Shown: positions 1-64,000 of the stretch, piece by piece | How positions within the stretch are numbered: position 1 is the stretch's first letter | How the letters are laid out: every line of letters begins with the position of its first letter | NCBI RefSeq assembly: GCF_055900595.2 | Contig: NZ_CM148325.1 | Length of the DNA: 64,000 nucleotides | Strand: one strand, 5' to 3' | The notes under the pieces: model-generated | The model's input: the letters and a program-made list of their open reading frames with translations, nothing else | What the model was told of the DNA's origin: nothing | Database searches by the model: none | Made by a program: the position numbers and the translations under genes

Positions 1-3000
1 TTTTCGATTCCGGCACCAATACCTGCAATATAGAGACGTCCATCCCGTGTCTGCTGCAGCTTCACAGCCCACATGCTGTTCAGGTTCCGGCGCGTGTCCT
101 CCTGAACTTTCTGTATCTGCTCAATGCTGGCATTCCAGGATCCCAGTTTTTTATCCGTGCTCTGTTTGATCTGACTTCCCTTATCATCAACATACTGTCT
201 GATCTGCGCTATCTGTCGGCTGTTCTCCTCCGTGCTCCTGCTTACTGTCTGCCGGATTTCGCTGCCCATCCTGTCAACTTTTCTGTCAACTTCCGCAATG
301 GCCATTGACTGTTCACCGCTCTTTTTCGCCACAACCGTACTTATTTCCGCACTTTTATCATCAACATACTGCCTGACCTGCGCTATCTGTCGGCTGTTCT
401 CCTCCGTGCTCCTGGTTACTGTCTGCCGGATTTCACTGCTCACGCTGTCAACTTTCCTGTCGACTTTCGCAATGGCCAGCGACTGTTCACCGCTCTTTTT
501 CGCCACCAGTTCCGTTATGCTGTTTTCAGACGCCGTGATTTTTTTCGTCACCTCTGCGATATCACGCTCCGCACGCTGCCTCACATCTTTCTCCAGCTGC
601 GTCATTTCGCGGTTAATCTCATTCTCCAGTTGCTCAACTTCAGTGCGCAGTGCAGAGGCATCAATGCGTTCATTGATCTCCCGTCCCAGATGCGTTTTAT
701 TTATCGCCCCCCTGAAAAAATTAAGGTAAGCGGCAGGATCATTACTCGGTTGACCGACTGCCTCCACGAATGCCGATTTACCGACAGTGTTAACACTGCG
801 GATATAAAAGTAATAATCATGGCCCGGCTTAATATTGATACTGGCGGCTATCCAGTACAGCGCCGTGCCAAGATAGCGGGCTGTGGTTTCAACCTGCCTG
901 ATATCGGTAATCCGCGTTTCCGAGAACCAGAACTCAAACTGTACCGTCGGGTCATAAACGGCAAGATGCGGCGTGGCGGTTATCTGAAAATAGCCCGGCG
1001 TCAGCTCAATCCGCGACGGCGCTGCCGGTGCGGCAATCCGGAACGATACCGACGCCGGGTCTCCCTGCTGCCCCCGGGCATTTACCGCCCGGACCGTCAG
1101 CGTGTAACGCCCCAGCGCCAGTTGCCTGAAGCGGTATGTGGTTTCCGTCGTCCGGGCCGTGCTGACCAGCCGCTCACTGCCGTCATCCGCTGCCACGGTC
1201 AGGCGAAGCAGGAAGCTCACGCCCTTCACCACCTTCGGCGTGTCCCAGCGCGCCAGCACCTGATATTCCCCGCTGTCTGCGGTGACTTCTGCGGTCAGGT
1301 GCTGCACCGCTGGCGGCGTGACACCATTCACCGTTCCGCTCTGGTCGCCGTCAAAGTGCGCCCCGTTATCCACGATGGCCTCTTTTTCCGGTACATGCTG
1401 CACGGCAGTGATGGCATACGTGCCGTCGTCGTTCTCACGGATACTCACGCAGCGGAACAGGCGCTGGCGCAGCGTCGGCAGCTTCAGCCCCCACACGCTG
1501 TATTCAGCAACGCCGTCAGGAACACTGCTCACTTTCACCTTCACGCCGTCAGTGACGGACTGAACCTCCACGCTGACCGGATTGCCACTTCCGTCAACCA
1601 GGCTTATCAGCGTGGTACCGGAGGATGGCAGCGTGATTTCACGATCGAGCGTCAGCGTCCGGGTCTGGCTGTTCACCGCCAGCACGCGCCCACCGGTGCT
1701 GATACCGGCATAGTCATCATCACAGATTTCAATGACATCGCCCGGCACATGGCGAAGCCCTTCGGCACCCACGCTGAAGTCCACGGTCTGCGTTTCCAGC
1801 AGCTCCGTTTTAATCAGCCACAGCCCGGCGCGGTGTGCCTGCCCCCGGCTGGTACAGCCAAAGGCATCCATCTTCGTGACGTTACGACCGTAACGGGCAA
1901 TGGCCTGCGTGTCCTCCACAAGCTCTGTCGCCGTCTCCTGGCCGTTATCCGGGTCACTCCAGTTCACCTCAACGGCATTATGGCGGTCCTTCAGGGCGCT
2001 GAAGCTGTAGCGGAACGGCGCGCCATCATCCGGCATCACCACATTACTGCGGTTATAGGTCCACACCTTATCCGACGGTCGGTCCTGCACGAACGTCAGC
2101 GTCTGCCCGTTCCATACCGGCATACAGCGCATCGCCGAGCAGAAATCACTGAGCACATCCCACGCCTTACGCTGCCTGGTCAGCCAGGCATTACAGGTGA
2201 TGCGCGGCTCCGTGCCACCAGAGCCGTCCGGCACCGACTGGTCGCAGTACTGGCCGATGACATACAGCGCCCATTTGTCCACATCCGCTGCGCCAACACG
2301 TTTCCCCATGCCGTAGCGCGGGTGGGTCAGCATATCCCACAGACACCAGGCCGGGTTATCGCTGTATGCCGGTTTAAACGTTCCGTCCCAGATACCGCTG
2401 TATTGCCGCGTCTGCGGGTTATAGTTCGACGGCACCTGCAGAATGCGCCCGCGAAAATGATAATTACGGCTCACCTGCTGGCTGCCGAACTCCTCCGAAT
2501 CCACCTGCACACCGACCAGTGCCGTGTTCGGGTAGCACTGTTTCACATCGATGATTTCGGTGTATGACGACCAGAGCGTTTTGTTCTGCAGCTGGTCTGT
2601 GGTGCTGTCCGGTGTCATCCTGCGCATCCGGATATTGAACGGGCGCGGCGGCAGGTTATCCACCACCACCGAAGCCAGATACTGTGAAGTGGTTTTTCCC
2701 TTAATGGTGATGTCTTTTTCCGTTAACCAGCGACCGTTACGCTGTATCTGAACCAGCAGGCGGACTTCCGACGGATTCCGGTCCCCCTTTGAGGTGGTTT
2801 CCACCAGTGCCTGCACACCGAAGGTCAGGCGCAGACGGTCGATGTTTGCCGACGTGATGGTCCGGGTAATCGGCGTGTCGTACTTCACTTCCGTACCCAG
2901 CACCGTCTCGGAGCCGGAGGATTCAAATCCCTCCGGCGGCGTCTGCTCCTGCTCACCGGCCCGGAACACCACCGTGACGCCGGAGATATTGGTATTCCCC

Positions 3001-3170
3001 TCACTGTCCAGCACCGGCGTACCGTTCAGCAGCACGCTTTTTAATCCATCCACCGGTCCTTGTATCGGCCCTTCGCTGATGACATCGATCACACTCAGCA
3101 ACTGCGTGGACTTCAGGTTGTCCTTCGCTTCGCGCGGGGTATGCCCCTTACTGCTGCCTTTACCCATTCC
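1..3170 (-). CDS. J: tail tip / host specificity protein J (partial; C-terminal part lies beyond window start)
   Basis: Minus-strand start at 3170 translates [34 protein letters not shown], matching lambda J N-terminus; reverse complement of 1-70 encodes [20 protein letters not shown], a J-internal motif; plus-strand ORF 630..2567 is an Arg-rich antisense shadow. Frame continuity over the whole span not checked by hand. Confidence 0.8.
185..526 (-). repeat. tandem direct repeat, 2 copies of ~171 bp, inside J coding region
   Basis: 185-355 and 357-526 are near-identical (e.g. ctatctgtcggctgttctcctccgtgctcctg...caccgctctttttcgccac occurs twice); unit length is a multiple of 3. Confidence 0.8.
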
Positions 3171-3227
3171 TCACGCTCCATAAACGACAAAACCGCCCGG
3201 AGGCGGTTTCACATAAAACGTTTTTCA

Positions 3228-3869
3228 TCAGCGACCAATCACCACAACCTGACCACCATCACCTTCATCTGCTGTGCTGATCTCCTGAGATACCACACGT
3301 GATCCCACGCGCATTTCACCGTACAGAACGGGCAGAACATTGCCCTGGGCAACCATATTATCCAGTGAAGAAGAATAGGTGTTCTGTTTGCCGTTATCCG
3401 TTGTCTGTGTGCGGGGGGTTTTGGGTTTAGGGGCCAGCATCTGTGCAACACCGCCAAGCGTCATACTGGCACCGAGAGAAAACAGCAGATTACTCGCCAT
3501 AATTCCTACCCCCGGCATCCATATAGCAACCGCCATAACAGCCGCCCCCAGCACAGCCTGAAACACACCACCACGTTTGGCTCCCGCCAGACGCGGCACG
3601 ATGTGGATCACGGCACCATTTGCCAGCGGTTCATTAAGACGGGCTGATAATTCGTTTTCGCCTGTATCACGCCCGGCAATACGCACCTGATACCAGCCGT
3701 CGCTCAGTTTCTGACGAAACGCAGGGAGCTGCGTGGCCAGCGCCCGGATGGCTTCGGCTCCCGTTTTCACACGAAGGTCGATGCGGCGGCCAAATCGTTG
3801 CAAATCCCCGTAAAGGCAGATGCGTGCCATGCCCGGTGACGCCAGAGGGAGTGTGTGCGTCGCTGCCAT
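3228..3869 (-). CDS. I: tail assembly protein I
   Basis: 213-aa ORF; position between J and K; C-terminal hydrophobic segment; overlaps K by ~100 bp as in lambda. Confidence 0.8.
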   Translation of the reverse strand: MAATHTLPLASPGMARICLYGDLQRFGRRIDLRVKTGAEAIRALATQLPAFRQKLSDGWYQVRIAGRDTGENELSARLNEPLANGAVIHIVPRLAGAKRGGVFQAVLGAAVMAVAIWMPGVGIMASNLLFSLGASMTLGGVAQMLAPKPKTPRTQTTDNGKQNTYSSSLDNMVAQGNVLPVLYGEMRVGSRVVSQEISTADEGDGGQVVVIGR

Positions 3870-4510
3870 TTGTCGGTATACCTCTCTCGTTTGCTCAGTT
3901 GTTCAGGAATATGGTGCAGCAGCCCGCCGTCGCCGCAGTAAATGGCGGCATGATTCGGCACCGATGAACCAAAACAGCACAGCAGCACGTCGCCGGGCTG
4001 CGCCTCTGTCAGTGCGACACGGTAAAAACCAGTCGCCTCCATATTGTCAAGATAGAGATTCTGACCGTTACGCCACCAGTCATCCCCGCGATGAAAATCC
4101 GGCATCTCAATTCCCGCCAGATGGTAAGCATCCCGGAACAGCGTGTAACAGTCCGTCACCCCGTGCTCAAAGCACCGCCCGGTGAGATGCGGCACACAGC
4201 GGAACTTGTGAATCGCCCCCCGGCAGACCAGCCACCACGGCAAATCACTCTGCACCTGCAGCCGCCGGTCGGCCTCACTCAGCCAGGGCAGACCACCGGG
4301 GTGACTGTGGACCAGTGCCACAATCTCACCCTGCATCTCTGCCTGCAGCCAGTCCTCCGGCGACATCCGGAAATACGCCTCCGGCTCACCGGAGATATTC
4401 ACGCAGGGGAAATATCTTTCCCCCTCCGGCGCTCTCACCACGAAGCCGCACGACTCCGCTGGCGCACATCGCCGGGCGTGCGCCAGAATCGCTGATTCTG
4501 TCTCTGTCAT
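3767..4510 (-). CDS. K: tail assembly protein K (NlpC/P60 plus JAB/MPN-like)
   Basis: ORF 3767..4552; likely start MTETESAILAHARRCAPAESCGFVV; HSHP motif (VALVHSHPGG); lambda K-like. Confidence 0.85.
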   Translation of the reverse strand: MTETESAILAHARRCAPAESCGFVVRAPEGERYFPCVNISGEPEAYFRMSPEDWLQAEMQGEIVALVHSHPGGLPWLSEADRRLQVQSDLPWWLVCRGAIHKFRCVPHLTGRCFEHGVTDCYTLFRDAYHLAGIEMPDFHRGDDWWRNGQNLYLDNMEATGFYRVALTEAQPGDVLLCCFGSSVPNHAAIYCGDGGLLHHIPEQLSKRERYTDKWQRRTHSLWRHRAWHASAFTGICNDLAAASTFV

Positions 4511-4514
4511 GGGA

Positions 4515-5213
4515 TTACTGCGAAAGTTTGTTAATGGAAAGGAAGCCGCCAAAGTTGCCGACGTTATTGCGAAACTTACAGCCGCTCAGGCATTTGCTGC
4601 ATTTATCCTTCGTGATATCGGACGTCGGCTGGTCATATTCATCCGCGACTGCCGGACCGTGATAACCGCACTCATCACCGCGATAGGTCCAGGTGCAGGT
4701 GTTGGCCAGCATGATACGTCCCGGAAAAACAGCGCCATCCGTTTCCGTCGGCGTGGCCAGTACAAAGGTCGCGCTGACCGCTGTCAAATCACTGCACTGC
4801 TCGATGCGCCAGCGGCTGATCACCTCCTGCTCCGGATCGGCGTCACTGTTTCCGTTGACGAAGTTCACCGCATCCAGAAAACGGGCGTAAACCTTACGCC
4901 GGACCACCGTTCCGCCGACCAGACTCTGCATATCTTCCGCCATCCCGGTGACCATACCGTACAGGTTAGAAACCGTCAGCGTGGGGCGCGTACTGGTGCC
5001 TTTGCCATTCAGTTCAAAACCGCTCCCCTGAATGGGATACGGCTGATACTGTCGCACCTGCCAGGTGACCGGCTCACCTTTTTCGTTCTGCTCATTACAG
5101 AAAAAATAACGTTCTCCACCGACCTCTGTCAGGTCGATTTCCCAGAGCACCACGCTGGCCGACTGCTCCGCACGGGTGCATTCATTCAGTGTTTCCTGCC
5201 GGATATCCTGCAT
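4515..5213 (-). CDS. L: minor tail protein L
   Basis: 232-aa ORF, same length as lambda L; C-terminal Cys cluster (CSKCLSGCKF); synteny. Confidence 0.85.
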   Translation of the reverse strand: MQDIRQETLNECTRAEQSASVVLWEIDLTEVGGERYFFCNEQNEKGEPVTWQVRQYQPYPIQGSGFELNGKGTSTRPTLTVSNLYGMVTGMAEDMQSLVGGTVVRRKVYARFLDAVNFVNGNSDADPEQEVISRWRIEQCSDLTAVSATFVLATPTETDGAVFPGRIMLANTCTWTYRGDECGYHGPAVADEYDQPTSDITKDKCSKCLSGCKFRNNVGNFGGFLSINKLSQ

Positions 5214-5542
5214 CAGTTCACCACCTGTTCAAACTCTGCGCTGAACTCAACACGCAGCATACTGACCCGCGACGACCATTTTGCGCAGGTCACCTTTATC
5301 TGCCGCCACTCATAAGGCGGCGTCCACAGAAAGGCTTTCCAGCCCCCGTGCTCTTCCAGAAACGACTCCAGCGCCGTGGCCTCCCAACGGGGGACAGAAA
5401 GCGTCACGCTGTACGTTTTCAGGTTGGCATTCAGCCCGGCAGGCGCTCGCTGGGAATAGCCATCACCAAAGCGCACCTTTCTTACAGAAGGGGCCGAAGC
5501 CACATCCATACCGGGTTTCACTTTCCAGCGGAAGGTTTTCAT
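5213..5542 (-). CDS. M: minor tail protein M
   Basis: 109-aa ORF between L and H; lambda M-like. Confidence 0.85.
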   Translation of the reverse strand: MKTFRWKVKPGMDVASAPSVRKVRFGDGYSQRAPAGLNANLKTYSVTLSVPRWEATALESFLEEHGGWKAFLWTPPYEWRQIKVTCAKWSSRVSMLRVEFSAEFEQVVN

Positions 5543-8118
5543 CGTCCACCTCCGGAGAACAGGCCACCATCGCGCATCTGTGCCTGGATTTCATCACGGG
5601 CACCCTTGCGGGCCATGTCATACACCGCCTTCATCATCTGTGGACCTGGCAGACCATTCGTACCGTCGTTCTGAATCACCACGTTGTTGTTCTGCTCAAA
5701 CCTGATACCCTCTGAACGCCGCATTTGCGCCGGACTTCCGGTGCCACCGACATAACCGCCGGTGGCATAGCCGCGCATCAGCCGGTAGAGATTTCCCACG
5801 CCAATCCGGCTGGTTGCCTCCTTCGTGAAGACAAACTCACCACGGTGAACAATCCCCGCTGGCTCATATTTGCCGCCGGTTCCCGTAAATCCTCCGGTTG
5901 CAAAATGGAATTTCGCCGCAGCGGCCTGAATGGCTGTACCGCCTGACGCGGATGCGCCGCCACCAACAGCCCCGCCAATGGCGCTGCCGATACTCCCGAC
6001 AATCCCCACCATTGCCTGCTTAAGCAGAATTTCTGTCATCATGGACAGCACGGAGCGGGTGAAGCTGCGCCAGTTCTGTTCACTGCCGGTCAGCATCGCC
6101 GCCATATTCTGCGCAATACCATCAAAGGTCTGCGTGGCAGCACTTTTAACCTGCGACATACTGTCCGTGGCGCTCTCTTCCCACTCACTCCAGCCGGACT
6201 TCAGGCCTGCCATCCAGCTCCCGCGAAGCAGGTCTTCAGCCGCCCAGGTCTTTTTCTGCTCTGACATGACGTTATTCAGCGCCAGCGGATTATCGCCATA
6301 CTGTTCCTTCAGGCGCTGTTCCGTGGCTTCCCGTTCTGCCTGCCGGTCAGTCAGCCCCCGGCTTTTCGCATCAATGGCGGCCCGTTTTGCCCGTTGCTGC
6401 TGTGCGAATTTATCCGCCTGCTGCGCCAGCGCGTTCAGGCGCTCCTGATACGTAACCTTGTCGCCAAGTGCAGCCAGCTGGCGTTTGTACTCCAGCGTCT
6501 CATCTTTATGCGCCAGCAGGGATTTCTCCTGTGCAGACAGCTGGCGACGTTGCGCCGCCTCCTCCAGTACCGCGAACTGACTCTCCGCCTTCCACAAATC
6601 CCGGCGCTGCTGGCTGATTTTCTCATTTGCTCCGGCATGCTTCTCCAGCGTCCGGAGTTCAGCCTGAAGCGTCAGCAGGGCAGCATGAGCACTGTCTTCC
6701 TGACGCTCTCCCGCAGACACCTTCACGCCGGACTGTTTCGGCTTTTTCAGCGTCGCTTCATAATCCTTTTTCGCCGCCGCCATCAGCGTGTTGTAATCTG
6801 CCTGCAGGATTTTCCCGTCTTTCAGTGCCTTGTTCAGTTCTTCCTGACGGGCGGTATATTTCTCCAGCGGTGTCTGCAGCCGTTCGTAAGCCTTCTGCGC
6901 CTCTTCGGTATATTTCAGCCGTGATGCCTCAGAGTCGGCCCAGTCCTTTGCTGCCATCTCTCTGGCCTTTTCAAGATCGGCCTGCAACGTGGCGGCTGAA
7001 AGCCCAAGTTGCGCATTCGCTCTGTCCTCCCATGCTCCCCGGAGATTGGCAAGAAATGCTGAGGTTTTACCGCGCCGGTGGCTCCGGCTCTGATACCACT
7101 GCCATTTTTTGTCCGCCTCATCAAAAGCCTTTTCTGCTTTCTCCAGCATTTCCCGGGCAGTGTCCGGGCGACCAATATCCAGCACCGAATCCCACATGGA
7201 TTTGAATGCCCGCGCTGTCCTGTCTGCCCAGGTCTCCAGCGTGCCCATGTTCTCTTTCAGGCGGCGGGTCTGGTCATCAAACCCTTTCGTTGCGGCCTCG
7301 TTCGCCGCCTGCAATGCCCCTGCCTCATCGCCGGAACGCTGCAACTGAGCAACATACGCAATCTGCTCCGCCGTCACGTTATGGAACTGGCGCGCCATCG
7401 CCGTCAGCCCCGACGTCGGGTCTGTGGTCAGCTTCCCGAAGGCTTCAGCGACCTTGTCCACCTCCACGCCGGATGCAGAGGAGAAACGCGCCACACTCTG
7501 GCTGATGGACGCAATCTGAGCCTCACCGCTTACCCCCGCCTTAACCAGTGCGCTGAGTGACTCGCTGGTCTGGTTAAACGTCAGCCCTGCCGCCTGCCCG
7601 GCTCTGGACAGGACCAGCATACGATCTGCCGTCAGACCCGACTGATTGCCGGAAAGGACCAGCGTTTTGTTGAAATCGGACAGGGTTGAGTTGCCCTGAT
7701 ACCAGGCATACGCCAGCGCACCGGTCGCCACCGCCAGCGAGGTGGCCCCGACCATCGGCAGGGTGATCGCACCGGCAAGCCCCCTGAACATGGGGATCAT
7801 CCCGCCGAAGGAGTCCTTCACCTGACCGCCCTGTTGCAGCAGGATCAGCCACGGACTCTGCCCGCCTGCAAGCTGTGTGGCCACGTCGGTGAACTGTGCA
7901 GGCAGCATACGCATGGCGGCTTTATACTGTCCGACGGAAATCCCCGCTTTCTGTGCAGCCAGCGCCTGTCGGCTCAGCGACTGTTCAACGACTGCCGCTG
8001 TTTTTTTCGCATCACTTTCCGTACCGGAAAAATGACGCCTGACTCTGGCCATCTGCTCGTCAAATCTGGCCGCATCCAGACTTAAATCAACGACCAGATC
8101 GCCTACCGGTTCAGCCAT
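5539..8118 (-). CDS. H: tail tape measure protein H
   Basis: 859-aa ORF (lambda H 853 aa); Ala/Gln-rich coiled-coil centre; Gly-rich C-terminal part; synteny. Confidence 0.9.
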   Translation of the reverse strand: MAEPVGDLVVDLSLDAARFDEQMARVRRHFSGTESDAKKTAAVVEQSLSRQALAAQKAGISVGQYKAAMRMLPAQFTDVATQLAGGQSPWLILLQQGGQVKDSFGGMIPMFRGLAGAITLPMVGATSLAVATGALAYAWYQGNSTLSDFNKTLVLSGNQSGLTADRMLVLSRAGQAAGLTFNQTSESLSALVKAGVSGEAQIASISQSVARFSSASGVEVDKVAEAFGKLTTDPTSGLTAMARQFHNVTAEQIAYVAQLQRSGDEAGALQAANEAATKGFDDQTRRLKENMGTLETWADRTARAFKSMWDSVLDIGRPDTAREMLEKAEKAFDEADKKWQWYQSRSHRRGKTSAFLANLRGAWEDRANAQLGLSAATLQADLEKAREMAAKDWADSEASRLKYTEEAQKAYERLQTPLEKYTARQEELNKALKDGKILQADYNTLMAAAKKDYEATLKKPKQSGVKVSAGERQEDSAHAALLTLQAELRTLEKHAGANEKISQQRRDLWKAESQFAVLEEAAQRRQLSAQEKSLLAHKDETLEYKRQLAALGDKVTYQERLNALAQQADKFAQQQRAKRAAIDAKSRGLTDRQAEREATEQRLKEQYGDNPLALNNVMSEQKKTWAAEDLLRGSWMAGLKSGWSEWEESATDSMSQVKSAATQTFDGIAQNMAAMLTGSEQNWRSFTRSVLSMMTEILLKQAMVGIVGSIGSAIGGAVGGGASASGGTAIQAAAAKFHFATGGFTGTGGKYEPAGIVHRGEFVFTKEATSRIGVGNLYRLMRGYATGGYVGGTGSPAQMRRSEGIRFEQNNNVVIQNDGTNGLPGPQMMKAVYDMARKGARDEIQAQMRDGGLFSGGGR

Positions 8119-8545
8119 ACCGGACTCCTCCTGCGATCCCTTCTGATACTGTCATCAGCATTACGTCATCCTCCGTCATGTCCGCCACATCCGTGGATGC
8201 AGGGATAACTTCATTCCCGTCCGGACCAAAGCGGACGCCTCCGGCAAGCCCTGCCGCTTTCTGCATCAGCACATCATCTTCAGGCTCTTCGTCAGCCTCG
8301 CGCCGGTTCAGCAGACTGAAATCCAGCGGATGCATCTCCGGATCGCTGAAAAACAGGCTGAGCACGGTGTACGTCAGCCCGGAAAAGTGCATATCCAACA
8401 GAACATCATGAAAATAATGGGTACTGTAAAAACGGTGCCAGTCGGCATACTCCGTGGATGACATCCCGGCAAGCATGGCACGCCAGTCGGGTCGCCCCAT
8501 CTCACGCGCCAGTTTCAGGGCAAAACTCAGCTCACCGTCGAACAC
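8111..8545 (-). CDS. T: tail assembly chaperone T (T portion of G-T frameshift product)
   Basis: 144-aa ORF overlapping the 3' end of G in the -1 frame; slippery heptamer GGGAAAG on the minus strand at ~8530-8545. Confidence 0.75.
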   Translation of the reverse strand: MFDGELSFALKLAREMGRPDWRAMLAGMSSTEYADWHRFYSTHYFHDVLLDMHFSGLTYTVLSLFFSDPEMHPLDFSLLNRREADEEPEDDVLMQKAAGLAGGVRFGPDGNEVIPASTDVADMTEDDVMLMTVSEGIAGGVRYG

Positions 8546-8949
8546 TTTCCCGCAGAAACAGGCTCTGCAGGCCCGGCGTCCTCTGTCTGTTCAGGGGCAT
8601 TATTCACAACAAACTCATACATACCAGACAGCCGGTACACCACGTTTTCAGCATGAGAAATTGCCTCCGTGGGCCAGGTGGTAAGCACTTCCTGCTCAAT
8701 CTGTTTAACGGCTTCATTCATGGAAGGCAGCTTTGTCTTCTGCGGATGGTTATGCCACAGGGACATCGCCACCACAAAAGCACCGGTTCTGATGGCGTCT
8801 TCCACAGTAAACTTCCGGTTGCTGTCTGACTCCGCCTGTTCTGCCTGCCGTTTCATCAGGGCGAGATGCTCAATACGCTGCAGGGCTGACAGTTCAGAAA
8901 GCGTGACGGTCACACCGTTATGTTCAAATGATTCGGTTTTCAGGAACAT
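8527..8949 (-). CDS. G: tail assembly chaperone G
   Basis: 140-aa ORF (lambda G 140 aa); position between V and H; acidic C-terminus. Confidence 0.85.
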   Translation of the reverse strand: MFLKTESFEHNGVTVTLSELSALQRIEHLALMKRQAEQAESDSNRKFTVEDAIRTGAFVVAMSLWHNHPQKTKLPSMNEAVKQIEQEVLTTWPTEAISHAENVVYRLSGMYEFVVNNAPEQTEDAGPAEPVSAGKCSTVS

Positions 8950-8964
8950 CGCTGACTCTCCGGA

Positions 8965-9735
8965 TTAACTGGCGGTGACGTTGATTTCTGCAACCGCAGC
9001 AAGTTCACCATTACCGGATACGACCGGAATGTTGACCTTGCCTGCAGCAACGCCGTTCACGGTGATGGTCATACCACTGACCGACACGGTGGCTTTTGTT
9101 TTATCCGCAGACACCGCACGGAAGCTCTTGTCGGTTGCGCCTTCCGGCTGGAATGCCACGGTCAGCGTCGTGCTCTTCCCTTTCACCACCGAGGTGCTGG
9201 CAGGCGTCACGGTCATGCCGGTTGCCGCTGTTACCGTGCTGCGATCTTCTGCCATCGACGGACGTCCCACATTGGTGACTTTCACCGTGCGGGTGATCAC
9301 TTCCTTCGCCGTCACCGCCTTACCGATACTGCTGACCCAGCCGCGGAACACATCGATCGTGCCGTTCGGGAAGCGGATTTTATAGGCACGGGTATCACCT
9401 TCATTAAACCACGCCAGCAGCGCCTGCTGCCCCTGCTCTCCGGGCATCCACGCCAGCGTGAAGCTGGTATCTCCGGCAGATTTCTGCCCCTGTCCGGTCG
9501 CGGTCCAGTCCGCATCTTCATCATCGAGATAACTGTCGTCATAGGACTCAGCGGTCAGTTCGCCGGGCGTCAGGTCTTTAACCTTTGCCAGACGCGACCA
9601 GTCATTGTCTGAAAGCGGGTTTGCATAAGGGTCGCCGCTCCCGTTATAAACCCACAGTGTGGTCCCGGCCCCTTTCACCGGTGCCAGAGGATTTGGTGTT
9701 GGCATATCGTCCTCACATTTCATAGGTAATGACAT
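8965..9735 (-). CDS. V: major tail tube protein V (with C-terminal Ig-like domain)
   Basis: 256-aa ORF; synteny; C-terminal Thr/Val-rich Ig-like (Big_2-type) region. Confidence 0.85.
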
Positions 9736-10108
9736 AAGTCAGATCGGCTGAACTCCACAGGCCCGCATCATCGTCGCGCCGGTAGTCATAGCCACTGGCC
9801 ACCATACTGGTGATCAAATCTGACAGTGCCGGGATATCGCTCATCACCGGATAAATCCGGGACTCCATCCACGCATCCAGCTCTGAATCCGGCACCTGAG
9901 CAGGCAGGAAAACTTCAATATGCAGCTCCGCCTGCCAGGTATCGCTGTCCAGCTCTTCGCCCGTGTATTCAGCGCCGGTGAGATAAACGGCAACTGCCGG
10001 AAAATCCGCCTCATCAAAAACAGCGGGGCGACCATCAAAAAACGTCGCCCCGGTGTCATGCTTCTCCAGTGCATCCAGTACGGCTGTACGGATATCAGTA
10101 TTTTTCAT
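9713..10108 (-). CDS. U: tail terminator protein U
   Basis: 131-aa ORF (lambda U 131 aa); synteny. Confidence 0.8.
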
Positions 10109-10680
10109 CGCTTTATTACAATCCTCAGTTGTTGTTTCAGCGCATAGCTCAGTTCTTTTGGCAGACGTTCGCGTCGGATACGGTTAACGTTCTCATCAAA
10201 AGCCTGTTTCAGTGGGGCCGACATCGGAATTTTCACCACCTGAATGGGAAGACGATTACGCTTTTTCCTTCCCTTATCGTCATTGCCCTTCGCATACCTG
10301 GCTTCTGGCAGACGTTGCATAACATGCCAGCGCCCATTATTCAGTCGCTGGATGAATGCCCGCTGATAACGATGCTGACCGGCTTTGAGTATGCTGTTCG
10401 GGCGACGTCCCAGCATCCTGATCCCCAGCTTAATCACAGGAAGATCGCCGCGGTTAACGATAATTTTTGCGTTCGGATTTCTGACCGTAGCCCGTTTCAG
10501 TCTGGATCGCTCTTTAACAAGTTTTCTCGGCACCCGGGTTTCACGGGCGACCTGAGACGAAGACTGATTAATCGCCGTTGTGGCCACGCGGTTAATGGCC
10601 ATTGCTGACGCACCGGGCACCGCCGTTCTGCTGATACGGCTGAGGTTTTCAACGGCCTGCTCAAGACCCTGTATGGCCAT
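10105..10680 (-). CDS. Z: tail completion protein Z
   Basis: 191-aa ORF (lambda Z 192 aa); synteny. Confidence 0.8.
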   Translation of the reverse strand: MAIQGLEQAVENLSRISRTAVPGASAMAINRVATTAINQSSSQVARETRVPRKLVKERSRLKRATVRNPNAKIIVNRGDLPVIKLGIRMLGRRPNSILKAGQHRYQRAFIQRLNNGRWHVMQRLPEARYAKGNDDKGRKKRNRLPIQVVKIPMSAPLKQAFDENVNRIRRERLPKELSYALKQQLRIVIKR

Positions 10681-10691
10681 ACATCCCCCTT

Positions 10692-11054
10692 TCAGCGGCG
10701 ACGATTAACGGCAGGCGGTACGCCCCGCCCAAGCCAGAGATGACAGCTTCCGCCATCATCCGGCGAAATCCGGTCTATCCAGAAGTTTTCCTCACCGATG
10801 GTCAGCGTGTCGCCACGCCGCAGTTGCCGCACATCATCAGTCCGGACAAACAGGGACGGGCTGGAGCCTTCAACGCGCACGCCCTGTCCGGCATAGCTGA
10901 TATTTTCAGGGTCATCAAAAACACCACGTATTACTGCGCCGGGCTGCTCACCGGATGTAATGGTGGCTGACGTTCCCATGTACCCGCGTATCGTTTCATC
11001 AGCCCGGGCAATGGCTGTATCAAAACCGTTATCCCTGATATTAATAACTTTCAT
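10692..11054 (-). CDS. FII: head-tail connector protein FII
   Basis: ORF 10692..11090; probable start MKVINIRDNGF; position after FI. Confidence 0.7.
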   Translation of the reverse strand: MKVINIRDNGFDTAIARADETIRGYMGTSATITSGEQPGAVIRGVFDDPENISYAGQGVRVEGSSPSLFVRTDDVRQLRRGDTLTIGEENFWIDRISPDDGGSCHLWLGRGVPPAVNRRR

Positions 11055-11451
11055 CTGTAACAAGCCCCTCCAGGACAAGTTCCGCAACATTCACTGGATC
11101 AACTCTGACAGTCATACCTGTAACAACAATCTCCATATCACTGTCATCATGCGGATGTTTTCCCGCCACATGCAGGGTTTTGAGTACACGAACAGTGCTC
11201 ATTTCATCCCCGCCAGTGGAGTGGCTATACGTCATCAAATGCCTTTCGTTCTCATCACTCGCCTGGTTTTTGTCCTCTGCTTCCTCTTCCCATTCCGCCA
11301 CCCGCTGCGCTATCTCTGCGGCACTCCCGGATATATCCGGCTCACGCCCCAGAATCCGGGCCAGTTCATCAAGCCGTTTCAGATTTTGCTCTTTCGTTGC
11401 CATATCAGGCCTCTGTGAAAAAAGACACGGGGGCATTTCGCCCCCGCTCAC
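11041..11451 (-). CDS. FI: DNA packaging protein FI
   Basis: 136-aa ORF (lambda FI 132 aa) immediately downstream of E; acidic linker. Confidence 0.7.
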   Translation of the reverse strand: MSGGEMPPCLFSQRPDMATKEQNLKRLDELARILGREPDISGSAAEIAQRVAEWEEEAEDKNQASDENERHLMTYSHSTGGDEMSTVRVLKTLHVAGKHPHDDSDMEIVVTGMTVRVDPVNVAELVLEGLVTDESY

Positions 11452-11454
11452 GGA

Positions 11455-12483
11455 TTATTTCACCTGTACCACCACAAACTCATCCGGGTCCGGCAACACC
11501 ATCAGCGGCGCGGACTGCGTCATGGTAAATTCACGGGCGGGATCCCCCACCGTCAGCCAGTGTTTCGGATAACGGGAAGAGGCCACCACTCCTTCAGACA
11601 ACGCCTGTGCATCCTGAATGGCACCGTAACAACGGATCCCATCTGCAGCAGTATTCCCCAGGACCAGCGTGCCGTCTGGCAGATAACGTTTTTCGGTACC
11701 GTCCTCTGCCACATAAGACGTTTTCGCCACCACAATGGCCAGATCACCGTAATACCCTTTGAAAGACACCACCGCCCCCAGGTCTTTCACTGCCGTTTCG
11801 AGTTGCGAATTTGAACCGCGACGGGTATCCAGTTTTTCGCGGAACAGCTTAAAACCATTCAGCAGACGCCAGACGCTACCGTCCATAATGGCAATATTCA
11901 CAAGGCCGCTGGCCTGGTCGCAGTAGAGGTCAATATCATGCGCAGGATCGAACGTGTCACGATCGTGCTCAGACCATTTTTTACCACTGGCCTGCGTAAT
12001 GTTATTCGCCGGCGATCTGCCAAAATCGACCTCAATTTTCTCGAACTGGTCTCCTTCCATGGTGTATTTGCCATACAGCACGGCATTTACCGCCTGCATT
12101 TCTTCCACCTGGACAATCGCGTACTCTTCCTGTTTGAGGTTATCGGTAATGATACGCAGACGGCGGTAAGCCGGATCGTTCAGTTGAGCCGGATCTTCAC
12201 CAGGAAGGCGCTCAACCGCCTGCCGGGAATTAAATTCGTGTTTCGGCTTGACGTAGCCCGGACGCAAGACGCGGGTTTCACCACCACGATGACGCAGCAC
12301 TTTTCCTTCAACAACCGGGGAGACATAGGCCGCCACCGGCGTTTTTCCGGTAATTTTGTCCAGCATCACCTCTTCGGTATGGAAATTCACCGTACGGCGG
12401 AAAAACAGCTCCAGAAACAGCGCACGAAATTTCACTTTTTGTTCGGTATAACCGAGTAACTGGCGGGTCGTAAACAATCCCAT
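11455..12483 (-). CDS. E: major capsid protein E
   Basis: 342-aa ORF (lambda E 341 aa); position between D and FI. Confidence 0.9.
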   Translation of the reverse strand: MGLFTTRQLLGYTEQKVKFRALFLELFFRRTVNFHTEEVMLDKITGKTPVAAYVSPVVEGKVLRHRGGETRVLRPGYVKPKHEFNSRQAVERLPGEDPAQLNDPAYRRLRIITDNLKQEEYAIVQVEEMQAVNAVLYGKYTMEGDQFEKIEVDFGRSPANNITQASGKKWSEHDRDTFDPAHDIDLYCDQASGLVNIAIMDGSVWRLLNGFKLFREKLDTRRGSNSQLETAVKDLGAVVSFKGYYGDLAIVVAKTSYVAEDGTEKRYLPDGTLVLGNTAADGIRCYGAIQDAQALSEGVVASSRYPKHWLTVGDPAREFTMTQSAPLMVLPDPDEFVVVQVK

Positions 12484-12540
12484 AAATCAGTTCCTTTCAT
12501 TCAGAAATCAGTCAGGCCACCGCGGTGGCCTGATAACGTG

Positions 12541-12888
12541 TTACGGCAGCGCCGCGTGACTCAGGGCACTGCCAGCAAAGGCGTTGGCCTTTTTGTGTTC
12601 ATCCACACTGTCAGGCCAGCGGATTGCCTCCGTCGCAAAAGTCCCCGACTTGTAATACGTCAGCACCGTCTCTGTGCCTTCAAGCGGCAGTACCAGTATG
12701 CCAACCGCACCTCCGGCTTTCTGTCCGTCCCAGACCACCAGTTTCCCGGTGGCTTCATCCAGCATCAGGGGCGTCAGTGCCGGTGTTGCCGAGGAAATCC
12801 CGCTGCTGCCTGTGGCGGTGTGAGCCGGATCATTACCGGCAAAAATACGTACTTCCGCACGCTGTTCAGTGATGGTTTTCGTTACCAT
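12541..12888 (-). CDS. D: head decoration protein D
   Basis: 115-aa ORF (lambda D 110 aa); synteny. Confidence 0.85.
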   Translation of the reverse strand: MVTKTITEQRAEVRIFAGNDPAHTATGSSGISSATPALTPLMLDEATGKLVVWDGQKAGGAVGILVLPLEGTETVLTYYKSGTFATEAIRWPDSVDEHKKANAFAGSALSHAALP

Positions 12889-12924
12889 ATTGTCAAAACC
12901 TCCTATTGATGGTCAGCACTGACT

Positions 12925-14430
12925 TCATGGCATGGCCATGAGCATTTTCACGTCCGCATCACCGTCTGCTGACGTCTGTGGCACGCCACCCTGTACCGCT
13001 GCCGGTGAATGGTTCGCCATGAAATGTTCAAACATGGCGGTTGTGGATGCAGAGACCGGTTCTGCCTTACCTGATCCCGCAGCCAGCACAGCCCGGGCGT
13101 TCTCCACGGTCATTCCCGGGCAGGCAGCCAGCTGTTCAGCCTGCGCCTCAGCCCCTTTTGCCTCATCCAGGGCCATGATCTGATCACGGAGTGATGGTCC
13201 GGCATCCGCCTGCGGTGAAGCTGCCAGGATCGGGCGGGCTTTTTCCACCGTCATCTCCGGCATCGCCGCCAGCGTTGCCGCCAGTTGTTCACGACCTTTC
13301 GCCTCTTCACACGCCATAATGCGATCGGCTTCACTCTGCGCGGATGCCACCGGCTGCTGTGGTGCCGCCGCGGCCAGGATCTCCCGGGCCTGTTCAACGC
13401 TCATGCCCTGTTGTCCCGCCAGCATCGTGGCAAGCTGTTCACGTCCTTTCGCTTCCTTACTCGTCAGGATCCCCATCACTCGCTGGTTCTCCTGCGCGGC
13501 GGCTTCCGTTGCAGTTAATTGCGGCATAGTGCCTCCTGTATCATGTGTGTACAGCGCCGTGGTCATCACACTGATGGCATCCGACGCATTGACTAATTCA
13601 TCCGCCAGCCCGGCCTCAATGCCGGACTGACCTTCAAAAACGGCGGCCTCTGTTCCCGTGACCACATCCACAGACAGCCCGGTATACATCGCCACTTTTT
13701 CGGCAAACATCCGGTGTGCCGCATCAATGCGCTGCTGCATGTCCTGACGCACCTCTTCCGGTAAGGCTTCAAACTGATTGCCATCCACCTTGTGCGCCCC
13801 GGCATAAATCAGCGTGATATCCACACCGGCCTGCGCCAGATGACCGGCATAGCTGAGATGGCTCATCATCACGCCAATGGAGCCGATACGGGATGTCTGG
13901 GTAACCAGCCGTCGGGAGCAGGCCGACGCCAGCAGCATGGCTGCAGAACAGGCCGTGTCATTGCACAGTGCCCAGACCGGCTTCTGCTGACGGAGGCGGT
14001 AAATCATGTCAGCGCAGTCAAACGCGCCTGCGGCCTGCCCGCCCGGACTGTCAATGTCCAGCAGTACGCCCCGGACAGCGGTGTCCGCCATTGCCTGCTG
14101 AAGACAGGCGACAATGCCGTCATAGCCTGTCATTCCGGAAAATGGCCGCATACCACCCAGCCGGTGCACCAGCATGCCGGTCACCGGCAGTACAGCAATA
14201 CCGTTCACCACCCGGTAAACACGGGCCGGTCGTTTACCTCCGGCCATGTACTCGTCCGTTTCAGCCAGCATTCCGGGAGCATCAAGCTGTACCTGCTGTT
14301 GTGGTACCGAAAGACTTGCTGCCCCCATCTCGCGCCCGAGCGCGCAAAAGAAAACCCGCGCATAGGCGGGCTCCAGAAGCAGCGGTTCATTGAATGCTGC
14401 GGCAATAATGTGTGAAAGATTACGTCTCAC
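12925..14430 (-). CDS. C: head maturation protease C / scaffold Nu3 (S49 peptidase family)
   Basis: 501-aa ORF; N-terminal S49/ClpP-like protease region; C-terminal Ala/Glu-rich scaffold-like region with three tandem repeats. Confidence 0.85.
   Translation of the reverse strand: MRRNLSHIIAAAFNEPLLLEPAYARVFFCALGREMGAASLSVPQQQVQLDAPGMLAETDEYMAGGKRPARVYRVVNGIAVLPVTGMLVHRLGGMRPFSGMTGYDGIVACLQQAMADTAVRGVLLDIDSPGGQAAGAFDCADMIYRLRQQKPVWALCNDTACSAAMLLASACSRRLVTQTSRIGSIGVMMSHLSYAGHLAQAGVDITLIYAGAHKVDGNQFEALPEEVRQDMQQRIDAAHRMFAEKVAMYTGLSVDVVTGTEAAVFEGQSGIEAGLADELVNASDAISVMTTALYTHDTGGTMPQLTATEAAAQENQRVMGILTSKEAKGREQLATMLAGQQGMSVEQAREILAAAAPQQPVASAQSEADRIMACEEAKGREQLAATLAAMPEMTVEKARPILAASPQADAGPSLRDQIMALDEAKGAEAQAEQLAACPGMTVENARAVLAAGSGKAEPVSASTTAMFEHFMANHSPAAVQGGVPQTSADGDADVKMLMAMP
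13065..13495 (-). repeat. three in-frame tandem repeats (~45 aa each) in the scaffold part of C/Nu3
   Basis: Protein repeats ...EAKGREQLATMLA...SVEQAREILAAA / ...EAKGREQLAATLA...TVEKARPILAAS / ...EAKGAEAQAEQLA...TVENARAVLAAG; coordinates approximate. Confidence 0.6.
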
Positions 14431-16012
14431 GTGGTGTTGTCTCCTCTTCCGGCCTGCGACTCGCCGCTATCTGCTGCTGATACGCCTGCGCTATCCACAC
14501 CGGACGTGAGAGTCCGGCTTTTTCCCGCTCTGCAGATTCCCTGACCTGCTGGCGGAAAATGTCCTGATAATCCTCACCCATCAGCGCCAGCTCTTTCTCA
14601 TACGTGCTCAGTCCGGCCTCAATGCGCATCACCGATTCCTGGACCTCCTTGAGCCCGTCAATGGCCATTCTTCCGGCTCCAATCCACTCTGCCCGTGACC
14701 AGGATGAACGCGCCTGATAAAAATCAAAACGCGCCCGTGGCGGACGAATAATCCCCCGCAGAAGAGCCTCTTCCAGCCAGCAGGAAAACATCTGCGTGGC
14801 CAGCCGGGCCGCAATAAATTTTCGCCGCCCCATAAAATAGCGCCACGACTCATTGGCGGAGGCGCGGGCACTTGAATAACTGACCTTCGAGTAATCACGG
14901 GACAACTGTTCGTAGGAAACGCCAAGACCGGCGGCGATATACCGCAGCAGCGCCTGTTCAAGCGCAGAAAATCCATTGTCTGAATCCTGCGCAGTCTGTA
15001 GTTTCAGATCATCACCGGGGAAAAGGTGCGGAATTTTGACACCGCCCAGTGTCACGTTATTCGTGTCATACCAGCTGGAAAACTTCTCCAGAATATTAAT
15101 AAGCGGATTATCCTTCTGCTCCTGCGGCGCACCGGCGATATATTCAAAGGCCTTTTCGGTATCAAGTTCACTTTCAATCGTCGCTGCATACATGGCCCTC
15201 ACTATGGCCGACTGAAGCTGTGTTGCCTGCAGGGAATCGAGCATCTTCAGCCGTTCCATGACGCTGTAAAACTGATTAGCCCCACGGGTCTGCCCGTCCT
15301 CCACCGGCTCGAAAATATGCAGCATGGCCGGACGCCCGGTGGGAAGTTCACGCGGGATCCGTTCCCATCGTCCACTACCAGAGAACGGAAAATCATCCTC
15401 ACAGATATGGTACGCGACGGCACGGCCATATCGATCGACCTCCACACCGGCCCGCAGAAAACGGTTCCCCATACCGTGTCCTGGCGTGTCCACCCGTTTC
15501 GGACTCACGGCTTTAAAACGCGTACGGAATAACTGCGTGGTTTCCGTATCCCAGACCGGCTGAACAAAGATTTCGCCGTTAAACGCATGAACGCCCACAC
15601 CTTCACGGATAAATTCCGTGAACGTGCGTTTTCCTTCCACATCGATCTCGCCAGACATCCCTTCGGCGTATTCCGACCAGGCCGCCTCCACCTCATCGAC
15701 AAAGCTTTTTGCTGCGGTCTCCCGCATCCCCAGCCAGCGCCAGTTCGGACGGTAGCTGATCAGAAACATATGCCCGACTATGTGATCCTTATGCAGAGCC
15801 ACCGCATTAGCCGCTATTCCGTTATTGCGCACCAGATCATCTGCCCGGGCATTCCCCAGACGCAACGCGGGCAGCAGGGCCGCATCGACACTCTGTGCCG
15901 GTGGCAACCACTCCTCCATTTGCCCGCCAAATCCTGCGCCGCCCCCGTTGTAGCTGAGACTCTCACGAAGCGGAACGCCGTTCACATCAATCAGGACAGG
16001 CGTTCTTTTCAT
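14420..16012 (-). CDS. B: portal protein B
   Basis: 530-aa ORF (lambda B 533 aa); synteny. Confidence 0.9.
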   Translation of the reverse strand: MKRTPVLIDVNGVPLRESLSYNGGGAGFGGQMEEWLPPAQSVDAALLPALRLGNARADDLVRNNGIAANAVALHKDHIVGHMFLISYRPNWRWLGMRETAAKSFVDEVEAAWSEYAEGMSGEIDVEGKRTFTEFIREGVGVHAFNGEIFVQPVWDTETTQLFRTRFKAVSPKRVDTPGHGMGNRFLRAGVEVDRYGRAVAYHICEDDFPFSGSGRWERIPRELPTGRPAMLHIFEPVEDGQTRGANQFYSVMERLKMLDSLQATQLQSAIVRAMYAATIESELDTEKAFEYIAGAPQEQKDNPLINILEKFSSWYDTNNVTLGGVKIPHLFPGDDLKLQTAQDSDNGFSALEQALLRYIAAGLGVSYEQLSRDYSKVSYSSARASANESWRYFMGRRKFIAARLATQMFSCWLEEALLRGIIRPPRARFDFYQARSSWSRAEWIGAGRMAIDGLKEVQESVMRIEAGLSTYEKELALMGEDYQDIFRQQVRESAEREKAGLSRPVWIAQAYQQQIAASRRPEEETTPRET

Positions 16013-16215
16013 AACCTCACTCCCAGCGGACGACGGCGACGTCGGGTTGTCCCCAGTACCGACTCCGCATCATTGATCGCCCGGTTAAGCTCATCCAGAG
16101 AAGCCGCCGTATATTCAATTCTGCGACCATCTTTCTGGACAGACACCACCCGTTTACCGGTTAATAAATCAAGGCGCGCCTGACGCAGCGCCTGCAGTTC
16201 AGCGACTGTAACCAT
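16009..16215 (-). CDS. W: head-tail joining protein W
   Basis: 68-aa ORF; motif LLTGKRVVSVQKDGRRIEYT resembles lambda W. Confidence 0.8.
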   Translation of the reverse strand: MVTVAELQALRQARLDLLTGKRVVSVQKDGRRIEYTAASLDELNRAINDAESVLGTTRRRRRPLGVRL

Positions 16216-16546
16216 TCACTCCTCCGGACAGCTTCGCTGCCAGTTCTTTAAGGGTTGGCCGGGTCGTCTCTTCTTCCCGGGATTTTGCCAGTACAGCCAG
16301 ATCAAGCTGCCAGCGTTGCACGGACACACGTAATGCCGCGTAGGCATACACCAGGCAGTCCAGCGCTTCGTTACGCCGCTTTTTGTTATCCCACAGCAGA
16401 CGCATCTTTCCTTTTTCCCACTTCTCCACAAGCTCTTCCGCGGCCAGTTGCTGCGCCTCTGTCTGCGAAAAAATCTCCGGATCATCAGGAAAACGGATGG
16501 CATACGACGTGGCTTCATCCGCAGGCGTGGGATCGGCTTTCATACG
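16199..16546 (-). pseudogene. A: terminase large subunit A, C-terminal fragment (gene split by IS insertion)
   Basis: Frame encodes ...YRMKADPTPADEATSYAIRFPDDPEIFSQTEAQQLAAEELVEKW..., continuing the sequence at which the N-terminal fragment stops. Confidence 0.85.
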
Positions 16547-16599
16547 GTAACCGGCTCATTTAAACCGTCTGGTCTGTTTCCTCCGGCTCTACAAAAATA

Positions 16600-17277
16600 A
16601 TGTCCATCATTTTTAATGGACACTATCGTATGAAACACCGGACCTGGATCACTGAAGCTTTACGTCTTCACTTTGAAGAACATTTACCCCGGGTTGTGGC
16701 CGGGCGTCGCCTGGGTGTACCAAAATCAACAGTTTGTAGTATGTTCGTGCGCTTTCGGAGAGCTGGCCTTTCGTGGCCTTTGCCCGCAGGCATGTCGGAG
16801 CAGGAACTTGATGCCTGCCTTTACGGACAATTTTCCACGGTACCAGTCGTACGTCCTGAAAGCACCGTTATATCCGAAGCCCCCGTGGTAAAAAAACGTC
16901 CCCGGCGGCCCAACTTCCCTTATGAGTTTAAAATCGCCTTAGTGGAGCAGTCACTGCAGCCCGGAGCCTGTGTGGCGCAGATCGCCCGGGAAAACGGAAT
17001 CAACGATAACCTGCTCTTCAACTGGCGCCATCAATACCGGAAAGGTGGCCTGCTGCCTTCCGGAAAAAATATGCCGGCACTGCTTCCCGTGACGTTAACG
17101 CCGGAGCCGGATAATAAAATCCCGGCCCCCGCACAGGAACCAGAGCGGATAAATACACCGTCCGACAGTCTGTGTTGTGAGCTGGTTCTGCCGGCCGGAA
17201 CTCTCAGGCTTAAAGGTAAACTGACGCCGGCGTTATTACAGACACTTATCCGCGAAATAAAAGGGAGCAGCCACTGA
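16600..17277 (+). CDS. IS66 accessory protein TnpA (orf1)
   Basis: First ORF of the IS66-type operon; stop overlaps the next start (TGATGA); true start may be an internal Met. Confidence 0.8.
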   Translation: MSIIFNGHYRMKHRTWITEALRLHFEEHLPRVVAGRRLGVPKSTVCSMFVRFRRAGLSWPLPAGMSEQELDACLYGQFSTVPVVRPESTVISEAPVVKKRPRRPNFPYEFKIALVEQSLQPGACVAQIARENGINDNLLFNWRHQYRKGGLLPSGKNMPALLPVTLTPEPDNKIPAPAQEPERINTPSDSLCCELVLPAGTLRLKGKLTPALLQTLIREIKGSSH

Positions 17278-17624
17278 TGATATCTCTCCCTGCAGGTTCG
17301 CGTATCTGGCTGGTTGCAGGTATCACCGATATGCGAAATGGCTTTAACGGCCTGGCATCAAAAGTTCAGAACGTCCTGAAGGATGACCCGTTCTCCGGAC
17401 ACCTGTTCATCTTCCGCGGACGCCGGGGTGACCAGATAAAAGTGTTGTGGGCTGACAGTGACGGACTGTGCCTCTTCACCAAACGCCTGGAGCGGGGCCG
17501 CTTCGTCTGGCCAGTCACCCGTGACGGCAAGGTGCACCTTACTCCGGCTCAGTTATCCATGCTTCTTGAAGGTATCAACTGGAAGCACCCGAAACGAACG
17601 GAACGCGCTGGAATCCGCATATAA
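17277..17624 (+). CDS. IS66 accessory protein TnpB (orf2)
   Basis: 115-aa ORF, typical IS66 Orf2 size and position. Confidence 0.85.
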   Translation: MISLPAGSRIWLVAGITDMRNGFNGLASKVQNVLKDDPFSGHLFIFRGRRGDQIKVLWADSDGLCLFTKRLERGRFVWPVTRDGKVHLTPAQLSMLLEGINWKHPKRTERAGIRI

Positions 17625-17643
17625 CCCGTTGTAAAGTGAGGAT

Positions 17644-19215
17644 ATGGACACCTCACTTGCTCATGAGAACGCCCGCCTGCGGGCACTGTTGCAGACGCAA
17701 CAGGACACCATCCGCCAGATGGCTGAATACAACCGCCTGCTCTCACAGCGGGTGGCGGCTTATGCTTCCGAAATCAACCGGCTGAAGGCGCTGGTTGCGA
17801 AACTGCAACGTATGCAGTTCGGTAAAAGCTCAGAAAAACTTCGTGCAAAAACCGAACGGCAGATACAGGAAGCACAGGAGCGAATCAGCGCACTTCAGGA
17901 AGAAATGGCGGAAACGCTGGGTGAGCAATATGACCCGGTACTGCCATCCGCCCTGCGCCAGTCTTCAGCCCGTAAACCGTTACCGGCCTCACTTCCCCGT
18001 GAAACCCGGGTTATCCGGCCGGAAGAGGAATGCTGTCCTGCCTGTGGTGGTGAACTCAGTTCTCTGGGATGTGATGTGTCAGAGCAACTGGAGCTTATCA
18101 GCAGCGCCTTTAAGGTTATCGAAACACAACGTCCGAAACAGGCCTGTTGCCGGTGCGACCATATCGTGCAGGCACCAGTACCTTCAAAACCCATTGCACG
18201 CAGTTATGCCGGAGCGGGGCTTCTGGCCCATGTTGTCACCGGGAAATATGCAGACCATCTGCCGTTATACCGCCAGTCAGAAATATACCGTCGTCAGGGA
18301 GTGGAGCTGAGCCGTGCCACACTGGGGCGCTGGACAGGTGCTGTTGCTGAACTGCTGGAGCCGCTGTATGACGTCCTGCGCCAGTATGTGCTGATGCCCG
18401 GTAAAGTCCATGCTGATGATATCCCCGTCCCGGTCCAGGAGCCGGGCAGCGGTAAAACCCGGACAGCCCGGCTGTGGGTCTACGTCCGTGATGACCGTAA
18501 CGCCGGTTCACAGATGCCCCCGGCGGTCTGGTTCGCGTACAGTCCGGACCGGAAAGGTATCCATCCACAAAATCACCTGGCCGGTTACAGCGGTGTGCTT
18601 CAGGCCGATGCTTACGGTGGTTACCGGGCGTTATACGAATCCGGCAGAATAACGGAAGCCGCGTGTATGGCTCATGCCCGGAGAAAAATCCACGATGTGC
18701 ATGCAAGAGCGCCCACCTACATCACCACGGAAGCCCTGCAGCGTATCGGTGAACTGTATGCCATCGAGGCAGAGGTCCGGGGCTGTTCAGCAGAACAGCG
18801 TCTGGCGGCAAGAAAAGCCAGAGCCGCGCCACTGATGCAGTCACTGTATGACTGGATACAGCAACAGATGAAAACACTGTCGCGTCACTCAGATACGGCA
18901 AAAGCGTTCGCATACCTGCTGAAACAGTGGGATGCACTGAACGTGTACTGCAGTAATGGCTGGGTGGAAATCGACAACAACATCGCAGAGAACGCCTTAC
19001 GGGGAGTGGCCGTAGGCCGGAAAAACTGGATGTTCGCGGGTTCCGACAGCGGTGGTGAACATGCGGCGGTGTTGTACTCGCTGATCGGCACATGCCGTCT
19101 GAACAATGTGGAGCCAGAAAAGTGGCTGCGTTACGTCATTGAACATATCCAGGACTGGCCGGCAAACCGGGTACGCGATCTGTTGCCCTGGAAAGTTGAT
19201 CTGAGCTCTCAGTAA
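17644..19215 (+). CDS. IS66-family transposase TnpC (orf3)
   Basis: 523-aa ORF; N-terminal leucine-zipper-like region, CxxC...CxxC zinc motif (CCPACGG...CCRCDH), DDE-type core. Confidence 0.9.
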
Positions 19216-19241
19216 ATATCAATACGGTTCTGACGAGTCGC

Positions 19242-20834
19242 TTACTTCATACGGGCATAGAGAATTTCTTTTGCGGTGTCCGTCCCCACTTCACACAGAT
19301 ACACGCCCCGCTGATTGCGGGTTTTTGGCATGGTGATCACCGGCTTGCCATAGACAGATGCGCCTTTTACCGGCAGCACCCGGAAAACACCGTGTTTTTT
19401 TGACCTCTGATAAACGATTTCGCCATCGATCCCCCCGATGTCCCAGCAGACACGGGAAATGGTCATTTCGGTTCCGTCTGCATGGCGGTATTTTTTGTTG
19501 ATCGCTGCATCCACACGTAACAGCGTCTCTTCCTCATCGGGACGTCCCATAATAATGATTTTATCCACCAGAAAGGCTTCCTCTCCCGGAGCCCATCCCC
19601 AGACATACATCTCAAAACGGTTTCGCTGCGAGTCAATGCCCGCCGTCAGATAAACCACCCGGGCAGGCACCGCCGCCGTGTAACGCACAACCTTATCCAT
19701 CAGTACCTGGTGATCGAGTTTTTCGCCCACGGCCTCTTCCCAGGTCTCGCCCAGCGTGGTGTTCACAAAGGTTTTCAGGCCGTTGGGATCTTTCAGTGCA
19801 TCCAGCCAGTCATAGACTATCTGTACCCAGGTGGTGAACGGACTGTACGCCGTCCAGATATGGAAAGTGATGGAGCGCGGCGGCGGAATTTCATCACCCC
19901 GGGCGCTGAAAAACATCAGGCCGTCACGGGTCCACATGCCCGTGTTTTCAGAGATCCACCGCCCGTTACTCTGGTCAAGCTCAGACTGATGGATCACACA
20001 GCCATGATGCTCACAAAGGTAGAAAACGCTTTCGGGGCTGTCCTTCTCCCATTTAAGGCCAAAAGGCGTGGATTCATCGCCAAATTTCAGATACTGCTCC
20101 TCCCCACAGTGCGGGCAGGGCACATAAAAACGCATGAAATGTGCCGACTCGTTAGCGGCTTTTTCGATCTGGCAGGAGCCTTTGATTTTAGGCGTCGAGC
20201 CGCGAATGGATTTTGGCCATACAGAGCCCTCAATACGCTTATCCCCCAGCAGGGTTGGCGAGCCCTCTTTTTCAACATCAGGTTCAAACGATGAGAGTTC
20301 GTCATAGCAGACCACGTCCACGGATTTTTCACGGTAGTTTTTTGCTGCCGCACCACCCAGGCACCAGAAGCCCACACCCGATGAAAAGCGTTTCAGCGTG
20401 AGAGTATTGTCACGATGTTTACGCCCCAGCCATGGAGAAAGGTCTTTCAGACATGGCACATCCCGAATCGTCGCCTCCACGTGAGACTTCATAAAATCTT
20501 CAGCGGCAGAATCCGTGGGCTGAAAAAGCAGACTGTTTCGGGATTTATGCTCAATAAAATACCCGACCACCCCCAGCAACATCTTTGTATAACCAACACG
20601 GGCAGATTTAATCAGGTTAACAGTGCGAATCAGATCGTTGCCCATACAGTTCATGATGGCGATCTGGAACGGCAGCGTTTTCCATTCTCCCTCACCATAT
20701 GAAGATTCTTTAGGCAGATAATAATTTTGATCAGCCCATTCAACTGCCGTCACCGGCAATGCCCTTATCAGGGGCTGTAATGCTGTTGTGACAGCACTCA
20801 TCATATTATTCAGTTGTTGCTCTGATATATTCAT
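19242..20834 (-). pseudogene. A: terminase large subunit A, N-terminal fragment (truncated by IS66 insertion)
   Basis: Starts MNISEQQLNN..., contains TAVEWADQNYYLPKES and KNYREKSVDV (Walker-like) as in lambda gpA; the stop codon lies inside the IS end. Confidence 0.9.
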
Positions 20835-21315
20835 CGAGTAAATCCGGTAATTTATCCCCTGCCCGCGCACACTGATTTGCCCCCTTCGCAATAAGGGTTT
20901 TCAGATGGTCAAGATGGCGCGGTGTTAAATCAGGAAACTGTCGTTGCATGGATAAAGGGATGGAATCAAGCGTACTGGATAACGCCATTGCCAGCTTGCT
21001 GAGGGCAAAAATACAGAACCCGGTGTCAATAAGTTTTCCTTTTGACACCTCATTTTTTAACTGCTGTGTAACAGCCTGTTCTGCTGTCAGTTCCCATCTG
21101 GCAATAAGCAATTTCTCCTCATAGTCGTCTTCGCTATCGCCATCAGGCACATCGTTTTTACTTCTTCTCAGATACGATATGTAAAAATCACGCCAGGCAT
21201 CCAGATCCAGTTGCCCTCGCTTATTCGATATCGGGGCACCCGGCAATTTCTGCAGTCTGCGAAGCTGGCGATCGGTCAGACTCAAATGCCTGGCAACTTC
21301 AGTCTGCGTAGCCAC
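20806..21315 (-). CDS. nu1: terminase small subunit Nu1
   Basis: 169-aa ORF; N-terminal HTH (MATQTEVARHLSLTDRQLRRL); overlaps start of A; cos immediately upstream. Confidence 0.8.
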   Translation of the reverse strand: MATQTEVARHLSLTDRQLRRLQKLPGAPISNKRGQLDLDAWRDFYISYLRRSKNDVPDGDSEDDYEEKLLIARWELTAEQAVTQQLKNEVSKGKLIDTGFCIFALSKLAMALSSTLDSIPLSMQRQFPDLTPRHLDHLKTLIAKGANQCARAGDKLPDLLDEYIRATTE

Positions 21316-21379
21316 TGTTCACCTCGCAAAAAATCTCCCCTCATGCGTTTTAAACATGCATCTTGCGAGCAACTTTATG

Positions 21380-21545
21380 CAAACGCACGCATATGTCCGG
21401 TTTGTTTGTACATTTTTTGCACATGTCCGGTTCGCAGAAAGCATGTTTTTATATTTTTCATATAGTTAACTTGCAGAGAAACCGGACATGGATCCCGGAA
21501 AATTTTCATAAATAGCGAAAACGCGCGAGGTCGACGCCCCGTAAC
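21380..21545 (-). promoter_or_regulatory. cos region (cosB-like terminase binding repeats and cosN)
   Basis: Repeated ATGTCCGGTT elements at ~21395, ~21421 and inverted at ~21482; 21528-21540 reverse complement GGGGCGTCGACCT resembles lambda cohesive end GGGCGGCGACCT. Confidence 0.7.
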
Positions 21546-21690
21546 CTGTTGGATCGCCGGAAAGGACCCGAAAAAAACGAGAATAATTATCACTTACAGC
21601 AAGAATCGAATCTGATCTATTCTGATGCTTGCTATTATGTGCCGGCACAAGTGCGTCGTTTACCGTCATTTCACACAGAGGCATCATCAA

Positions 21691-21942
21691 ATGAAAATCA
21701 GAAATATTCTCGCTATCTCCCTTGCAACATCATCCTTCAGTTGCCTGGCATTTAAACCCTCGCCCAATGTGCTACCAGGACCAACGAATCAACTAACTGC
21801 GGTAGAAAGTAAAATTATCGGACATTTTTATGCCCCACACAGTGCATTACCCGGAACAACCATCACAGGGACATGTGACGCCTCCCCCATTCCGGGATGC
21901 ACCTGTCCGTTTTGTACTATGCTGCGTAGCCAAAACCGATAA
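21691..21942 (+). CDS. small secreted cysteine-containing protein (hypothetical moron)
   Basis: Start MKIRNILAISLATSSFSCLA (signal-peptide-like) preceded by AGAGG RBS; mature part has CDASPIPGCTCPFC cluster; opposite strand to late operon. Confidence 0.5.
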   Translation: MKIRNILAISLATSSFSCLAFKPSPNVLPGPTNQLTAVESKIIGHFYAPHSALPGTTITGTCDASPIPGCTCPFCTMLRSQNR

Positions 21943-22306
21943 CATCCGCATTTACCTGGTATTCCATGATGAGTTCACGCAGCGACTGATAGAGTAAGGA
22001 AAGATGGTTAGCAAAAGCAAAGGCGCATTGCCGCCGCATGCTGCAGGCATTGCAACAGACGAGAGCAGGTATTTTTGACCAGTTGGAAAACTGCCAGCAT
22101 ACTTTGCCCGAGCATATCGCCATCTCATCGGAAACCAGTGCAACTCTTATTCATCGGGTTACACCAGAGAAAAAGAAGAAATGAACAGTGAGGCGTTGTG
22201 TGGCATACAACGCCTTCTTCCATCATTTCTCGTCAGCCATGACAAAAATATAACCGCTGGCTCTTTCATTTTTCTCCTGCTTCCAGCCCCTCTCTACCTG
22301 GAAGCA

Positions 22307-22633
22307 TCAGGGACGTGATGGCGTAAAGATAAATTGTCTCTTCACTCCCTGACGGGGACTATTCTTTTCAAATCTCCATTTCGCCATGGCCTTCACCACT
22401 TCATCACGAAACAAATTATGAGGCTCTGAGCGGAGAAAAACGATCCGTGTCACAGTCCCGTCAGCACCAATATCGAACTTAACCTCAACCAGCCCCTTGA
22501 TATAATTTGCTGCAGCATATTCCGGATATCGTGGATACACCGTCACTAATTGCCGGGGCTCATCAGCTTTTTGCTGCGAGCATCCCACTGCCAGGGCAGA
22601 TAACAGAAAAAGTAGTGAAAGGCGTCTTTTCAT
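22307..22633 (-). CDS. lipoprotein with TonB C-terminal-like domain
   Basis: Start MKRRLSLLFLLSALAVGCSQ (lipobox AVGC) with AGGA RBS; body YPEYAAANYIKGLVEVKFDIGADGTVTRIVFLRSEPHNLFRDEVVKAMAKWRFE aligns with host TonB C-terminus in this same window ([54 protein letters not shown]). Confidence 0.7.
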   Translation of the reverse strand: MKRRLSLLFLLSALAVGCSQQKADEPRQLVTVYPRYPEYAAANYIKGLVEVKFDIGADGTVTRIVFLRSEPHNLFRDEVVKAMAKWRFEKNSPRQGVKRQFIFTPSRP

Positions 22634-23265
22634 TTTTATTCCTACGGGTCTTATTCTGACAATATATCCTGTGTTCCAGACTGCCATATCACCACATCCT
22701 GTGCCATTATCTGACTCACATTACATACATCGCATCAGGATACAGTAGTAGCACTTTCTGTAATACAGCTTCCGGTTTCTTCCACCATCGCACCGGACTG
22801 GCGAGCATGAGGGACAAACCCGCGAACCATAAACGCGGTAAAAACCCGGTGTGCATCGTTTTTGATTATTCCCGCACACTCGCGCAGAAGGAGTTCCCCG
22901 TCGGGCTACGGTCATGGTTAATGCGGGAATACAGCGACGATACAGCGCATGATGTGTCAGGCTTGAATACCTTTATCCGTTAAAAGGGATATCAGTTAAG
23001 TTATCCCGTGTAGGGTATAAGCCATTATCAAAGCCACTCTGTAGGGAGTGGCTTTTGTAATGGCAATAAAAAAGCCCCGCGAATGCGAGGCTAAATCCAG
23101 GTATTTTTAATGACTGGCTCTTATCTCAACGCAGCCCCTTACCGCGCGCCAGATGCTCAATATCAAGCATCAGCAATGAGATGTTTAATCTGGATTCACT
23201 CCAGAAGTGATCACCACCCTGTCTACAGAGCCAGATGTGAAGGATGATGAGTAAAATTATCGCTA

Positions 23266-23748
23266 TCATCGAAGGCATTGCGTCCTGATGTATTCCTGAA
23301 GCGTTCTCAGTGCTGTCTGGTCGCGGATAATTCCGTCCCGGATACCGAGAACGTTTCGTCCAGCAACTGGAGAGAGTTCGACGGTGGCATCATTGCCCAT
23401 GCCGGAGGCGCTGGAGGTTTCGGCTGAGGATGGCACAGGGCATTTTCCTTTGACGAGCACCCTGCCACCATTATCAAGCTTGCGCCGAAGAGCATCATTT
23501 TCAGCTTTCGCATCAGCTAACTCCTTCGTGTATTTTGCATCGAGCGCAGCAACATCACGCTGACGCTGCTGCATGTCAGCGATGGTGGCGGTCGCCTGCT
23601 TCAGCTCACTGACTTTTTTATCACGTTGTTCTTTGTAGGCTATGGCGTTATCACGGTAATGATTGACCGCCAACGACAGGCAGACGATGATGCAGATAAC
23701 CAGAGCATAAATAATCGCGGCGACTCTGCTCACTGATCTATCCCCCAA
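23266..23748 (-). CDS. Rz: spanin inner-membrane subunit Rz
   Basis: N-terminal TM segment [28 protein letters not shown] and [24 protein letters not shown] match lambda Rz; start uncertain. Confidence 0.9.
23307..23513 (-). CDS. Rz1: spanin outer-membrane lipoprotein Rz1 (embedded in Rz, +1 frame)
   Basis: [21 protein letters not shown] lipobox and Pro-rich [13 protein letters not shown], like lambda Rz1. Confidence 0.85.
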
Positions 23749-24263
23749 CAGGCTAATGCGCTTTCCTGGTCACGACGAATAACCTGTCCATAGCAGTTAT
23801 TTGAACGGATACGGCAGTCACGCCCACCATCCTTTATCCACCAGCGAATCGCCTCGCAGGCGCCTTTTCGATCACCGGCATTAAGCCGCTTATAAAACGT
23901 CGACGGGAAACACTTACCGGGGCCAATGTTATAGGGACAGAATGACGCAATACCCGCTTTCTGTGGTTCGGTCAGAGGTACTTTAATATTGCGCTCCACC
24001 CATGCCAGTGCCTTATCACGTTCAATAGCGTTAACCTGGTCGCATTTTTCCTTCGACAGCTTCATTCCGGGAAAAACGGGTTTTCCATCCACCATCGTGG
24101 CACCCCGACAGATGGTCCAGATGCCGGACCCATCGCGGTATGCCGTTGTGTGGTTACCCTCTTTTTCGTCCAGAAACTGATCAAGTATCTGAGGAGCAGA
24201 TGCGCCAGCACCAATCAGCGCCAGAACGGCAGCCGACAGGCCGTATCTGATTTTTGCGTTCAT
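23730..24263 (-). CDS. R: SAR endolysin (T4-lysozyme-like, GH24)
   Basis: N-terminal weakly hydrophobic Gly/Ala-rich segment [16 protein letters not shown]; catalytic E..D..T spacing ([24 protein letters not shown]). Confidence 0.85.
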
Positions 24264-24386
24264 GTATATTTATCAGGATCTAAAGGTTTATAACCCTGGA
24301 TATATCAGGTATATAATCCAGTACCAGCATGTCTCATAAACATACCCGTTCAGGAAAACCAAACGACAACAGATGAGGCTTCAGAA

Positions 24387-24764
24387 ATGAACAGTAAAGA
24401 AAATTTGCGCAGTAGATTTTTGCAACTAATGACAGAAAAAGTTAAATCAGCGCTACTTCCACTTATGGTGGATAATAACGAAGCAACGAGCAGCATCCTT
24501 GCAGACCCTTACGGTAAACTCTCGCATAAAACGCTGGATATTATTATGAGTGCATTAACACCCCGTATGCTTCAACACCTGAAACAAGATATTAACGCAT
24601 GGGTGAATGAAGAATTGAGCCCCCCCTGTTCATGGGACAGACATTATGCATGGCAGCAAAAAATGAGGATTTTCAATTCATTATCACTAAAGTTCAGAGA
24701 ACCGAAACAGCGTCCCTTCCCTCTGGAATCAGACAAAAAACAACCTGATCCCACAGGCCCGTAA
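24387..24764 (+). CDS. hypothetical protein inserted between holin and endolysin on the opposite strand
   Basis: 125-aa ORF; position analogous to ydfR between essQ and rrrQ in the K-12 Qin prophage (sequence similarity not verified). Confidence 0.5.
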   Translation: MNSKENLRSRFLQLMTEKVKSALLPLMVDNNEATSSILADPYGKLSHKTLDIIMSALTPRMLQHLKQDINAWVNEELSPPCSWDRHYAWQQKMRIFNSLSLKFREPKQRPFPLESDKKQPDPTGP

Positions 24765-24920
24765 TATTTTGAATACCGTGATTATTGATATCACAATGAA
24801 AGCTATTCCGCACAGTTATGCCCTGCTCCCCACGGGGCATGCCTCATGAAACGTTCCGGGCGTTTCATGTTCCCGGATTTTGTTAAAAGGTATATTATCC
24901 CCTCACTCCCGGGATATTCG

Positions 24921-25193
24921 TCATATTTCTTTTGGTGCCTTTTTCGCAATCTCAGCCACAGCATGTGCCGTAGCCGGAACATTACCGGCATTAGTTCGTT
25001 CCAGAATTTCGAGCAATATGCGGGTTCGTTTTTCCTGCTCCCGTTTGTTAAGGCGATAAGTAAGAACGCCAAGAATGATACTGAACGCCACGCCGATAAT
25101 AAATCCCCAATCCTGCAGTGACAGGCTGGCAAAGAACGCAACAAGTCCTGCGCTGCCGTATGCAGCGTTACTGTATCGTTCGTCCATTCTCAT
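24921..25193 (-). CDS. S: class II holin (phage-21 S-like pinholin) with dual-start motif
   Basis: Starts MRMDERY (Met1-Arg-Met3); two TM segments (GLVAFFASL / GFIIGVAFSIILGVLTY); charged C-terminus; paired with a SAR endolysin. Confidence 0.8.
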   Translation of the reverse strand: MRMDERYSNAAYGSAGLVAFFASLSLQDWGFIIGVAFSIILGVLTYRLNKREQEKRTRILLEILERTNAGNVPATAHAVAEIAKKAPKEI

Positions 25194-25529
25194 AGTCCCT
25201 CACCTCCGCCATCCGACATTACGGACGGCAGCAAGTCAGAATCTCGTTATAAAAAAGCCGCACGAAGAGGCTGTTTGTTCAGGTATTTTATCCAGTGCGC
25301 CGTAAAACCCCGACCTTCAGGGTGTGGAGGATGTCAACATCAATAACTGACATTCTGCCCAAAGCTCCCGAAGATTCCCTTTGCACAATTTCACTGACCG
25401 GATCTCAGCACAAGCCACAGGGAATGGTCAGTGTGACGCTCTCTGTGGCCCCTCCTGAAAAGCCCTGTGGTTTAATCGCGACGGACCTGGCGCGGATATG
25501 AAGCAGGCCGTGAGCACGAGCCTGGAAAT

Positions 25530-25608
25530 TTAGTGCCGACTACCGGAATTGAAGTGGTGGCCTGATGGTTACAACTAAACTGTTCTGCCGACTGAGGTAA
25601 GTCGGCAC
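25530..25608 (-). other. tRNA-like element, degenerate (possible pseudo-tRNA)
   Basis: Starts directly after the CCA of the adjacent tRNA; ends are inverted complements (GTGCCGAC...GTCGGCAC) but no canonical T-arm or D-arm could be folded by eye. Confidence 0.3.
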
Positions 25609-25685
25609 TGGACCGCCACCGGGGACTCGAACCTCGCACACTCAACTTAAAGGGTTGACGCTCTTTCCTGATGAGCTAGTGGCGG
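25609..25685 (-). tRNA. tRNA, identity uncertain (anticodon loop CCUUUAA)
   Basis: Acceptor CCGCCAC/GTGGCGG, D-arm GCTC..GAGC, anticodon stem TCAAC/GTTGA, T-loop TTCGAGT, 3' CCA encoded; position 33 is C rather than U. Confidence 0.65.
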
Positions 25686-25687
25686 TT

Positions 25688-25762
25688 GGTGGCCCTTGCT
25701 GGATTTGAACCAGCGACCTGGCGATTATGAGTCGCTCGCTCTCACCACTGAGCTAAAGGGCC
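25688..25762 (-). tRNA. ileZ: tRNA-Ile2 (CAU anticodon; ileX/ileZ-like)
   Basis: Reverse complement GGCCCTTTAGCTCAGTGGTGAGAGCGAGCGACTCATAATCGCCAGGTCGCTGGTTCAAATCCAGCAAGGGCCACCA is a near-match to E. coli ileX; T-arm GCTGG-TTCAAAT-CCAGC. Confidence 0.85.
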
Positions 25763-25880
25763 GGGCGCAGGATAATAACGTTACGAAATCAATGTTGCAA
25801 GCATTCAAAAATCACCTGGTTAAAAATCACCCTTAGCTCCTCCACCAGCGCATTCACCATGTCTATCCGAGATAAGTGGC

Positions 25881-25908
25881 ACAAAAAAACCCGCTTGTGG
25901 GCGGGTTT
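25881..25908 (-). terminator. tR'-like intrinsic terminator downstream of late promoter
   Basis: Minus strand AACCCGCCCACAAGCGGGTT hairpin followed by a T-run. Confidence 0.75.
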
Positions 25909-25952
25909 TGTTTGCTTTTGCCATCACGTACAAAATCGGCAAAATATCAGAT

Positions 25953-25989
25953 TTGCATGAAATATATGCCTTTCAATCTACTTTTGCAA
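25953..25989 (-). promoter_or_regulatory. late promoter pR'-like (sigma70)
   Basis: Minus strand TTGCAA (-35; 25984-25989), 17-bp spacer, TATATT (-10; 25961-25966), just downstream of Q. Confidence 0.6.
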
Positions 25990-26668
25990 CACTTTGCTTT
26001 GAAAATGCCGCCTTTTGTTTTGAACGTGTTCTCATTACAAACAATAAAGCCTCACTATCCAGTCGTTGAAAAATGTGTTTCATTGCAACCCAGTGACGAG
26101 TAAATGTTTTGGACCAGTTTTTAGTTGTCACTCCCGCCAGTAATGCCAGCTCCTGGTATTCATAACCTTCCCCACCAAAAAGTTCTGCTTTTACTGCCTG
26201 CGCCGCCAGCCAGATTAATTTTTTCAGGCGTTCCTGCGTTTTCCCTGCAATTTTTCTGGTACCTGATTGAGTATTAAATTCATTCCACGCCCACTGTGTT
26301 ATCGCGATCTGATATTCCCAACAAATACTCCCGCTGTAACTCCACAACAACCAGGCTTTATGATGTTCTTCAAGAGACAGAACAGCCCGCCGCCACGATG
26401 ATGTCGAAAACTCAACCGGGCTGACCAGGGCAATTGATGAGCCTTTCGCCAGTGATTGTTTTCCCGGGATTGGTGGATTATCCCGCGTAATCATTTTTCC
26501 GGTCACTTCATCTCGGTACCGGATTTTTTTACGCCTGTAACGCCCTGTATCGAACATGGCATTCTCCTGCCAGGCTTCAAGCTGACCTTTTGTTGCCCCA
26601 CTCAAATCAGCGGTGGCGATAATGAGCTCCTCACGCACAAACTGTAAATACTGGTTATTCATGCGCAC
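25973..26668 (-). CDS. Q: late antiterminator Q-like protein
   Basis: 231-aa ORF immediately upstream of pR'/tR' and downstream of rusA; canonical Q position. Confidence 0.7.
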   Translation of the reverse strand: MRMNNQYLQFVREELIIATADLSGATKGQLEAWQENAMFDTGRYRRKKIRYRDEVTGKMITRDNPPIPGKQSLAKGSSIALVSPVEFSTSSWRRAVLSLEEHHKAWLLWSYSGSICWEYQIAITQWAWNEFNTQSGTRKIAGKTQERLKKLIWLAAQAVKAELFGGEGYEYQELALLAGVTTKNWSKTFTRHWVAMKHIFQRLDSEALLFVMRTRSKQKAAFSKQSVAKVD

Positions 26669-27024
26669 TCCAGTTCTGTGATTTTTATCCCCAGCCGCCC
26701 ACCAGGAACGAGCTGACCGCGCACAATATTGATTTCATCAAACTGCTCGTCGTCTATGATAAGTCCGGCATGCGTCAGCGCATCCAGTGGTGCTTTCAGG
26801 ATATTGTCCAAGTCACGACGGCGCTTATCCGGTGGCTCTGCAATAATCTTTATCGCCAGCCTTCCGGACAGGTTTAATTTCAGCCGCTGCTGGCGAACAA
26901 TTAGCGCCACATCACGGCGATAACGCTTTCCGGCCTCCGAGATGAAATACGTATTGCCATGACGTCGCCAGTAGGTATTCACCGTCGGCGGGTAAGGCAA
27001 AACAAATTCTATGCGTTCAGTCAT
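26659..27024 (-). CDS. rusA: Holliday junction resolvase RusA
   Basis: 121-aa ORF; motif PDKRRRDLDNILKAPLDALTHAG and C-terminal GGRLGIKITE match RusA. Confidence 0.9.
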   Translation of the reverse strand: MTERIEFVLPYPPTVNTYWRRHGNTYFISEAGKRYRRDVALIVRQQRLKLNLSGRLAIKIIAEPPDKRRRDLDNILKAPLDALTHAGLIIDDEQFDEINIVRGQLVPGGRLGIKITELECA

Positions 27025-28083
27025 TCATGCTTTCCACTTCAGGACACCCGAATTTCTCGCGTGCATTAAAAAACGAATCAGCAACAACAGCTGGCTGCCG
27101 TGTTTTTCTTCAAAATCTTTTACCCCGGCGTGCAGTTCGTTATGACATTTACGGCACAGCGGAATAACAAACAAATCATCAGCCTTTGTTCCCATCCCTC
27201 CCAGTCCATGATCAATGATGTGATGCGGATCATCTGCCTGATTACCGCACGTCATGCATTTCTGCGTTTTTACCCAGCGCGTGTATACAGGCATCTCTTC
27301 CCGTTGTGGTTTCTTGCGCTGGAGATATTGGGCCGGAGAATCCGGATCCACGACAATGCTGACCACCGTCTTTTCCTGTGGTGGGTTCTGTTGATGGTGA
27401 GCGTGAGGTGGTAGCGCAATATTTTTTGTGCGCTGCTTCAGTATGCTGGTGGCGGTCTGCTCTCCCGGTATGATGTCGCTTTCGCGGCACACCGAGCGGA
27501 TTTTTTCCGCACGTAACCCCAGCGAACGACGTAATACTGCCTCCGGAAGCGCGTCCGCCACCTGATTGCAGACCGCCCACCAGGACAATTCTGCCAGCGA
27601 TAATTCCCGCTCCTGCGTGCCATTCATTGCATGGCGTATGACGTCAATCATCCATGCTGACAGGTTTTGACAGGCAAGTTGCCCGAGTGATTCGGATGTC
27701 TGGTCACGCAGCTGGTTGTCGCAGTGCCAGCACAACACCATTGCGCCTGCACCATAACGATGTATAACGATTTCACTATGGTGATAATCGCCGTGTGGCC
27801 ACTGGCAGGATTTAACATTGCGTAACAGCCAGTCAGACAGCGCACCAGCACCACCAGCAGCACGAATCACCCGTTCGTTACTGAAAAATGGCAGTAATGA
27901 GTTATCTTCCGCCAGCGGCTGGCGGACTGCAGGAACGACCCCGGACGGCAGATTACGCATGCTTTTCGGTTCCGGCTCCACCAGTACACGCCCCTGCATA
28001 AACAAAGGCATCGCATCAGGACCGGGCCTGAAAAGTACAATCCCCAGACGGTGAGCAATTTCAGGAGTCACTAATACCCTCAC
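27025..28083 (-). CDS. DUF968-like protein with C-terminal HNH/zinc-ribbon-like motif
   Basis: ORF 27025..28179; likely GTG start at 28083 after GGAGG RBS; C-terminus CMTCGNQADDPHHIIDHG...CRKCHNELHAG. Confidence 0.6.
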   Translation of the reverse strand: MRVLVTPEIAHRLGIVLFRPGPDAMPLFMQGRVLVEPEPKSMRNLPSGVVPAVRQPLAEDNSLLPFFSNERVIRAAGGAGALSDWLLRNVKSCQWPHGDYHHSEIVIHRYGAGAMVLCWHCDNQLRDQTSESLGQLACQNLSAWMIDVIRHAMNGTQERELSLAELSWWAVCNQVADALPEAVLRRSLGLRAEKIRSVCRESDIIPGEQTATSILKQRTKNIALPPHAHHQQNPPQEKTVVSIVVDPDSPAQYLQRKKPQREEMPVYTRWVKTQKCMTCGNQADDPHHIIDHGLGGMGTKADDLFVIPLCRKCHNELHAGVKDFEEKHGSQLLLLIRFLMHARNSGVLKWKA

Positions 28084-28084
28084 G

Positions 28085-28363
28085 TTACCTCCAGATCCGT
28101 TGCTGGTACGTGCGGGATGGACGCGGTGGGCGTTCGGAATAAGGGAGCCTGACGGAGATGATCCAGTACAGGCGGTCAAGGCTTAGGTCTTTCTGAAACT
28201 CGTAACCACGTCTGCGGTAGTTCTGAATTAGCCACTCTGCCTGTTCTTCAGTACATGGATCATGCCGGAACCAGTCAGATTTGAATGCGTGTGAATACTG
28301 CCCGTGCGTGCAGGCAAGAACGGGCGAATTATCAGAATTGTAATATTTTACGTTGCGTGCCAT
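28085..28363 (-). CDS. hypothetical nin-region protein
   Basis: 92-aa ORF; stop abuts the next start (TAACGTG). Confidence 0.5.
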   Translation of the reverse strand: MARNVKYYNSDNSPVLACTHGQYSHAFKSDWFRHDPCTEEQAEWLIQNYRRRGYEFQKDLSLDRLYWIISVRLPYSERPPRPSRTYQQRIWR

Positions 28364-28507
28364 CGGTTTTCTCCGGTGGCACGGTGTTACTCAGCGGGAG
28401 TTCAGCCCCGCGCAAGATTGTAGATGAGTTTATTCTTCTGAAAAAGCAGAAAAGCCAGCTTTTATTCCGATCTCTTTCAATGCCTGTAATGAAGTGACAA
28501 ACTCACC

Positions 28508-28680
28508 TTAGCGCAAGATAAATCCGTCCGTCACTCGGGCATCCACAAAATTAATTAACGCAGCCCCATTTTTTTGCAAACACACAATGCGGTAATGACT
28601 AACAATATTTCCATTTTCAACGCACACAGCATAGAGGCCATCTTCACAAAAAATTTTACGCAGTTCTTCGATGTTCATCA
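28508..28680 (-). CDS. hypothetical small protein (57 aa)
   Basis: Hand-translated: MMNIEELRKIFCEDGLYAVCVENGNIVSHYRIVCLQKNGAALINFVDARVTDGFILR; below the ORF-track size cutoff. Confidence 0.4.
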
Positions 28681-28795
28681 TCAGAATCCTTCCGGATAAT
28701 TAGCTCTCCCCTTTAAGGGACCATCCCTCTTATCCCTGCGCGCTACTTAAGTATTTTTGATTCTATTCCGGCACCGTCCAGAACTTCAAACGTGT

Positions 28796-28829
28796 TAAAA
28801 ATAAAAACAAAAACCCGCCGAAGCGGGTT
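28796..28829 (-). terminator. intrinsic terminator downstream of hok
   Basis: AACCCGCTTCGGCGGGTT hairpin followed by T-rich run on the minus strand. Confidence 0.75.
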
Positions 28830-28897
28830 AAGTGTGGGTGCATTGAGGATGCCTGACTCATCAGAGGTGGCGAGGGATTTCTCCCTCGCCTGGTCTC

Positions 28898-29053
28898 TTA
28901 CTCCTCAGGTTCGTAAGCTGTGAAGACAGCGACCTCCGTCTGGCCGGTTCGGATTCGTACCTCGCAGAGGTCTTTCCTCGTTACCAGTGCCGTCACAATG
29001 ACGGTAATACAGATGACGATCAGGGCGACTAACATCGCCTTTTGCTGCTTCAT
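28898..29053 (-). CDS. hok: Hok/Gef-family type I toxin (in-frame upstream extension to 29110 is mok-like)
   Basis: MKQQKAMLVALIVICITVIVTALVTRKDLCEVRIRTGQTEVAVFTAYEPEE resembles Hok (single TM, conserved C...EVA.F.AYE); inverted repeat GGCGAGGGATTTCTCCCTCGCC in the 3' region. Confidence 0.85.
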   Translation of the reverse strand: MKQQKAMLVALIVICITVIVTALVTRKDLCEVRIRTGQTEVAVFTAYEPEE

Positions 29054-29264
29054 AGCCTGCTTCTCCTTGCCTTTCGGCACGTAAGAGGCTAACCTAGATT
29101 TGCCGTTCATAGATTGAGCCTCAGATTAATGTTAAGCGTCTTGCCGGACGCGTAATGTTAACTGGGGCTTTTCTCTATCTGCCTTTTGGGGTTCATGCCT
29201 GAGACAGATAGCCTCAAGCACCCGCTGCAATTCTACTTAACTCTCCTTTTCCCGCAAACCGTTT

Positions 29265-29348
29265 TTATCCCCAGCGGCAAATCGAATACACCACCAGCGC
29301 CACCGCCATCGCAATTCCTACCGTTGTGAATGCTTCAGGCCAGCTCAT
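29265..29348 (-). CDS. small hydrophobic peptide (27 aa), start overlaps upstream stop (TAATG)
   Basis: Hand-translated: MSWPEAFTTVGIAMAVALVVYSICRWG; single predicted TM helix. Confidence 0.3.
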   Translation of the reverse strand: MSWPEAFTTVGIAMAVALVVYSICRWG

Positions 29349-29608
29349 TATCTCACCTCCAGTCTCCATACCGCCTGACCAATCCGGCTGGCATGGGTAT
29401 CTTTGGATACTGTTCCGTCTTTAGCCATCTCCATAAGAATTTTGCGCAAATCTGCCGAACGCCATTCTTCATCAGGAAATTCCTTCTCCATTGCCAACCG
29501 CAGATTCCAGGTTGCCATCCTGAATGGATATTCCCCGCCGAGAGCTTTATCTTGCAGGGCAGCCCGGGAACGCATCACCTGCAAAACCTTCTCTTTTACA
29601 TTCATCAT
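29348..29608 (-). CDS. hypothetical phage protein
   Basis: 86-aa ORF in a co-directional gene string. Confidence 0.5.
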   Translation of the reverse strand: MMNVKEKVLQVMRSRAALQDKALGGEYPFRMATWNLRLAMEKEFPDEEWRSADLRKILMEMAKDGTVSKDTHASRIGQAVWRLEVR

Positions 29609-30285
29609 TTCGCCTCCTGCGGCGGTTCTGGTATCGGCATCCAGTGGGTTACTTTCGATGCCGGTTCTTCCCCATCGTCAGTAACTGCCCACCATTTGTT
29701 TCTCGACCAATCGTAATACCCTTCGAAGGTATTGCACTCAGTCCAGCCGTAAGACTTACCCCAACACCAAACATACTGTTTATCGTTCGGCATTCGCTCA
29801 CTACAGCTTATCCAACTATCCGGAGTTACCGGAGAGTTGCCACCGGGAATATTTTCCGGAATATTTTGTTGTGCGTTTTGTGGTTGTTCGTATTTACCAT
29901 GAAGCATGGCGGCGCGGCAGGCGTTCCAGCCAGCTGTTCGCCCAAGCGCGTAAACTTCAGATGGCTCAAGATAATCAATGTCATGCCCGTCCTCATCGTC
30001 GTTCTCAGGTAATGCAGCAGGTACTACCGGTACTGGCGGAGCGGCGTAGACTTCAATAATCCCATTATCAATAGGCCATTCTCCATCCTTGAGATAGTCA
30101 CTTGTGCCGTCAACTTGCTGTTCAGCAATGTGGAATGCACCAACTGGCTCTGCCTCAAGCGAGGCCAGCGCAATCCGCGCCAGTTCTTCCGCTTCTTCTG
30201 CTGGCAGTACAACGTTGCTACCAGGTCCGTATGTTTCGCGCCACTGTTTGATTGTCAGCAGTCGCTCTTTGGTTATAGTGGTCAT
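29605..30285 (-). CDS. DUF551-like phage protein
   Basis: 226-aa ORF; Trp/Cys-rich C-terminus ending THWMPIPEPP. Confidence 0.55.
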   Translation of the reverse strand: MTTITKERLLTIKQWRETYGPGSNVVLPAEEAEELARIALASLEAEPVGAFHIAEQQVDGTSDYLKDGEWPIDNGIIEVYAAPPVPVVPAALPENDDEDGHDIDYLEPSEVYALGRTAGWNACRAAMLHGKYEQPQNAQQNIPENIPGGNSPVTPDSWISCSERMPNDKQYVWCWGKSYGWTECNTFEGYYDWSRNKWWAVTDDGEEPASKVTHWMPIPEPPQEAK

Positions 30286-30491
30286 TTATTAATCCTCAAA
30301 ACTTTATGCCCGGGTGCAAAAGCACGCGTTTTGTCTTTGCTTATTCGCCAGCCATCCTTACGCGCCTCTTTTGCACAGCCAGTCCATGACGTACCGATAT
30401 ATTCACCGAAGTCTGGCGTTTGATATTTACCATTTGTACACTGGCGACAATCACAATAGAGATGCATGGTGTAACTTGCGGCAATAGCCAT
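30282..30491 (-). CDS. hypothetical Cys-rich small protein
   Basis: 69-aa ORF; CDCRQCTNGK...C motif. Confidence 0.45.
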   Translation of the reverse strand: MAIAASYTMHLYCDCRQCTNGKYQTPDFGEYIGTSWTGCAKEARKDGWRISKDKTRAFAPGHKVLRINK

Positions 30492-30492
30492 A

Positions 30493-30852
30493 TCAGTCTC
30501 CTTTGATGCCAGTGTTTACAACCTGACAAGCCTCTTTGAGCACCCAGTCAACAGCGTCTTGCCATGCTCCGGTTTCGACTGGCGGATTCTCACGCTTAAC
30601 CTGTTCATAGAAGCGCACTGCTTTAATCAATCCTTCTGGTGTCAGTGGCGCAGGCGGTGCAGTGAATAACGCCTGAATTTCATAGTTCGGCCTGTCGTTG
30701 CAATCCTCTTTTGTCGGTACATATTTCCAGTCACCAACCCACATCTTCTCCTGAAAGTCCGTAACGCCTTTTTTCACGTAGCGATATCGCCATGCAACTG
30801 GTTTTGCCTGCCCTGCCGTTTCATGCCCTTCCTGATAATTAATCTCGCTCAT
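30493..30852 (-). CDS. hypothetical phage protein
   Basis: 119-aa ORF in the co-directional gene string. Confidence 0.5.
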   Translation of the reverse strand: MSEINYQEGHETAGQAKPVAWRYRYVKKGVTDFQEKMWVGDWKYVPTKEDCNDRPNYEIQALFTAPPAPLTPEGLIKAVRFYEQVKRENPPVETGAWQDAVDWVLKEACQVVNTGIKGD

Positions 30853-31017
30853 TCATCACCCCACTCATCACAATATGCTTCGACCGGATTTTTTCCTGCT
30901 TCATAATCATCACGCCATGCTTCAGCATCAGCAGCACTGCCACCACGTAACTCTGCATAGTCCATTAACAGTTCATGCCATTCTTCAAAACTGACGTTGT
31001 ATTTAGTTGAACCAAAA

Positions 31018-31200
31018 TCAGCCATTTTGCTCTTCCTCTTCGTCTTTTATTTCGTGATATGAGTAATTGCAGTAGTTAAAGAAAATTTCTTTTGCTTCGT
31101 CATGAATTTCATCAGGTGTTGCGTCATCGTCCACTTCGAATACATCCTCAAAATCTCCACCAGCTATTCCAGTTTCAATAATTATTTTGAACTTTCGCAT
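31018..31200 (-). CDS. hypothetical acidic small protein
   Basis: 60-aa ORF, highly acidic. Confidence 0.4.
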   Translation of the reverse strand: MRKFKIIIETGIAGGDFEDVFEVDDDATPDEIHDEAKEIFFNYCNYSYHEIKDEEEEQNG

Positions 31201-31293
31201 TTCACTACCGCCCTTTCGGGTGGCCTCCTGCTGTTCTGAAGGTGCAGAAATCCCTCCGGTTAAGGATTAAATTTTTAACAGTGCTAAATTTAA

Positions 31294-31650
31294 TTATTCA
31301 GTTCTGGATTTTGTCACCCTGCGTATCCGCGCTTTCGCGTTACGCTCAATCTGAATTAGCTTTTCTATATTTTTTCGCCTTTCCCGTTCCTCCTGGCGCA
31401 AGAGCCTTACATCATCTGCCAGTCTGGTTTCTCTTTTCGCCACAGAGAGCATCCAGTCAAATGGCTCCACAACTGCACCGCAGATTTTACAGCGGACCTG
31501 ACGCTCTTTTTCGTCAACGCGGACAGAGGCGTGATGACAATATGGTCTTTCCGATGGCTCATAAAGAAAATTAACCTGATTACGTGGGTCATCCTCTTTT
31601 ACCGGAAATAAAACAATATTACTTAACTCATCTTCTGGTTTTATTTCCAT
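31294..31650 (-). CDS. hypothetical protein with putative zinc-binding motif
   Basis: 118-aa ORF; CHH...CKIC; basic C-terminus. Confidence 0.5.
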   Translation of the reverse strand: MEIKPEDELSNIVLFPVKEDDPRNQVNFLYEPSERPYCHHASVRVDEKERQVRCKICGAVVEPFDWMLSVAKRETRLADDVRLLRQEERERRKNIEKLIQIERNAKARIRRVTKSRTE

Positions 31651-31703
31651 GCTCCTCTCCTTTGATGCGAATGCCAGCGATAATTGAAGCCTGATAGCTA
31701 ATT

Positions 31704-32159
31704 TTACTCACAGCCCCCCTGATAATTTCCCTGATAAAACGCCAGCACGCGCTGCATAACTTCGCTCTTCCTGCACTCGCAACAGATTATGTTCTGACGC
31801 CTGTCGTAGCGGCGTATTTCTCCGTCTGGTAATGACCAGATAAGGTCAGGATCAACCACAACCGGTTTTTTCACCTTTTCCCTTGATAGTTTTTTGCGGG
31901 CGTTTTGCCAGTCTTTACGCGCCTGCTCAGACGGGAATAATCCGTAGCCTGAATTGTATACATCACCACTGGCAACCAGCTCTCTGGCAAGAACGCTCAG
32001 CAGATATCTTGTCGCACCTGTTTTCGCTTCCAGTTGTCGTAACGTCTCGCGCCCGCTCTGTCGCACGAGTTCGACAACCTGCCTCTTAATTTTTTCCCGC
32101 TCTTCCTGTGTAAATACTTTTTTCACAAGTCCTCCTGAAAAATCTCCTTCACAATTCAT
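31704..32159 (-). CDS. hypothetical phage protein (ren/nin position)
   Basis: 151-aa ORF directly downstream of the P-like gene. Confidence 0.5.
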   Translation of the reverse strand: MNCEGDFSGGLVKKVFTQEEREKIKRQVVELVRQSGRETLRQLEAKTGATRYLLSVLARELVASGDVYNSGYGLFPSEQARKDWQNARKKLSREKVKKPVVVDPDLIWSLPDGEIRRYDRRQNIICCECRKSEVMQRVLAFYQGNYQGGCE

Positions 32160-32821
32160 ACAAAACCAGCCGCTTTCCGGCGTTCATACTCCTGTTTCAG
32201 CAACTCAATTGGCGTTGGTCCCGACGGGCGTTTGGGGGCAGCCAGTTGTCGCCGGACTGGCGGAACGCTGAGGCCCATACCAACATGCTTTGACCATTTC
32301 GTCAGTTGCCGTTCTGCAAACCGTTTTAACTCCCCTTCGGTCATCTGGCGTTCAATCCCCTTTGAACGCATCTCGAGGCATATGTGATACAGCACAGGCT
32401 GAGACCACGGGTATTTATCGCTTCCGTCGTATCGCCAGGACTCATTGCGCCAGCGTCGGTACTCCTCCATCACAGCCCCCACCGTCAGACCGAATGGATT
32501 GGCCCCGCTTTCCGGAATCAGTGCCACAAACTCAGCCAGGTCAGGAGGCCATGTTTCACCCGCCCGGCAGCGGTCCATGCACTGGCGGCAGACCTGCCGG
32601 ATTTGCTGCTCAGTCATCGCGCCAATCTGTGCAATCCAGAGCTTCGAAGGTGCGGCCCCGTTCTTCCGGGTCCAGCGGTCCGAATAAACCTCCCCCATGA
32701 GTTCCCACAGCTTCCAGGCTGTTTCCGTCGCTGATAAATCCGTTTTCACGTTCCCACTGCTCACGTGCTGCCCGAATTTCCTGAACTGCCCGTGATGCGG
32801 TGCCACCTGGTGCTGCTGCAT
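32156..32821 (-). CDS. P: replication protein P-like (helicase loader)
   Basis: Segments AMTEQQIRQVCRQC...WPPDLAEFVALI and DKYPWSQP align with lambda P; position after O. Confidence 0.75.
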   Translation of the reverse strand: MQQHQVAPHHGQFRKFGQHVSSGNVKTDLSATETAWKLWELMGEVYSDRWTRKNGAAPSKLWIAQIGAMTEQQIRQVCRQCMDRCRAGETWPPDLAEFVALIPESGANPFGLTVGAVMEEYRRWRNESWRYDGSDKYPWSQPVLYHICLEMRSKGIERQMTEGELKRFAERQLTKWSKHVGMGLSVPPVRRQLAAPKRPSGPTPIELLKQEYERRKAAGFV

Positions 32822-33650
32822 GGTTCACCCCCTTGCTGACTGGTTTAACCTGCGCCCTGACGTGATTTACGTGACGGGCGAATTTCTGCTCCCACTGAAC
32901 CTGTGTGAACACTTTCCCCTCCGCCATCCAGTAATCCCGGAAGGCGGCAAGTTCAGCAGGTGTAAATTCCGGTTCCGGCAAAGCCGCTCCCCACAACGCA
33001 GCCCGCCGTCGAAAATCCAGCGACGGATGCCAGCCATCGGTCATCGGAAATTTTCCGATGGGTTCGCTCAGGCCATCCAGGAATACAGGGGGGGCTGCCT
33101 GTAACGACAAAACTTCCTGCTCACTGATCGGAGCACTCTCGCGTGTGTTATGTGTGGGGTTTAGATCTTTGGGTTCCTTTGGGTTCCGTGATCCGTTTTT
33201 GGGTGTCTTTGATGGAAAATTTGGGTGTTTTTGGTTATTTTCCATGCAGCTAAGAGTTCCGTTTTTGGGTCTGTTTTGTGCTGAAACATAACCATTTTCG
33301 GTACTGTTTTTATTAACAGCACCAATTTTACCCTCCTTTAAAGACTCCCGTTTTTGGGTGTATTCAGGCTCTGCAACGCTTTCTTCTACACCGATAAGTC
33401 GGTACACCACGATTTGCTTTGTTCGGCCTTTTCTCTCACCGGTATCAACAATTAACCCAATCTCCATCAGGTGTCGTAAGCTGTCCTGCACAGTCTTTTT
33501 GTTCAGTTCCGTTACTTCTGCCAGTGCAGATACAGACGGGTATGCACACAAATCGGCACCGCACATATCAGCAAGCCAGGTCAATACTGACTTACTGGAT
33601 GAACTGCCGGTTTTCACCTTTTTAGCCCATCGTAGTGCATCGATGCTCAT
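32610..33650 (-). CDS. O: replication initiator O-like protein (origin-binding; iterons inside gene)
   Basis: ORF 32610..33725 with likely start MSIDALRWAKK; N-terminal HTH; internal iteron array; 3' ~210 bp overlaps P in another frame. Confidence 0.75.
   Translation of the reverse strand: MSIDALRWAKKVKTGSSSSKSVLTWLADMCGADLCAYPSVSALAEVTELNKKTVQDSLRHLMEIGLIVDTGERKGRTKQIVVYRLIGVEESVAEPEYTQKRESLKEGKIGAVNKNSTENGYVSAQNRPKNGTLSCMENNQKHPNFPSKTPKNGSRNPKEPKDLNPTHNTRESAPISEQEVLSLQAAPPVFLDGLSEPIGKFPMTDGWHPSLDFRRRAALWGAALPEPEFTPAELAAFRDYWMAEGKVFTQVQWEQKFARHVNHVRAQVKPVSKGVNHAAAPGGTASRAVQEIRAAREQWERENGFISDGNSLEAVGTHGGGLFGPLDPEERGRTFEALDCTDWRDD
33150..33370. repeat. origin-like iteron array plus AT-rich segment inside the O gene
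   Basis: Repeated TTTGGGT(G/T) motifs (tttgggttcc, cgtttttgggtgtc, aatttgggtgtttttgg, cgtttttgggtctg, cccgtttttgggtgt) followed by AT-rich ttttattaacagcaccaatttt. Confidence 0.7.
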
Positions 33651-34173
33651 ACGAACTCCTGGCAGACATTTGTTTATCTGCAAAGTAATATTGATATTGC
33701 TGACGATACGCATGCTTGAAAGCAATAGCTTTTTCTATAAGCTCGTCAGTCTCACGTTCCACAACAGATGGATCCGCAAAAAGCAGCCCGGACTCCACCA
33801 CATCGCCATATTCTTTGTTTAACCCGGCGATCATGTACGTAATGCTTTTTCCGTCAGTAATTTCACAATACAACCTGAAATCGCTGATCCGGATAGCCTC
33901 CATAATTGCCGGAATCAGCGCCGTGAATTTTTCCCGCTTATCCCTGGTGTCGATAGCTTTCCAGCGTTCGAATATCTTCACCCGGTTAACGCCCAGCGCC
34001 CGTTGATCAACCTCGCCATCATTAAACGTGACGCGTTGAACATCGATGTTCGGGCGTTCTTTCAGAGCCCAGAATGCTTCCGTGATTAATATCGTCGCCT
34101 GCTCCTGTGTCATTCCTGGTCGGCATACCCAGGCATCCAGAGCCTCACAAACCTGTTCAGGGGTGATTTTCAT
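33622..34173 (-). CDS. hypothetical early-operon protein at the cII position
   Basis: 183-aa ORF between the cro-like gene and O. Confidence 0.5.
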   Translation of the reverse strand: MKITPEQVCEALDAWVCRPGMTQEQATILITEAFWALKERPNIDVQRVTFNDGEVDQRALGVNRVKIFERWKAIDTRDKREKFTALIPAIMEAIRISDFRLYCEITDGKSITYMIAGLNKEYGDVVESGLLFADPSVVERETDELIEKAIAFKHAYRQQYQYYFADKQMSARSSYEHRCTTMG

Positions 34174-34384
34174 TGTTCAACCGCCCCGCCCGCTTCGTCT
34201 TACGATATTCGTCATAAACTTTGGGGTCGTACTGAAGTTCCCCGCCAGATGCCTCTTGCAGGCGCATCGCGCGACCTTCAGGAACCAGTTCTCCCCATTG
34301 AGAAACAGCAGATGGATCAACACCAGCAGCTTTCGCTACTTTGGCTTTCGTCCCATAAAAATTAATTACGTCTGATTTAAACAT
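34157..34384 (-). CDS. Cro-like / YdaS-type HTH protein
   Basis: Short HTH protein (GTKAKVAKAAGVDPSAVSQW) transcribed divergently from the repressor; start could be 34411. Confidence 0.7.
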   Translation of the reverse strand: MFKSDVINFYGTKAKVAKAAGVDPSAVSQWGELVPEGRAMRLQEASGGELQYDPKVYDEYRKTKRAGRLNNENHP

Positions 34385-34461
34385 CACCCCTCCAAAGTTG
34401 AGTTTTCTCAATGGTAATCACTCAAGGAATCTCAAGCCAAGGGTTATTAAGATATCTAAAT
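34385..34461. promoter_or_regulatory. immunity-region divergent promoter/operator (pR/pRM-like)
   Basis: 77-bp intergenic between divergent cro-like and repressor genes; palindrome TTGAGTTTTCTCAA at ~34397-34410. Confidence 0.6.
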
Positions 34462-34869
34462 ATGAACGAGAAAACTTTAGGTCAACGAATTAGAGAAAGA
34501 CGCAAACAGGTTGGTTTAAGTCAAAACGATTTAAGCAAAGCTGCTGGCGTATCTGGCTCATCAATTTCACTATGGGAAAGCGACCATACAGCCCCGCGCG
34601 GGCAAAATTTGCATCGCCTGGCTGAGGTATTGCAATGTTCACCAACTTGGATACTGTTTGGTGACGAGGATAAAACACCAGATCCACCAGTTGCACTCAA
34701 CAGCGCCTTAGACTTATCGGAAGATGAGTTGGAGATGTTGCGATTGTATCGCGCACTTCCAAAATCAGAGCAGCAAGCACAAATCAGCGAACTCCGTGCC
34801 CGCGTTGAGAATTTTAATCGCCTATTCACCGAGCTACTAGAAGCTCGCAAACGTAACAAACATCAATAA
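34462..34869 (+). CDS. CI-like repressor (XRE-family HTH, no peptidase domain)
   Basis: Start MNEKTLGQRIRERRKQVGLSQNDLSKAAGVSGSSISLWE (HTH_XRE signature); divergent from the cro-like gene. Confidence 0.8.
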   Translation: MNEKTLGQRIRERRKQVGLSQNDLSKAAGVSGSSISLWESDHTAPRGQNLHRLAEVLQCSPTWILFGDEDKTPDPPVALNSALDLSEDELEMLRLYRALPKSEQQAQISELRARVENFNRLFTELLEARKRNKHQ

Positions 34870-35120
34870 CCCCCCTTCACAAATTTTAAAGCCTTACATT
34901 TCAATGTATTGGCTTTATTTTGCATTAAATATTGAGTTTTCTAATCAAAACACTTGACCAATTTTCATGAGAAAACTAAATTACCATCCATCAAGACACC
35001 GCACGGTGTTCTCAGCAAACAGTTCCGCTACCCCGGCGTTAAGGGGAAACAGAGGATTTCTCAGTGGGCGAAGTCAAACATCAGAATGGAAGGCATCCCG
35101 GGATCGGCAAAGAAGCAGCA

Positions 35121-35420
35121 ATGGCGCTTTATATTGACATCAGCGCCATTGCCGGACAGGTAAGAATTATCAGAGCGGTAACTAAGCGGTATGTGCCTTT
35201 ACTTCAGAAAGGCTCCGGTGATTACACCGAAGATATTGTCAACGATTTCCTCATCGAATTGCGAGGACTCATCTTCAGTTACAAGGTGACCACAATTTTT
35301 GCAGATGGCTCCCGCGAAACTGTCAGAGCCCTGCGGCTTAAAGGATGTGTCGAAGACTTCGCCACCACATTCTGGGCAAGAAAACTTGATTGTATTCATA
35401 ACCAATTTCCTCTCGGGTAA
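35121..35420 (+). CDS. hypothetical protein downstream of repressor (rex/sieB position)
   Basis: ORF 35064..35420 with probable start MALYIDISAI; overlapped on the opposite strand by the zinc-ribbon ORF; only one may be real. Confidence 0.4.
   Translation: MALYIDISAIAGQVRIIRAVTKRYVPLLQKGSGDYTEDIVNDFLIELRGLIFSYKVTTIFADGSRETVRALRLKGCVEDFATTFWARKLDCIHNQFPLG
35199..35405 (-). CDS. zinc-ribbon small protein (antisense to 35121..35420)
   Basis: 68 aa with CPECGG...CKNCGH four-Cys zinc-ribbon motif. Confidence 0.45.
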   Translation of the reverse strand: MVMNTIKFSCPECGGEVFDTSFKPQGSDSFAGAICKNCGHLVTEDESSQFDEEIVDNIFGVITGAFLK

Positions 35421-36208
35421 CAGACCCCTCAGAGGATACCACCTCGCCTGACGTGGTTAAAAGCAGGCACACAACACGAAAGCGCACGGCGAGGTAGCTG
35501 GTTCATATATAGCCTGTCGTTAAATTTTCGTCGACCGTGCGCTTCCGGTTGTGGCACTCCGCGAAATGGCGCGGCGGTAAGCATGGCGGGGTTCCCTTCC
35601 CCTTGAGGACACCGGGTTGTCAGGTTGACCATGCGCCTGAGTGACAACCCCGCTGCAACGCCCTCTGTTATCAATTTTCTGGTGACGTTTGGCGGTATCA
35701 GTTTTACTCCGTGACTGCTCTGCCGCCCTTTTTAAAGTGAATTTTGTGATGTGGTGAATGCGGCTCAGCGCACGCGGAACAGTTAAAACCAAAAACAGAG
35801 TTATGGGTGGATTCTCTGTATCCGGCGTTAATTGTTAACTGGTTAACGTCACCTGGAGGCACCTGGCACCGCATCAACAAAGTTCACTTCGGTGATGAAA
35901 GGTAAGAGAAAATGTTGAATGTAGCTATTGAAAACCAGTACGGGTGGAATTATAGTGCACCTGCACCTCATAAAACGGGTGCCGGGCGTGGAAACCCGAA
36001 AGTTACTCGAGCGCATAACCGCGCCGAAGCGGTTTTTTTATGCGTAATGCACAGCCACATTCAGATAATGGTGGGGCGTGCAGGGCAGCTGCAAGGCTGG
36101 CCGGGTTCTCGAGTGACCGGTATTTCCACCCCTGTACGTCTCGCCACCCTTATGGTCGTGGAAAGCCTCGGTGGTGAGTTAATTAACTTAACACTTGAGG
36201 ATGCCATC

Positions 36209-36760
36209 ATGGCTACTACCCTTACCCTTTCTCACCCTGACGTAACCATTGAAAATGGTCGCGCTGTCACTACGTCTATTGCGATCGCAGAATTCTTCGG
36301 CAAGCAGCATCACCATGTTGTTCAAAAAATAGAGGCCCTCGAATGTTCTGAACGCTTTTTAACCAGCAACTTTTCGCGGGTTAAATTCGAGCACCGTGGC
36401 AATACCTACAATGCCTACCAAATCACCAAAAACGGCTTCGTTTTCCTGGTGATGGGCTTCACCGGCAAAAAGGCCGCTGCATTCAAGGAAGCCTACATTG
36501 CCGAGTTCGACCGCATGGAGGAAGAACTGCGCCGGAATAACACCACACCCGCTGACAAAATAATCCCGGGTGATGGCCGCACCCTGGTTATCCGCTTCGA
36601 CGAACACGGCTACATCAAATTCACCGAAACCGTTCCTGATGGCGCACTGGTCTGTACTCTGGATACTTTCCGTTTTTATCTGGAAAAGCAGGGATGGACT
36701 CTCATAAACCGGGGCGCAATTAAAAATATGACCGTCGAGCAGTTGCTGAGTATTAAATAG
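36209..36760 (+). CDS. Rha-family phage regulatory protein
   Basis: ORF 35912..36760; probable start MATTLTLSHPDV; motif TTSIAIAEFFGKQHHHVVQKIEAL typical of Rha. Confidence 0.7.
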   Translation: MATTLTLSHPDVTIENGRAVTTSIAIAEFFGKQHHHVVQKIEALECSERFLTSNFSRVKFEHRGNTYNAYQITKNGFVFLVMGFTGKKAAAFKEAYIAEFDRMEEELRRNNTTPADKIIPGDGRTLVIRFDEHGYIKFTETVPDGALVCTLDTFRFYLEKQGWTLINRGAIKNMTVEQLLSIK

Positions 36761-36805
36761 TTTTCTGGAATTTCCTTCATATCACAAATTATTAAGGAGA
36801 TTATT

Positions 36806-37027
36806 ATGATTGCTCATCACTTCGGAACCGATGAAATACCACGCCAGTGCGTCACTCCCGGCGATTACGTTATTTACGAAGGCCGGACATATGTTGCATC
36901 GGCAAACAATATCGAAAAGCAAAAACTTTATATCCGTGATTTCACTACAAAAACATGCATTACTGACCGCATGATTAAAGTCTTCCTCGGTCGTGATGGT
37001 TTACCTGTAAAGGCGGAGGCATGGTGA
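36806..37027 (+). CDS. hypothetical small protein
   Basis: 73-aa ORF preceded by AAGGAG RBS. Confidence 0.5.
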
Positions 37028-37146
37028 GCTGTAATAAATAACTGACCCAATACGACATTCAGCTTAATAAATACATAAGGGTCGATTCTTATATGCCAGC
37101 AATGGCAGGGATTCGCACAACCTTAAAACAGCAATGAGGTTTATCA

Positions 37147-39600
37147 ATGAGCACTGATAAAGAAACTTTTGCGCTATATTGCGAAGCTAAAAATGACAAA
37201 GTCAGAAAACGCCTTGGGATTAAAGGTGGTTTTTACTGGACTACAGCAAAAAAATTATCTGTTGCCATCTCCCGCTGCATTACCGCAATGGATGATAACG
37301 ATTATGATGAAGACGACTTTAAAAAACCTGTTCGCGTCCATTTGCCCGTTGTTGATGACCTTCCACCGGAAGGCGTGTTTGATACCGAATTCTGTAACCG
37401 GTATGAAAAAGGCGGCGAAGATGGCATCACAATGATATTTATCGCGCCTCCGCCATCCGCGCAGGACAAACCAGCCAGCACTGACAACACCAATGTTAAT
37501 GGCGAAGACATGACTGAGATTGAGGAGAATATGCTTCTGCCGGTTTCAGGTCAGATTCTGCCTGTTCGCTGGCTGGCGCAACACAGCGGCGAAAAACCAG
37601 TAACGCACGTTTCGCGGGATGAACTGCGCTCATTACATAACGCACAGGAAGAAAAACTTCCCGCCGTTACCGCGCTGGCCATCTCAAATAAAGCAGCGCA
37701 ACTCGAACCGCTGGAGATTCGGGATTTGTACAAACTGGTGCGGGACACTGACAAAGTTTTTCCCGCCCCCGTAAATTCAGACCTGGGACTGATGACCTCC
37801 TTCATCGAAGCATACCTGGACGCTGACTACACTGATCGTGGTCTGCTTACAAAAGAGTGGATGAAAGGAAATCGTGTTTCTCGCATCAGTCGCACACCAT
37901 CCGGCGCTAACGCTGGCGGCGGTATTCTTACCGATCGCGGCGAAGGTTTTGTGCATGATAATGCGTCAATGGCATTCGATGTTGCTACAGGAAAACTGGC
38001 TCGTTCGATGGATGTGGATATTTACAACATGCATCCTTCACATACCAGACGTGTTAACGAAATTATCGCAGAAAATGATCCCTGTTTCTCCGTCTTCCTT
38101 AAGGCTTTTCTGAACATGCCAGGCGGGATGGATTATTCCCGCGCCATCGTGGTTGCCTCCGTGAAAGAAGCACCGGTTGGTATAGAGGCTATGCCCCACC
38201 GCGTCACCGAATACCTGAATAAAGTGCTGACCGAAACCGATCATGCCAACCCTGATCCGGAAATCGTGGATATTGCCTGCGGTCGTTCCTCTGCCCCAAT
38301 GCCGCAGCGTGTAACAGAAGAAGGAAAACAGGATGATGAAGAAAAACCGCAACCGTCTGGCGCAATGGCAGATGAACAGCCAACGACTGAAACAGTGGAA
38401 CCGGATACAACTGAACATCATCCGGACACGCAGCCGCTGGATGCTCAGCCGCAGGTGAATTCTGTTGATGCGAAATATCAGAAACTGCGGGCAGAACTCC
38501 ATGAATCCCGGAAAAACATTCCGCCCCAAAATCCTGTCGACGAAGACAAATTGCTGGCAACCTCTGGCGGAGAATTTGCTGAAGGGATTAGCGACCCGAA
38601 TGATCCGAAATGGGTGAAGGGGATTGAAACCCGCGATTCTGTGAACCAGAACCAGCAAGAATCGGAACAGAACGACCAGAAAGCGGAAAAAAACAGCCAA
38701 AATGCGTTACAAAACGAGCCAGAAACGAAACAATCCGAACCAGTAGCGCAACAGGAACCGGAAAAAGTCTGCACCATCTGCGGTCAGAGCGGTGTCGGCA
38801 ACTGTCCTGATTGTGGCGTGGTGATGGGCGACGCAACATACCAGGAAATGTTCGATGAAGATAATCAGCCTGAAGTTCAGGAAAATGATCCAGAGGAAAT
38901 GGAAGGCTCTGCGCATCAGAACAAGGAGAACTCTGGCGGCAATCAGCATCATGCCAGCGATAGTGAAACTGGCGAGACGGCAAATCCCTTAATTAAGATA
39001 ACCAGTCATCACAAATATAAGTCCACAAGCAAAACGTGGTATCACCTGATGATCGACCTTGAAACAATGGGAACCAACACCAATGCACCCATAGTAGTTA
39101 TTGGTGCGGTTTTCTTCGACCCGGAAACAGGGGAAATCGGGCCGGTATTTTATATCGTTATCAGCCTGACTGACGCAATGAATACAGGGGCTGTTCCTGA
39201 TGGTGGCACCATCGAATGGTGGCTGAAGCAGTCCAGCGAAGCCAGAGCTGCCATTTTAACTGACCAGGTAAAAATGAAAGATGCCCTTTTGCGTTTTCGG
39301 GAATTCGTCAATGAACACTCTGATGAAAAATTCGTTCAGGTGTGGGGTAATGGCGCAACGTTCGATAACGCAATTTTGCGCACCTCATACGAACGTCTGG
39401 ACATCCCCTGTCCGTGGCATTACAGCAACGATCGTGATGTACGCACAATCGTTGAGATGGGGAAAATCACAGACTTCAATGCCAGAAGCGTAATTCCATT
39501 CGAAGGCGTGCGCCATAATGCTCTGGATGACGCTCTTCACCAGGCAAAATACGTAACAGCCGCTATACAAAAACTGATCCCGAATCAGGCTGATTTTTAA
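37147..39600 (+). CDS. RecE-like N-terminal region fused to C-terminal DEDDh 3'-5' exonuclease domain
   Basis: 817-aa ORF; N-terminal ~590 aa recalled as similar to the non-catalytic part of Rac RecE ([17 protein letters not shown]...); C-terminus has Exo I (MIDLETMG), Exo II ([12 protein letters not shown]), Exo III (HNALDDALH) motifs. Confidence 0.7.
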
Positions 39601-39664
39601 TGTTCAACCCCGGTCGTCGCCCACCGGCTATAGTGGCGGCGACCATGATTAGCGAACGACGCTC

Positions 39665-39913
39665 ATGGCAAGACTTATTCTGCTCACTGAGTGGGCAAAA
39701 GAGGAATTCAGTGAACCGGTCCCTAGTCCGGGTACGTTAAGTAAATACGCTAAAGCCGGAATGATATTTCCTCTCCCCAAAAAAGTAGGAAGGCACTGGC
39801 GAGTGGATCCACGCGCTCGCTTTGTCGGAATGGTAAACAAGCCGGAGGTGATCGCCACAGATCACCCTGCTTTGAAGAGGATACTGGAAGATGGCGCGCC
39901 CGCGAAAATATAA
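39665..39913 (+). CDS. xis: excisionase (Xis)
   Basis: 82-aa ORF overlapping the int start; motif resembles lambda Xis. Confidence 0.75.
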   Translation: MARLILLTEWAKEEFSEPVPSPGTLSKYAKAGMIFPLPKKVGRHWRVDPRARFVGMVNKPEVIATDHPALKRILEDGAPAKI

Positions 39914-41021
39914 AACCGATGTTCCGGGTTTATCTCCGTATTTTGACAAAAGAAATAACAAAGTTTACTGGCGTTACAGGCATCCCATCACAGGTAAAAA
40001 TCATGGACTCGGCAGTATTGACCAGAAACTGGCGGAAACCATTGCAGCAGAAGCGAACAGCCGTCTTGCCAGACAACAAATGGAGCAAATGCTCAGTCTG
40101 CAGGAGAAAATTATTAGTGATACCGGCGGCGCATCAACCGTTTCCATTTTTCTGAATAATTACAGAAAAATTCAACAGGAAAGATATGAGAACGGAGAGA
40201 TCAAACTCAGCACGCTGAAGCAAAAAGCGGCTCCTCTCAGGGTGTTTGATGAACGTTTTGGAGCCAGGCCGCTAGATGCCATAACCGTAAAAGATGTGGT
40301 ATCGGTGCTGGAAGAATACAAGGCAAAGGGACATAACAGAATGGGACAAATTTTCAGGAAGGTATTGATCGATGTTTTCCGGGAGGCTCAACAAACGGGT
40401 GATGTTCCGCCAGGCTTTAACCCGGCTGAATCGGCAAAAAAACCGCAAGTGCGGATATCAAGACAGCGACTGACTTTTGATGAGTGGATGATGATTTATA
40501 ACGCAGCGGAAAAGGATGGTTACTTTTTACAGCGCGGCATGCTGCTGGCACTGATGACGGGCCAGCGTCTTTCGGATATTTGCAAAATGCAGTTTTCGGA
40601 TATCCGGGATGGTTACCTTCATGTCGAACAGCAAAAAACAGGAGCCCGGATAGCCATTCCTCTGGCTCTGCGTTGCGACAAATTAAATCTTACCCTGGGT
40701 GACGTGGTGTCATCCTGTCGTGATTACATCCTTAGTCCGTGGTTATTGCACCATCATCACGCTAAGGGGATGGGTAAGCGCGGCGGGATGGTTAAACCAG
40801 CAACATTAACAGTCGCATTTAAAAAAGCCCGGGATTCTGTGGATTACAACTGGCGTGCTAATGGCACGCCACCCTCTTTCCATGAGCAAAGATCTTTATC
40901 AGAACGATTGTTCAGAGAACAGGGAATTGATACCAAAATTTTGCTGGGCCATTCGAATCAAAAAATGACCGATATTTACAACGACGCACGCGGTAAAGAG
41001 TGGAAAAAACTGGTTATTTGA
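39891..41021 (+). CDS. int: tyrosine integrase (lambda Int family)
   Basis: 376-aa ORF; N-terminal arm-binding-like region; C-terminal catalytic region (...LLGHSNQKMTDIY) ; att junction immediately downstream. Confidence 0.9.
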   Translation: MARPRKYKTDVPGLSPYFDKRNNKVYWRYRHPITGKNHGLGSIDQKLAETIAAEANSRLARQQMEQMLSLQEKIISDTGGASTVSIFLNNYRKIQQERYENGEIKLSTLKQKAAPLRVFDERFGARPLDAITVKDVVSVLEEYKAKGHNRMGQIFRKVLIDVFREAQQTGDVPPGFNPAESAKKPQVRISRQRLTFDEWMMIYNAAEKDGYFLQRGMLLALMTGQRLSDICKMQFSDIRDGYLHVEQQKTGARIAIPLALRCDKLNLTLGDVVSSCRDYILSPWLLHHHHAKGMGKRGGMVKPATLTVAFKKARDSVDYNWRANGTPPSFHEQRSLSERLFREQGIDTKILLGHSNQKMTDIYNDARGKEWKKLVI

Positions 41022-41066
41022 TAACCAGTTTTGCAGAAGAGTTTTGCAGAGGTTTTGCAGAGAAAA
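40995..41066. promoter_or_regulatory. prophage attachment junction next to ompW
   Basis: Perfect palindrome AAACTGGTTAT-TTG-ATAACCAGTTT spanning the int stop; three tandem TTTTGCAGA(A/G)G repeats; ompW stop at 41067. Confidence 0.55.
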
Positions 41067-41705
41067 TTAGAAGCGGTATCCGGCAGAGAACATAAACACC
41101 CACGGATCCAGTCGTACCGCGTCTTTCACGGGGGTTCCATTAAATTTATAGCTGGCGGTGGTGTCGATATCCATGTACCAGACTGACATGTTCACCAACC
41201 AGTCACGGTTAATCAGATAATCAACCCCCACCTGCCCGGCAGCTCCCCAGGAGTCTTTCAGACTGAGATCGGAAAGTCCCGCCTCTTTGCCATGATCGTT
41301 GAATCCATTATCAAAGAAGGTGGTGTAGTTAATACCTGCCCCAACGTAAGGACGGAATTTGCTGCTGGCATCACCAAAATACCACTGCGCCATCAGTGTT
41401 GGCGGCAGATGATGAACGGTTGCAATATCGCCGGTCGCCCGGGTGCCGATTTTATGGCGGAACGGCGTCGCTGCCAGCAATTCCACACCAATGTTATCGG
41501 TCGCCATATAAGTAAACGTCAGGCCCAGTTGCGTGTTATTGGTCACGCTGAATCCACCCAGACTTCCTAACGTACCACCAGCACCTTCTGTTGGACGTAC
41601 GGTTGCAGAACCTGCACGCATAAAAAATTCGCCTGCTTCATGCGCAAAGGCACTGCCAGAGAGAAGAGTTGTTACTGCCAAAGCCGCCACTGTTAACTTT
41701 TTCAT
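41067..41705 (-). CDS. ompW: outer membrane protein W
   Basis: 212-aa product MKKLTVAALAVTTLLSGSAFA...SAGYRF (C-terminal Phe); ORF-track start extended upstream. Confidence 0.95.
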   Translation of the reverse strand: MKKLTVAALAVTTLLSGSAFAHEAGEFFMRAGSATVRPTEGAGGTLGSLGGFSVTNNTQLGLTFTYMATDNIGVELLAATPFRHKIGTRATGDIATVHHLPPTLMAQWYFGDASSKFRPYVGAGINYTTFFDNGFNDHGKEAGLSDLSLKDSWGAAGQVGVDYLINRDWLVNMSVWYMDIDTTASYKFNGTPVKDAVRLDPWVFMFSAGYRF

Positions 41706-42061
41706 ATCCGCTCCGTCGTTATGGTTATAAAAACGTGACGAATATACCCACATTGGAGTAACAAATGATCCTACATAGATCACATTACATATGATAATTC
41801 ACCCTTTATTGATCTGGATTAATTTAGAAGTTGCACTGGAAATCCTGGTTAATGTGATTTAAATCAATTTTTAAATATTTTCGCTACGCAAATATTAACT
41901 CGCTCGCCACTTGCAGCGGTTTGCCCACGCCTGAAGGCCAGCAATTACCTCCGCTTTACAAAGATATGCTTTTCCATACAAGACCTGATGCTGCCACCCG
42001 AGGCTTAACCAGGGTACAATTGCCCGCTAATTAACACCTGCATAAAACTCAAGGAGAGTGC

Positions 42062-42805
42062 ATGTCTATCACGGCGCAGTCCGTATACCGTGACACCGGA
42101 AATTTCTTCCGTAATCAATTTATGACCATTCTGTTGGTATCGTTGCTATGTGCGTTTATCACAGTGGTGTTAGGGCATGTTTTCTCACCCAGTGATGCAC
42201 AGCTTGCACAGCTCAATGACGGCGTGCCCGTTAGCGGCAGTAGTGGGTTGTTCGACCTGGTGCAGAATATGTCACCGGAACAGCAACAAATTTTGCTGCA
42301 GGCTTCAGCGGCGTCCACTTTTTCAGGATTAATCGGTAACGCCATTCTCGCCGGAGGCGTAATATTAATTATCCAGCTGGTGTCTGCGGGTCAGAGAGTC
42401 AGTGCGCTTCGAGCTATTGGTGCCAGTGCGCCGATATTGCCAAAGTTATTTATTCTGATTTTTCTGACTACCCTTTTAGTACAGATTGGCATCATGCTGG
42501 TGGTCGTTCCGGGAATTATCATGGCCATTTTACTGGCTCTGGCACCGGTGATGTTGGTACAGGACAAAATGGGCATTTTTGCCTCGATGCGCAGCAGTAT
42601 GCGGCTGACATGGGCGAATATGCGTCTGGTGGCACCCGCGGTACTGAGCTTGTTGCTGGCAAAAACACTATTGCTACTTTTTGCCTCTTCTTTTGCCGCA
42701 TTAACCCCGGAAATTGGTGCCGTACTGGCGAACACCTTGAGCAATCTGATTTCAGCCGTACTGCTCATCTATCTGTTCCGCCTGTATATGTTGATTCGCC
42801 AATAA
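42062..42805 (+). CDS. yciC: inner membrane protein YciC
   Basis: 247-aa polytopic membrane protein; conserved ompW-yciCBA-tonB synteny. Confidence 0.9.
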
Positions 42806-42834
42806 CCTTAAGCATTTGATTACGGAATCGTAAA

Positions 42835-43374
42835 ATGAAGCAGTTTCTTGATTTTTTACCGCTGGTTGTTTTTTTCGCGTTTTACAAGATTTATGACATC
42901 TATGCGGCTACTGCGGCGCTGATCGTCGCCACGGCGATTGTGCTTATATATAGCTGGGTTCGCTTTCGTAAGGTTGAGAAGATGGCCCTGATCACTTTTG
43001 TTCTGGTGGTCGTCTTCGGTGGCTTGACGCTGTTCTTCCACAATGATGAGTTTATTAAATGGAAGGTTACTGTCATTTATGCCCTGTTTGCAGGTGCCCT
43101 GTTAGTCAGCCAATGGGTGATGAAAAAGCCGCTAATTCAGCGGATGCTGGGTAAAGAACTCACGCTGCCGCAACCGGTATGGTCGAAGCTGAATCTGGCC
43201 TGGGCTGTTTTCTTTATCCTTTGCGGTCTGGCAAACATCTACATCGCATTCTGGCTGCCGCAAAATATTTGGGTCAACTTTAAAGTGTTTGGCCTGACCG
43301 CTCTTACCTTAATCTTCACATTGTTAAGCGGTATCTATATCTACCGCCACATGCCGCAGGAAGATAAATCCTAA
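42835..43374 (+). CDS. yciB: intracellular septation protein YciB
   Basis: 179-aa membrane protein; synteny. Confidence 0.9.
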
Positions 43375-43478
43375 CCAGACTGCCAGTCCTTCGGGGCTGG
43401 CACTGTATCTCCTCTGTTCTCCTCAGGAAAATCATAGTAGCATCGCGCCTGTGATTTTCCTTTTAAGTCGGTTTTACC

Positions 43479-43877
43479 ATGTCTACAACACATAACGTCC
43501 CTCAGGGCGATCTTGTTTTACGTACTTTAGCCATGCCCGCCGATACCAATGCCAATGGTGACATCTTTGGTGGTTGGTTAATGTCACAAATGGATATTGG
43601 CGGCGCTATTCTGGCGAAAGAAATTGCGCACGGTCGCGTAGTGACCGTGCGGGTTGAAGGAATGACTTTCTTACGACCGGTTGCGGTCGGCGATGTGGTG
43701 TGCTGCTATGCACGCTGTGTCCAGAAAGGGACGACATCGGTCAGCATTAATATTGAAGTGTGGGTGAAAAAAGTCGCGTCTGAACCCATCGGGCAACGCT
43801 ATAAAGCGACAGAAGCATTATTTAAGTATGTCGCGGTTGATCCTGAAGGAAAACCTCGCGCCTTACCTGTTGAGTAA
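43479..43877 (+). CDS. yciA: acyl-CoA thioesterase YciA
   Basis: 132-aa hotdog-fold protein; synteny. Confidence 0.9.
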   Translation: MSTTHNVPQGDLVLRTLAMPADTNANGDIFGGWLMSQMDIGGAILAKEIAHGRVVTVRVEGMTFLRPVAVGDVVCCYARCVQKGTTSVSINIEVWVKKVASEPIGQRYKATEALFKYVAVDPEGKPRALPVE

Positions 43878-43883
43878 TAGTCA

Positions 43884-43907
43884 AAAGCCTCCGGTCGGAG
43901 GCTTTTG
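43884..43907. terminator. bidirectional intrinsic terminator between yciA and tonB
   Basis: AAAAGCCTCCGGTCGGAGGCTTTT hairpin flanked by A/T runs. Confidence 0.8.
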
Positions 43908-43916
43908 ACTTTCTGC

Positions 43917-44636
43917 TTACTGAATTTCGGTGGTGCCGTTAATTTTAAACAGGATATTCACCACAATCCCACTGCCTGGCTTACCCGGCTCATAACGCCA
44001 TCTGCGCATCGCATTTTTCACCTCACGCTCAAACATGTTCGCAGGCTTGGCTGAGAGGATTTGCACGTTATCCACGCGACCATCCGGCGTGACATCAAAT
44101 TTAACTTTAACCTGCCCTTCAATGCGCAATGCCTGTGCTCGTGCCGGATACTGCGGCTGATTGCGACTTAATGCGCGTGGTCCTGAAGCCACACTTGTAA
44201 CCGGCTTGCTGGTTGCAGCCGTCGCCGTACTTGATGTCGGGCGCGCGGGTGCCGTATTTTCAAACGGTGATGCCGGACGCGATTCTACGGGTTTGACATC
44301 GCGTTTTGGCTGCTCCTGTACCTTTTTCACCGGCTTCGGTTTTGGCTTAGGTTTCGGCTTAGGCTTTTCAATGACCACCGGTGCTTCTTTTGGCGGTTCA
44401 GGGATCGGCTCAGGTTCCGGTTCTGGCTCTACCACCGGCTCCGGTGGCGGCTGAACGGCTTGTGGCGGTTCGAGATCCGCAGGCGCAACCATCGTGACAG
44501 AAATTGGCTGCGCAGGCGCAGGTAGTTCAATAACCTGATGTACCGAGGTATAGAGCAGACCCGCCACAACAGCACCATGAATGCAGACCGAAAGTAACGT
44601 CGGCCAGGGGAAGCGGCGAGGTAAATCAAGGGTCAT
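43917..44636 (-). CDS. tonB: TonB energy transducer
   Basis: 239-aa product [21 protein letters not shown]..., Pro-rich (EP)n/(KP)n spacer, conserved C-terminal domain. Confidence 0.95.
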
Positions 44637-44859
44637 TGAAGTCATAATCATTTCAGTAGAAAAACCAGGCCTCGATTTTAAATGCAAATAGCAATCATAT
44701 TCAATAAGGCAAGACGATCAGGATCAGTGAAAATGTCATTTTTGGCGTAATTGACCTTACTTTATGCATGGTCTTAACAAAGACATCATCTTTCCGTTGC
44801 AGATCTTCGCCCTTTCAAATAACGTACTTTACAACTTTCCCGAACAAGGAGTTGTGCCC

Positions 44860-45156
44860 GTGTTGTATGTTATTTACGCTCAAGACAAAGCTGATAGCCT
44901 CGAAAAACGCCTTTCCGTTCGTCCGGCACATTTAGCACGTTTACAGTTACTGCATGATGAAGGTCGATTGTTGACCGCCGGTCCAATGCCAGCAGTAGAC
45001 AGTAACGATCCAGGGGCTGCGGGATTTACTGGCTCAACCGTTATTGCTGAATTTGAATCGCTGGAAGCAGCTCAGGCCTGGGCCGATGCTGACCCGTACG
45101 TAGCGGCAGGAGTCTATGAACACGTTTCAGTGAAACCATTTAAGAAAGTGTTCTGA
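44860..45156 (+). CDS. yciI: YciI-like protein
   Basis: 98 aa from GTG start (M)LYVIYAQDK...; synteny. Confidence 0.85.
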
Positions 45157-45456
45157 ATAGAGATTCAATATTTAAGGGCACGGTTTTAGCAACCGTGTTC
45201 TAGTTTGGCCTTTCCTTATAGGTCGGTCAGTGCATTCACCCCCACAAGCAGATAATAACTTTATCTGTATTTCTTTATATGATGTGAGCATATTCAGGAA
45301 AAATGCCCTTTCCTGACGCAGAGTTGCTCACTCAAAACCTTTGATTACTTCAGATAAAGTCATCTACTATTGTTTAACACATTCACGCGCTGCATGTATG
45401 TTCAGAAAATGTGCACGTTGAGATAATTAAACAAAATTGTGGTTACAGAGGTATCA

Positions 45457-46710
45457 GTGAGTCACTGGACTACATTCAAACAAACAGCAACAAATTTATG
45501 GGTGACCCTACGGCACGACATTCTCGCGCTGGCCGTCTTTTTAAATGGATTGCTCATTTTTAAAACAATCTATGGTATGTCGGTCAATTTGCTTGATATT
45601 TTCCATATCAAAGCCTTTTCAGAGTTAGATCTCTCCTTGCTGGCAAATGCCCCACTCTTTATGCTCGGCGTCTTTCTTGTCCTCAACTCCATTGGCTTAC
45701 TGTTCCGGGCAAAGCTCGCATGGGCAATCAGTATCATTTTGTTGTTGATAGCGCTAATTTACACCCTGCATTTTTATCCCTGGCTGAAATTTAGTATTGG
45801 ATTTTGCATTTTTACGCTGGTGTTTTTGCTGATACTGCGCAAAGACTTCTCCCACAGTAGCGCCGCAGCCGGGACAATTTTCGCATTTATTAGTTTCACG
45901 ACGTTACTGTTTTACTCCACCTACGGTGCGCTTTATTTAAGCGAAGGTTTTAATCCGCGAATAGAAAGTTTGATGACCGCGTTCTATTTTTCGATAGAAA
46001 CCATGTCAACCGTCGGCTATGGCGATGTTGTCCCTGTTTCTGAATCAGCACGATTGTTCACTATTTCGGTCATTATTTCCGGCATTACCGTTTTTGCCAC
46101 CTCCATGACTTCAATTTTTGGTCCGCTTATCCGCGGGGGATTCAACAAACTTGTAAAAGGAAACAATCATACAATGCATCGTAAAGATCATTTTATTGTT
46201 TGCGGGCATTCGATTCTCGCCATCAATACGATTCTGCAACTGAATCAACGCGGACAAAATGTAACGGTTATCAGCAACTTGCCTGAAGATGATATTAAGC
46301 AACTTGAGCAACGCTTAGGTGATAACGCTGATGTTATCCCCGGTGACAGTAATGACAGTTCAGTATTAAAGAAAGCAGGAATCGATCGATGCCGGGCCAT
46401 TCTGGCGCTGAGTGATAACGATGCTGATAACGCGTTTGTTGTACTATCGGCAAAAGATATGAGCAGTGATGTCAAAACAGTTCTCGCCGTCAGTGATAGC
46501 AAAAACCTTAATAAGATTAAGATGGTACATCCGGATATTATTCTCTCGCCGCAACTGTTTGGCAGCGAAATTCTGGCGCGGGTCTTAAATGGTGAAGAGA
46601 TTAATAATGATATGCTCGTTTCAATGTTGTTGAACTCCGGTCATGGCATTTTCAGCGATAACGATGAACAAGAAACGAAAACTGACAGCAAAGAATCGGC
46701 GCAAAAATAG
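45457..46710 (+). CDS. kch: voltage-gated potassium channel Kch
   Basis: Probable GTG start giving (M)SHWTTFKQT...; selectivity filter TVGYGD; RCK/TrkA-N domain. Confidence 0.9.
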   Translation: MSHWTTFKQTATNLWVTLRHDILALAVFLNGLLIFKTIYGMSVNLLDIFHIKAFSELDLSLLANAPLFMLGVFLVLNSIGLLFRAKLAWAISIILLLIALIYTLHFYPWLKFSIGFCIFTLVFLLILRKDFSHSSAAAGTIFAFISFTTLLFYSTYGALYLSEGFNPRIESLMTAFYFSIETMSTVGYGDVVPVSESARLFTISVIISGITVFATSMTSIFGPLIRGGFNKLVKGNNHTMHRKDHFIVCGHSILAINTILQLNQRGQNVTVISNLPEDDIKQLEQRLGDNADVIPGDSNDSSVLKKAGIDRCRAILALSDNDADNAFVVLSAKDMSSDVKTVLAVSDSKNLNKIKMVHPDIILSPQLFGSEILARVLNGEEINNDMLVSMLLNSGHGIFSDNDEQETKTDSKESAQK

Positions 46711-46764
46711 AGTTTGAAGACGAAAGGGCAAACTTATTGGGCACCGCAATGGTGCCCAGAACAT

Positions 46765-46938
46765 TTAGATATTGTAGATCGCAAACAATAACGAGTTACG
46801 CTGTTTGTTTAGAATGCACTTCCTGATGCTGTGGATACGCATATTTCGGCGCGACTGCCCCTCAAGCCAACGCGATTTACGTCGGCTAGCCTGACGCTGC
46901 ATGCGCCAGCGCCCCACTTCCGTTCTACTCCGCTTCAT
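46765..46938 (-). CDS. yciY: small protein YciY
   Basis: 57-aa basic protein MKRSRTEVGRWRMQRQASRRKSRW... between kch and cls; ORF-track start extended upstream. Confidence 0.75.
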   Translation of the reverse strand: MKRSRTEVGRWRMQRQASRRKSRWLEGQSRRNMRIHSIRKCILNKQRNSLLFAIYNI

Positions 46939-47080
46939 GTTAACTACTCTATGCAATAACAGAATGGTCATTATACCCCCGACCCCGACGCTGACCAGTG
47001 CTTTTCCCGCGTTTTTATTTGCCAGATGAATCCATATGCGTAAACTCATAACAATGCGCTTTCAAAAGGATTTCTAATCT

Positions 47081-48905
<1,825 letters not shown>

Positions 48906-48926
48906 ATAATCGCTTTCGGCGTGAAA

Positions 48927-48950
48927 AAGGGCTGACAATTGTCAGCCCTT
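48927..48950. terminator. bidirectional intrinsic terminator between yciU and oppF
   Basis: AAGGGCTGACAATTGTCAGCCCTT hairpin followed by T-rich run. Confidence 0.8.
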
Positions 48951-48957
48951 ATTTTGT

Positions 48958-49962
48958 TTAAAGCGGATCGACTTTCAGGCAAGACACGGCGTGTCTGAAA
49001 CTCCCCTCCAGCACAGGACGTGTTTTGGCACACTCTGGACCGGCAATCGGGCAACGGGTACGGAAAACACAACCGGAAGGCGGGTTGATCGGCGACGGTA
49101 ATTCCCCTTCCAGTAACTGGATGGTTTTGTTCTTCTCCAGATCCGGATCAGGTATGGGGACTGCCGACATCAATGCCCTGGTGTAAGGATGTAGTGGATT
49201 GTGATAGACCTCATCATAGGTCCCCAGTTCTACCGCATGGCCGAGATACATCACCAGCACACGATCGGAAATGTGTTTTACCACGGCCAGGTCGTGAGCG
49301 ATAAAAATTAATGACAATCCCATCTCGCGTTGCAGCTGCTGGAGCAGGTTGACCACCTGCGCCTGAATTGACACGTCCAGCGCCGACACCGGCTCATCAC
49401 AGATAATCAGCTTCGGTTCAAGAATAAGAGCACGAGCAATCCCGATACGCTGGCACTGCCCACCAGAGAACTCATGCGGATAGCGGTTAATCAGGTTAGG
49501 CAATAACCCGACTTTCAGCATCATCGCCTTCACGCGCTCGCGAACTTCCTGGCGTGACATTTTCGGATGATAAGTACGCAGTGGTTCAGCGATGATCTCG
49601 CCGATGGTCATACGCGGGTTAAGCGATGCCAATGGATCCTGGAAAATCATCTGAATATCACTGCGAACGGCACGCCATTCATCGGGCTTCATGCCCAGCA
49701 ACTCTTTACCTAACCAGGCAACATGACCGTCGGTCGCTTTAACCAGGCCAATGATGGCGCGAGCAAAGGTGGACTTACCGCATCCCGACTCCCCTACCAC
49801 ACCTAATGTTTCCCCTTCATACAGGCGAAGAGTTACACCATCTACGGCTTTGAGCGTTTTCGGCGGTTGCCAGAACCACTGTTTGCCATCTTTGATTTCA
49901 AAGTGCACTTTCAAATCGGCGATTTCGAGGAGGACTTTTCTTCCTTCGGTTACAGCATTCAT
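48958..49962 (-). CDS. oppF: oligopeptide ABC transporter ATP-binding protein OppF
   Basis: 334 aa; Walker A GESGCGKS, ABC signature LSGGQ, Walker B. Confidence 0.95.
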   Translation of the reverse strand: MNAVTEGRKVLLEIADLKVHFEIKDGKQWFWQPPKTLKAVDGVTLRLYEGETLGVVGESGCGKSTFARAIIGLVKATDGHVAWLGKELLGMKPDEWRAVRSDIQMIFQDPLASLNPRMTIGEIIAEPLRTYHPKMSRQEVRERVKAMMLKVGLLPNLINRYPHEFSGGQCQRIGIARALILEPKLIICDEPVSALDVSIQAQVVNLLQQLQREMGLSLIFIAHDLAVVKHISDRVLVMYLGHAVELGTYDEVYHNPLHPYTRALMSAVPIPDPDLEKNKTIQLLEGELPSPINPPSGCVFRTRCPIAGPECAKTRPVLEGSFRHAVSCLKVDPL

Positions 49963-50972
49963 AACAGTTCCTCCACCGGTTTAAAGCAAGCACGCAGACG
50001 GCCAAGCGTAAACTCTTCCAGCGGCGGTGCGCTACTACAAATTTCCATCGCATGCGGACAACGTGGCTGGAACGGGCAACCTTTCGGTAATCGCAACAGG
50101 TTTGGCGGATTACCCGGGATGGTCAACATTGTTTCACCTTCAGCATCGAGACGCGGCACCGCGTTGAGTAAACCGATAGAATAAGGATGAACGGGTTGAT
50201 AAAAGACATCGCGCGCGTTGCCATATTCCATCGTGCGCCCGGCGTACATTACCAGCACTTTGTCGCAGATCCCTGCCACCACGCCAAGATCGTGGGTGAT
50301 CATAATGATGGCGGTATTAAATTCCCGCTTCAGTTCATTCAATAGCGTCATGATCTGCGCCTGTACGGTGACGTCCAGCGCAGTAGTGGGTTCATCAGCA
50401 ATCAGCAGCTTAGGTCGACATAGCAATGCCATCGCAATCATGACTCTTTGACGCATGCCGCCAGAAAATTCATGCGGAAACATCTTCATGCGTTTACGCG
50501 CTTCCGGCATTTTTACCGCATCGAGCATCCGCACCGACTCTTCAAACGCCTCAGATTTGCTCATGTTCTTATGCAACATCAGCACTTCCATCAACTGCTC
50601 ACCGACGCGCATATAGGGATTCAACGAAGTCATCGGATCCTGAAAAATCATTGAGATTTGTTCAGCACGCAGTTTATTGAGTTCACGCTCTGGCAAATTG
50701 AGGATTTCACGCCCATTGAAGGTTGCCGAGCCGCCAATACGCCCATTGGCAGCCAGCAGGCCCATCAACGCAAATGCAGTTTGCGATTTACCCGAACCAG
50801 ACTCACCGACAATGCCCAGCGTTTCCCCGGCACGTAGAGAAAAATTCAAATCATTGACCGCCGTGACGTCGCCGTCCGGGGTACTAAAGGTGACACGCAA
50901 ATCTTTCACGTTCAGCAGTGCGTCAGCCTGTTGTTGTGCGAGCGGCACAGTTGCAGTTTCAATTACGCTCAT
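49959..50972 (-). CDS. oppD: oligopeptide ABC transporter ATP-binding protein OppD
   Basis: 337 aa; Walker A GESGSGKS, ABC signature FSGGMRQR. Confidence 0.95.
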   Translation of the reverse strand: MSVIETATVPLAQQQADALLNVKDLRVTFSTPDGDVTAVNDLNFSLRAGETLGIVGESGSGKSQTAFALMGLLAANGRIGGSATFNGREILNLPERELNKLRAEQISMIFQDPMTSLNPYMRVGEQLMEVLMLHKNMSKSEAFEESVRMLDAVKMPEARKRMKMFPHEFSGGMRQRVMIAMALLCRPKLLIADEPTTALDVTVQAQIMTLLNELKREFNTAIIMITHDLGVVAGICDKVLVMYAGRTMEYGNARDVFYQPVHPYSIGLLNAVPRLDAEGETMLTIPGNPPNLLRLPKGCPFQPRCPHAMEICSSAPPLEEFTLGRLRACFKPVEELL

Positions 50973-50983
50973 GGCTGCACTCC

Positions 50984-51892
50984 TTAACGATCTTTCGGGT
51001 CGAGGGCATCACGCAAGCCATCGCCGATAAAGTTGAAACAAAATAGCGTCACCACGAGGAATCCCGCTGGGAACAACAGTAACCATGGAGAGACTTCCAT
51101 CGAGTTCGCGCCATCACTCAGCAATGCGCCCCAGCTGCTTAACGGCTCTTGCGTCCCCAACCCCAGGAAGCTAAGGAAAGATTCAAAGAGGATCATGCTG
51201 GGCACCAGTAGCGATGCGTAGACCACCACCACACCGAGTACGTTCGGTACAATGTGGCGAATAACAATGCCCGGCGTCGATACACCGCCAACTTGTGCCG
51301 CCTCAATAAACTCTTTACGCTTCAGACTCAGGGTTTGCCCACGCACAATACGAGCCATATCCAGCCAGGAAACCATGCCAATCGCCACGAAAATCAGCAG
51401 GATGTTTTGACCGAAAAAGGTCACCAGCAAAATGACGAAGAACATGAATGGGAAGGAGTTGAGGATTTCCAGCAGACGCATCATTACCGAATCCACTTTA
51501 CCGCCCAGATAACCGGAAAGCGAACCATAAAGTGTCCCCACGACCACTGCCACCAGTGCCGCAGCAACACCGACCATGAGTGAGATACGCCCGCCAATCG
51601 CAACACGCACAAGCAGGTCGCGACCGGATGAGTCAGTACCAAAGTAGTGACCGGACTCCATATCTGGGGCGCTGGACATCATCGCCCAGTCAGTATCGTC
51701 ATAGGCAAACTGCGAAAGCATCGGTGCCAGGATTACAAATAACGCGATTAGCACCAGCACTATCAGACTGGCAACCGCCGCACGGTTATGCATAAAACGT
51801 CGACGTGCGTCCTGCCACAAGCTGCGCCCTTCGACCTCCAGCTTTTCACTGAAATTTTCCAGCGTCTCGCTGTTTTTCTTACTTAACATCAT
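50984..51892 (-). CDS. oppC: oligopeptide ABC transporter permease OppC
   Basis: 302-aa permease; operon position. Confidence 0.95.
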   Translation of the reverse strand: MMLSKKNSETLENFSEKLEVEGRSLWQDARRRFMHNRAAVASLIVLVLIALFVILAPMLSQFAYDDTDWAMMSSAPDMESGHYFGTDSSGRDLLVRVAIGGRISLMVGVAAALVAVVVGTLYGSLSGYLGGKVDSVMMRLLEILNSFPFMFFVILLVTFFGQNILLIFVAIGMVSWLDMARIVRGQTLSLKRKEFIEAAQVGGVSTPGIVIRHIVPNVLGVVVVYASLLVPSMILFESFLSFLGLGTQEPLSSWGALLSDGANSMEVSPWLLLFPAGFLVVTLFCFNFIGDGLRDALDPKDR

Positions 51893-51906
51893 CGCGAGCT
51901 CCAGTA

Positions 51907-52827
51907 TCAGTAACGGATTTTCGGGTCGATAACCGCATATAGCACATCGACAATGGCATTAAACAAAATGGTTAACGCGCCAACCAGAATGGTCAGACTT
52001 AACACTAAGGAATAGTCACGATTCAATGCGCCATTAACGAACAATTGCCCAATCCCCGGTAAACCATAAATGGTTTCGATGACCATAGAACCGGTAATAA
52101 TGCCGACAAATGCAGGGCCCATATAGGAGAGCACGGGTAACAGAGCAGGTTTTAATGCGTGGCGTAAAATGATCCGCCGCATAGGTAACCCTTTCGCCCG
52201 GGCAGTACGAATAAAGTTGGAGTGTAATACTTCAATCATAGAGCCACGGGTAATACGCGCAATACTGGCGATATAGGCGAGTGACAACGCCACCATTGGC
52301 AGTATCATGAATTTAAGCGCACCACCATTCCAGCCACCGCCCGGCAGCCAATGCAAAATGATCGCAAATATCATGACTAATAATGGCGCAACCACAAAAC
52401 TGGGGATAACAACCCCGGTCATTGCCAGCCCCATCACGGTATAGTCCCATTTGGTGTTTTGTTTTAATGCGGCAATAACGCCAGCACTAACACCCAGTAT
52501 TACCGCAAGGAAAAATGCTGCGGCTCCCAGTTTGGCAGAAACGGGAAAACTGGATGCAACCAGGTCGTTGACCGAATAATCTTTATATTTAAACGATGGA
52601 CCGAAATCGCCATGCGCCAGTTGTTTCAGGTAGCTGAAATACTGTGTCATGATCGGATCATTAAGATGATATTTCGCTTCGATATTGGCCATCACTTCTG
52701 GCGGTAAAGTACGTTCGCCGGTAAAAGGGCTTCCCGGCGCGAGGCGCATCATGAAGAACGAAATAGTAATAAGAATAAATAGCGTCGGAATCGCTTCCAG
52801 ACAGCGACGTAGAATAAATTTTAACAT
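51907..52827 (-). CDS. oppB: oligopeptide ABC transporter permease OppB
   Basis: 306-aa permease; operon position. Confidence 0.95.
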   Translation of the reverse strand: MLKFILRRCLEAIPTLFILITISFFMMRLAPGSPFTGERTLPPEVMANIEAKYHLNDPIMTQYFSYLKQLAHGDFGPSFKYKDYSVNDLVASSFPVSAKLGAAAFFLAVILGVSAGVIAALKQNTKWDYTVMGLAMTGVVIPSFVVAPLLVMIFAIILHWLPGGGWNGGALKFMILPMVALSLAYIASIARITRGSMIEVLHSNFIRTARAKGLPMRRIILRHALKPALLPVLSYMGPAFVGIITGSMVIETIYGLPGIGQLFVNGALNRDYSLVLSLTILVGALTILFNAIVDVLYAVIDPKIRY

Positions 52828-52912
52828 TGCCCTACCTTCTGGCCTGTGCCTTCTGTAATGCGATAAAAATCAGACACCGTGGAGCAGGACACTCCTGCCC
52901 CACGTATTGCCA

Positions 52913-54544
52913 TTAGTGCTTCACAATGTACATATTCCGGGTGTAGGTATTATCCAGCGGATCTTTGCCGGTATAGCCACCAACCCACGGTTTCACCAGA
53001 CGCGCATTCACGTAGTAATAAACAGGAACAATGGCCGAATCCTTATCCAGCTGTTGTTCTGCTTTAGTGTACAGAGCTGTGCGCTGCGCCTCGTCAGTCG
53101 CTTTCAGCGTTTCCGCCATAATGCTGTCAAAGGCCGGGCTCTTATAATGCGCGGTATTCATCGAGCTGTTCGACAGCATGGTGTTCAGGAAGGAAGTTGG
53201 TTCGTTGTAGTCTGCGCACCAGCCTGCACGGGCCACATCAAAAGTGCCCTGGTGACGGGTGTCGAGGAACGTTTTCCACTCCTGGTTAACCAGTTTGACG
53301 TTTACACCAATGTTTTTCTTCCACAATGAAGAGGCAGCAATCGCCAGCTTTTTATGCAGATCGGAGGTGTTATACAACAGGTTGATGGTCAACGGTTTGT
53401 CTGCGGTATAACCCGCTTCAGCCAGCAGTTTTTTCGCTTCTTCGTTACGTTTTTCCTGGCTCCAGCCAAACCATTCCGGCTGAGTCAATTTTGCGCCATC
53501 AGTATACGGTGGAGTGTAACCATAGGCGGGCATGTCGCCCTGCGCTTTCACTTTATTAACAATGATATCGCGGTCCATACCCAGTTTCAGTGCGGTACGC
53601 ACACGTACATCGTTGAATGGCGGTTTCTGGTTGTTAATTTCGTAATAATAAGTGCACAGGTATGGATCAACGTGAACTTCGTCCGGGATCTCTTTTTTCA
53701 GCTTCTGGAACAATTCGATCGGCATGTTGTTATAAGTCATGTCGATTTCACCACTACGGTAGCGGTTGACATCGGTAACTTCAGAAGCAATAGGCAAATA
53801 GGTTACCTGGTTAATAACGGTTTTCGCGTTGTTCCAGTAGGTTGGGCTGCGTTCAAGAACGATTCGTTCGTTTACGACCCAATCTTTTAAGGTATAGGCA
53901 CCGTTGGTGATGATATTACCAGGCTGGGTCCATTTTTCGCCGAATTTCTCGATAGCGGCTTTTGGCACCGGTGAAGTTGATGGGTGAACAAGTAATTTAT
54001 AGAAGTACGGAACAGGTTCACTTAAGGTGACTTCTAATGTGTGATCATCAATAGCTTTCACGCCGAGATCGGTAATCGGTTTTTTCCCTTCAAGAATTTC
54101 ATCAATACCGGCGATATGCCCATATTGCAGATAACTGGCATACGGAGAAGCGGTGTTTGGATCAACAGAACGTTGCCAGCTATACACAAAGTCTTGTGCT
54201 GTGACTGGCGTGCCATCAGACCATTTCGCATCTTTACGCAAATGGAAGGTCCAGACTTTCGCGTCTTTATTATCCCAGGATTCAGCGACGCCAGGTGCCG
54301 GATGACCGTCAAGATCGCTGACCAGTAAGCCTTCAAACAGGTCTCGGCTGATATTAGACTCCGGAACACCTTCAATTTTATGCGGATCCAATGACTGAAC
54401 TTCTGAACCATTGTTACGTACCAGCGTTTGTTTTTCCGCCAGTGTGACGCCTGCGGGTACATCAGCTGCCAGCGCGACATTCCCTGCCATAAGCGCAGCC
54501 AGAACGCCAGCTGCTACTAAACTTCTCTTGGTGATGTTGGTCAT
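52913..54544 (-). CDS. oppA: periplasmic oligopeptide-binding protein OppA
   Basis: 543 aa starting MTNITKRSLVAAGVLAALMAGNVALA (signal peptide); family 5 solute-binding protein. Confidence 0.95.
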   Translation of the reverse strand: MTNITKRSLVAAGVLAALMAGNVALAADVPAGVTLAEKQTLVRNNGSEVQSLDPHKIEGVPESNISRDLFEGLLVSDLDGHPAPGVAESWDNKDAKVWTFHLRKDAKWSDGTPVTAQDFVYSWQRSVDPNTASPYASYLQYGHIAGIDEILEGKKPITDLGVKAIDDHTLEVTLSEPVPYFYKLLVHPSTSPVPKAAIEKFGEKWTQPGNIITNGAYTLKDWVVNERIVLERSPTYWNNAKTVINQVTYLPIASEVTDVNRYRSGEIDMTYNNMPIELFQKLKKEIPDEVHVDPYLCTYYYEINNQKPPFNDVRVRTALKLGMDRDIIVNKVKAQGDMPAYGYTPPYTDGAKLTQPEWFGWSQEKRNEEAKKLLAEAGYTADKPLTINLLYNTSDLHKKLAIAASSLWKKNIGVNVKLVNQEWKTFLDTRHQGTFDVARAGWCADYNEPTSFLNTMLSNSSMNTAHYKSPAFDSIMAETLKATDEAQRTALYTKAEQQLDKDSAIVPVYYYVNARLVKPWVGGYTGKDPLDNTYTRNMYIVKH

Positions 54545-55279
54545 TGTTTTTTGGACTCCCTCATTATAATTACTGGTATTAACCAGCATGTGTAATCCCG
54601 GATTGGGACCCTGCACAGGCTCGGAGACTTTCTGCTGTCAGGTTACTTTATCGTTACGGATTGCTATCACCGACTTTATTTATTCTGGTGATTCAGACGA
54701 TCACCTTATGTCGATTCGTACTGTGTCTCCCCTGTCGAGACACATTATTCTTTTGCGACGCTCTTTAATTGTTAATTATTCTCATTACCAATAAAAATCG
54801 CCTGGCGGTTGGTCGGAAAGTACCAAATGCGCTTCTTACTCGCCAATACATTTTGCAAAATTGTTAAGCAATTCTCTTTTATTGACCGTATCAGAATCTA
54901 TAGCTTGTATCCATGTCTTAACAAACATCTTTCAATTCAATCAAATAGAGATTGGTTAAGCATGTCTATCTTTTCTGATTACAGTTCCAGTAGTGAAATG
55001 CACAATAATTTAACAATTGATTGTTATTTAGCACTTTCCTCTACCAAAGGCAGTGGAATTACTAATATCATTTCAATTATTCTTCAGCAAGCCCAGGATT
55101 ATGATGTGGCGAAAATAACATGATGGTGAGGCGAAGCAGTTAAGGAAATCCTTATAAATAACTGTAATTTCAGAGGAATATTCTGACCTATTCCTTTTGC
55201 TTTTGATAACTGCGCGGGAACAAAGTAAAAATAATGACGATAAAACGGAGCATGTCAGCTCCGTTTCATTTGAAAGGAA

Positions 55280-55927
55280 TTAATTAAGCAGGCCGGGGAA
55301 AATCCCCTTAATACCAGTAACGATAAATTCAATCCCCAACGCCATCAGCAATAGCCCCATAATACGCGTAATCACGTTGATGCCGGTCTGGCGTAAAACC
55401 CGTACCAGCCACGGTGCCATGCGGAACAATCCCCAGCAGCATAAAGCAAACAATGCAATAGCCACAAAGAAACCAAACAGATAGCTAATACTGTGATAAC
55501 GCGTACCCCAGACGATGGTGGAACTAATCGCCCCTGGCCCCGCCATCAACGGCAACGCCAATGGCACTACACCAATGCTTTCACGTACCGCGGTTTCTGA
55601 TTTTTCTTGCTTGTTCTGTTTATCCTCGCCGAGCTTGCCGCTGATCATCGACATCGCAATCGTCACCACCAGGATGCCACCGGCGATACGGAACGAATCA
55701 ATTGATATACCAAAAAGCTGTAGAATCGTGTCGCCGAGAAAAAGCGAGATCCACAAGATAATGGCCACAGACAGGTTGGCTGTAAGGTTCGTTTTGTTTC
55801 GCGCTGCCGCTGTCTGATAACTGGTCATGCTGATAAAGACGGGAATAATCCCAACCGGGTTGACCAGCGCAAATAACCCGATGAAAAATTTGAAGTAAAC
55901 GGGAAAATCAAAAAGGGTCTGAATCAC
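55280..55927 (-). CDS. ychE: MarC-family inner membrane protein YchE
   Basis: 215-aa polytopic membrane protein between oppA and adhE. Confidence 0.9.
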   Translation of the reverse strand: MIQTLFDFPVYFKFFIGLFALVNPVGIIPVFISMTSYQTAAARNKTNLTANLSVAIILWISLFLGDTILQLFGISIDSFRIAGGILVVTIAMSMISGKLGEDKQNKQEKSETAVRESIGVVPLALPLMAGPGAISSTIVWGTRYHSISYLFGFFVAIALFALCCWGLFRMAPWLVRVLRQTGINVITRIMGLLLMALGIEFIVTGIKGIFPGLLN

Positions 55928-56403
55928 GGTTAGCTCCGAAGCAAAAGCCGGATAATGTTAGCCATAAAAAGGTTAAAAAGACGCGCTGACAATACGCCTT
56001 TTAACCGCATTTTTCACCTCCTAACTACTTAAAATTGCTATCATTCGTTATTGTTATCTAGTTGTACAAAACATGCTAATGTAACCAACAAACCATACTA
56101 CAATTTATTAACTGTTAGCTATAATGGCGAAAAGCGATGCTGAAAGGTGTCAGCTTCGCAAAAATTTGATTTGGATCACGTAATCAGTACCCAGAAGTGA
56201 GTAATCTTGCTTACGCCACCTGGAAGTGACGCATTAGAGATAAATAGCTCTAATGTTTAAACTCTTTTAGTAAATCACAGTGAGTGTGAGCGCGAGTAAG
56301 CTTTTGATTTTCATCGGTTAAGCAAATCATCACCGCACTGACTATACTCTCGTATTCGAGCAGATGATTTACTAAAAAAGTTTAACATTATCAGGAGAGC
56401 ATT

Positions 56404-59079
56404 ATGGCTGTTACTAATGTCGCTGAACTTAACGCACTCGTAGAGCGTGTAAAAAAAGCCCAGCGTGAATATGCCAGTTTCACTCAAGAGCAAGTAGACA
56501 AAATCTTCCGCGCCGCCGCCCTGGCAGCTGCAGATGCTCGAATCCCACTCGCGAAAATGGCCGTTGCCGAATCCGGCATGGGTATCGTCGAAGATAAAGT
56601 AATCAAAAACCACTTTGCTTCTGAATATATCTACAACGCCTATAAAGATGAAAAAACCTGTGGTGTTCTGTCTGAAGACGACACTTTTGGTACCATCACT
56701 ATCGCTGAACCAATCGGTATTATTTGCGGTATCGTTCCGACTACTAACCCGACTTCAACGGCTATCTTCAAATCGCTGATCAGCCTGAAGACCCGTAACG
56801 CCATTATCTTCTCCCCGCACCCGCGTGCAAAAGATGCAACCAACAAAGCTGCAGATATTGTTCTGCAGGCTGCTATCGCTGCTGGTGCGCCGAAAGACCT
56901 GATTGGCTGGATCGATCAACCTTCTGTTGAACTGTCTAACGCGCTGATGCACCACCCAGACATCAACCTGATCCTCGCGACCGGTGGTCCGGGTATGGTT
57001 AAAGCCGCATACAGCTCCGGTAAACCAGCTATCGGCGTAGGCGCGGGTAACACTCCAGTCGTTATCGATGAAACTGCTGATATCAAACGTGCAGTTGCAT
57101 CTGTACTGATGTCTAAAACCTTCGACAACGGCGTAATCTGTGCTTCTGAACAATCTGTTGTTGTAGTTGACTCTGTTTATGACGCGGTACGTGAGCGTTT
57201 CGCTACCCACGGCGGTTACATACTGCAGGGCAAAGAGCTGAAAGCAGTTCAGGACGTTATCCTGAAAAACGGCGCACTGAACGCAGCTATCGTTGGTCAG
57301 CCAGCCTATAAAATTGCTGAACTGGCAGGCTTCTCTGTACCAGAAAATACCAAGATTCTGATCGGTGAAGTGACCGTTGTTGATGAAAGCGAACCGTTCG
57401 CACATGAAAAACTGTCCCCGACTCTGGCAATGTACCGTGCTAAAGATTTCGAAGACGCGGTAGAAAAAGCAGAGAAACTGGTTGCTATGGGCGGCATCGG
57501 TCATACCTCTTGCCTGTACACTGACCAGGATAACCAACCGGCTCGCGTTGCCTACTTCGGTCAGAAAATGAAAACGGCCCGTATTCTGATCAACACCCCG
57601 GCGTCTCAGGGTGGTATCGGTGACCTGTATAACTTCAAACTCGCACCTTCCCTGACTCTGGGTTGTGGTTCCTGGGGTGGTAACTCCATCTCTGAAAACG
57701 TTGGTCCGAAACACCTGATCAACAAGAAAACCGTTGCTAAGCGAGCTGAAAACATGTTGTGGCACAAACTTCCGAAATCTATCTACTTCCGCCGTGGCTC
57801 TCTGCCAATCGCGCTGGATGAAGTGATTACTGATGGCCACAAACGTGCGCTCATCGTGACTGACCGCTTCCTGTTCAACAATGGTTATGCTGATCAGATC
57901 ACTTCCGTACTGAAAGCAGCAGGCGTTGAAACTGAAGTCTTCTTCGAAGTAGAAGCTGACCCGACCCTGAGCATCGTTCGTAAAGGTGCAGAACTGGCAA
58001 ACTCCTTCAAACCAGACGTGATTATCGCGCTGGGTGGTGGTTCCCCGATGGATGCCGCGAAGATCATGTGGGTCATGTACGAGCATCCAGAAACTCACTT
58101 CGAAGAACTGGCGCTGCGCTTTATGGATATCCGTAAACGTATCTACAAGTTCCCGAAAATGGGCGTGAAAGCGAAAATGATCGCTGTCACCACCACTTCT
58201 GGTACAGGTTCTGAAGTCACTCCGTTTGCGGTTGTAACTGACGACGCTACTGGTCAGAAATATCCGCTGGCAGACTATGCGCTGACCCCGGATATGGCGA
58301 TTGTCGATGCCAACCTGGTTATGGACATGCCGAAGTCCCTGTGTGCTTTCGGTGGTCTGGACGCAGTAACTCACGCCATGGAAGCTTATGTTTCTGTACT
58401 GGCATCTGAGTTCTCTGATGGTCAGGCACTGCAGGCACTGAAACTGCTGAAAGAATATCTGCCAGCGTCCTACCACGAAGGATCTAAAAATCCGGTAGCG
58501 CGTGAACGTGTTCACAGTGCAGCAACTATCGCTGGTATCGCGTTTGCGAACGCCTTCCTGGGTGTATGTCACTCAATGGCGCACAAACTGGGTTCCCAGT
58601 TCCATATTCCGCACGGTCTGGCAAACGCCCTGCTGATTTGTAACGTTATTCGCTACAACGCGAATGACAACCCGACCAAGCAGACTGCATTCAGCCAGTA
58701 TGACCGTCCGCAGGCTCGCCGTCGTTATGCTGAAATTGCTGACCACCTGGGTCTGAGCGCACCGGGCGACCGTACTGCTGCTAAGATCGAGAAACTGCTG
58801 GCATGGCTGGAAACGCTGAAAGCTGAACTGGGTATTCCGAAATCTATCCGTGAAGCTGGCGTTCAGGAAGCAGACTTCCTGGCGAATGTGGATAAACTGT
58901 CTGAAGATGCATTCGATGACCAGTGCACCGGCGCTAACCCGCGTTACCCACTGATCTCCGAGCTGAAACAGATTCTGCTGGATACCTACTACGGTCGTGA
59001 TTATGTAGAAGGTGAAACTGTAGCGAAAAAAGAAGCCGCTCCGGCTAAAGCTGAGAAAAAAGCGAAGAAATCCGCTTAA
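56404..59079 (+). CDS. adhE: bifunctional aldehyde/alcohol dehydrogenase AdhE
   Basis: 891-aa ORF starting [26 protein letters not shown]; ALDH and Fe-ADH domains. Confidence 0.97.
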
Positions 59080-59103
59080 TAAGTAGCACTGTCTGGCAAC
59101 ATA

Positions 59104-59131
59104 AACGGTCCCTTCTGGGGCCGTTTTTTTG
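59104..59131 (+). terminator. adhE intrinsic terminator
   Basis: ACGGTCCCTTCTGGGGCCGT hairpin followed by TTTTTTT. Confidence 0.75.
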
Positions 59132-59381
59132 TTTTACCCAAAGCAACTTTCCCATAAACCGACAGCATTTGCCTTCATCATATTTACGGCGATGTATAAC
59201 GCCTACACACAGCGATATTGTACTTTACGGGTCACAAGTCAACGTCACTGTAAAAGCGATCTGTGAGGGGTATAGTGGCGTTAAAGAACTGTCGAGAAGG
59301 GTATATACACCGGATGAAGTGCGTAAAATGAACTGACAGGATAAAAGCGCTCTGCTCACCCTGTCAGTAAAGAAATTCTTA

Positions 59382-59999
59382 TTAATCGTGGCGATGCCTT
59401 TCCTGAATAGCCGTTAATGAGCCGACTTCTAACGCCTCTTTATAGTGTTTGCGGCATACAGAAACGTAGCGTTCATTACCACCAATAACCACCTGCTCAC
59501 CTTCGTTATAAGGTCTGCCTGCTTGATCAAGACGCAGCACCATGCTTGCTTTACGGCCACAAAAACAGATGGTTTTTAATTCAACCAGTTTGTCGGACCA
59601 TGCCAGTAAGTATTGGCTGCCAACAAATAATTCACCTCGAAAATCGGTACGTAAACCATAACAAAGTACGGGTATATCGAGTTGATCTACAACCTCCGAT
59701 AATTCATATACTTGTTGTCTGGTTAAAAACTGGCATTCATCAACCAGTACGCAATGAATTGCCTGCTGTTCATGTTCCGCACGAATCTCATCAAATAATG
59801 ATGAATTTTGGTTAAATAATTTTGCAGGCGATGACAAACCTATACGCGAGCTGACTTTCCCGGCACCAAAGCGATCATCAATTTCTGCCGTATATACGAC
59901 AGTGCGCATGCCGCGTTCCTGGTAATTGTATGAAGATTGCAACAATGCTGTAGACTTACCCGCATTCATTGCGGAATAGTAGAAATATAGCTGTGCCAT
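59382..59999 (-). CDS. tdk: thymidine kinase
   Basis: 205 aa; Walker A MNAGKST; C-terminal zinc Cys pairs. Confidence 0.95.
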
Positions 60000-60602
60000 C
60001 AGCCACAGGCCCTCAATGATATGAATTAAAGTTGGCTGGAGTTTATCATAATTCGTCAGTTTTTCAGCTCAACAGTATGCATAGAAGTGGTATATGCGTT
60101 CTCCCTTACGAAGCCTTCCATAATCCTTCTGAGCTATCATTACAACTGCCTCGCTTGTTATAAGCGGGTAAATGACTGCTGGTAACTATTCACAATCTTT
60201 AACCTGTTGCGCAAGTAATAGCCCTCTGTTGACCTCCTGGAGATAGTGCAATACTAAGTCCCTGCTCTTATTGCGACTGTTCTACTTTTCATCATTCGCT
60301 TAATAGGGAATTCTCGTAAACACGACTAATACAGAAGACTGAAAGGTCGTCAGCCTACGATAATCTCCCCATAAAATGTGACATGAATCAGGAAGTTTTA
60401 ACCTCACGTGCTGCGAAATCATCGGCGCAAATAGGGCTATATGCCGCGTCTTTTCTGGCTAATTTTATGAAAAGATATTTATTGGCGGCACAAAATAAAG
60501 AACAATTTTGAATTCCTTACATTCCTGGCTATTGCACAACTGAATTTAAGGCTCTATTATTACCTCAACAAACCACCCCAATATAAGTTTGAGATTACTA
60601 CA

Positions 60603-61016
60603 ATGAGCGAAGCACTTAAAATTCTGAACAACATCCGTACTCTTCGTGCGCAGGCAAGAGAATGTACACTTGAAACGCTGGAAGAAATGCTGGAAAAATT
60701 AGAAGTTGTTGTTAACGAACGTCGCGAAGAAGAAAGCGCGGCTGCTGCTGAAGTTGAAGAGCGCACTCGTAAACTGCAGCAATATCGCGAAATGCTGATC
60801 GCTGACGGTATTGACCCGAACGAACTGCTGAATAGCCTTGCTGCCGTTAAATCTGGCACCAAAGCTAAACGCGCTCAGCGTCCGGCAAAATACAGCTACG
60901 TTGACGAAAACGGCGAAACTAAAACCTGGACTGGCCAGGGTCGTACTCCAGCTGTAATCAAAAAAGCAATGGATGAGCAAGGTAAATCCCTCGACGATTT
61001 CCTGATCAAGCAATAA
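60603..61016 (+). CDS. hns: nucleoid-associated protein H-NS
   Basis: 137 aa [20 protein letters not shown]...TWTGQGRTP... Confidence 0.97.
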
Positions 61017-61039
61017 TCTTTTGTAGATGACACTTGCTT

Positions 61040-61068
61040 AAAATCCCGCCATTGGCGGGATTTTTTAT
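61040..61068 (+). terminator. hns intrinsic terminator
   Basis: AAATCCCGCCATTGGCGGGATTTTTTATT. Confidence 0.85.
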
Positions 61069-61103
61069 TGTCCGGTTTAAGACAATTTAATAAGAATAAG
61101 CTA

Positions 61104-61137
61104 TAAAAAAACGGCGTCGATTGCTCAACGCCGTTTC
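61104..61137 (-). terminator. galU intrinsic terminator
   Basis: Minus strand CGAAACGGCGTTGAGCAATCGACGCCGTTTTTTT. Confidence 0.8.
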
Positions 61138-61159
61138 GTGGATAACACCGATACGGAAG

Positions 61160-62068
61160 TTACTTCTTAATGCCCATCTCTTCTTCAAGCCAGGCTTTAA
61201 ATTCCGTGCCAAGGGTGTTATGACGAATACCGTATTCAACGAAGGCCTGCATGTAACCTAATTTATTACCGCAGTCATGGCTCTTCCCTTTCATATGATA
61301 GGCTTCCACCGTTTCTTTTTCGATCAGCATATCAATTGCGTCGGTGAGCTGAATTTCATCACCAGCACCCGGAGGGGTTTTTGCCAGCAACGGCCAAATA
61401 TCCGCGCTAAGAACGTAACGACCCACAATAGCGAGATTAGACGGCGCAACATCCGCTTTTGGTTTTTCAACCACGCCAACCATCGGTACGCTTTCACCCG
61501 GCGCTAATTCAACGCCTTTGCAATCCACAACGCCATATGCGGTCACATCAGCAACCGGTTCAACCATGATCTGGCTATGACCCGTTTCATCAAAGCGGCG
61601 GATCATCTCTGCCAGGTTATCCTGTGACAAATCGGATTCATATTCATCCAGAATAACGTCAGGCAAAATAACAGCCACAGGTTCATCACCCACTACCGGG
61701 TGAGCACACAATACCGCGTGTCCCAGGCCTTTCGCCAGCCCCTGACGAACTTGCATAATAGTCACGTGCGGCGGACAAATAGACTGCACTTCATCAAGCA
61801 GTTGACGTTTTACACGTTTTTCCAGCATTGCTTCCAGTTCAAAACTGGTATCAAAGTGGTTTTCAATAGAGTTTTTAGATGAGTGAGTAACCAGCACAAT
61901 TTCAGTAATGCCAGCCGCAATACATTCATTCACGACGTATTGAATTAATGGCTTATCGACAAGTGGCAGCATCTCTTTCGGGATGGCTTTCGTCGCCGGC
62001 AACATCCTGGTTCCTAATCCCGCAACGGGGATAACGGCTTTTTTGACTTTCGTATTAATGGCAGCCAT
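61160..62068 (-). CDS. galU: UTP--glucose-1-phosphate uridylyltransferase GalU
   Basis: 302 aa starting [35 protein letters not shown]. Confidence 0.97.
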
Positions 62069-62269
62069 TTAAATTCTCCTGGACTGTTCGTGTTTTGAAC
62101 GTGTTCATATTTCTGTATCGCATCCCAGTATATCAGCACCCCGAAGGGGCTAAGTTATGAAAAGGAGGCGAGTTAGCATAATTAAGACAATTACTTATAC
62201 GAATGGCGACGATAGTACCACCAGCCGACATTAGCAGGTAATGCAAATTTAGCCCGCGTTATCGTTTGC

Positions 62270-63283
62270 TCATTCTGCAGACAACATCAAGCGAAGCCGA
62301 CCACCGGTTCCCCATATTTGGCATTGCCAGGCATCGCATCGCTGGCTCAATTGATTCAAATAAGCGTTACCTAAAGTGCCTAACGGAACACCATTACTGA
62401 TTTGCACCTGGTGTTCGCCAGTATTTAACGTCGCATTCAGACCCGCAGAAACCAGAATGAGATTTTTCAGTTCGCGATGATAATAGCCAACTAATAGCGG
62501 AAACTGCCCCGGCAGATTGGCCTGACGGAGTAAATGGTTTACCTGCTTCAATAACGCGCCCAACTCTGGCAACCGTTGATTTTGATGTGCAAGCTGTTCC
62601 TGTAATAATCCGTTAAACAATGCGCGTAATAACAAGGCAGCAAGTACGCCATTATGTCCAGCTCTGGTGACATCAAGGCAATAAAATGCAAGATCGTTTT
62701 CCGAAAGTGCGGCAATATCAAGCACCAGGCCGGGTTTGTCCGCGGCAACCAATTGACGATAATTAACCCGGCAATGGGAAATCACCTGCTGAACCGGCGG
62801 TTGCAATTCCTGTAATAATTTCGCCGCTGCGGCAGGGTTATCAACCATTGCATCCCAGTCGCGAAAAAGCCTCTCCTCTTCCTCAACGCGGGAATTAAAC
62901 ATGCTGGGATAGAGACAGGCAAAAACCATCTCGCGCAAGCGATTCAGATCTTTAACTGGTTTCAGCAAAACATCTTCAACGCCCAGACGTAACGCTTTGG
63001 CAATATCTGCCATATTTTCAGTGGCAGATATCACCAGAACCGGTGTCTGGTCACCTCTGTTGCGTATATGTTCCAGCAGTTTAAGCCCGTTCATTCGTGG
63101 CATCGCGATATCACATATCATCAGGTCTGGAGTGAAACCTCCCAGCAACTCAAGGGCATCCACCCCATCAGCCGCCAGTACCGTTGTCGCTCCCAATGAG
63201 GAAAACCACGAATCCAGAAGCGAGCGAAATACCTGCTCATCTTCAACAATGAGAATCTGTTTTCCGACCAATGGCTGCGTCAT
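62270..63283 (-). CDS. rssB: RpoS proteolysis adaptor / response regulator RssB
   Basis: 337 aa; N-terminal receiver domain (LIVEDEQVFRSLL...D), PP2C-like C-terminal domain. Confidence 0.95.
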   Translation of the reverse strand: MTQPLVGKQILIVEDEQVFRSLLDSWFSSLGATTVLAADGVDALELLGGFTPDLMICDIAMPRMNGLKLLEHIRNRGDQTPVLVISATENMADIAKALRLGVEDVLLKPVKDLNRLREMVFACLYPSMFNSRVEEEERLFRDWDAMVDNPAAAAKLLQELQPPVQQVISHCRVNYRQLVAADKPGLVLDIAALSENDLAFYCLDVTRAGHNGVLAALLLRALFNGLLQEQLAHQNQRLPELGALLKQVNHLLRQANLPGQFPLLVGYYHRELKNLILVSAGLNATLNTGEHQVQISNGVPLGTLGNAYLNQLSQRCDAWQCQIWGTGGRLRLMLSAE

Positions 63284-63374
63284 GTTCTCTCCCCTGACTG
63301 GCTTTACTCAATAGTGGCATGCTATTGCCACCTGCGCCTGTCAGAATTAACTTAAGTGTAGATAAAAATTCTGG

Positions 63375-64000
63375 TCAAATGTTGGTGCGTACCAACGGCA
63401 AAAGTTCGTCCATTTTCTTTTCCACTGCCAGCTGCCCAGCCGCAATGGCAGCGTGCGCGCGATGGAAATCAAGCGTAGATATTTGCGGGCAAACAGGTTG
63501 AATCAGAATATCGGGCGGATCACCTGCCATGCGGTTCCTTTTAAGGCGGTTCTCCAGCACCTGGATAGAAGTGGTCATAATCTCTGTTGCCGTTGGCGCT
63601 GTCACCGCCCGACGTGTCGTTATGCTGCCCAACCTTTCTTTCAGACGCGCATGCCACGGCAGAGAATCACCATTCTCGCTATTTTCTTCACTGACATTAA
63701 AGGAGAGCAGATCTTGTTGCATCAAATGAGCATCGTGCTGCAGGTCGACCGCTATCACAATATCAGCACCCAATGCACGCGTGAGCGAAATAGGAATTGG
63801 GTTAACTACTGCCCCATCAACCAGCCAGTAGCCGTTATGCGCAACGGGTGCCATTAGTCCTGGAATACTGCATGATGCACGAATAGCAAGATGGAGATCG
63901 CCTTCAGTAAACCATAATTCGCGCCCAGTACTTAAATTGGTGGCAACAGCCGCGAAGCGACGGGAACAATTTTCGATCTCTGTTTCCGGCATTATTTCGC
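63375..64000 (-). CDS. rssA: patatin-like phospholipase RssA (partial; N-terminus beyond window end)
   Basis: Minus-strand frame open to the window edge; C-terminal 205 aa present; position upstream of rssB. Confidence 0.85.
   Translation of the reverse strand, partial: EIMPETEIENCSRRFAAVATNLSTGRELWFTEGDLHLAIRASCSIPGLMAPVAHNGYWLVDGAVVNPIPISLTRALGADIVIAVDLQHDAHLMQQDLLSFNVSEENSENGDSLPWHARLKERLGSITTRRAVTAPTATEIMTTSIQVLENRLKRNRMAGDPPDILIQPVCPQISTLDFHRAHAAIAAGQLAVEKKMDELLPLVRTNI

Follow-up and report, generated by a model that had tools for sequence, protein, structure and literature searches.

Gene J of the lambda-like prophage in the analysed window carries two head-to-tail copies of a 174-bp segment, a repetition far above chance. 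In our reading, a 58-residue module in the alpha-helical shaft of J has genuinely been duplicated in tandem, and the shaft is a length-variable trimeric coiled-coil spacer that would gain about 8.6 nm per unit and change by unequal recombination (probability about 0.6). As the receptor-binding fibre of lambda-like phages, J is a textbook protein, and what is described here is a known structural element of it that varies in length, not a new system. The window is the whole stretch of 64,000 nucleotides taken from contig NZ_CM148325.1 (RefSeq assembly GCF_055900595.2), and all coordinates refer to it.

The J gene and its surroundings

The window begins inside a gene for a lambda-type tip attachment protein, or central tail fibre, J (positions 1-3167, minus strand). 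The reading frame starts at the ATG at 3167, where the first 17 residues were read as its N-terminus, and runs without a stop to the left window edge, 1055 codons being visible. The C-terminus lies beyond this edge, outside the window, and neither the full length nor the receptor type can be read from the window. The Pfam domains of the visible part are FNIII-A_GpJ, Phage-tail_3, Ig_J and Ig_J_second (E-values from 2e-41 to 1e-38), followed by the start of Phage_Tail_Tip, which begins at residue 1015 and is interrupted by the window edge after its first 40 positions. Ig_J_second (PF24489, E = 1e-38), the FNIII-2 domain of lambda, occupies positions 714-1022 on the minus strand (residues 716-818).

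Over the part that aligns, the protein shares 91% identity with lambda J, and the genes upstream of it follow the lambda order of tape measure (H), L, K (JAB and NlpC/P60 domains) and I. By its series of domains, its collinearity with lambda J and its gene order, the gene is a lambda-type J. The prophage itself is probably packaging-defective, because an IS66-family element splits its terminase large-subunit gene (gpA).

Period, units and reading frame of the repeat

Tandem Repeats Finder reports a single array at 181-506 with a period of 174, 1.9 copies, 92% matches, no indels and a score of 568. In a self-offset scan of positions 101-620, the best 170-nt stretch has 146 matches at offset 174, compared with 44-63 matches at each of the other offsets between 160 and 189. 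The two methods agree that the repeat lies where the first-pass annotation had placed it. The coordinates proposed there, 185-526, are roughly right but shifted, the units being located at 333-506 and 159-332. The proposed period of 171 bp, or 57 residues, is rejected, since the sequence aligns with itself at offset 174 alone and offset 171 yields 57 matches; the period is 174 bp, that is 58 codons. The array is in frame in J, as had been claimed: the minus-strand reading frame is open throughout and belongs to the J domain series. Two plus-strand open reading frames (232-729 and 630-2567) overlap the repeat; they are antisense in the well-supported J frame and were treated as by-products.

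Counted in the phase that starts with VAKK, the first unit, of type A, occupies positions 333-506 on the minus strand (residues 888-945), and the second unit, of type B, occupies positions 159-332 on the same strand (residues 946-1003). The two units are identical at 146 of 174 nucleotides and at 45 of 58 amino acids. They match at 138 of the first 150 nucleotides and differ at 15 of the last 21, and the longest exact run that they have in common is 37 nt. The units had been described as lying just upstream of a conserved 12-residue J motif; they do not abut it directly, as a degenerate 29-residue row at 72-158 (28 residues and a terminal M, given in parentheses) separates unit 2 from the motif.

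Location within the alpha-helical shaft

In lambda gpJ, residues 809-861 form the alpha-helical shaft (AHS), a three-helix bundle which lies below the FNIII domains, holds the three FNIII-2 units in place and links them to the beta-prism and the receptor-binding tip (Ge & Wang 2024, PMC11101478). Upon binding to LamB, the lambda shaft is turned through some 180 degrees; its upper helix (809-840) becomes shorter, and residues 841-861 are converted into beta strands (PMC11101478).

When the segment of residues 800-1055 was used as a phmmer query, the solved lambda J chains aligned to window residues 800-837 and 1013-1055 only. The first of these matches (query 1-38 against lambda 800-837) defines the upper part of the shaft, at 657-743 on the minus strand, which directly follows FNIII-2 (Ig_J_second) and is homologous to lambda J residues ~809-837. 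The second match (query 214-256 against 8iyk_J 842-885) defines the lower shaft end together with the start of the beta-prism, or central straight fibre, at 3-131 on the minus strand, in which a stretch of 20 residues was noted. The distance between the anchors HLG and MWAVK is 33 residues in lambda J and 203 residues in the window J. The approximately 170 extra residues are placed between lambda residues ~837 and ~842, at the junction of the 809-840 and 841-861 segments, and the extended shaft is flanked by FNIII-2 and the beta-prism, both homologous to lambda.

The first-pass annotation had assumed that lambda has this region in single copy. Alignments with lambda J and with the solved lambda J chains refute this: the unit is missing altogether from lambda J, and a single copy is instead a feature of J proteins from other lambdoids (B1W1, PhiR49_2). 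Its statement that the protein is longer than lambda J (1132 aa) agrees with the full-length relatives that have two units, which measure 1169 aa (L022 and L051) and 1180 aa (F1022). Relatives with the same shaft end either in a short C-terminus with the terminal sequence LRVRLGRL or in lambda-like C-terminal domains.

Anatomy of the extended shaft

The extended alpha-helical shaft spans positions 72-680 on the minus strand (residues 830-1032) and consists of seven 29-residue rows in succession. The two 58-residue units make up rows 3-6, each unit being composed of two similar 29-mers. The hydrophobicity spectrum of residues 830-1032 peaks at 3.63 residues, close to 29/8 = 3.625, with a power of 181 versus 31 +/- 14 (maximum 72) in 300 shuffles, and the hydrophobic phase is unbroken over all seven rows. 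Strongly hydrophobic residues fill 34 of the 56 cells at row positions 1, 5, 8, 12, 15, 19, 22 and 26, versus 14 of the 147 cells elsewhere. Isoleucine, valine or threonine occupies 33 of the 56 core cells, and S/T and Q/N layers are found at positions 5 and 8. The 203 shaft residues include no proline and five glycines. The canonical heptad period of 3.5 does not describe this sequence: each 29-mer equals four heptads plus one residue, which together with the peak at 3.63 points to a non-heptad (29/8) coiled-coil pattern.

Residues 837-1040 form a single unbroken helix (204 residues, pLDDT of about 90) in the model that AlphaFold2 predicts for the single sequence as a monomer. In a control with lambda residues 790-905 the mean pLDDT was 52, residues 839-858 being placed in a helix and those after 862 in strands; given this low confidence for the lambda shaft, the prediction for the window shaft is taken as support for helicity only. 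No Pfam family covers the insert, the sole match being a sub-threshold one to Apolipoprotein (residues 839-1016, E = 0.0028, 17.8 bits versus a cut-off of 90). From its period, its core register and the modelled helix, the insert is predicted to be alpha-helical with an amphipathic seam.

Copy number and alleles in nature

Two-unit alleles were counted by searching 5426 complete E. coli genomes for the 760-bp region at 80% coverage or more with the same span. They were found in 21 of these genomes, without a single perfect match to the window. Ch1 (L003), which comes closest among the complete genomes, has two units and a frameshifted J, and F1022 (L002) has two units in a J of 1180 aa. Three units are present in AR_0085 (L001), where J reaches 1238 aa and the first two units are identical at 174 of 174 nucleotides; P0001 is a second, independent three-unit record. 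These alleles bear out the earlier suggestion that the repeat is prone to changes in copy number. F1022 and AR_0085 also have a 33-bp (11-aa) duplication, in which LENAINREMTQ occurs twice. The B1W1 prophage (L004) represents a one-unit type present in 23 of the 5426 complete genomes, and L006 has one unit as well. J is intact in L001, L002, L022 and L051.

The copy-number census rests on a scan of IMG/VR with the motif EENxRQIAQ[VI]RQYVD. It detected 46 loci, 44 with one match and two (L022 and L051) with two matches 174 bp apart; J of the latter two has 1169 aa and is 97% identical to the window J. In three loci of this collection (L027, L042, L044) the shaft shows other duplications, of +29 aa and +7 aa, that are independent. 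Among 50,697 phage records, PhiR49_2 and PhiR40_1 are the only phages with this shaft. In both, J has 1232 aa and a single unit, and, being isolated phages, they demonstrate that a one-unit shaft works; no isolated phage with two units was found in these records. The unit motif was absent from all 100,044 species-representative genomes in two motif scans.

Across the J alleles, the distance from HLG to MWAVK takes the values 33, about 61, 134, 170, 203, 214 and 272 residues. The genes that make up the copy-number series are collinear in all other respects. Among the extended alleles, lengths differ by 7, 11, 29 and 58 residues, or 1.9, 3.0, 8.0 and 16.0 turns at 3.625 residues per turn, each of these values lying near an integer. 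The corresponding length changes of 21, 33, 87 and 174 bp are all frame-preserving, so the locus does not behave as a phase-variable on/off contingency locus. It does behave as a coding VNTR, with 174-bp units present in two or three copies in alleles whose J is 97% identical. P0013, which has an extra 29-aa duplication in the shaft, also has a 29-aa duplication in the beta region, and was treated as possibly artefactual.

Clustered protein databases proved less suitable for counting units. The shaft as a protein query retrieved 12 clusters, several of them with dozens to hundreds of members; nine were fragmentary, beginning or ending in or at the units. Eight of these nine are located on contigs of 435-5074 bp; the exception, P0001, lies on a contig of 4.7 Mb and is a truncated gene call. 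This pattern fits short-read assemblies that break at the repeat. Since the longest exact run common to A and B is so short, the breaks may in truth stem from paralogous J genes, or from A-A alleles, that occur together in one genome. The assembly hazard foreseen in the first-pass annotation is consequently supported in part: the fragmentary clusters do break at the units, but paralogous J could also explain them, and misassembly of the window is unlikely. A search of a representative library with a profile of the unit gave 22 matches, namely J fragments and, in small number, weak matches to unrelated coiled-coil or TPR proteins. Clusters represented by a lambda-like J probably conceal the full-length J proteins, which makes cluster and representative-library searches unsuited for the census. 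In the literature searched we found no description of an extended J shaft.

Selection and age of the duplication

Type A units agree at 171-174 and type B units at 172-174 of 174 nucleotides across genomes, and the two types differ from each other at about 28 nucleotides. Between units A and B, dN/dS is 0.27-0.39, and dS is 0.22 over the first 51 codons. The latter value indicates that the duplication did not happen recently, in contrast to the gain of a third unit in AR_0085. For orthologous one-unit shafts compared with each other, dN/dS is 0.10 and synonymous sites are saturated. The shaft units are under purifying selection.

A proposed length-variable spacer and alternative explanations

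The following scheme would account for these observations. In this J lineage the shaft may have grown by iterated duplication of a 29-residue, eight-turn unit. Three J chains most likely pack their rows into a continuous, nearly straight, parallel three-stranded coiled coil, which would continue the three-helix bundle of lambda. An alpha-helix rises by about 0.15 nm per residue, which gives ~8.6 nm per unit and ~25 nm for the whole insert. Each 58-residue unit would add 16 helical turns, leaving the angular register between collar and tip unchanged, and the shaft here would be ~25 nm longer than that of lambda. Copy number could shift through unequal homologous recombination or replication slippage between units.

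A likely consequence is that the receptor-binding tip would reach further below the tail tube, for instance through O-antigen or capsule. O-polysaccharide shields outer-membrane receptors from J-type fibres (PMC12312913); an adaptive value of the longer shaft, be it reach past O-antigen or capsule or an effect on host range, is speculative. The function of a two-unit J in a virion is putative, because the terminase gene is split here, J of Ch1 is frameshifted and the isolated phages include none with two units. More tentatively still, the J shaft might be a quantised spacer, by which lambdoid phages tune fibre reach in 29-residue (~4.3 nm) steps with the phase kept, matching the depth of O-antigen or capsule; we regard this extension as rather doubtful. 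If it is true, the receptor signal must cross more than 30 nm of coiled coil; the lambda shaft, which this signal flips and in part refolds, has 53 residues.

The most serious competitor accepts the same structure and denies that copy number has a function. The shaft would be a tolerant spacer, and gains and losses of 58 residues would be neutral by-products of recombination between repetitive sequences, seen mainly in prophages that are beyond viral selection. The probable packaging defect of the window prophage with its IS66-split gpA, the frameshift in Ch1, the rarity of the two-unit allele (21 of 5426 genomes) and its absence from isolated phages (0 in 50,697 records) are all compatible with this explanation. 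It has more difficulty with the conservation of each unit type at 171-174 of 174 nucleotides across genomes, yet 28 nucleotides apart from the other, with the dN/dS of 0.27-0.39 between them, with the intact J genes of AR_0085, F1022, L022 and L051, and with the fact that every indel seen preserves both the frame and the helical phase. We consider neutrality possible, though unlikely on balance.

Two other explanations concern the structure and the reality of the repeat. Each 58-residue unit could fold back as an antiparallel hairpin of two 29-residue helices, thickening the shaft instead of lengthening it; the two similar halves of the unit are compatible with such a fold, a hairpin of equal helices would preserve the chain direction, and the weak sub-threshold Apolipoprotein match (839-1016, E = 0.0028) is in line with it. 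Nevertheless, the predicted helix of 204 residues has no turn, the hydrophobic phase continues through all seven rows, proline is absent and glycine rare (5 in 203 residues), and some alleles differ by 7 aa, by 11 aa or by a single 29-mer, the last of which would reverse the chain direction of a hairpin. Fold-back is accordingly improbable. Still less credible, and rejected here, is an assembly artefact, whether by false expansion or by collapse. Tandem repeats are a known assembly hazard, and many database entries are indeed fragments that end inside the units; however, the copies differ at 28 of 174 nucleotides and have no exact run longer than 37 nt in common, so that reads distinguish them easily, and two IMG/VR loci as well as 21 complete genomes show the A-B order again, down to the substitutions specific to each unit.

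A genuine duplication within a length-variable spacer remains the preferred reading, and it leaves existing knowledge of how J works unchanged. Its practical value lies in a series of J alleles that differ almost only in shaft length and constitute a ready-made natural experiment, in which one may ask whether fibre reach makes a difference to passage through surface polysaccharide and how the opening signal passes from tip to tail. In annotation and assembly, breaks in J genes at the repeat are to be expected, and for fibre engineers a modular spacer is available.

Comparison with known systems

The closest known structure is the AHS of lambda gpJ (PDB 8XCJ/8XCK, 8IYK). It has the same position in the protein, both of its flanks are homologous and the rest of J is 91% identical, whereas lambda has 33 residues between the anchors, compared with 203 here, and contains neither the 58-residue unit nor 29-residue rows. 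The one-unit J proteins (PhiR49_2, PhiR40_1, B1W1 and 44 IMG/VR loci) share the 29-residue rows, the flanking rows and a 58-residue unit that is 67-69% identical in protein. They differ in having 134 residues between the anchors, and their unit DNA is identical to the window units at 108-119 of 174 nucleotides, with synonymous sites saturated, which sets the window lineage apart as a separate, duplicated branch. The J proteins of phage 21 (1160 aa) and of the Stx2-converting phage 1717 (1159 aa) have the last 29-residue row before MWAVK and a shaft longer than that of lambda; in contrast to the window J, they have about 61 residues between the anchors, a segment with a proline, and no 58-residue unit.

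Beyond J proteins, Lupas and co-workers have reportedly described non-heptad trimeric coiled-coil stalks in trimeric autotransporter adhesins and phage fibres, and Hartmann et al. are said to have reported polar N-at-d layers in trimeric coiled coils in 2009. The J shaft resembles these stalks in its core of beta-branched isoleucine and valine, its polar N/Q layers and its 7- and 11-residue elements, and in that the number of repeats, which sets the length of those stalks, would set that of the shaft. The representative-library search revealed no sequence homology to them, so the resemblance is an analogy and not membership, with the trimer in J an inferred one. A further parallel is offered by tape-measure proteins, as deletions and duplications in the lambda tape measure gpH change tail length. 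In J, too, an in-frame duplication or deletion of a helical segment would change a virion dimension in proportion; here the protein is a different one, the dimension is that of the fibre below the tip instead of the tail tube, and the proportionality is our proposal.

Additional duplications in the J shaft

The alpha-helical shaft of J, the lambda-type tip attachment protein, carries further in-frame repeats besides the 58-aa units. In the complete E. coli genomes AR_0085 (L001; three units) and F1022 (L002; two units), the shaft contains a 33-bp (11-aa) in-frame tandem duplication with the sequence LENAINREMTQ occurring twice. The equivalent element of the window, at 597-629, is present in a single copy. 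The 11-aa duplication is a second, independent tandem duplication in the same shaft as the 58-aa units. At a smaller scale, each unit contains a 12-bp micro-repeat (CTGTCAACTTTC twice; 445-468 and 271-294) encoding VDRKVD, which is a small duplication internal to the 58-aa module.

The IMG/VR loci L027, L042 and L044 belong to a different J lineage, whose shaft has its own duplications: one of 29 aa, corresponding to the second half-unit, and one of 7 aa (LEENIGQ / LEEDIRQ). Given these separate events, the J shaft was expanded more than once. In the J fragment P0013 from the representative protein library, 29 aa are duplicated in the shaft and another 29 aa in the beta region; two 87-bp duplications in a single gene look like an assembly artefact.

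The complete genome of strain LH50-c (NZ_CP100500.1) appears to contain two separate prophages that each carry the two-unit J shaft, at 1509114-1509873 and 2368236-2380241.

C-termini of related J proteins

The J proteins with two or three units in L001, L002 and the IMG/VR loci L022 and L051 end in a short C-terminus (...NNVLRVRLGRL) and lack a receptor-binding domain of the lambda type. The place of lom after this J is taken in L001 and L002 by two small genes for hypothetical proteins of 74 and 220 aa; hence the receptor-binding part of the short J may be encoded as a separate protein. The alleles P0009, P0011 and P0012 have the same shaft with lambda-like C-termini. In L001, L002, L022 and L051, the C-terminus lies downstream of the point equivalent to the left edge of the window.

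Other features of the prophage

The window contains a prophage end and the insertion site, since the integrase gene (39891-41021) adjoins ompW (41067-41783) and is followed by the chromosomal genes yciC-like UPF0259, tonB, kch, cls, five putative opp-like ORFs assigned by position (48958-54616), and adhE, all within 39891-64000. The terminase large-subunit gene gpA is interrupted by an IS66-family element (16199-20891 including the split gene) with tnpA (16600-17277), tnpB (17277-17624) and a transposase gene (17644-19215), all on the plus strand. The N-terminal part of gpA (19242-20891) matches positions 3-221 of the 294-position GpA_nuclease profile, and the C-terminal remnant (16199-16543) matches positions 230-287. 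DNA packaging has probably been lost in this prophage.

The antiterminator Q gene (25973-26668) has two adjacent minus-strand tRNA genes, Lys (ttt) and Met (cat), a short distance downstream of it (25609-25762). Rfam matches above the gathering score were obtained in the window for the sok antitoxin RNA, DicF, isrK and the C4 antisense RNA (29048-29223, 35677-35728, 35963-36039 and 36064-36151), all of which are common small RNAs in lambdoid prophages.

Follow-up and report, generated by a model that had tools for sequence, protein, structure and literature searches.

The window analysed here is a 64,000-nt stretch of DNA (NCBI RefSeq assembly GCF_055900595.2, contig NZ_CM148325.1). Overlapping G and T frames lie in it between the tail genes V and H, all on the minus strand and in the order V-G-T-H, as in lambda. 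Gene V (8965..9705), for the major tail protein, is 95.9% identical to its lambda counterpart over all 246 aa. Gene G (8527..8949; ATG 8949..8947, TGA 8529..8527) encodes a tail assembly chaperone of 140 aa, and a Shine-Dalgarno sequence, GGAG (8958..8961, minus strand), is found 8 nt upstream of its start codon. Its product is 97.9% identical to lambda gpG and matches PF06894 (E=1e-59, 200 bits, cut-off 27) and TIGR01674 (211 bits, cut-off 74). The T frame (8111..8551; stop 8113..8111), which corresponds to the T domain of gpGT, lies at –1 relative to G and is open from the slip site onwards; it is 98.6% identical to lambda T and matches PF06223 (54 bits, cut-off 25.9) and TIGR01715 (186 bits, cut-off 77). 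Gene H (5539..8118) encodes a full-length tape measure protein of 859 aa (853 in lambda) with 90.8% identity and with PF06791 and PF09718 domains. A search of the PDB gave no sequence match to a solved structure for gpG or gpGT.

The slippery heptamer GGGAAAG (G GGA AAG), the –1 shift site, occupies 8545..8551 on the minus strand and encodes Gly134-Lys135 of G. In the G frame, the minus strand reads CCT GTT TCT GCG GGA AAG TGT TCG ACG GTG AGC TGA, so that the codons GCG GGA AAG match X_XXY_YYZ, with AAG as codon 135 of 140. No other in-phase heptamer occurs in G than this one at 8551..8545. The first-pass annotation had reported a minus-strand GGGAAAG where G and T overlap, in agreement with lambda, and this is borne out. 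Its description of the signal thus stands but its coordinates, 8527..8545, do not. They delimit the 19-base G/T overlap (minus strand), which extends from the conventional GTG start of T (8545..8543) to the G stop TGA (8529..8527) and holds the tail of G, five codons and the stop; the heptamer begins six bases further 5' and shares with the overlap the single base 8545.

Shifted by –1 at the heptamer, the junction translates without interruption into a G-T fusion of 279 aa, complement(join(8111..8545, 8545..8949)), in which base 8545 is read twice. When lambda gpGT was built likewise, 274 of the 279 residues were identical. This was the check proposed together with the first-pass annotation, and it returned an in-frame fusion with five substitutions. 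With the fusion uninterrupted and both halves above the curated Pfam/NCBIfam cut-offs, the earlier claim that the tail chaperone pair is intact also holds.

The heptamer as such is not rare. GGGAAAG occurs eight times in the window, which is no more than expected by chance (8.4 ± 3.1 in shuffles). Its configuration is rarer and more informative. We scanned mechanical ORFs of at least 80 aa for an in-phase X_XXY_YYZ heptamer within the last 25 codons from which the –1 frame stays open for 80 codons or more. Three of 165 ORFs, G included, have this configuration; the other two are off-frame shadow ORFs, one in the IS66 transposase gene and one in a long ORF at 52913..54616. Hence, it is position, phase, homology and conservation, and not motif count, that make the G/T heptamer significant. 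As far as sequence can tell, homology to lambda is the decisive evidence for the site.

Comparison with lambda and other relatives

The 839 bases from 8949 to 8111 are colinear with lambda 9711..10549 and differ from it by 18 substitutions and no indels. The heptamer stands at offset 399 in both sequences (lambda 10109..10115), and the overlap at 8527..8545 is equivalent to the annotated lambda G/T overlap at 10115..10133. No substitution lies closer to the heptamer than 18 bases upstream or 113 bases downstream, so that –17 to +112 is the same in both sequences. The window copy therefore keeps whatever local cis elements lambda has. Compared with lambda, G has a dN/dS of 0.12 and T, when its –1 frame is counted, one of 0.10, and both frames show purifying selection.

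We found that an 861-base G-T query matches 121 phage records, with lambda at 97.9%, and that the cassette is present in 3701 of 5426 complete E. coli genomes at a median of two copies per genome. Of 78 lambda-like IMG/VR loci, 77 carry GGGAAAG and one carries AAAAAAG, and in every case the motif precedes the G stop by five codons. In nine phage relatives, whose G proteins range from 85% down to 27% identity, a shift-prone Lys site occupies the same alignment position while the motifs vary: GGGAAAG in PhiR11_1*, Turner, and the Stx2a phage, AAAAAAG in the Stx1 phage and VT1-Sakai, and GGAAAAG in HK225, phi80, cdtI, and Gifsy-1. The shift-prone Lys site is kept in all 55 scorable IMG/VR loci of the diverged clade, where GGAAAAG precedes the stop by one codon in 49. 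Taken together, the lambda-like and diverged IMG/VR loci comprise 133 relatives with a shift-prone Lys site here, in five motif variants. Persistence of the site through these motif changes is a mark of selection on the recoding event rather than on the nucleotides.

Five diverged loci (among L133-L173) lack an X_XXY_YYZ heptamer and have GCA AAA TAG or GAA AAA TAG before the end of G. In all five, the Lys codon AAA adjoins the TAG stop and allows perfect –1 re-pairing on AAA. By their sequence, these sites resemble a 'shifty stop' form of the recoding seen in the other relatives.

Prophage context

The head genes of the surrounding element are only 40-68% identical to those of lambda, so that it is a mosaic lambdoid prophage with a lambda-like tail module. 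Searching lambda proteins against the window, we found Z, U, V, G, T, H, M, L, K, and I at full length, with identities of 62% for Z, 97% for U, 96% for V, 98% for G, 99% for T, 91% for H, 96% for M, 97% for L, 93% for K, and 80% for I. J is 94% identical to lambda over residues 1-836 and then diverges; it is open for 1055 codons to the left edge of the window. Pooled dN/dS relative to lambda is 0.18 for U, V, G, T, M, L, and K, and the tail genes thus show purifying selection. The earlier suggestion that the tail module is possibly functional, or recently so, is supported by the full-length genes from Z to I, the open J, this dN/dS value and the recent insertion described below.

Identity to lambda changes in steps along 9713..12483 (minus strand): 61% for E, 95% for FII, and 62% for Z, followed by 96-97% from U to L; FI has no detectable lambda match. 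These steps imply that Z and FII are each flanked by recombination joints. Towards its distal end (3..660, minus strand), J contains a tandem duplication of about 58 residues (DNA repeats at 181..332 and 355..506), with the repeat unit ...VAKKSGEQS(L/M)AIA(K/E)VDRKVD...SRQIAQ(V/I)RQYVDDK.... J runs past the window edge, and its receptor-binding end and any tail-fibre genes lie outside the window. At the other end of the element, the integrase gene (39891..41021, plus strand) abuts ompW (41067..41783, minus strand), which indicates integration at the ompW locus of an E. coli-like chromosome; an excisionase gene precedes the integrase gene in a near-identical relative. The chromosomal flank comprises the adhE-oppA-cls-kch region and is 98.7% identical to the best E. 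coli genome. None of the complete E. coli genomes in the collection searched contains the whole window; the best matches covered 89% of 1-24000 and were 99.8% identical over 21000-42000.

The first-pass annotation also set the intact chaperone pair against an inactivated terminase; this contrast is correct, and we could identify the lesion. The large subunit gene is split by a complete 2699-bp ISCro1-type element of the IS66 family (16547..19245, plus strand) with tnpA, tnpB, and tnpC open: tnpA at 16600..17277, tnpB from 17277, and the IS66-family DDE transposase gene at 17644..19215. The element is bounded by imperfect inverted repeats starting GTAA and flanked by an exact 8-bp target duplication, TTCATACG, at 16539..16546 and 19246..19253. 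Residues 1-529 of lambda A map to 20834..19248 and residues 532-638 to 16528..16223, placing the insertion near codon 530. At the same place, the closest relative, strain LH50-c, has an uninterrupted terminase gene of 1929 bp. Other E. coli genomes have ISCro1-family copies that match this IS at 100% identity; given this identity and the perfect target duplication, the insertion is recent. With its terminase gene broken, the prophage cannot package DNA. In turn, loss of packaging means that the frameshift site would matter only if tails were produced, either on induction or once the genes had recombined into another phage. In APEC IMT5155, a related prophage has this IS elsewhere, and the insertion in the window is thus a specific one.

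Several RNA genes accompany the prophage. Two tRNA genes are adjacent on the minus strand. The first, tRNA-Lys(UUU) at 25609..25685, scores low in Rfam (44 bits) and deviates at canonical position 33, where C replaces U; its discriminator base is U. The second, at 25687..25762, has a CAU anticodon and is called Met by ARAGORN and Ile in PGAP. In GF4, a 99.8%-identical relative, this pair is flanked by the Q antiterminator gene on one side and the lysis genes on the other, and it is found in 284 phage records, including 'PPompW' and Stx2 phages, under various annotations as Lys or Thr. In the early region, Rfam matches above the gathering score at 29048..29223 (minus strand), 35677..35728, 35963..36039, and 36064..36151 (all plus strand) represent sok antitoxin RNA, DicF, isrK, and C4 antisense RNA; sok adjoins hokD in the annotation of a relative.

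Frameshifting and its alternatives

Overall, we suggest that the site is almost certainly a lambda-type programmed –1 ribosomal frameshift that yields the tail assembly chaperones gpG and gpGT, and the sequence offers no argument to the contrary. Most ribosomes translating G (8949..8527, minus strand) would stop five codons past the heptamer and release gpG of 140 aa. A small fraction would slip back by one base on G GGA AAG, tRNA-Gly re-pairing from GGA to GGG and tRNA-Lys(UUU) from AAG to AAA, and these ribosomes would read the T frame to 8111 and produce gpGT of 279 aa. If lambda is a guide, the tape measure protein H would be covered by many gpG and few gpGT molecules, gpGT would recruit the major tail protein V through its T domain, and neither gpG nor gpGT would stay in the finished tail.

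The lambda G/G-T frameshift was reportedly described by Levin, Hendrix and Casjens (1993) and by Xu, Hendrix and Duda (2004, 2013, 2014). In lambda, the –1 shift produces about one gpGT per 30 gpG and is placed in a chaperone model, and by genetic and biochemical evidence the tail cannot be assembled without both products, neither of which stays in the mature structure (PMC5009743). The zero frame is kept in about 96% of cases, with frameshifting controlled by U34 modification of tRNA-Lys (PMC3296357); hypomodification of tRNA-Lys(UUU) at U34 increases shifting and decreases phage yield (PMC3296357; PMC7618472). The heptamer G_GGA_AAG ranks among the most shift-prone in E. coli. In the compilation of Sharma et al. 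(2014; PMC4066793), the gpG cluster of E. coli (G_GGA_AAG_4) counts as true –1 PRF; its motif ends at residue 135 and its product has 279 aa, and both values equal those of the window copy. It is the sequence identity to lambda that leads us to assign the same slippage mechanism to this copy. By analogy, we infer slippage in this strain, at a few per cent as in lambda, together with the role in assembly.

One could expect T to be an independent gene that starts from the GTG at 8545..8543, in which case the heptamer would be incidental. Indeed, this GTG heads a mechanical ORF (8545..8111, 144 aa, –1 frame), and G and T are annotated as separate CDSs in lambda and PGAP/RefSeq records. However, the literature gives gpGT as the product (PMC5009743; PMC3296357), and the T GTG has no Shine-Dalgarno sequence at a usable distance, whereas G has its GGAG 8 nt before the ATG. 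Moreover, the GTG is restricted to the lambda-close group. It is absent from seven of nine diverged phage relatives: in Stx2a, Stx1, VT1-Sakai, HK225, phi80, cdtI, and Gifsy-1, the T frame lacks a start codon at the slip site and in its vicinity. Even so, conservation of the T-frame peptide sets in immediately past the slip codon, before the first ATG that the sequences have in common (KVFDGELSFALKLAREMGRPDWRAMLAGM versus KALASELKFVLNLAREFGRPDWRAMLAGM), and conserved T-frame peptides occur in relatives without a start (KVFDGELSF / KALASELKF). On the comparison with diverged relatives we thus reject independent T initiation at GTG 8545 and give this reading next to no credence; the separate 'T' CDS in lambda and RefSeq records is an annotation convention. 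The fusion might also be made by transcriptional slippage, with RNA polymerase rather than the ribosome skipping one of the A residues. Such slippage can occur on stretches of A. Both mechanisms are reviewed in PMC5009743, and some relatives have AAAAAAG, a six-A run, at the slip position. The run in the window, however, is three A flanked by three G, far below the lengths of known polymerase slippage sites; the site obeys the X_XXY_YYZ rule for tandem tRNA re-pairing exactly and in phase, and the level of frameshifting in lambda responds to tRNA-Lys U34 modification (PMC3296357). Polymerase slippage is accordingly even harder to credit than a separate T gene.

A ribosomal frameshift signal may also be intact yet functionally dead, as part of a decaying remnant with a silent late operon. 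The terminase is knocked out by the IS, which lies between the Q/late-promoter region and the tail genes, could reduce their transcription, and contains two weak terminator-like hairpins on the late-operon strand. Terminator-like sites are not enriched in the IS, however (6 versus 3.5 ± 2.1 expected), and Q-modified polymerase reads through terminators in lambdoid phages. In addition, all tail ORFs are intact, the IS damage is recent, and the equivalent region of GF4 (99.8% identical) is annotated with Q, lysis, replication, repressor, and integrase genes. We consider a dead signal possible but rather unlikely. It would bear on the activity of the site and not on its identity, and it is compatible with a lambda-type programmed frameshift.

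Efficiency, significance and known systems

In the reporter of Sharma et al. (PMC4066793) the heptamer alone gave 0.28% shifting, versus about 4% reported for lambda. We looked for stimulatory elements that might explain this gap and found neither an SD-like element nor a robustly conserved downstream structure. No SD-like stimulator was seen by eye 6-17 nt upstream of the heptamer. A single-sequence fold of the 112 nt from the heptamer on had z = –1.55 and was equalled by 13 of 200 shuffles; being no better than shuffles, it lends no support to a downstream stimulatory structure. For the gpG cluster, Sharma et al. list no SD and a hairpin in 51% of members that is no more stable than its surroundings (ddG 0.020 ± 0.095; PMC4066793).

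A consensus fold of nine diverged junctions, with a covariation term of +0.08, hinted at a helix that follows an 8-nt spacer (alignment columns 16-22 / 78-84) and surrounds an inner hairpin. In the window, this candidate would pair 8536..8530 with 8474..8468, and one of its pairs varies between G-C, A-U, and C-G. Two scans of viral contigs (IMG/VR) enlarged the junction set to 47 distinct sequences, over which the helix is 87% paired. Nevertheless, measures robust to shared ancestry stayed at shuffle level for these 47 sequences (355/500 and 491/500 for double-change pairs; 188/500 and 189/500 for further pair types). Four of the six outer helix pairs are broken in 7-12 of 47 sequences, and inner hairpin pairs in up to 20. 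With the ancestry-robust measures at shuffle level and pairs broken in diverged clades, we did not accept the helix as a family-wide stimulator. A clade-limited version, in which 8536..8530/8474..8468 encloses a GC-rich hairpin, may exist in the lambda-like and HK225/phi80 clades.

Efficiency could also be set by elements that have escaped recognition, such as a long-range helix or the atypical tRNA-Lys(UUU) of the prophage, but we think this improbable. The candidate helix, if true, would account for the gap between 0.28% and ~4%. For the prophage tRNA-Lys(UUU), the slipping tRNA at AAG, an effect on the gpG:gpGT ratio is conceivable; if true, it could alter slippage at AAG during late-gene expression. 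The gap is in any case a small question about lambda itself and not about the window copy.

The –1 frameshift of lambda G/GT is already known, and the window site is real, intact and entirely conventional. About two thirds of complete E. coli genomes carry the cassette, to which this locus adds one more copy. For annotation, the product of the locus should be given as gpG plus a 279-aa gpGT made by ribosomal slippage, and not as a free-standing T from GTG. The prophage is defective only through the recent IS insertion in its terminase gene; it could still make tails and could donate tail genes by recombination.

Among other frameshift systems, E. coli dnaX and the IS3/IS911 cassettes likewise have a heptamer of the X_XXA_AAG type, for which E. 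coli has a single decoding tRNA-Lys(UUU). Those sites reach 40-50% efficiency with an upstream SD-like stimulator and/or a strong downstream hairpin, in contrast to the window copy, where no SD-like element or supported structure was found, as fits a low-efficiency site. Lambdoid relatives (N15/HK225, phi80, the VT1-Sakai/Stx1 phages, cdtI, and Gifsy-1) share the gene order, the G and T families and the alignment position of the recoding site. Their motifs are A_AAA_AAG, G_GAA_AAG, or a Lys AAA directly before the stop, in some the G stop follows the site after one codon or directly, and identity of their G proteins is 27-45%. The closest match is lambda G/GT itself, with which the window copy has in common the heptamer, its phase, its place at codon 135 of 140, the five codons to the G stop, the 279-aa fusion and the V and H neighbours. 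It differs from lambda gpGT by V59L, K73Q, L74M, E205D, and T253P (window to lambda). Unlike lambda, it resides next to ompW in a mosaic prophage whose head module is not that of lambda (40-68% identity) and whose terminase gene is disrupted by an IS.

Follow-up and report, generated by a model that had tools for sequence, protein, structure and literature searches.

An ISCro1 insertion splits the large terminase subunit gene of a lambdoid prophage in the Escherichia coli chromosome

We analysed a stretch of 64,000 nucleotides (contig NZ_CM148325.1 of assembly GCF_055900595.2; hereafter the window), in which a lambdoid prophage adjoins ompW in the E. coli chromosome. Its packaging genes lie on the minus strand in the order Nu1-A-W-B-C, and gene A, which encodes the large terminase subunit and stands between Nu1 and the W and portal genes as a gpA gene should, is split by an insertion sequence. 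The features of the locus are as follows.

14420-16012, minus strand: portal gene B, intact, downstream of gene A (99.4%, full-length match)
16009-16215, minus strand: late gene W, intact, downstream of gene A (100%, full-length match)
16199-16546, minus strand: 3' fragment of the terminase large-subunit gene, codons 528/529-642, with an orphan ORF from Met529 (16543)
16539-16546: left copy of the 8-bp target-site duplication TTCATACG, identical to 19246-19253
16547-19245, plus strand: ISCro1 (IS66 family), complete copy of 2699 bp, named by identity to RefSeq-named copies
16547-16568, plus strand: left terminal inverted repeat (IRL), GTAACCGGCTCATTTAAACCGT, starting GTAA, complementary to the right repeat at 16/22 positions
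16600-17277, plus strand: tnpA, IS66-type accessory protein of 225 aa (NF038385 IS66_access_TnpA, 294.5 bits, cut-off 150)
17277-17624, plus strand: tnpB, IS66-family accessory protein of 115 aa (NF033819 IS66_TnpB, 128.9 bits, cut-off 50)
17644-19215, plus strand: tnpC, IS66-family transposase of 523 aa (NF033517 transpos_IS66, 477.9 bits, cut-off 180)
19224-19245, plus strand: right terminal inverted repeat (IRR), reverse complement GTAAGCGACTCGTCAGAACCGT
19242-20834, minus strand: 5' fragment of the terminase large-subunit gene, codons 1-530, with ATG at 20834 and the stop TAA (19244-19242) inside the IS end
19246-19253: right copy of the target-site duplication TTCATACG, identical to 16539-16546
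20806-21315, minus strand: terminase small-subunit gene (Nu1 type), intact, overlapping the gene A start (100% identity to Nu1 of strain Ch1, 169 aa)

The original prediction of a 2699-bp IS66-family element with three ORFs is borne out by the transposition genes, tnpA, tnpB and tnpC, which follow one another on one strand and all score far above the cut-offs of their NCBIfam equivalogs. The stop of tnpA and the start of tnpB share one base (TGATG), and the 678-nt tnpA is likewise annotated by RefSeq in identical ISCro1 copies. The element opens with the letters GTAACCGGCTC and closes with GAGTCGCTTAC, and its imperfect inverted repeats, of the GTAA type and the ~20-30 bp length typical of the family (GTAACCGGCTC... 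and GTAAGCGACTC...), agree with those described beforehand. Taken by itself, their match is unremarkable, being among 330 inverted pairs in the region; it is meaningful because the repeats sit exactly at the element ends, adjoining the duplication. Over its full length the element is 100% identical (2699/2699 bp) to many copies on E. coli chromosomes and plasmids, which carry the RefSeq/PGAP name 'IS66-like element ISCro1 family transposase'. This identity extends the family assignment to a name: the element is ISCro1, by proxy of the PGAP-named copies rather than of the ISfinder reference or the C. rodentium genome. Many E. coli genomes carry ISCro1 in multiple copies, with as many as 34 matching places in one genome, and at least 80% of it is found in 1399 plasmid records. 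Identical copies occupy 54 distinct sites, and the copy in the window is apparently active. Promoter or terminator signals within or around the copy did not exceed chance level.

As is usual for IS66 elements, an 8-bp direct repeat, here TTCATACG, flanks both ends, exactly at the limits first proposed (16539-19253); the probability of an exact 8-bp repeat arising by chance at two fixed positions is 1.5e-5. Once 16547-19253 is deleted, a 1929-bp gene results that has no mismatch and no gap relative to the uninterrupted terminase allele of E. coli GF4. Read support for the junctions, named beforehand as a check, came from the short-read run SRR27886137, in which two Logan contigs hold both junctions at 100% identity to the window; the run may derive from the window's own isolate, in which case it represents support by reads and not by a second strain. 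The copy number of ISCro1, and the fact that each of these contigs stops 30 nt into an ISCro1 end, would fit an assembly error, in which a misjoin mediated by repeats put a copy of the IS between the halves of an intact gene. We consider such an artefact extremely improbable, as an exact target duplication is not the product of a misjoin, the flanks rebuild a known intact allele base for base and both flank-IS junctions occur in a read-derived assembly. Among 5,426 complete E. coli genomes, the occupied site with flanks of 800 bp and longer had no single-piece match, the multi-piece matches representing ISCro1 at other positions; likewise, the exact 36-nt left junction was absent from IMG/VR, JGI metagenomes and GTDB representative genomes.

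The gene so interrupted belongs to the lambda gene A type; by sequence it is closest to that of phage 21, with 93% nucleotide identity to the phage 21 terminase over the query's first 1.5 kb. When restored, its product is 66% identical to lambda gpA in an end-to-end alignment of 639 aa and has both domains expected of a gpA of ~640 residues, Pfam GpA_ATPase at 48-293 and GpA_nuclease at 323-601 (E-values 1.2e-54 and 2.7e-70). NCBIfam models matched neither the terminase fragments nor Nu1, while Pfam models did match, Phage_Nu1 finding the identical small-subunit gene in L020. No homologue of solved structure was found for the terminase by sequence. A longer, TTG-initiated ORF (19242-20891) probably does not mark the true start, as lambda gpA too begins MNIS.

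ISCro1 interrupts the 642-codon gene after Lys530, within GpA_nuclease. The 5' fragment, to which residues 1-530 of the intact Ch1 protein align, keeps the whole of GpA_ATPase and the first part of GpA_nuclease, while residues 531-642, comprising the end of GpA_nuclease and the C-terminal tail, are removed and their 112 codons left 3' as an orphan fragment. That the flanks are two parts of one terminase gene, and that the N-terminal part stops inside the IS end, had both been proposed and both hold: the product ends ...TDTAKEILYARMK*, its last residue being exactly K530, since the TAA is provided by the GTAA terminus of the IS. The further statement that both fragments read YARMK was slightly wrong, being at fault for the C-terminal side, which reads ...AGYRMKADPT. 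The duplicated 8 bp encode R-M-K only; GTA in the end of the IS happens to provide the Y, and the Met is preceded by a stop four codons upstream.

Taken together, we find it very probable that ISCro1 moved by transposition into gene A of the lambdoid prophage, leaving an 8-bp duplication, a truncated protein and a packaging defect. In this sequence of events, an 8-bp staggered cut would have left TTCATACG duplicated, and the shortened protein would retain its ATPase domain. The prohead portal is a binding partner of lambda gpA (Yeo and Feiss 1995, as cited in PMC2366019). The prophage alone would no longer cut cos or package its own DNA, because its terminase is without the C-terminal tail and the last part of the nuclease domain. 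The portal-binding part of gpA is, in the work of Yeo and Feiss, reportedly its last ~32 residues. Judging from domain limits and lambda genetics, the prophage's own copy of gene A is most likely inactive, and to this extent the expectation that packaging is abolished stands; for the cell as a whole it goes too far, since a co-resident terminase could supply packaging, as in Sp4 of strain Sakai.

What the window holds of the remaining prophage bears little sign of decay, and its description as cryptic was overstated. Within the window, which excludes the left end of the prophage, the 44 other proteins compared with those of strain Ch1, which run from the integrase to tail protein I, all have their full length, and the reading frame of J stays open over 1056 codons, up to where the window ends. 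A holin candidate, a lysozyme and Rz are present. Losses in several of the induction, replication, lysis and morphogenesis functions, the mark of a cryptic prophage, were not seen, gene A alone being interrupted in the window. Because the other compared genes are full length and J is open to the window edge, the prophage should still be inducible and lytic. The insertion also looks recent, because the IS and the target allele are undiverged from other copies and the 44 compared proteins are full length. As for the defence loci that had been proposed, PADLOC assigned none of the ten accessory prophage ORFs to a defence family and returned only generic HTH matches to a repressor-like protein.

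These observations raise the question of whether the prophage is cryptic at all, or whether it excises, replicates, lyses and is then packaged by a near-identical terminase of a co-resident prophage or repaired by recombination. Apart from the full-length regulatory, replication, lysis, head and tail genes among those compared in the window, a precedent exists in O157 Sakai, where the DNA of Sp4 is packaged despite an IS-disrupted nu1, most likely by the terminase of Sp14, the cos sites being nearly identical (PMC2669165). Further, the median number of matching places in E. coli genomes with this terminase-portal block is 2. Nevertheless, the 64-kb window holds no second terminase, and complementation in Sakai is inefficient. 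We regard this reading as rather unlikely, and prefer the account in which the insertion leaves the prophage unable to package by itself.

We also considered whether the insertion was a random, neutral event. The same two ISCro1 ends occur at 17 other distinct sites (19 loci), with an own 8-bp duplication at all but one, STEC388, which is linked to a deletion. In or near the head-gene block, ISCro1 was found in 25 of the 5,426 complete genomes in both orientations; a bias of orientation relative to the late operon was rejected, with 10 genomes sharing the window's orientation and 15 having the opposite one. At least seven further independent insertions fall in gene A, and a 43-bp stretch of the protease gene holds three; every one of them has a duplication of its own. 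Five pairs lie within 45 bp where 1.14 are expected (P about 0.008). These numbers would fit selection for particle-deficient lysogens, or a regional hot spot of ISCro1 among the packaging and head genes of lambdoid prophages. However, detection was biased towards gene A because the search was centred there, and in the evenly sampled 6.2 kb the enrichment of gene A is weak (7/12 events versus 31% of length, P about 0.047). As a general hot spot for ISCro1, the terminase gene is unsupported beyond the targeted search, with none of 35 distinct insertions on IMG/VR contigs lying in a terminase gene. The pile-up of IS elements in prophages, where insertions are tolerated, is known (PMC3072379), and since losing the terminase does not stop lysis, the host has nothing obvious to gain from it. 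Also, the window's own duplication is a poor fit to the weak target consensus. A hot spot or selection behind this insertion thus appears quite improbable. Insertions do lie within tens of base pairs of one another in two genes of a single lambdoid head-gene block, those for the protease and the terminase; that target choice by ISCro1 is non-random we hold to be marginally less doubtful, although still unlikely. Were a true regional preference behind these clusters, ISCro1 would inactivate packaging genes recurrently and predictably, and would thereby drive prophage immobilisation in E. coli.

On target choice itself, the 8-bp duplications at the 54 distinct sites have a weak palindromic preference, roughly G-N-T/A-W-W-A-N-C, with C adjoining IRL in 31/54 sites and A three bases in from IRL in 32/54. 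In the literature covered, a search on target specificity in the IS66 family returned nothing relevant.

The insertion of ISCro1 into a prophage gene is real but ordinary, in that both the element and the kind of event are already known. For annotation, the two terminase pieces should be treated as one pseudogene interrupted by ISCro1, and the prophage scored as packaging-defective by itself, not as decayed. Such scoring matters for induction or transduction work with the strain and for automatic calls of prophage 'intactness'. Because its junction was found in one sequencing run only (SRR27886137), the insertion could prove useful for marking a lineage. The side observation on target choice could feed a systematic study, although it is not established here.

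Compared with known systems, the terminase shares two Pfam domains with lambda gpA and phage 21 gp2, within the same Nu1-A-W-B-C gene order, but differs from them in its interruption after residue 530, which makes a full-length product impossible. The element itself is no different from the copies that RefSeq names ISCro1, an element first named in Citrobacter rodentium ICC168, with the same three genes, ends and 8-bp duplication; only the insertion site is new relative to the collections searched. In ICC168, ISCro1 is the most expanded IS, with 24 copies, and more than half of all IS elements lie on other mobile elements (PMC3072379). The nearest counterparts are gene A insertions in E. coli 16843, Z1322HEC0009, 602354, BEN2908, APEC E19035 and its relatives, 23CRST047/049 and WS3294A, which involve the same IS, flanks 97-99% identical and an 8-bp duplication each, and whose fragments RefSeq annotates as partial terminase pseudogenes. 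They differ from the window in position (the nearest, in strain 16843, is 32 bp off) and in duplication, occur in both orientations and are independent events. In several O157:H7 genomes, including EDL933, another IS66-family element, ISEc8, sits in the same head-gene block. Finally, Sp4 of E. coli O157:H7 Sakai is likewise a lambdoid prophage with an IS in a terminase gene (PMC2669165); there it is the small subunit (nu1) that is hit and further defects are present, whereas here ISCro1 disrupts the large subunit in a prophage that otherwise looks intact within the window.

Here, we find that a terminase large-subunit gene of the lambdoid prophage is interrupted by a single copy of a known IS66-family element, ISCro1, and relate this insertion to its empty site, to other insertions of the same element and to the state of the prophage. 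An 8-bp direct duplication, TTCATACG, is present at both 16539-16546 and 19246-19253, and the 2699 bp between the two copies begin with GTAACCGGCTC and end with GAGTCGCTTAC. The terminal inverted repeats are imperfect (16 of 22 positions paired) and inverted pairs of comparable quality are frequent in the region (330 listed); the repeat is meaningful only because it lies exactly at the element ends, adjoining the duplication. Three open reading frames are found within the element.

Open reading frames of the inserted element, with NCBIfam equivalog matches
16600-17277, + strand, IS66 TnpA, 294.5 bits (cut-off 150)
17277-17624, + strand, IS66 TnpB, 128.9 bits (cut-off 50)
17644-19215, + strand, IS66 transposase, 477.9 bits (cut-off 180)

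The boundaries, duplication, inverted repeats and three reading frames of the original prediction were thus all seen as it described them, and its assignment to the IS66 family is borne out by all three proteins scoring above their cut-offs. TnpB of IS66 elements is an accessory protein with no known role, and it is not known to be related to the RNA-guided IS200/IS605 protein that bears the name TnpB. The full 2699 bp are 100% identical to copies in numerous E. coli chromosomes and plasmids, labeled in RefSeq as 'IS66-like element ISCro1 family transposase' plus tnpA and tnpB, and it is on this annotation, by proxy for the ISfinder reference, that we base the name ISCro1. At least 80% of the element is present in 1492 of 5426 complete genomes, and it is also frequent on plasmids, mainly conjugative, of Escherichia, Shigella, Salmonella, Klebsiella and Citrobacter. 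The name ISCro1 goes back to Citrobacter rodentium ICC168, in which no other insertion sequence has expanded as much (PMC3072379).

On the - strand, the element is flanked by the two parts of one terminase large-subunit gene. When 16199-16546 is joined to 19254-20834, the result is a 642-codon frame with both expected Pfam domains, GpA_ATPase (48-293) and GpA_nuclease (323-601), which confirms that the insertion splits this gene. The restored protein and lambda gpA share 66% identity from end to end; at the DNA level, the gene is 93% identical to the phage 21 terminase and 96% identical to that of the 'PhiR12' phage group. The restored 1929-bp gene aligns to the uninterrupted terminase gene of E. 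coli GF4 with 0 mismatches and 0 gaps. The GF4 allele is therefore a perfect empty-site control, and the whole difference is explained by one transposition with an 8-bp duplication. The GF4 prophage (NZ_CP172217.1) has the same terminase allele but has lost the stretch that runs from midway through the portal gene to the tail-fibre region; the two related prophages have decayed by different routes.

A misjoin during assembly could also place an insertion sequence within a gene, but this explanation is countered by the target duplication, the exact empty site and the presence of both junctions in read-derived contigs. A protein look-up found both truncated proteins on two separate contigs in the Logan assembly of run SRR27886137, which match the window with 100% identity along 3655 and 6378 bp. 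One stops 30 nt into the right inverted repeat (IRR) and the other begins 30 nt into the left (IRL), as is expected for a multi-copy insertion sequence in short-read assembly; since they reach into both ends of the element, both junctions exist in read-derived data. This run, which probably stems from the window's source strain or one very closely related to it, is our only other record of the insertion: the exact junction was not found in 5,426 complete E. coli genomes or in IMG/VR, JGI metagenomes and GTDB representatives. Because element and target allele are both identical to other copies, the insertion looks recent.

At the right junction, the - strand reads CGT ATG AAG TAA, so that the N-terminal product ends in ...ILYARMK, its last residue being number 530, and gains no foreign residues. 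As had been proposed, the stop lies inside the element end; it is supplied by the GTAA terminus. The left junction reads ...TAA GCC GGT TAC CGT ATG AAA GCC (*AGYRMKA). The original prediction that both fragments read YARMK consequently stands for the N-terminal side but not for the C-terminal side, the duplicated part being only R-M-K.

We searched the 5,426 complete E. coli genomes with ISCro1, in either orientation, set inside 6.2 kb of flanking sequence. It lies in or near the head-gene block (window 12500-21400) in 25 genomes, oriented as in the window in 10 of them and the other way round in 15, indicating no orientation bias there. The 19 loci that were read and their ends mapped (L001, L002, L004-L008, L010-L013, L015-L019, L022-L024) represent 17 distinct sites, with their own 8-bp duplication at all but one. 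Besides the window's, gene A carries seven independent database events, the nearest 32 bp away, and the 5' end of the protease gene carries three insertions within 43 bp. In the 6.2 kb that were sampled evenly, more sites lie close together than expected (5 pairs within 45 bp, where 1.14 would be expected; P about 0.008). Gene A makes up 31% of this length and takes 7 of the 12 events, a marginal excess (P about 0.047). Of 35 distinct ISCro1 sites in IMG/VR contigs, none lies in a terminase gene. We read this recurrence as the ordinary build-up of a very active insertion sequence in prophage DNA where insertions are tolerated, with some local hot spots perhaps contributing. In STEC388 (NZ_CP041425.1), the exception that has no target duplication, ISCro1 joins the remnants of the portal gene and of tail assembly gene T, both truncated, consistent with IS-mediated deletion of head and proximal tail genes. 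Other IS66-family insertions were seen as well: in the protease gene of E. coli B1_2 and AUSMDU00014361, ISCro1 adjoins ISEc22, of which B1_2 carries another copy in its portal gene, and ISEc8 occupies the same block in O157:H7 strains, EDL933 among them.

When the left flanks of 54 distinct sites were pooled (window 16517-16546 and loci L001-L060), the ISCro1 duplications proved non-random, with an A/T-rich center.

Favored bases in the 54 left flanks, numbered back from IRL (-1, last base of the duplication; -8, first)
-1, C, 31/54
-3, A, 32/54
-6, A or T, 44/54
-8, G, 20/54
-10, C, 26/54

This weak palindromic preference, G-N-T/A-W-W-A-N-C, is a small-sample result (54 sites), separate from the main finding; the window's own duplication fits it poorly, and our literature search found no published account of ISCro1 target preference.

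The window begins within tail gene J, open for 1056 codons, and continues in the order I-K-L-M-H-T-G-V-U-Z-FII-FI-E-D-C-B-W-A-Nu1, followed by lysis genes, Q, replication genes, the immunity region, exonuclease, xis and int. The lysis set comprises a holin candidate, lysozyme and Rz.

Prophage features
23730-24263, lysozyme gene
24921-25193, - strand, holin candidate
39891-41021, int, then chromosomal genes adjoining ompW

A full prophage closely related to this one lies at ompW in strain Ch1, and its terminase gene is uninterrupted. The 44 other Ch1 proteins compared all have full-length counterparts in the window, most of them with 97-100% identity (V, 86%, I, 88%, and G, 67%, are more divergent), making the insertion the sole visible defect within the window. 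To call the prophage cryptic, as originally predicted, is too strong, as there is no sign that induction, excision, replication or lysis is lost. Nor do the predicted defence loci find support, the PADLOC matches of the ten accessory frames being generic HTH only. Several smaller features accompany these genes. About 660 bp (24264-24920) separate lysozyme gene and holin candidate, and contain an opposite-strand frame of 125 aa (24387-24764; no PADLOC match) at a position occupied in related prophages by a hypothetical gene that is partial or frameshifted. In the early region, a 51-aa hokD-type toxin gene, 100% identical to the Ch1 copy, and a full-length sok antitoxin RNA match (RF01794, 112 bits) occupy 28901-29223. 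DicF (RF00039), isrK (RF01394) and C4 antisense RNA (RF01695) matches at 35677-36151 sit upstream of and within the start of a Rha-family gene (35912-36760), beside kil. Two tRNA genes lie downstream of Q (25609-25762), tRNA-Lys(TTT) and one with a CAT anticodon, called Met by ARAGORN and, in related prophages, Ile by RefSeq.

Overall, this is a correct description of a known insertion sequence in a well-understood setting and is not surprising, but the insertion deserves recording for annotation and as a potential strain marker. Functionally, the truncated terminase keeps its ATPase domain but neither its C-terminal tail nor the final part of its nuclease domain. Portal binding by lambda gpA belongs to its extreme C-terminus. 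Given the loss of nuclease end and tail, and since gpA of lambda is a portal-binding protein (Yeo and Feiss 1995, cited in PMC2366019), the prophage's own terminase gene is most likely null. The predicted abolition of packaging would hold for this gene copy, but a helper terminase, if the strain has one, could package the prophage; among genomes that carry this terminase block, the median number of matching places is two. Such a situation is known from O157 Sakai, in which Sp4 is packaged despite an IS-disrupted terminase, probably via the terminase of Sp14 (PMC2669165).

Follow-up and report, generated by a model that had tools for sequence, protein, structure and literature searches.

A phage-21-like prophage carries, beside cos, an unannotated gene for a predicted exported four-cysteine protein of a family associated with Zur boxes

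The locus beside cos

The window analysed here, a stretch of 64,000 nucleotides from contig NZ_CM148325.1 (assembly GCF_055900595.2), includes a phage-21-like prophage that is disrupted by IS66. Within this prophage an 83-aa open reading frame (ORF) runs on the + strand from the ATG at 21691 to the TAA at 21940-21942 (CDS 21691..21942, stop included), and a Shine-Dalgarno sequence AGAGG (21677..21681, + strand) lies 9 nt 5' of the ATG. Coordinates, ribosome-binding site and translation were the same as those in a preliminary description of this DNA. A 105-aa version extended upstream is possible from the ATG at 21625; however, conservation started at M1 (21691) and not at that codon. A purine-rich block followed by aTCATCAa/gATG was common to the E. 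coli, Citrobacter and K. pneumoniae plasmid copies and to one of the two Salmonella island copies.

The cos site (21528..21569, - strand) was placed from the right end of phage 21 with its cosQ annotation and from an alignment with the right end of lambda. The cohesive-end sequence GGGCGTCGACCT occupies 21528-21539, the cosN nick falls at 21539/21540, and cosQ (GGGTCCT, - strand) is at 21563-21569, at a distance of 122 nt from the ORF. The late genes, including Nu1 (20806-21315), terminase A and the lysis genes (23266-24263), are all on the - strand, and the ORF on the + strand therefore runs opposite to late transcription. The gene is absent from lambda at the equivalent cos-proximal site and has chromosomal and plasmid homologues. 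The 83-aa ORF is an accessory (moron) gene of the phage-21-like prophage, and its position next to cos, transcribed against the late operon, had been described correctly before. An Rfam search of 20800-23300 gave only two sub-threshold sRNA matches, both away from the gene.

Evidence for a selected gene

A total of 51 ORFs of at least 40 aa overlap the 6-kb stretch around the 83-aa ORF, and its length by itself was not beyond chance. Full-length orthologues of 82-85 aa were found in E. coli, Salmonella, Citrobacter, Buttiauxella, Enterobacter and Klebsiella. When these were compared, pS was 0.45-0.89 against a pN of 0.05-0.31 (pN/pS 0.10-0.35), about 50 of the 83 third positions had changed, and substitutions by codon position followed the order third >> first > second. 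Orthologues that were 55-70% identical in protein and almost saturated at synonymous sites kept the reading frame, showing that the ORF is a real gene under purifying selection. The opposing view, that there is no gene here but a chance ORF or conservation owed to cos-related or antisense elements, could appeal to the lack of annotation by PGAP and the phage 21 curators, to the abundance of equally long ORFs in the region and to a consensus scan that found no canonical promoter. However, it is effectively refuted by the substitution pattern; moreover, the gene also occurs in unrelated genomic contexts without cos, and no - strand ORF spans 21691-21916.

The gene was present in 1222 of 5426 complete E. 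coli genomes (approximately 22%), and the clinically dominant ST131 is among the E. coli lineages carrying the prophage copy. Conservation in related prophages had been set as a test in the preliminary description; the 252-nt span was intact in all 30 matches sampled evenly from the 1222 positive genomes. The gene carries no annotation in the RefSeq/PGAP records of any genome inspected or in the curated phage 21 record, which instead call small ORFs that overlap its 3' end or lie shortly beyond it. Being unannotated, it is invisible to annotation-based transcriptomic, proteomic and Tn-seq analyses.

The predicted precursor and its cysteine cluster

The N-terminus MKIRNILAISLATSSFSCLA has two basic residues, an uncharged core of about 12 residues and C-L-A directly before Phe. 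These features (MK-I-R, ILAISLATSSF, and C-L-A followed by F) agree with the sequence rules for Sec and signal peptidase I (SPase I), on which the call of a signal peptide at residues 1-20 (21691..21750, + strand) is based; the predicted SPase I cut falls after C-L-A, between A20 and F21. Across 25 family members, 28-92% identical to the window protein, A20 and F21 were invariant, and the -3 position was A, C, S, V, G or Q, with A-x-A before Phe in most. The sequence of the hydrophobic core varied across the family whereas the cleavage junction did not. The product is probably exported by Sec and cut by SPase I after Ala20. We rejected a lipoprotein reading: S-F-S precedes Cys18, with no Leu at -3, and 14 of the 25 members have A, V, S or Q at this position and keep A-x-A before Phe instead. 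At most, a lipoprotein form might occur in the E. coli/Salmonella subfamily alone.

The predicted mature periplasmic protein has 63 residues (21751..21939, + strand; delimited in an alignment of mature sequences) and contains the cluster C-x7-C-x-C-x2-C (21874..21915, + strand; C62, C70, C72 and C75). These four cysteines were the only invariant columns among 30 aligned mature sequences, in which the N-terminal Phe was nearly invariant. The cluster includes a CPFC knuckle, where the predicted last helix begins. The cysteine pattern was carried by 92 distinct mature sequences, a set that was chosen by that pattern. AF2 gave a pLDDT of 59.8 with the 25-sequence full-length alignment, and two helices at low confidence (pLDDT 61.5) with the 30-sequence mature alignment; the confidence of these models is too low for judging the geometry of the cysteines, and they lend no structural support. 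The mature peptide has a net charge of approximately +2 and is not strongly cationic. Four closely spaced invariant cysteines are what is expected of a Zn(Cys)4 or metallothionein-like site, and a metal is probably bound through this Cys4 motif. The earlier proposal of a genuine small cysteine-containing protein, exported according to signal-peptide rules, is supported.

Distribution of the family

The query had no match in Pfam-A even at E <= 10, nor did 11 family members at E <= 0.1, in keeping with the earlier statement that the peptide is not STa-, EAST1- or Bor-like. No match for the protein or its family was found in PHROGs, NCBIfam or PADLOC, or in the PDB by sequence and profile searches, and a literature search with peptide strings of the family gave none either. 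The homology search that had been called for yielded orthologues in several Enterobacterales genera and no named family. Members are approximately 80 aa long and formed 30 clusters among 1.84 billion representatives; every cluster with a named source organism came from Enterobacterales. The family is uncharacterised and, among clusters with a named source, appears to be found only in Enterobacterales. It is common in environmental members of the order (Buttiauxella, Pantoea and Serratia plymuthica), a related-locus search with a narrower family alignment returned five loci, and the Klebsiella plasmid copies were accompanied by a cos remnant.

Three other leads were set aside. PA5534 of P. aeruginosa, which lacks annotation and belongs to the Zur-regulated dksA2-zigA operon, was considered as a possible analogue; no link is claimed, since the HMM search of the 1.84 billion representatives gave no match identified as outside Enterobacterales. 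The 'c1265-7' genes of CFT073, which we take to be Zur-regulated, were dropped because the term was found neither in the literature search nor in Velasco 2018. Two eukaryote-like proteins of about 600 aa with repeated PxPGCNCPKCTxLRN motifs, checked in order to name the motif, had no significant Pfam family.

Zur boxes and zinc genes beside the relatives

Matches of at least 15/22 to the Zur consensus GAAATGTTATANTATAACATTTC, a score reached in 5% of 300-nt background windows, lay 40-111 nt 5' of the ATG in seven lineages (scores 15-17/22): C. koseri, Serratia, the K. pneumoniae chromosome, two Buttiauxella species, Enterobacter sp. and the P0029 lineage. The Pantoea relative scored 14/22. The consensus was confirmed in PMC4219657. 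A perfect Zur core aTTGTTATAGTATAACAAa was present 5' of a pliG-family gene pair in five Salmonella loci. When 213 kb were scanned, only 13 matches of at least 16/22 were obtained, and all but three of them lay directly 5' of zigA, a family gene or the pliG-family pair of Salmonella; the exceptions were one chance match in the window and, in two Salmonella loci, the Fur-like box that precedes bor.

Non-phage members of the family adjoined aztCD, zigA, a folE2/dksA2/COG0523/Fur-family cluster or a P1B ATPase gene, or followed a Zur-boxed pliG. The neighbours were identified by profile scores above the respective cutoffs (AztD 459 bits, cutoff 400; AztC 380, cutoff 350; ZigA 701, cutoff 600; FolE2 296, cutoff 215), and further neighbours were a DksA-like protein, a gamma-carbonic-anhydrase-like protein, a COG0523 protein, a Fur-family regulator and a P1B heavy-metal ATPase. 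In K. pneumoniae aztD-aztC is the immediate neighbour of the family member. The copies of Salmonella arizonae and diarizonae lie 95 nt 3' of a Zur-boxed pliG homologue, whose product matched PliG at 7.6e-58 (PDB 4DY3); PliG has been proven to be a target of Zur in E. coli (PMC4219657). Taken as a whole, the family carries the operator expected of the Zur regulon, and its non-phage members appear to be part of this zinc-starvation regulon. It would thus be a new, unnamed Zur regulon member that occurs across Enterobacterales beside aztCD, zigA, folE2/dksA2 and pliG.

A possible role in periplasmic zinc starvation

We read the 83-aa product as a member of a Zur-associated family of periplasmic zinc-starvation proteins, likely to bind metal through the Cys4 motif and captured by the phage as a moron; in our judgement this reading is evenly poised between right and wrong. 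Under this proposal, Sec export and SPase I cleavage after Ala20 would yield a periplasmic protein of approximately 63 residues, the Cys4 motif would bind Zn(II) or a competing thiophilic metal there during zinc limitation, and the bound metal would be buffered or handed to uptake systems such as ZnuA/ZinT or AztC/AztD. The steps from the outer membrane to ZnuA/AztC are still poorly understood, and the family would be a new candidate for periplasmic zinc handling. To our knowledge, the ligands of the periplasmic zinc chaperones known so far are His, Asp or Glu, not Cys; an all-Cys periplasmic site would be chemically unusual.

The nearest functional parallels are ZinT (YodA) and AztD, which, like the family, are Sec-exported, periplasmic and behind Zur boxes, and whose job of binding periplasmic zinc and feeding an ABC importer is the kind of role proposed here. 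However, they have about 200 and 400 aa, respectively, against about 63 here, and bind through His, Asp or Glu where the family offers four candidate Cys ligands; no homology to ZinT, AztD or ZnuA/AztC was found in Pfam, NCBIfam or PDB sequences. The bacterial metallothioneins and zincophores SmtA/BmtA and the T6SS-secreted YezP are small zinc binders with the C-x-C and C-x2-C spacings usual for sites of the metallothionein type, and some are Zur-controlled or zinc-scavenging; they are cytoplasmic or T6SS-exported and use more Cys/His or other ligands. The 83-aa product resembles them in cysteine spacing, with no sequence relationship.

A stronger version of the proposal is speculative and, as we see it, probably wrong: a periplasmic 'mini-metallothionein' mobilised by phages and plasmids, in which the approximately 63-aa Cys4 protein would bind Zn(II) tightly enough to rival host calprotectin and feed ZnuABC or AztABCD, and a prophage copy released from Zur repression, or the plasmid copy in Klebsiella, would give an advantage to ExPEC and Klebsiella, respectively. 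If this were true, ST131, LF82, UPEC 536 and plasmid-bearing Klebsiella would scavenge zinc constitutively in inflamed tissue.

Alternative functions

DsbA normally oxidises cysteines in the periplasm, so that the four here may be paired in two disulfides instead of binding a metal. In such a case the product could be a disulfide-stabilised periplasmic protein with a non-metal role, for example an inhibitor or decoy directed against an antimicrobial enzyme of the host or a competitor, and zinc co-regulation would arise, as for PliG, only because low zinc signals an inflamed host. We regard this as a tentative alternative with the odds clearly against it. An even number of cysteines in an exported protein usually means disulfides, and the genes nearby, for Bor/Iss, an omptin and a TonB-like lipoprotein, belong to the envelope-defence morons. 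PliG itself is a periplasmic protein that is under Zur control and yet does not handle zinc (PMC4219657), the Salmonella arizonae and diarizonae copies lie just 3' of its Zur-boxed homologue, and the Gifsy-1 prophage carries a PliG homologue as well (PDB 4DY5). However, five independent neighbourhood types consist of zinc uptake or sparing genes and not of defence genes, and the mature part has almost no invariant residues besides the cysteines, which would not be usual in an inhibitor of a specific protein. Purely structural disulfides, moreover, do not typically show C-x-C and C-x2-C spacings next to each other. PliG (YcgK), a g-type lysozyme inhibitor, is like the 83-aa product small, Sec-exported, periplasmic and also found as a prophage gene; however, it is an unrelated 111-aa beta-sandwich without a Cys cluster, and the lysozyme-inhibitor motif of the PliG type is not present in the 83-aa product.

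By analogy with T4 Spackle, P1 Sim and Cor, the protein might instead serve the phage at the envelope, through superinfection exclusion or receptor masking. Temperate phages do encode it among the accessory genes near cos, opposite in direction to the late operon, and the adjoining lipoprotein with a TonB C-terminal domain could interfere with TonB-dependent receptors. We consider this improbable, because most lineages carry the gene on the chromosome, Zur-boxed and in zinc gene clusters without nearby phage genes, PADLOC gave no match, and the gene is kept in an IS66-crippled prophage and on plasmids that have only a cos remnant. Bor/Iss of lambda and other lambdoid morons occupy the same niche between the lysis genes and cos, with the same orientation, envelope destination and variable presence; in EC958 the gene shares the region with iss, and in Salmonella it adjoins bor, a separate gene. 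Bor/Iss are lipoproteins (PF06291) with no homology to the 83-aa product, for which a soluble form, released by SPase I, is most likely, and the 83-aa family has chromosomal, putatively Zur-regulated relatives whereas Bor has none.

The preliminary description suggested a secreted toxin, bacteriocin-like peptide or virulence factor, a view that is not supported and that we consider very improbable. The small precursor, signal peptide and compact four-cysteine C-terminal loop loosely recall two-disulfide peptides of the guanylin/EAST1 type, a layout seen in heat-stable enterotoxins as well, and mobile elements carry the gene in ExPEC, as do plasmids in Klebsiella. However, cysteine number and spacing differ from those of the enterotoxins and EAST1, eight conserved residues (TMLRSxxx) follow the last cysteine, the Pfam search matched neither STa, STb or EAST1 nor any other family, and a Sec signal alone would take the protein only to the periplasm. 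The leader ends in A-x-A, not in the double glycine of class II microcins and bacteriocins, and in approximately 15 neighbourhoods there was no type I peptide exporter, made up of a peptidase-domain ABC transporter and a membrane-fusion protein, and no plausible immunity gene. The low positive charge of the mature part also speaks against it. Family members are found widely among non-pathogenic Enterobacterales, and both the distribution and the regulation of the family point away from toxins; the Zur boxes and zinc-acquisition or zinc-sparing genes of the relatives argue for metal-starvation physiology instead.

Upstream region of the phage copy

The window copy had no Zur box: the best match was 12/22 at -254, and no TGTTATNNNATAACA was found within two mismatches near the gene. 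Zur boxes were likewise not found for the phage 21, L003, L012 and Klebsiella plasmid copies. Zinc regulation of the window copy is unsupported. Under the zinc-starvation reading, the phage copy would have lost its Zur operator and, in a lysogen, would probably be expressed from a promoter of its own, giving the host the function independently of Zur. Together with the PliG homologue of Gifsy-1, the family suggests that temperate phages and conjugative plasmids take up metal-starvation genes uncoupled from the host repressor, a possible lysogenic-conversion trait relevant to nutritional immunity.

A Fur-box-like sequence AAAAACGAGAATAATTATC (21573..21591, + strand; 14/19) lies beside cosQ and scored 15/19 in phage 21, L003 and L012. 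Lambda has such a sequence (GTGATAATGATTATCATC) but not the gene, and the element may belong to cos or to a cos-proximal leftward transcription unit and not to the 83-aa gene.

The consensus promoter and terminator scan found no convincing promoter 5' or terminator 3' of the ORF and did not call a candidate -10. A candidate regulatory region (21630..21649, + strand) nevertheless may be proposed, in which an extended -10-like TGcTATTAT (21630-21638) overlaps a perfect palindrome TGTGCCGGCACA (21638-21649) that is not a Zur box. The corresponding alignment position was also palindromic in other phage-type copies, with GTTACGTgttaACGTAAC in L003 and L012. We do not claim the phage promoter as a decayed Zur operator, since the multiple alignment of upstream regions gave no robust homology.

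Two short resemblances were seen in these upstream regions. The left half TATTATGT of the phage promoter resembles TGTTATGT, and GTTACGT of L003 matches the left half of the Enterobacter sp. box.

Identification of a conserved gene beside cos

The ORF extended from an ATG at 21691 to a TAA at 21940-21942 on the + strand and encoded 83 aa, with AGAGG nine bases 5' of the ATG, an N-terminus of MKIRNILAISLATSSFSCLA and a C-terminal cluster of CDASPIPGCTCPFC; the coordinates, length, ribosome-binding site, N-terminus and four-Cys cluster were all exactly as given in the preliminary description. Length alone did not settle the matter, since the 6-kb stretch around the gene was overlapped by 51 ORFs of 40 aa or more. 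Among 5.8 billion proteins searched, 13 clusters were 58-98% identical to the product; counted from the conserved start, complete members were 82-84 aa long and came from E. coli, Salmonella and Citrobacter. Although an in-frame ATG lay upstream at 21625, conservation set in only with the Met at 21691. When Nei-Gojobori statistics were computed on the DNA of six diverged orthologues, pS against the window copy was 0.75-0.83 (near saturation) and pN was 0.17-0.23, and dN/dS among the remaining pairs was 0.10-0.28. Approximately 50 of the 83 third codon positions differed, versus about 10 second positions, and the same substitution pattern was observed in Buttiauxella, Enterobacter and one Klebsiella plasmid copy. 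No - strand ORF covered 21691-21916. Judged by these comparisons, the ORF, which was conserved in related prophages, is a translated gene under purifying selection. Two minor E. coli allele clusters (P0003 and P0006, 4 members each) carried a compensated double frameshift that swapped residues ~55-65, including C62, for the alternative-frame EQPSQGHV-TPP, reflecting either sequencing error or occasional decay.

The gene was not called in the curated phage 21 record (OL657228) or in the RefSeq/PGAP annotation of LH50-c and two ST131 genomes including EC958. Called there instead were - strand ORFs of 40-60 aa, most overlapping the 3' end of the 83-aa gene, and in LH50-c an additional 48-aa + strand ORF farther along. 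The small ORFs annotated by PGAP or the phage 21 curators lay at 21917-22123 (-) and 22038-22184 (+) and matched PHROGs of unknown function (phrog_3744, phrog_4843). Of 5426 complete E. coli genomes, 1222 carried the ORF at full length and 95% identity or above, EC958 (ST131), LF82 and UPEC 536 among them; all 30 matches sampled evenly by rank spanned exactly 252 nt, showing that they held no indels. Seven phage records carried it: phage 21, ev017 (two records), Perceval, PhiR47_2, PhiR57_1 and PhiR63_2. A 61%-identical copy was present on 64 Klebsiella/Enterobacter plasmids, and most of the 73 matching plasmid records were typed conjugative. On the inspected plasmid a recognisable cos remnant preceded the gene, indicating a phage-derived fragment.

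Features of the protein family

The family profile gave 30 matches among 1.84 billion cluster representatives, about two dozen of them proteins of 79-88 aa. Named sources were Escherichia, Salmonella, Citrobacter, Klebsiella, Enterobacter, Serratia and Pantoea, and Buttiauxella was added from a genome scan. The preliminary description had not recognised the peptide, and homology searches of Pfam, PHROGs, NCBIfam, PADLOC and PDB sequences likewise returned no match; no paper was found when family peptide strings were searched in the literature. None of the libraries consulted and none of the literature searched contained the family, and standard annotations omit the gene though it is common in ExPEC. 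Morons located between the lysis genes and cos of phages are a known kind, as are periplasmic proteins under Zur control.

In an alignment of 25 sequences (28-92% identity to the query), A20, F21, C62, C70, C72 and C75 were invariant and M1, K2, G60, P66, G69, L78 and R79 nearly so. Residues 18-21 were A-x-A|F in most members, by sequence a textbook signal peptidase I site. Cys18 was specific to the E. coli/Salmonella subfamily and was replaced by A, V, S or Q in other members, indicating that it is the -3 residue of this site; a lipobox cysteine was rejected on the same ground. The mature protein of ~63 aa contained a weakly conserved segment, E-S-x-I-x3-F-Y-S-x-H, and a strongly conserved tail, G-T-C-x-A-x-P-V-P-G-C-x-C-P-F-C-T-M-L-R. 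The N-terminal Phe aside, the four Cys were its only strictly conserved residues. AlphaFold2 models were of low confidence (pLDDT 60-62) and showed one helix in the centre and a final one that began at the CPFC knuckle. Two ~600-aa Asn-rich eukaryote-like proteins (P0034 and P0036), for which there was no Pfam family, carried 4-5 repeats of PxPGCNCPKCTxLRN, closely like the family tail PVPGCxCPFCTMLRS but with three Cys per repeat; a motif of this type may be an autonomous metal-binding module.

Zur boxes and zinc-linked genes near relatives

The 300 nt 5' of each family copy was scanned with the gamma-proteobacterial Zur box GAAATGTTATANTATAACATTTC, a consensus that was confirmed (PMC4219657). 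Boxes were located at -43 from the ATG in C. koseri (16/22) and Serratia (15/22), -111 in K. pneumoniae (16/22, ATGTTATTTTATAACAT), -40 in B. noackiae (16/22, AATGTTATTATATAACAA), -42 in B. warmboldiae (15/22), -102 in Enterobacter sp. (15/22), -93 in the lineage of protein P0029 (17/22) and -47 in Pantoea (14/22), the last within a 77-nt divergent region shared with dksA2. Among random 300-nt windows drawn from these loci, 5% scored at least 15/22, a background that includes the true sites. A perfect Zur core, aTTGTTATAGTATAACAAa, stood ~30 nt before the pliG start in all five Salmonella loci. Matches of at least 16/22 numbered 13 in the 213 kb scanned, and all but three lay directly 5' of a family gene, the Salmonella pliG-family gene pair or zigA; the exceptions were a chance match at window position 34880 and a Fur-like box before bor in two Salmonella loci. 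On this evidence we predict with good confidence that the family belongs, so far unrecognised, to the Zur regulon of Enterobacterales.

The non-phage members had no partner gene in common, but shared a theme of zinc. On the K. pneumoniae chromosome the family gene was convergent with aztD-aztC (AztD 459 bits against a cutoff of 400; AztC 380 against 350), in the P0029 lineage it followed zigA (ZigA 701 bits against 600), and in Enterobacter it followed a P1B heavy-metal ATPase gene. In Pantoea it was flanked on one side by a dksA-like/folE2/gamma-carbonic-anhydrase-like operon and on the other by genes for a COG0523 GTPase, a Fur-family regulator and a cysS paralogue, which is a classic zinc-sparing cluster. 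In Salmonella arizonae/diarizonae and other S. enterica it lay 95 nt 3' of a 133-aa PliG gene (7.6e-58 to PDB 4DY3); PliG is a proven Zur target in E. coli (PMC4219657).

In five S. enterica loci (L006, L007, L010, L024 and L025, including subsp. arizonae and diarizonae) the family gene was part of a compact island with the order perfect Zur core, pliG homologue, family gene, Fur-like box (CAAATGATAAAAATTATCATTTC), bor and omptin protease gene, and a SPATE autotransporter and a SET-domain protein were encoded nearby. The island is a set of envelope and host-defence genes under predicted metal-starvation operators. A PliG homologue of solved structure (PDB 4DY5) is described as a Gifsy-1 prophage protein, making it a second temperate-phage-borne gene of a type that is Zur-regulated in E. 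coli. A ~630-aa Band_7/SPFH (HflK-like) gene adjoined the family gene in three differing neighbourhoods (L028 3396-5279, L029 1-1035, L035 1-1356), in two of them beside zigA or the P1B ATPase gene, and may be another unrecognised member of zinc clusters. The C. koseri copy (L009 4046-4300) stood alone between a lpxL/lpxP-type lipid A acyltransferase gene and icd; its Zur box was good, and the 4 kb to each side contained no phage genes. The icd gene is the integration site of phage 21 and e14. The copy may represent either a domesticated remnant or an ancestral arrangement.

Proposed function

The family product is perhaps a periplasmic protein of the zinc-starvation response that helps to handle metal, a reading that we regard as evenly balanced. 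Its basis is a selected gene, Sec/SPase I sequence features, four invariant Cys and the association of relatives with Zur boxes and zinc genes. The product would be exported to the periplasm and act there in zinc starvation, and metal binding through the C-x7-C-x-C-x2-C motif would be the most economical mechanism. Metallothionein-type and zinc-knuckle sites typically show C-x-C and C-P-x-C spacings; because of these spacings and the strict conservation of the Cys, Cys4 metal binding is favoured, although we hold this specific Cys4-Zn chemistry with less confidence than the periplasmic zinc-starvation role itself. Bound metal might be buffered or passed to ZnuA/ZinT or AztC/AztD; alternatively, competing thiophilic metals might be sequestered.

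The main rival, which we consider possible but doubtful, is a periplasmic protein whose Cys form disulfides and whose role is protective but unrelated to metal; like PliG, it would be co-regulated through Zur. In favour of this rival are the oxidising periplasm and the proximity of the family gene to pliG, bor/iss and omptin genes; against it stands the repeated occurrence of the family among zinc uptake and sparing genes. A phage-specific exclusion function is improbable, fitting poorly with chromosomal, Zur-boxed relatives in environmental Enterobacterales and with the absence of export or immunity partners. The same two observations make the toxin or bacteriocin suggested in the preliminary description very improbable.

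The prophage copy

The gene was carried by a lambdoid, phage-21-like (Jouyvirus) prophage with late genes on the - strand, among them the lysis genes (23266-24263) and Nu1 (20806-21315). Alignment with the phage 21 and lambda right ends placed the cosN nick at 21539/21540 and cosQ (GGGTCCT, - strand) at 21563-21569. The ORF started 122 nt from cosQ and opposed late transcription, so the convergence with the late operon beside cos noted earlier was borne out. Lambda had no such gene at the corresponding cos-proximal position, and the gene behaves as a moron. The - strand terminase large-subunit gene (19242-20891) was truncated to a 549-aa ORF, against ~642 aa in intact relatives, by an abutting IS66-family transposase gene (17644-19215, +); the prophage can probably no longer package DNA. 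Its cos-proximal accessory genes were nonetheless kept.

In the 300-nt upstream scan, no Zur box was found for the window copy, phage 21, two other E. coli prophage copies (L003 and L012), the Klebsiella plasmid copy, the K. variicola plasmid/island copy and one Salmonella ICE copy. The best score for the window copy was 12/22, far upstream, and no match to the Zur core within two mismatches was found near the gene. Most simply, capture by a phage would have uncoupled the gene from Zur. A bolder reading, possible but doubtful, is that copies of this type are mobile, Zur-independent periplasmic Cys4 zinc scavengers; if so, they would help lysogens to resist nutritional immunity.

The region 5' of the gene contained an extended -10-like TGcTATTAT (21630-21638) and a perfect palindrome, TGTGCCGGCACA (21638-21649), and other phage-type copies had a different palindrome, GTTACGTgttaACGTAAC, at the aligned place. 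A few bases from cosQ, the 19-mer at 21573-21591 resembled a Fur box and matched GATAATGATAATCATTATC at 14/19; phage 21 and two other E. coli prophages scored 15/19, and lambda also had such a box beside cosQ (GTGATAATGATTATCATC), though without the gene. In each case the box headed a leftward unit with the 83-aa gene, a DUF3950 gene or both. It may be part of cos or of the leftward transcription unit near cos, and we do not attribute it to the 83-aa gene; morons close to cos could be iron-regulated through it, or it could be an element related to cos.

A lipoprotein gene with a TonB C-terminal domain (22307-22687, -, likely start 22633; NCBIfam tonB_Cterm, 48 bits against a cutoff of 27) was also present in the phage 21 record and the inspected E. 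coli prophage copies. The PHROGs label of its family (phrog_1267), 'Rz-like spanin', looks like a mislabel, and the product could interfere with TonB-dependent receptors. In L003 (4345-4479, +) and L012, a 44-aa ORF that began with a lipoprotein-type signal (VKYFALISALLLSAC...) lay uncalled between the family gene and the DUF3950 gene; in L012 the gene caller had put a - strand ORF in its place.

Follow-up and report, generated by a model that had tools for sequence, protein, structure and literature searches.

What does a temperate phage gain from carrying the C-terminal end of TonB as a free-standing lipoprotein, and what could such a protein do in the periplasm of a lysogen? The question is raised by a small gene in a 64,000-nt stretch of contig NZ_CM148325.1 (RefSeq assembly GCF_055900595.2), the whole of which we call the window, where a lambda-like prophage and the host tonB gene lie on the same piece of DNA.

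The gene, its signal and its domain

The coding sequence (CDS) of the protein, which we call the TonB-CTD lipoprotein, occupies 22307..22633 on the minus strand, with 108 codons and a stop, and is backed by the ORF listing, Pfam, a lipobox match, AlphaFold and RefSeq. A preliminary description of the window had placed a lipoprotein at this site, which is borne out on the minus strand by a signal with Cys18; the ORF it reported is real, but encodes 108 aa and not ~109. The same protein sequence stands in RefSeq under accession WP_029400675.1, with the name 'TonB family protein'. A 126-aa version beginning at an upstream ATG was set aside: the RefSeq start differs, and WP_029400675.1 is the shorter form.

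The signal peptide and lipobox take up codons 1-18 (22580..22633, minus strand), with Cys18 at 22580..22582. This N-terminus, MKRRLSLLFLLSALAVGC, is 18 residues long and matches the lipoprotein pattern, a hydrophobic signal leading to Cys18, which is followed by Ser, and not Asp, at position +2. The lipoprotein signal is kept across all alleles and relatives of the protein, and the lipobox Cys is unchanged in 13 family members and in 80/80 viral loci, a set taken from IMG/VR that includes 44 loci of a Stx1a-type allele and 36 of the window type. The Lol sorting rule holds that Ser after the lipobox Cys sends a lipoprotein to the outer membrane. The Ser after Cys18 therefore predicts an outer-membrane destination, and we infer that the protein sits in that membrane, facing the periplasm.

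Behind the signal lies a TonB_C domain (approximately residues 26-104, 22322..22558, minus strand). TonB_C (PF03544) is the single Pfam match, with E 3.2e-13 and 50.4 bits over residues 33-102, and so the profile search that had been proposed as a check of the preliminary description comes out in its favour. NCBIfam model TIGR01352 scores 48.6 bits, above its cut-off of 27.1, and the PRK10819-type TonB equivalog models of NCBIfam fail, at 46-67 bits against cut-offs of 265-448. Sequence matches in the PDB are C-terminal domains of TonB or TonB homologues in 14 of 14 cases. The host tonB gene of the window (43917..44636, minus strand; identified by translation and BLASTP) lies outside the prophage and serves here as a comparison partner only. 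BLASTP aligns its product with the lipoprotein without gaps over TonB residues 150-230, with 33/81 identities (41%) and E 3e-19, in agreement with the block-for-block alignment to the host TonB C-terminal domain described earlier.

Of the anchor, spacer and C-terminal domain that make up a TonB energy transducer, the domain is the part that is present. An N-terminal membrane anchor is absent apart from the cleavable signal, and so is the proline-rich spacer, with about 8-9 residues leading from Cys18 to the folded domain in the AlphaFold model; both absences had been correctly read from the sequence beforehand. By its predicted signal and domain content, the gene product is an outer-membrane lipoprotein made solely of a TonB C-terminal domain.

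The AlphaFold model, built from a 20-sequence alignment, reaches pLDDT >97 at residues 30-103, and its elements (short beta, alpha-1, beta-1, beta-2, alpha-2, beta-3) follow the order of the TonB CTD. The best PDB matches found by Foldseek are E. coli TonB CTDs, namely 1u07 (1.5 Å rmsd), 2gsk chain B (1.0 Å, bound to BtuB) and 2grx chain C (0.9 Å, bound to FhuA), at 38-40% identity and a target-normalised TM of 0.91-0.92. Superposition on the TonB CTD, the other computational check proposed, thus returns 0.9-1.5 Å rmsd. The BFVD viral structure library holds no significant match to the model. The YP motif is kept, and the conserved aromatics F53, F75, W86 and F103 align with TonB F180, F202, W213 and F230. 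The BLASTP alignment also places T31, Y33 and Y39 of the lipoprotein at TonB R158, Q160 and R166, whose side chains have been implicated in transporter contacts by genetics and crystallography.

In the complexes of TonB with BtuB and FhuA, the Ton box adds a parallel strand to TonB beta-3 (PMC11658791). In the lipoprotein, beta-3 runs from residue 94 to residue 103, five residues short of the C-terminus, with PSRP in the remaining tail. In a single model of the mature domain fused through a 20-residue GS linker to BtuB residues 1-17, read at the level of secondary structure and pLDDT, the linker stayed disordered and exactly DTLVVT, the Ton box, became a strand with pLDDT >50. This result is weakly compatible with beta-augmentation, as AlphaFold may be replaying TonB complexes from its training.

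The late-region slot and its upstream sequence

The TonB-CTD gene lies 630 nt past Rz/Rz1 and 770 nt ahead of cos, in the interval where the preliminary description had put it. The lysis genes are all on the minus strand and comprise the endolysin (23730..24263; PHROG 7, E 7e-64; RefSeq 'lysozyme'), the i-spanin Rz (23266..23733; PHROG 13, E 8e-74; RefSeq 'lysis protein') and the o-spanin Rz1, embedded in Rz (23307..23513; PHROG 3198, E 1e-25). A 50-aa ORF is also found on the minus strand upstream of the TonB-CTD gene. Window positions 22949..21540 match the last 1390 nt (the right end) of phage 21 at 96% identity, and because cosQ is annotated in that phage, the match places the cos region at 21540..21569 on the minus strand, cosQ (GGGTCCT) itself falling at about 21563..21569. 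Homology to phage 21 ends at about 21540, which marks the cohesive-end site, and GGGCGTCGACCT follows. The small terminase subunit (20806..21315, minus strand; PHROG 57/1790, RefSeq) is the first gene past cos. An IS66-family element at about 16600..19215 interrupts the large terminase gene, and the prophage is defective; its J gene extends past the left end of the window. Host tonB lies ~21 kb from the TonB-CTD gene, and because the prophage has inserted beside ompW-tonB, the presence of both genes in one window is a coincidence.

Given lambdoid architecture, a gene on the late strand in the Rz-to-cos interval necessarily falls within the late transcript, and the TonB-CTD gene would thus be transcribed by the Q-antiterminated late operon. 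A scan finds a strong hairpin resembling an intrinsic terminator between the Rz region and the gene (23073..23092, minus strand; 8-bp stem with 6 G-C pairs, followed by a T-run), which a Q-modified polymerase would be expected to read through. The hairpin downstream of the gene (22192..22214) has a poor T-run.

The proximal upstream region (22638..22666, minus strand) was delimited by alignment and by the variant table of the 80 viral loci. It holds, on the same strand, the Shine-Dalgarno sequence AGGAAT (22638..22643), 4 nt before the ATG, and a conserved motif, ATTGTCAGAATAAGAC (22648..22663), which aligns with the promoter-operator region of relatives. Candidate -10 elements are TATATT (22661..22666) and TGTCAGAAT (22653..22661), both on the minus strand; a generic sigma-70 scan found no promoter on that strand. 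The gene may also have a weak promoter of its own, which would make it a moron usable by the lysogen. In the Stx1a-type allele, the conserved motif extends into a palindrome, TTAGAATAAGACTTATTCTTATC, which is invariant; its distance upstream is 16 nt for the majority of the 44 loci and 10 or 22 nt for three. The allele of the window and phage 21 has a 13-nt deletion that takes out the right half of the palindrome in 36/36 loci.

Further upstream, a conserved and apparently non-coding element (22771..22949, minus strand) precedes the gene in 80/80 viral loci, and is found also in prophages that have no TonB-CTD gene, with 3961 of 5426 E. coli genomes containing it. Rfam returned no match above chance for the element or for the surroundings of the gene. 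A consensus fold of the element leaves 98.5% of cells paired, with mostly one-sided wobble changes, and a single-sequence fold of the 327 nt upstream of the gene is unremarkable (z -0.8). Antisense to the element, RefSeq annotates a 'hypothetical protein' (22807..22983, plus strand). We rejected it as a candidate divergent regulator, since its frame lacks a start and is interrupted by a stop at codon 9-12 in the majority of the 80 loci.

Alleles, selection and chromosomal relatives

Of 5426 complete E. coli genomes, 1615 (about 30%) carry the TonB-CTD CDS, in 1-4 copies each; it falls into two alleles, at ~97% identity in 1224 genomes and ~72-74% in 391. Nissle 1917 is a carrier, with the gene adjoining iss. 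The phage 21 copy, CPT_21_73 ('TonB C-terminal domain protein'), adjoins bor, and phages ev017, Perceval, PhiR47_2 and others also have the gene. Stx1a-converting phages, JLK-2012 and Lys8385Vzw carry the second, Stx1a-type allele, and a 41%-identical relative lies past the lysis cassette of Klebsiella phage ST13-OXA48phi12.4. Phage 21 co-carries the iron/manganese transporter sitABCD; a general link to sitABCD was rejected on the evidence of a near-identical prophage in strain Ch1 that has no sit genes.

An older record of the gene is named 'Partial tonB-like membrane protein encoded within prophage CP-933N'. The novelty implied in the preliminary description is therefore overstated, because the gene had already been annotated as tonB-like in CP-933N and phage 21; what stands is that a published function was not found, our search of the full-text literature having returned no functional study and just passing, annotation-level mentions of a prophage 'tonB'. 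As a sequence, the TonB-CTD lipoprotein is already annotated, and as biology it is a variant of a known domain.

In each of the 80 IMG/VR loci, the 108-aa ORF is intact and keeps its lipobox. The two alleles differ from one another with dN 0.18 and dS 1.46, a ratio of 0.125 (0.11 for the domain alone), and by this measure the gene is under purifying selection. In every one of the 80 loci, the gene comes after the endolysin and Rz on the same strand; the types of endolysin, Rz and terminase around it differ from locus to locus, and bor is variable. Presence and absence at a fixed slot are also seen in the complete genomes, with the upstream element in 3961 genomes against 1615 for the gene, between variable flanks, and the gene is a mobile unit in a fixed slot. 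PADLOC assigned it no matching defence family.

The relatives of the protein extend well beyond phages. A profile search of 1.84 billion representative proteins recovered lipobox proteins of ~110 aa among many true TonBs and multi-repeat TonB_C proteins. One of them, P0037, is encoded on a phage contig, with a DUF2514 i-spanin on one side and an HNH-terminase module on the other, and further relatives are chromosomal. A scan of species-representative genomes with a 6-sequence alignment gave full-length relatives in Raoultella ornithinolytica, R. planticola, Enterobacter sp., Serratia grimesii, Erwinia typographi and two Pantoea species. The S. grimesii copy sits between ycgN and dsbB, and the neighbourhoods of these chromosomal copies contain no phage genes and no lysis genes. 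Neighbour-joining puts the enterobacterial TonB CTDs into a clade of their own (100% bootstrap) and 13 lipoproteins, including the Klebsiella-phage and P0037 copies, into a second group (100%), with another relative, P0061, falling outside. The position of the two E. coli phage alleles is intermediate, robustly inside neither the lipoprotein nor the TonB group, and they are 43-49% identical to the nearest lipoproteins (35-49% to all) and 38-42% to TonB CTDs. We assign them to the lipoprotein family because they share its signal, length, C-terminal truncation and motifs.

The chromosomal genes are preceded by strong matches to the Fur-box consensus GATAATGATAATCATTATC, scored out of 19. Matches of 14-17/19, ending 7-45 nt before the start codon, are found at the Raoultella, Enterobacter, Serratia, Erwinia and Pantoea copies, and also at several metagenomic relatives and the P0037 phage copy. 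Across 89 kb of the flanks of the relatives, all matches of at least 15/19 fall at that upstream spot, and the 64-kb window holds two such matches only. As this count misses the promoter of host tonB itself at a threshold of at least 13/19, and as 13/19 is a frequent chance score, we limit the evidence to matches of 14-17/19, from which the chromosomal family is predicted to be Fur-repressed and induced on iron starvation. As far as our searches of the literature show, this family of chromosomal lipoproteins, Fur-regulated by prediction, is new, no description of it having been found.

The window allele has no such box, its best match in the proximal 90 nt being 10/19. The palindrome TTAGAATAAGACTTATTCTTATC of the Stx1a-type allele scores 13/19, a value reached by chance about once per 3 kb, and we therefore make no case for iron control of the E. 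coli phage alleles. The E. coli phage gene is a member of the family and would descend from bacterial TonB-CTD lipoproteins with this predicted Fur regulation; the window allele would have lost this regulation along with half of its operator-like palindrome.

Proposed Ton-box competition and the alternatives

The reading that we favour, with a probability of roughly 40%, is that the TonB-CTD lipoprotein, seated on the inner face of the outer membrane, binds Ton boxes without being energised and competes with TonB. By homology, its exposed beta-3 edge would pair with the Ton boxes of TonB-dependent transporters as TonB does, and likewise with those of TonB-dependent colicins as they emerge. The tether of 8-9 residues would confine the domain to the membrane surface, the place at which Ton boxes emerge, probably beyond the reach of peptidoglycan. 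Because its sequence offers no anchor or spacer for coupling to ExbB-ExbD, the lipoprotein should be unable to pull. Ton boxes would then be occupied unproductively, in competition with TonB, and TonB-dependent entry would be damped or blocked for T1/phi80-type phages, group B colicins, microcins and sideromycins, at the cost of some loss of siderophore and B12 uptake.

The fold, the free edge of beta-3 and the very short tether accord with this decoy model, which the preliminary description had already raised, and so do two experimental precedents. Iron import via TonB-dependent transporters is inhibited when a periplasmic TonB domain is overexpressed (Howard, Herrmann, Stratilo & Braun 2001, J Bacteriol 183:5885, cited in PMC9841981), and Llp of phage T5 is a small lipoprotein that jams FhuA from the periplasmic face; the authors of that study suggest that TonB-dependent transporters are widely jammed in this way (bioRxiv 10.1101/2022.06.28.497910). 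Also in favour of the model are the conserved lipoprotein signal, the purifying selection and the fixed slot of a mobile unit, in which relatives in the Klebsiella phage and in another phage contig lie as well. Against the model stand the replacement of the contact residues R158, Q160 and R166 of TonB, the failure of the sigma-70 scan to find a promoter on the strand of the gene, the lack of a PADLOC family and the strong Fur boxes of the chromosomal relatives, as a plain inhibitor of iron uptake would be harmful to an iron-starved cell.

Comparison with known systems helps to frame the proposal. The lipoprotein shares its fold, its order of helices and strands, the YP motif, the aromatic core and beta-3 with the E. 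coli TonB CTD, but differs from TonB in being a lipoprotein without transmembrane anchor and Pro-rich spacer, predicted to be lipid-anchored in the outer membrane instead, and in lacking the last ~7 residues of TonB as well as the three contact side chains. Engineered periplasmic TonB fragments are, in the same way, TonB domains uncoupled from the inner membrane, and the inhibition they cause is the behaviour proposed here; they are, however, artificial, soluble and longer, whereas the lipoprotein is the product of a natural gene and 41% identical to TonB. Like T5 Llp and Cor, it is a small phage-encoded outer-membrane lipoprotein (by prediction), and Llp acts on FhuA from the periplasm, but Llp and Cor have no kinship to it in sequence or fold. 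Their genes adjoin that of the receptor-binding protein and they target the receptor of their own phage, whereas the TonB-CTD gene lies between lysis and cos, not past J, and its product would in principle address any Ton box. Bor/Iss of lambda is likewise a lipoprotein moron located between Rz and cos in lambdoid phages, but has no sequence relationship to it; bor is encoded on the other strand, and phage 21 and Nissle 1917 carry the two genes next to each other. As Pfam and PHROG matches are solely of the TonB_C type and bor/iss is a separate gene in these two carriers, the earlier statement that the protein is not Cor-, Llp- or Bor-like holds up. The chromosomal TonB_C lipoproteins of ~110 aa match it in lipobox and TonB_C domain, in length, in the motifs YPxYAxAN, SEPxHLFD and KPxxG, and in sequence at 38-49% identity over aligned domain columns; they differ in lying outside prophages and in having strong Fur boxes that the window allele lacks.

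The Fur boxes of the relatives argue, at the level of sequence, that the family is useful during iron starvation, and they bear on the alternative that the protein is a positive accessory of iron uptake, a Fur-controlled docking module of the outer membrane that the phage carries as an iron-uptake moron. Such a module may recruit TonB or periplasmic binding proteins to transporters, or keep Ton boxes ready. The chromosomal copies would be on when TonB uptake is most needed, which cuts partly against a pure inhibitor and favours an iron-uptake moron, and the boxes of 14-17/19 at 7-45 nt before the start in these copies, sitABCD in phage 21 and the carriage of the Stx1a-type allele by Stx1a phages point the same way. 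Yet a CTD without energising has no obvious route to opening the transporter plug, the sole experimental data on free periplasmic TonB domains (cited in PMC9841981) are of inhibition, the window allele has no Fur-like site (best 10/19), and the sit link is not general, as strain Ch1 illustrates; we consider this alternative unlikely, though a serious competitor of the decoy model. The boxes fit either role, that of an uptake aid or that of a defence by which colicins, microcins and phages are kept from exploiting de-repressed transporters. We can also envisage a previously unrecognised class of 'anti-TonB' lipoproteins common to enterobacteria and their temperate phages: TonB-CTD mimics anchored in the outer membrane, iron-regulated on the chromosome, that gate the Ton boxes of transporters or capture those of incoming colicins and microcins, and that phages spread as a broad immunity to TonB-dependent phages and bacteriocins, directed at the shared energy-coupling step and not at one receptor. 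We regard so general a class as doubtful.

The lipoprotein might instead act on TonB itself, its CTD pairing with that of TonB and holding TonB at the outer membrane. The conserved aromatics F53, F75, W86 and F103 would suit such pairing, and the top structural match, 1u07, is one of the solved TonB CTD fragments, which crystallise as dimers; the same aromatics are, however, the core of the fold, and the outcome would resemble that of a decoy, so that we hold such a trap to be quite improbable. A Bor/Iss-like moron for envelope tethering or serum resistance, for instance through peptidoglycan, would agree with a predicted outer-membrane lipoprotein in the bor/iss slot, and peptidoglycan affinity has been proposed for the TonB C-terminus. 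From envelope dimensions, though, a tether of 8-9 residues should be too short for peptidoglycan, and the protein has no similarity to Bor and adjoins a separate bor/iss in phage 21 and Nissle 1917, all of which makes this reading very unlikely. Slighter still are the chances of a role in lysis, as an accessory or spanin-like product of the late operon, for which a PHROG 1267 match (E 2e-40, labelled 'Rz-like spanin') and a position always past the lysis cassette could be cited. The prophage already has a complete Rz with embedded Rz1 (PHROG 13 and 3198), and the protein is a folded TonB_C domain with neither the short proline-rich form of an o-spanin nor the C-terminal membrane segment of a u-spanin. 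Its gene lies 630 nt from Rz, past the terminator-like hairpin, and the chromosomal relatives have no lysis genes beside them. With its own Rz/Rz1 present and spanin features absent, we reject the PHROG 1267 label as a positional mis-annotation. Hardly credible, finally, is a functionless leftover, a captured and decaying fragment of tonB, as the wording of database records ('partial', 'truncated', 'TonB fragment') would have it. That reading is contradicted by the selection data, with dN/dS of 0.12 at dS 1.46, intact genes in 80/80 viral loci and carriage by 1615 complete genomes, and by a dedicated lipoprotein signal that TonB does not have; by signal, length and motifs, the protein also belongs with the distinct lipoprotein family and not with enterobacterial TonB.

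Roughly three in ten complete E. coli genomes carry the gene, that of the probiotic Nissle 1917 among them, and so do phage 21 and Stx1a-converting phages. If the lipoprotein does uncouple transporters from TonB, it would represent a form of exclusion or immunity aimed at a common energy-coupling step and not at a single receptor, and sensitivity to phages, group B colicins, microcins and siderophore-antibiotic conjugates would be affected together with iron and B12 nutrition. If it proves to be an uptake aid instead, it would be an unrecognised part of Fur-controlled iron acquisition in several Enterobacterales.

A conserved element upstream of the TonB-CTD gene

Directly upstream of the gene for the TonB-CTD lipoprotein lies a conserved element of ~180 nt (22771..22949, minus-strand sense), in which no reading frame is conserved. 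Between the two alleles, the type shared by this window and phage 21 and the Stx1a type, the element is 85-90% identical, more than the TonB-CTD coding sequence itself (72%), and copies are present in 3961 of 5426 E. coli genomes, some of them in prophages that do not carry the TonB-CTD gene. In the consensus RNA fold of the late-transcript strand, 98.5% of cells stay paired, a pairing kept mostly by one-sided, G-U-preserving changes, with only two compensatory pairs; no Rfam family corresponds to the element. We regard it as a candidate for a structured RNA encoded in the late region of lambdoid phages. Antisense to it, RefSeq places a 58-aa 'hypothetical protein' (WP_001205133.1; 22807..22983, plus strand), whose frame has an early stop and lacks a start codon in most of the 80 related viral loci, and which is therefore probably not a real gene.

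State of the prophage and its tRNA genes

The prophage is unable to package DNA because an IS66-family element (about 16600..19215), with three ORFs (16600..17277, 17277..17624, and 17644..19215), splits the gene for the large terminase subunit, the N-terminal part of which is retained at 19242..20891. The large terminase gene is unbroken in strain GF4. Transfer of the annotation from the identical GF4 locus places two tRNA genes, tRNA-Lys and tRNA-Ile, on the minus strand at about 25609..25762 of the window, with the Q antiterminator on one side and the lysis genes on the other, a site at which tRNA genes are typical for lambdoid late regions.

Relatives, a possible chromosomal source, and Fur boxes

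Many of the top profile matches (P0038, P0040, P0043, and others) are proteins of 300-900 aa with two to six tandem TonB_C domains. A DUF1440 (YagU-like) membrane protein is encoded in the vicinity of the TonB-CTD lipoprotein in Klebsiella phage ST13-OXA48phi12.4 (locus L002, 232..858) and likewise in Raoultella chromosomes (loci L100/L101, 6727..7301), a neighbourhood that may be the remnant of a chromosomal segment captured by a phage, or else a coincidence.

Chromosomal genes for ~110-aa TonB_C lipoproteins in Raoultella, Enterobacter, Serratia, Erwinia, Pantoea, and further gammaproteobacteria are preceded, at a distance of 7-45 nt, by strong Fur-box matches (14-17 of 19 positions); judging from these sites, the chromosomal lipoprotein seems to belong to the iron-starvation regulon, as a member not described before. 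Within the window, the Fur-box consensus is matched at 15 of 19 positions at only two sites, both possibly there by chance: one (54771..54789) lies upstream of an ORF at 52913..54616 that, by its position, looks like a putative oppA, and the other (23243..23261) falls at the 3' end of Rz.

Phage 21 and E. coli Nissle 1917 as carriers

Beyond its side tail fibre genes, phage 21 carries as a moron sitABCD, which encodes an iron/manganese ABC transporter (OL657228, 21967..24502), and therefore combines TonB-independent metal uptake and a TonB-CTD lipoprotein in one phage. This pairing is not general, as the related prophage of strain Ch1 is devoid of sit genes. The TonB-CTD gene also resides, at 97% identity, in E. 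coli Nissle 1917 (NZ_CP022686, 4800403..4800729) in the order essD-rrrD-rzpD-iss-TonB family protein-terminase, which makes this probiotic strain a handy natural system for deletion experiments.
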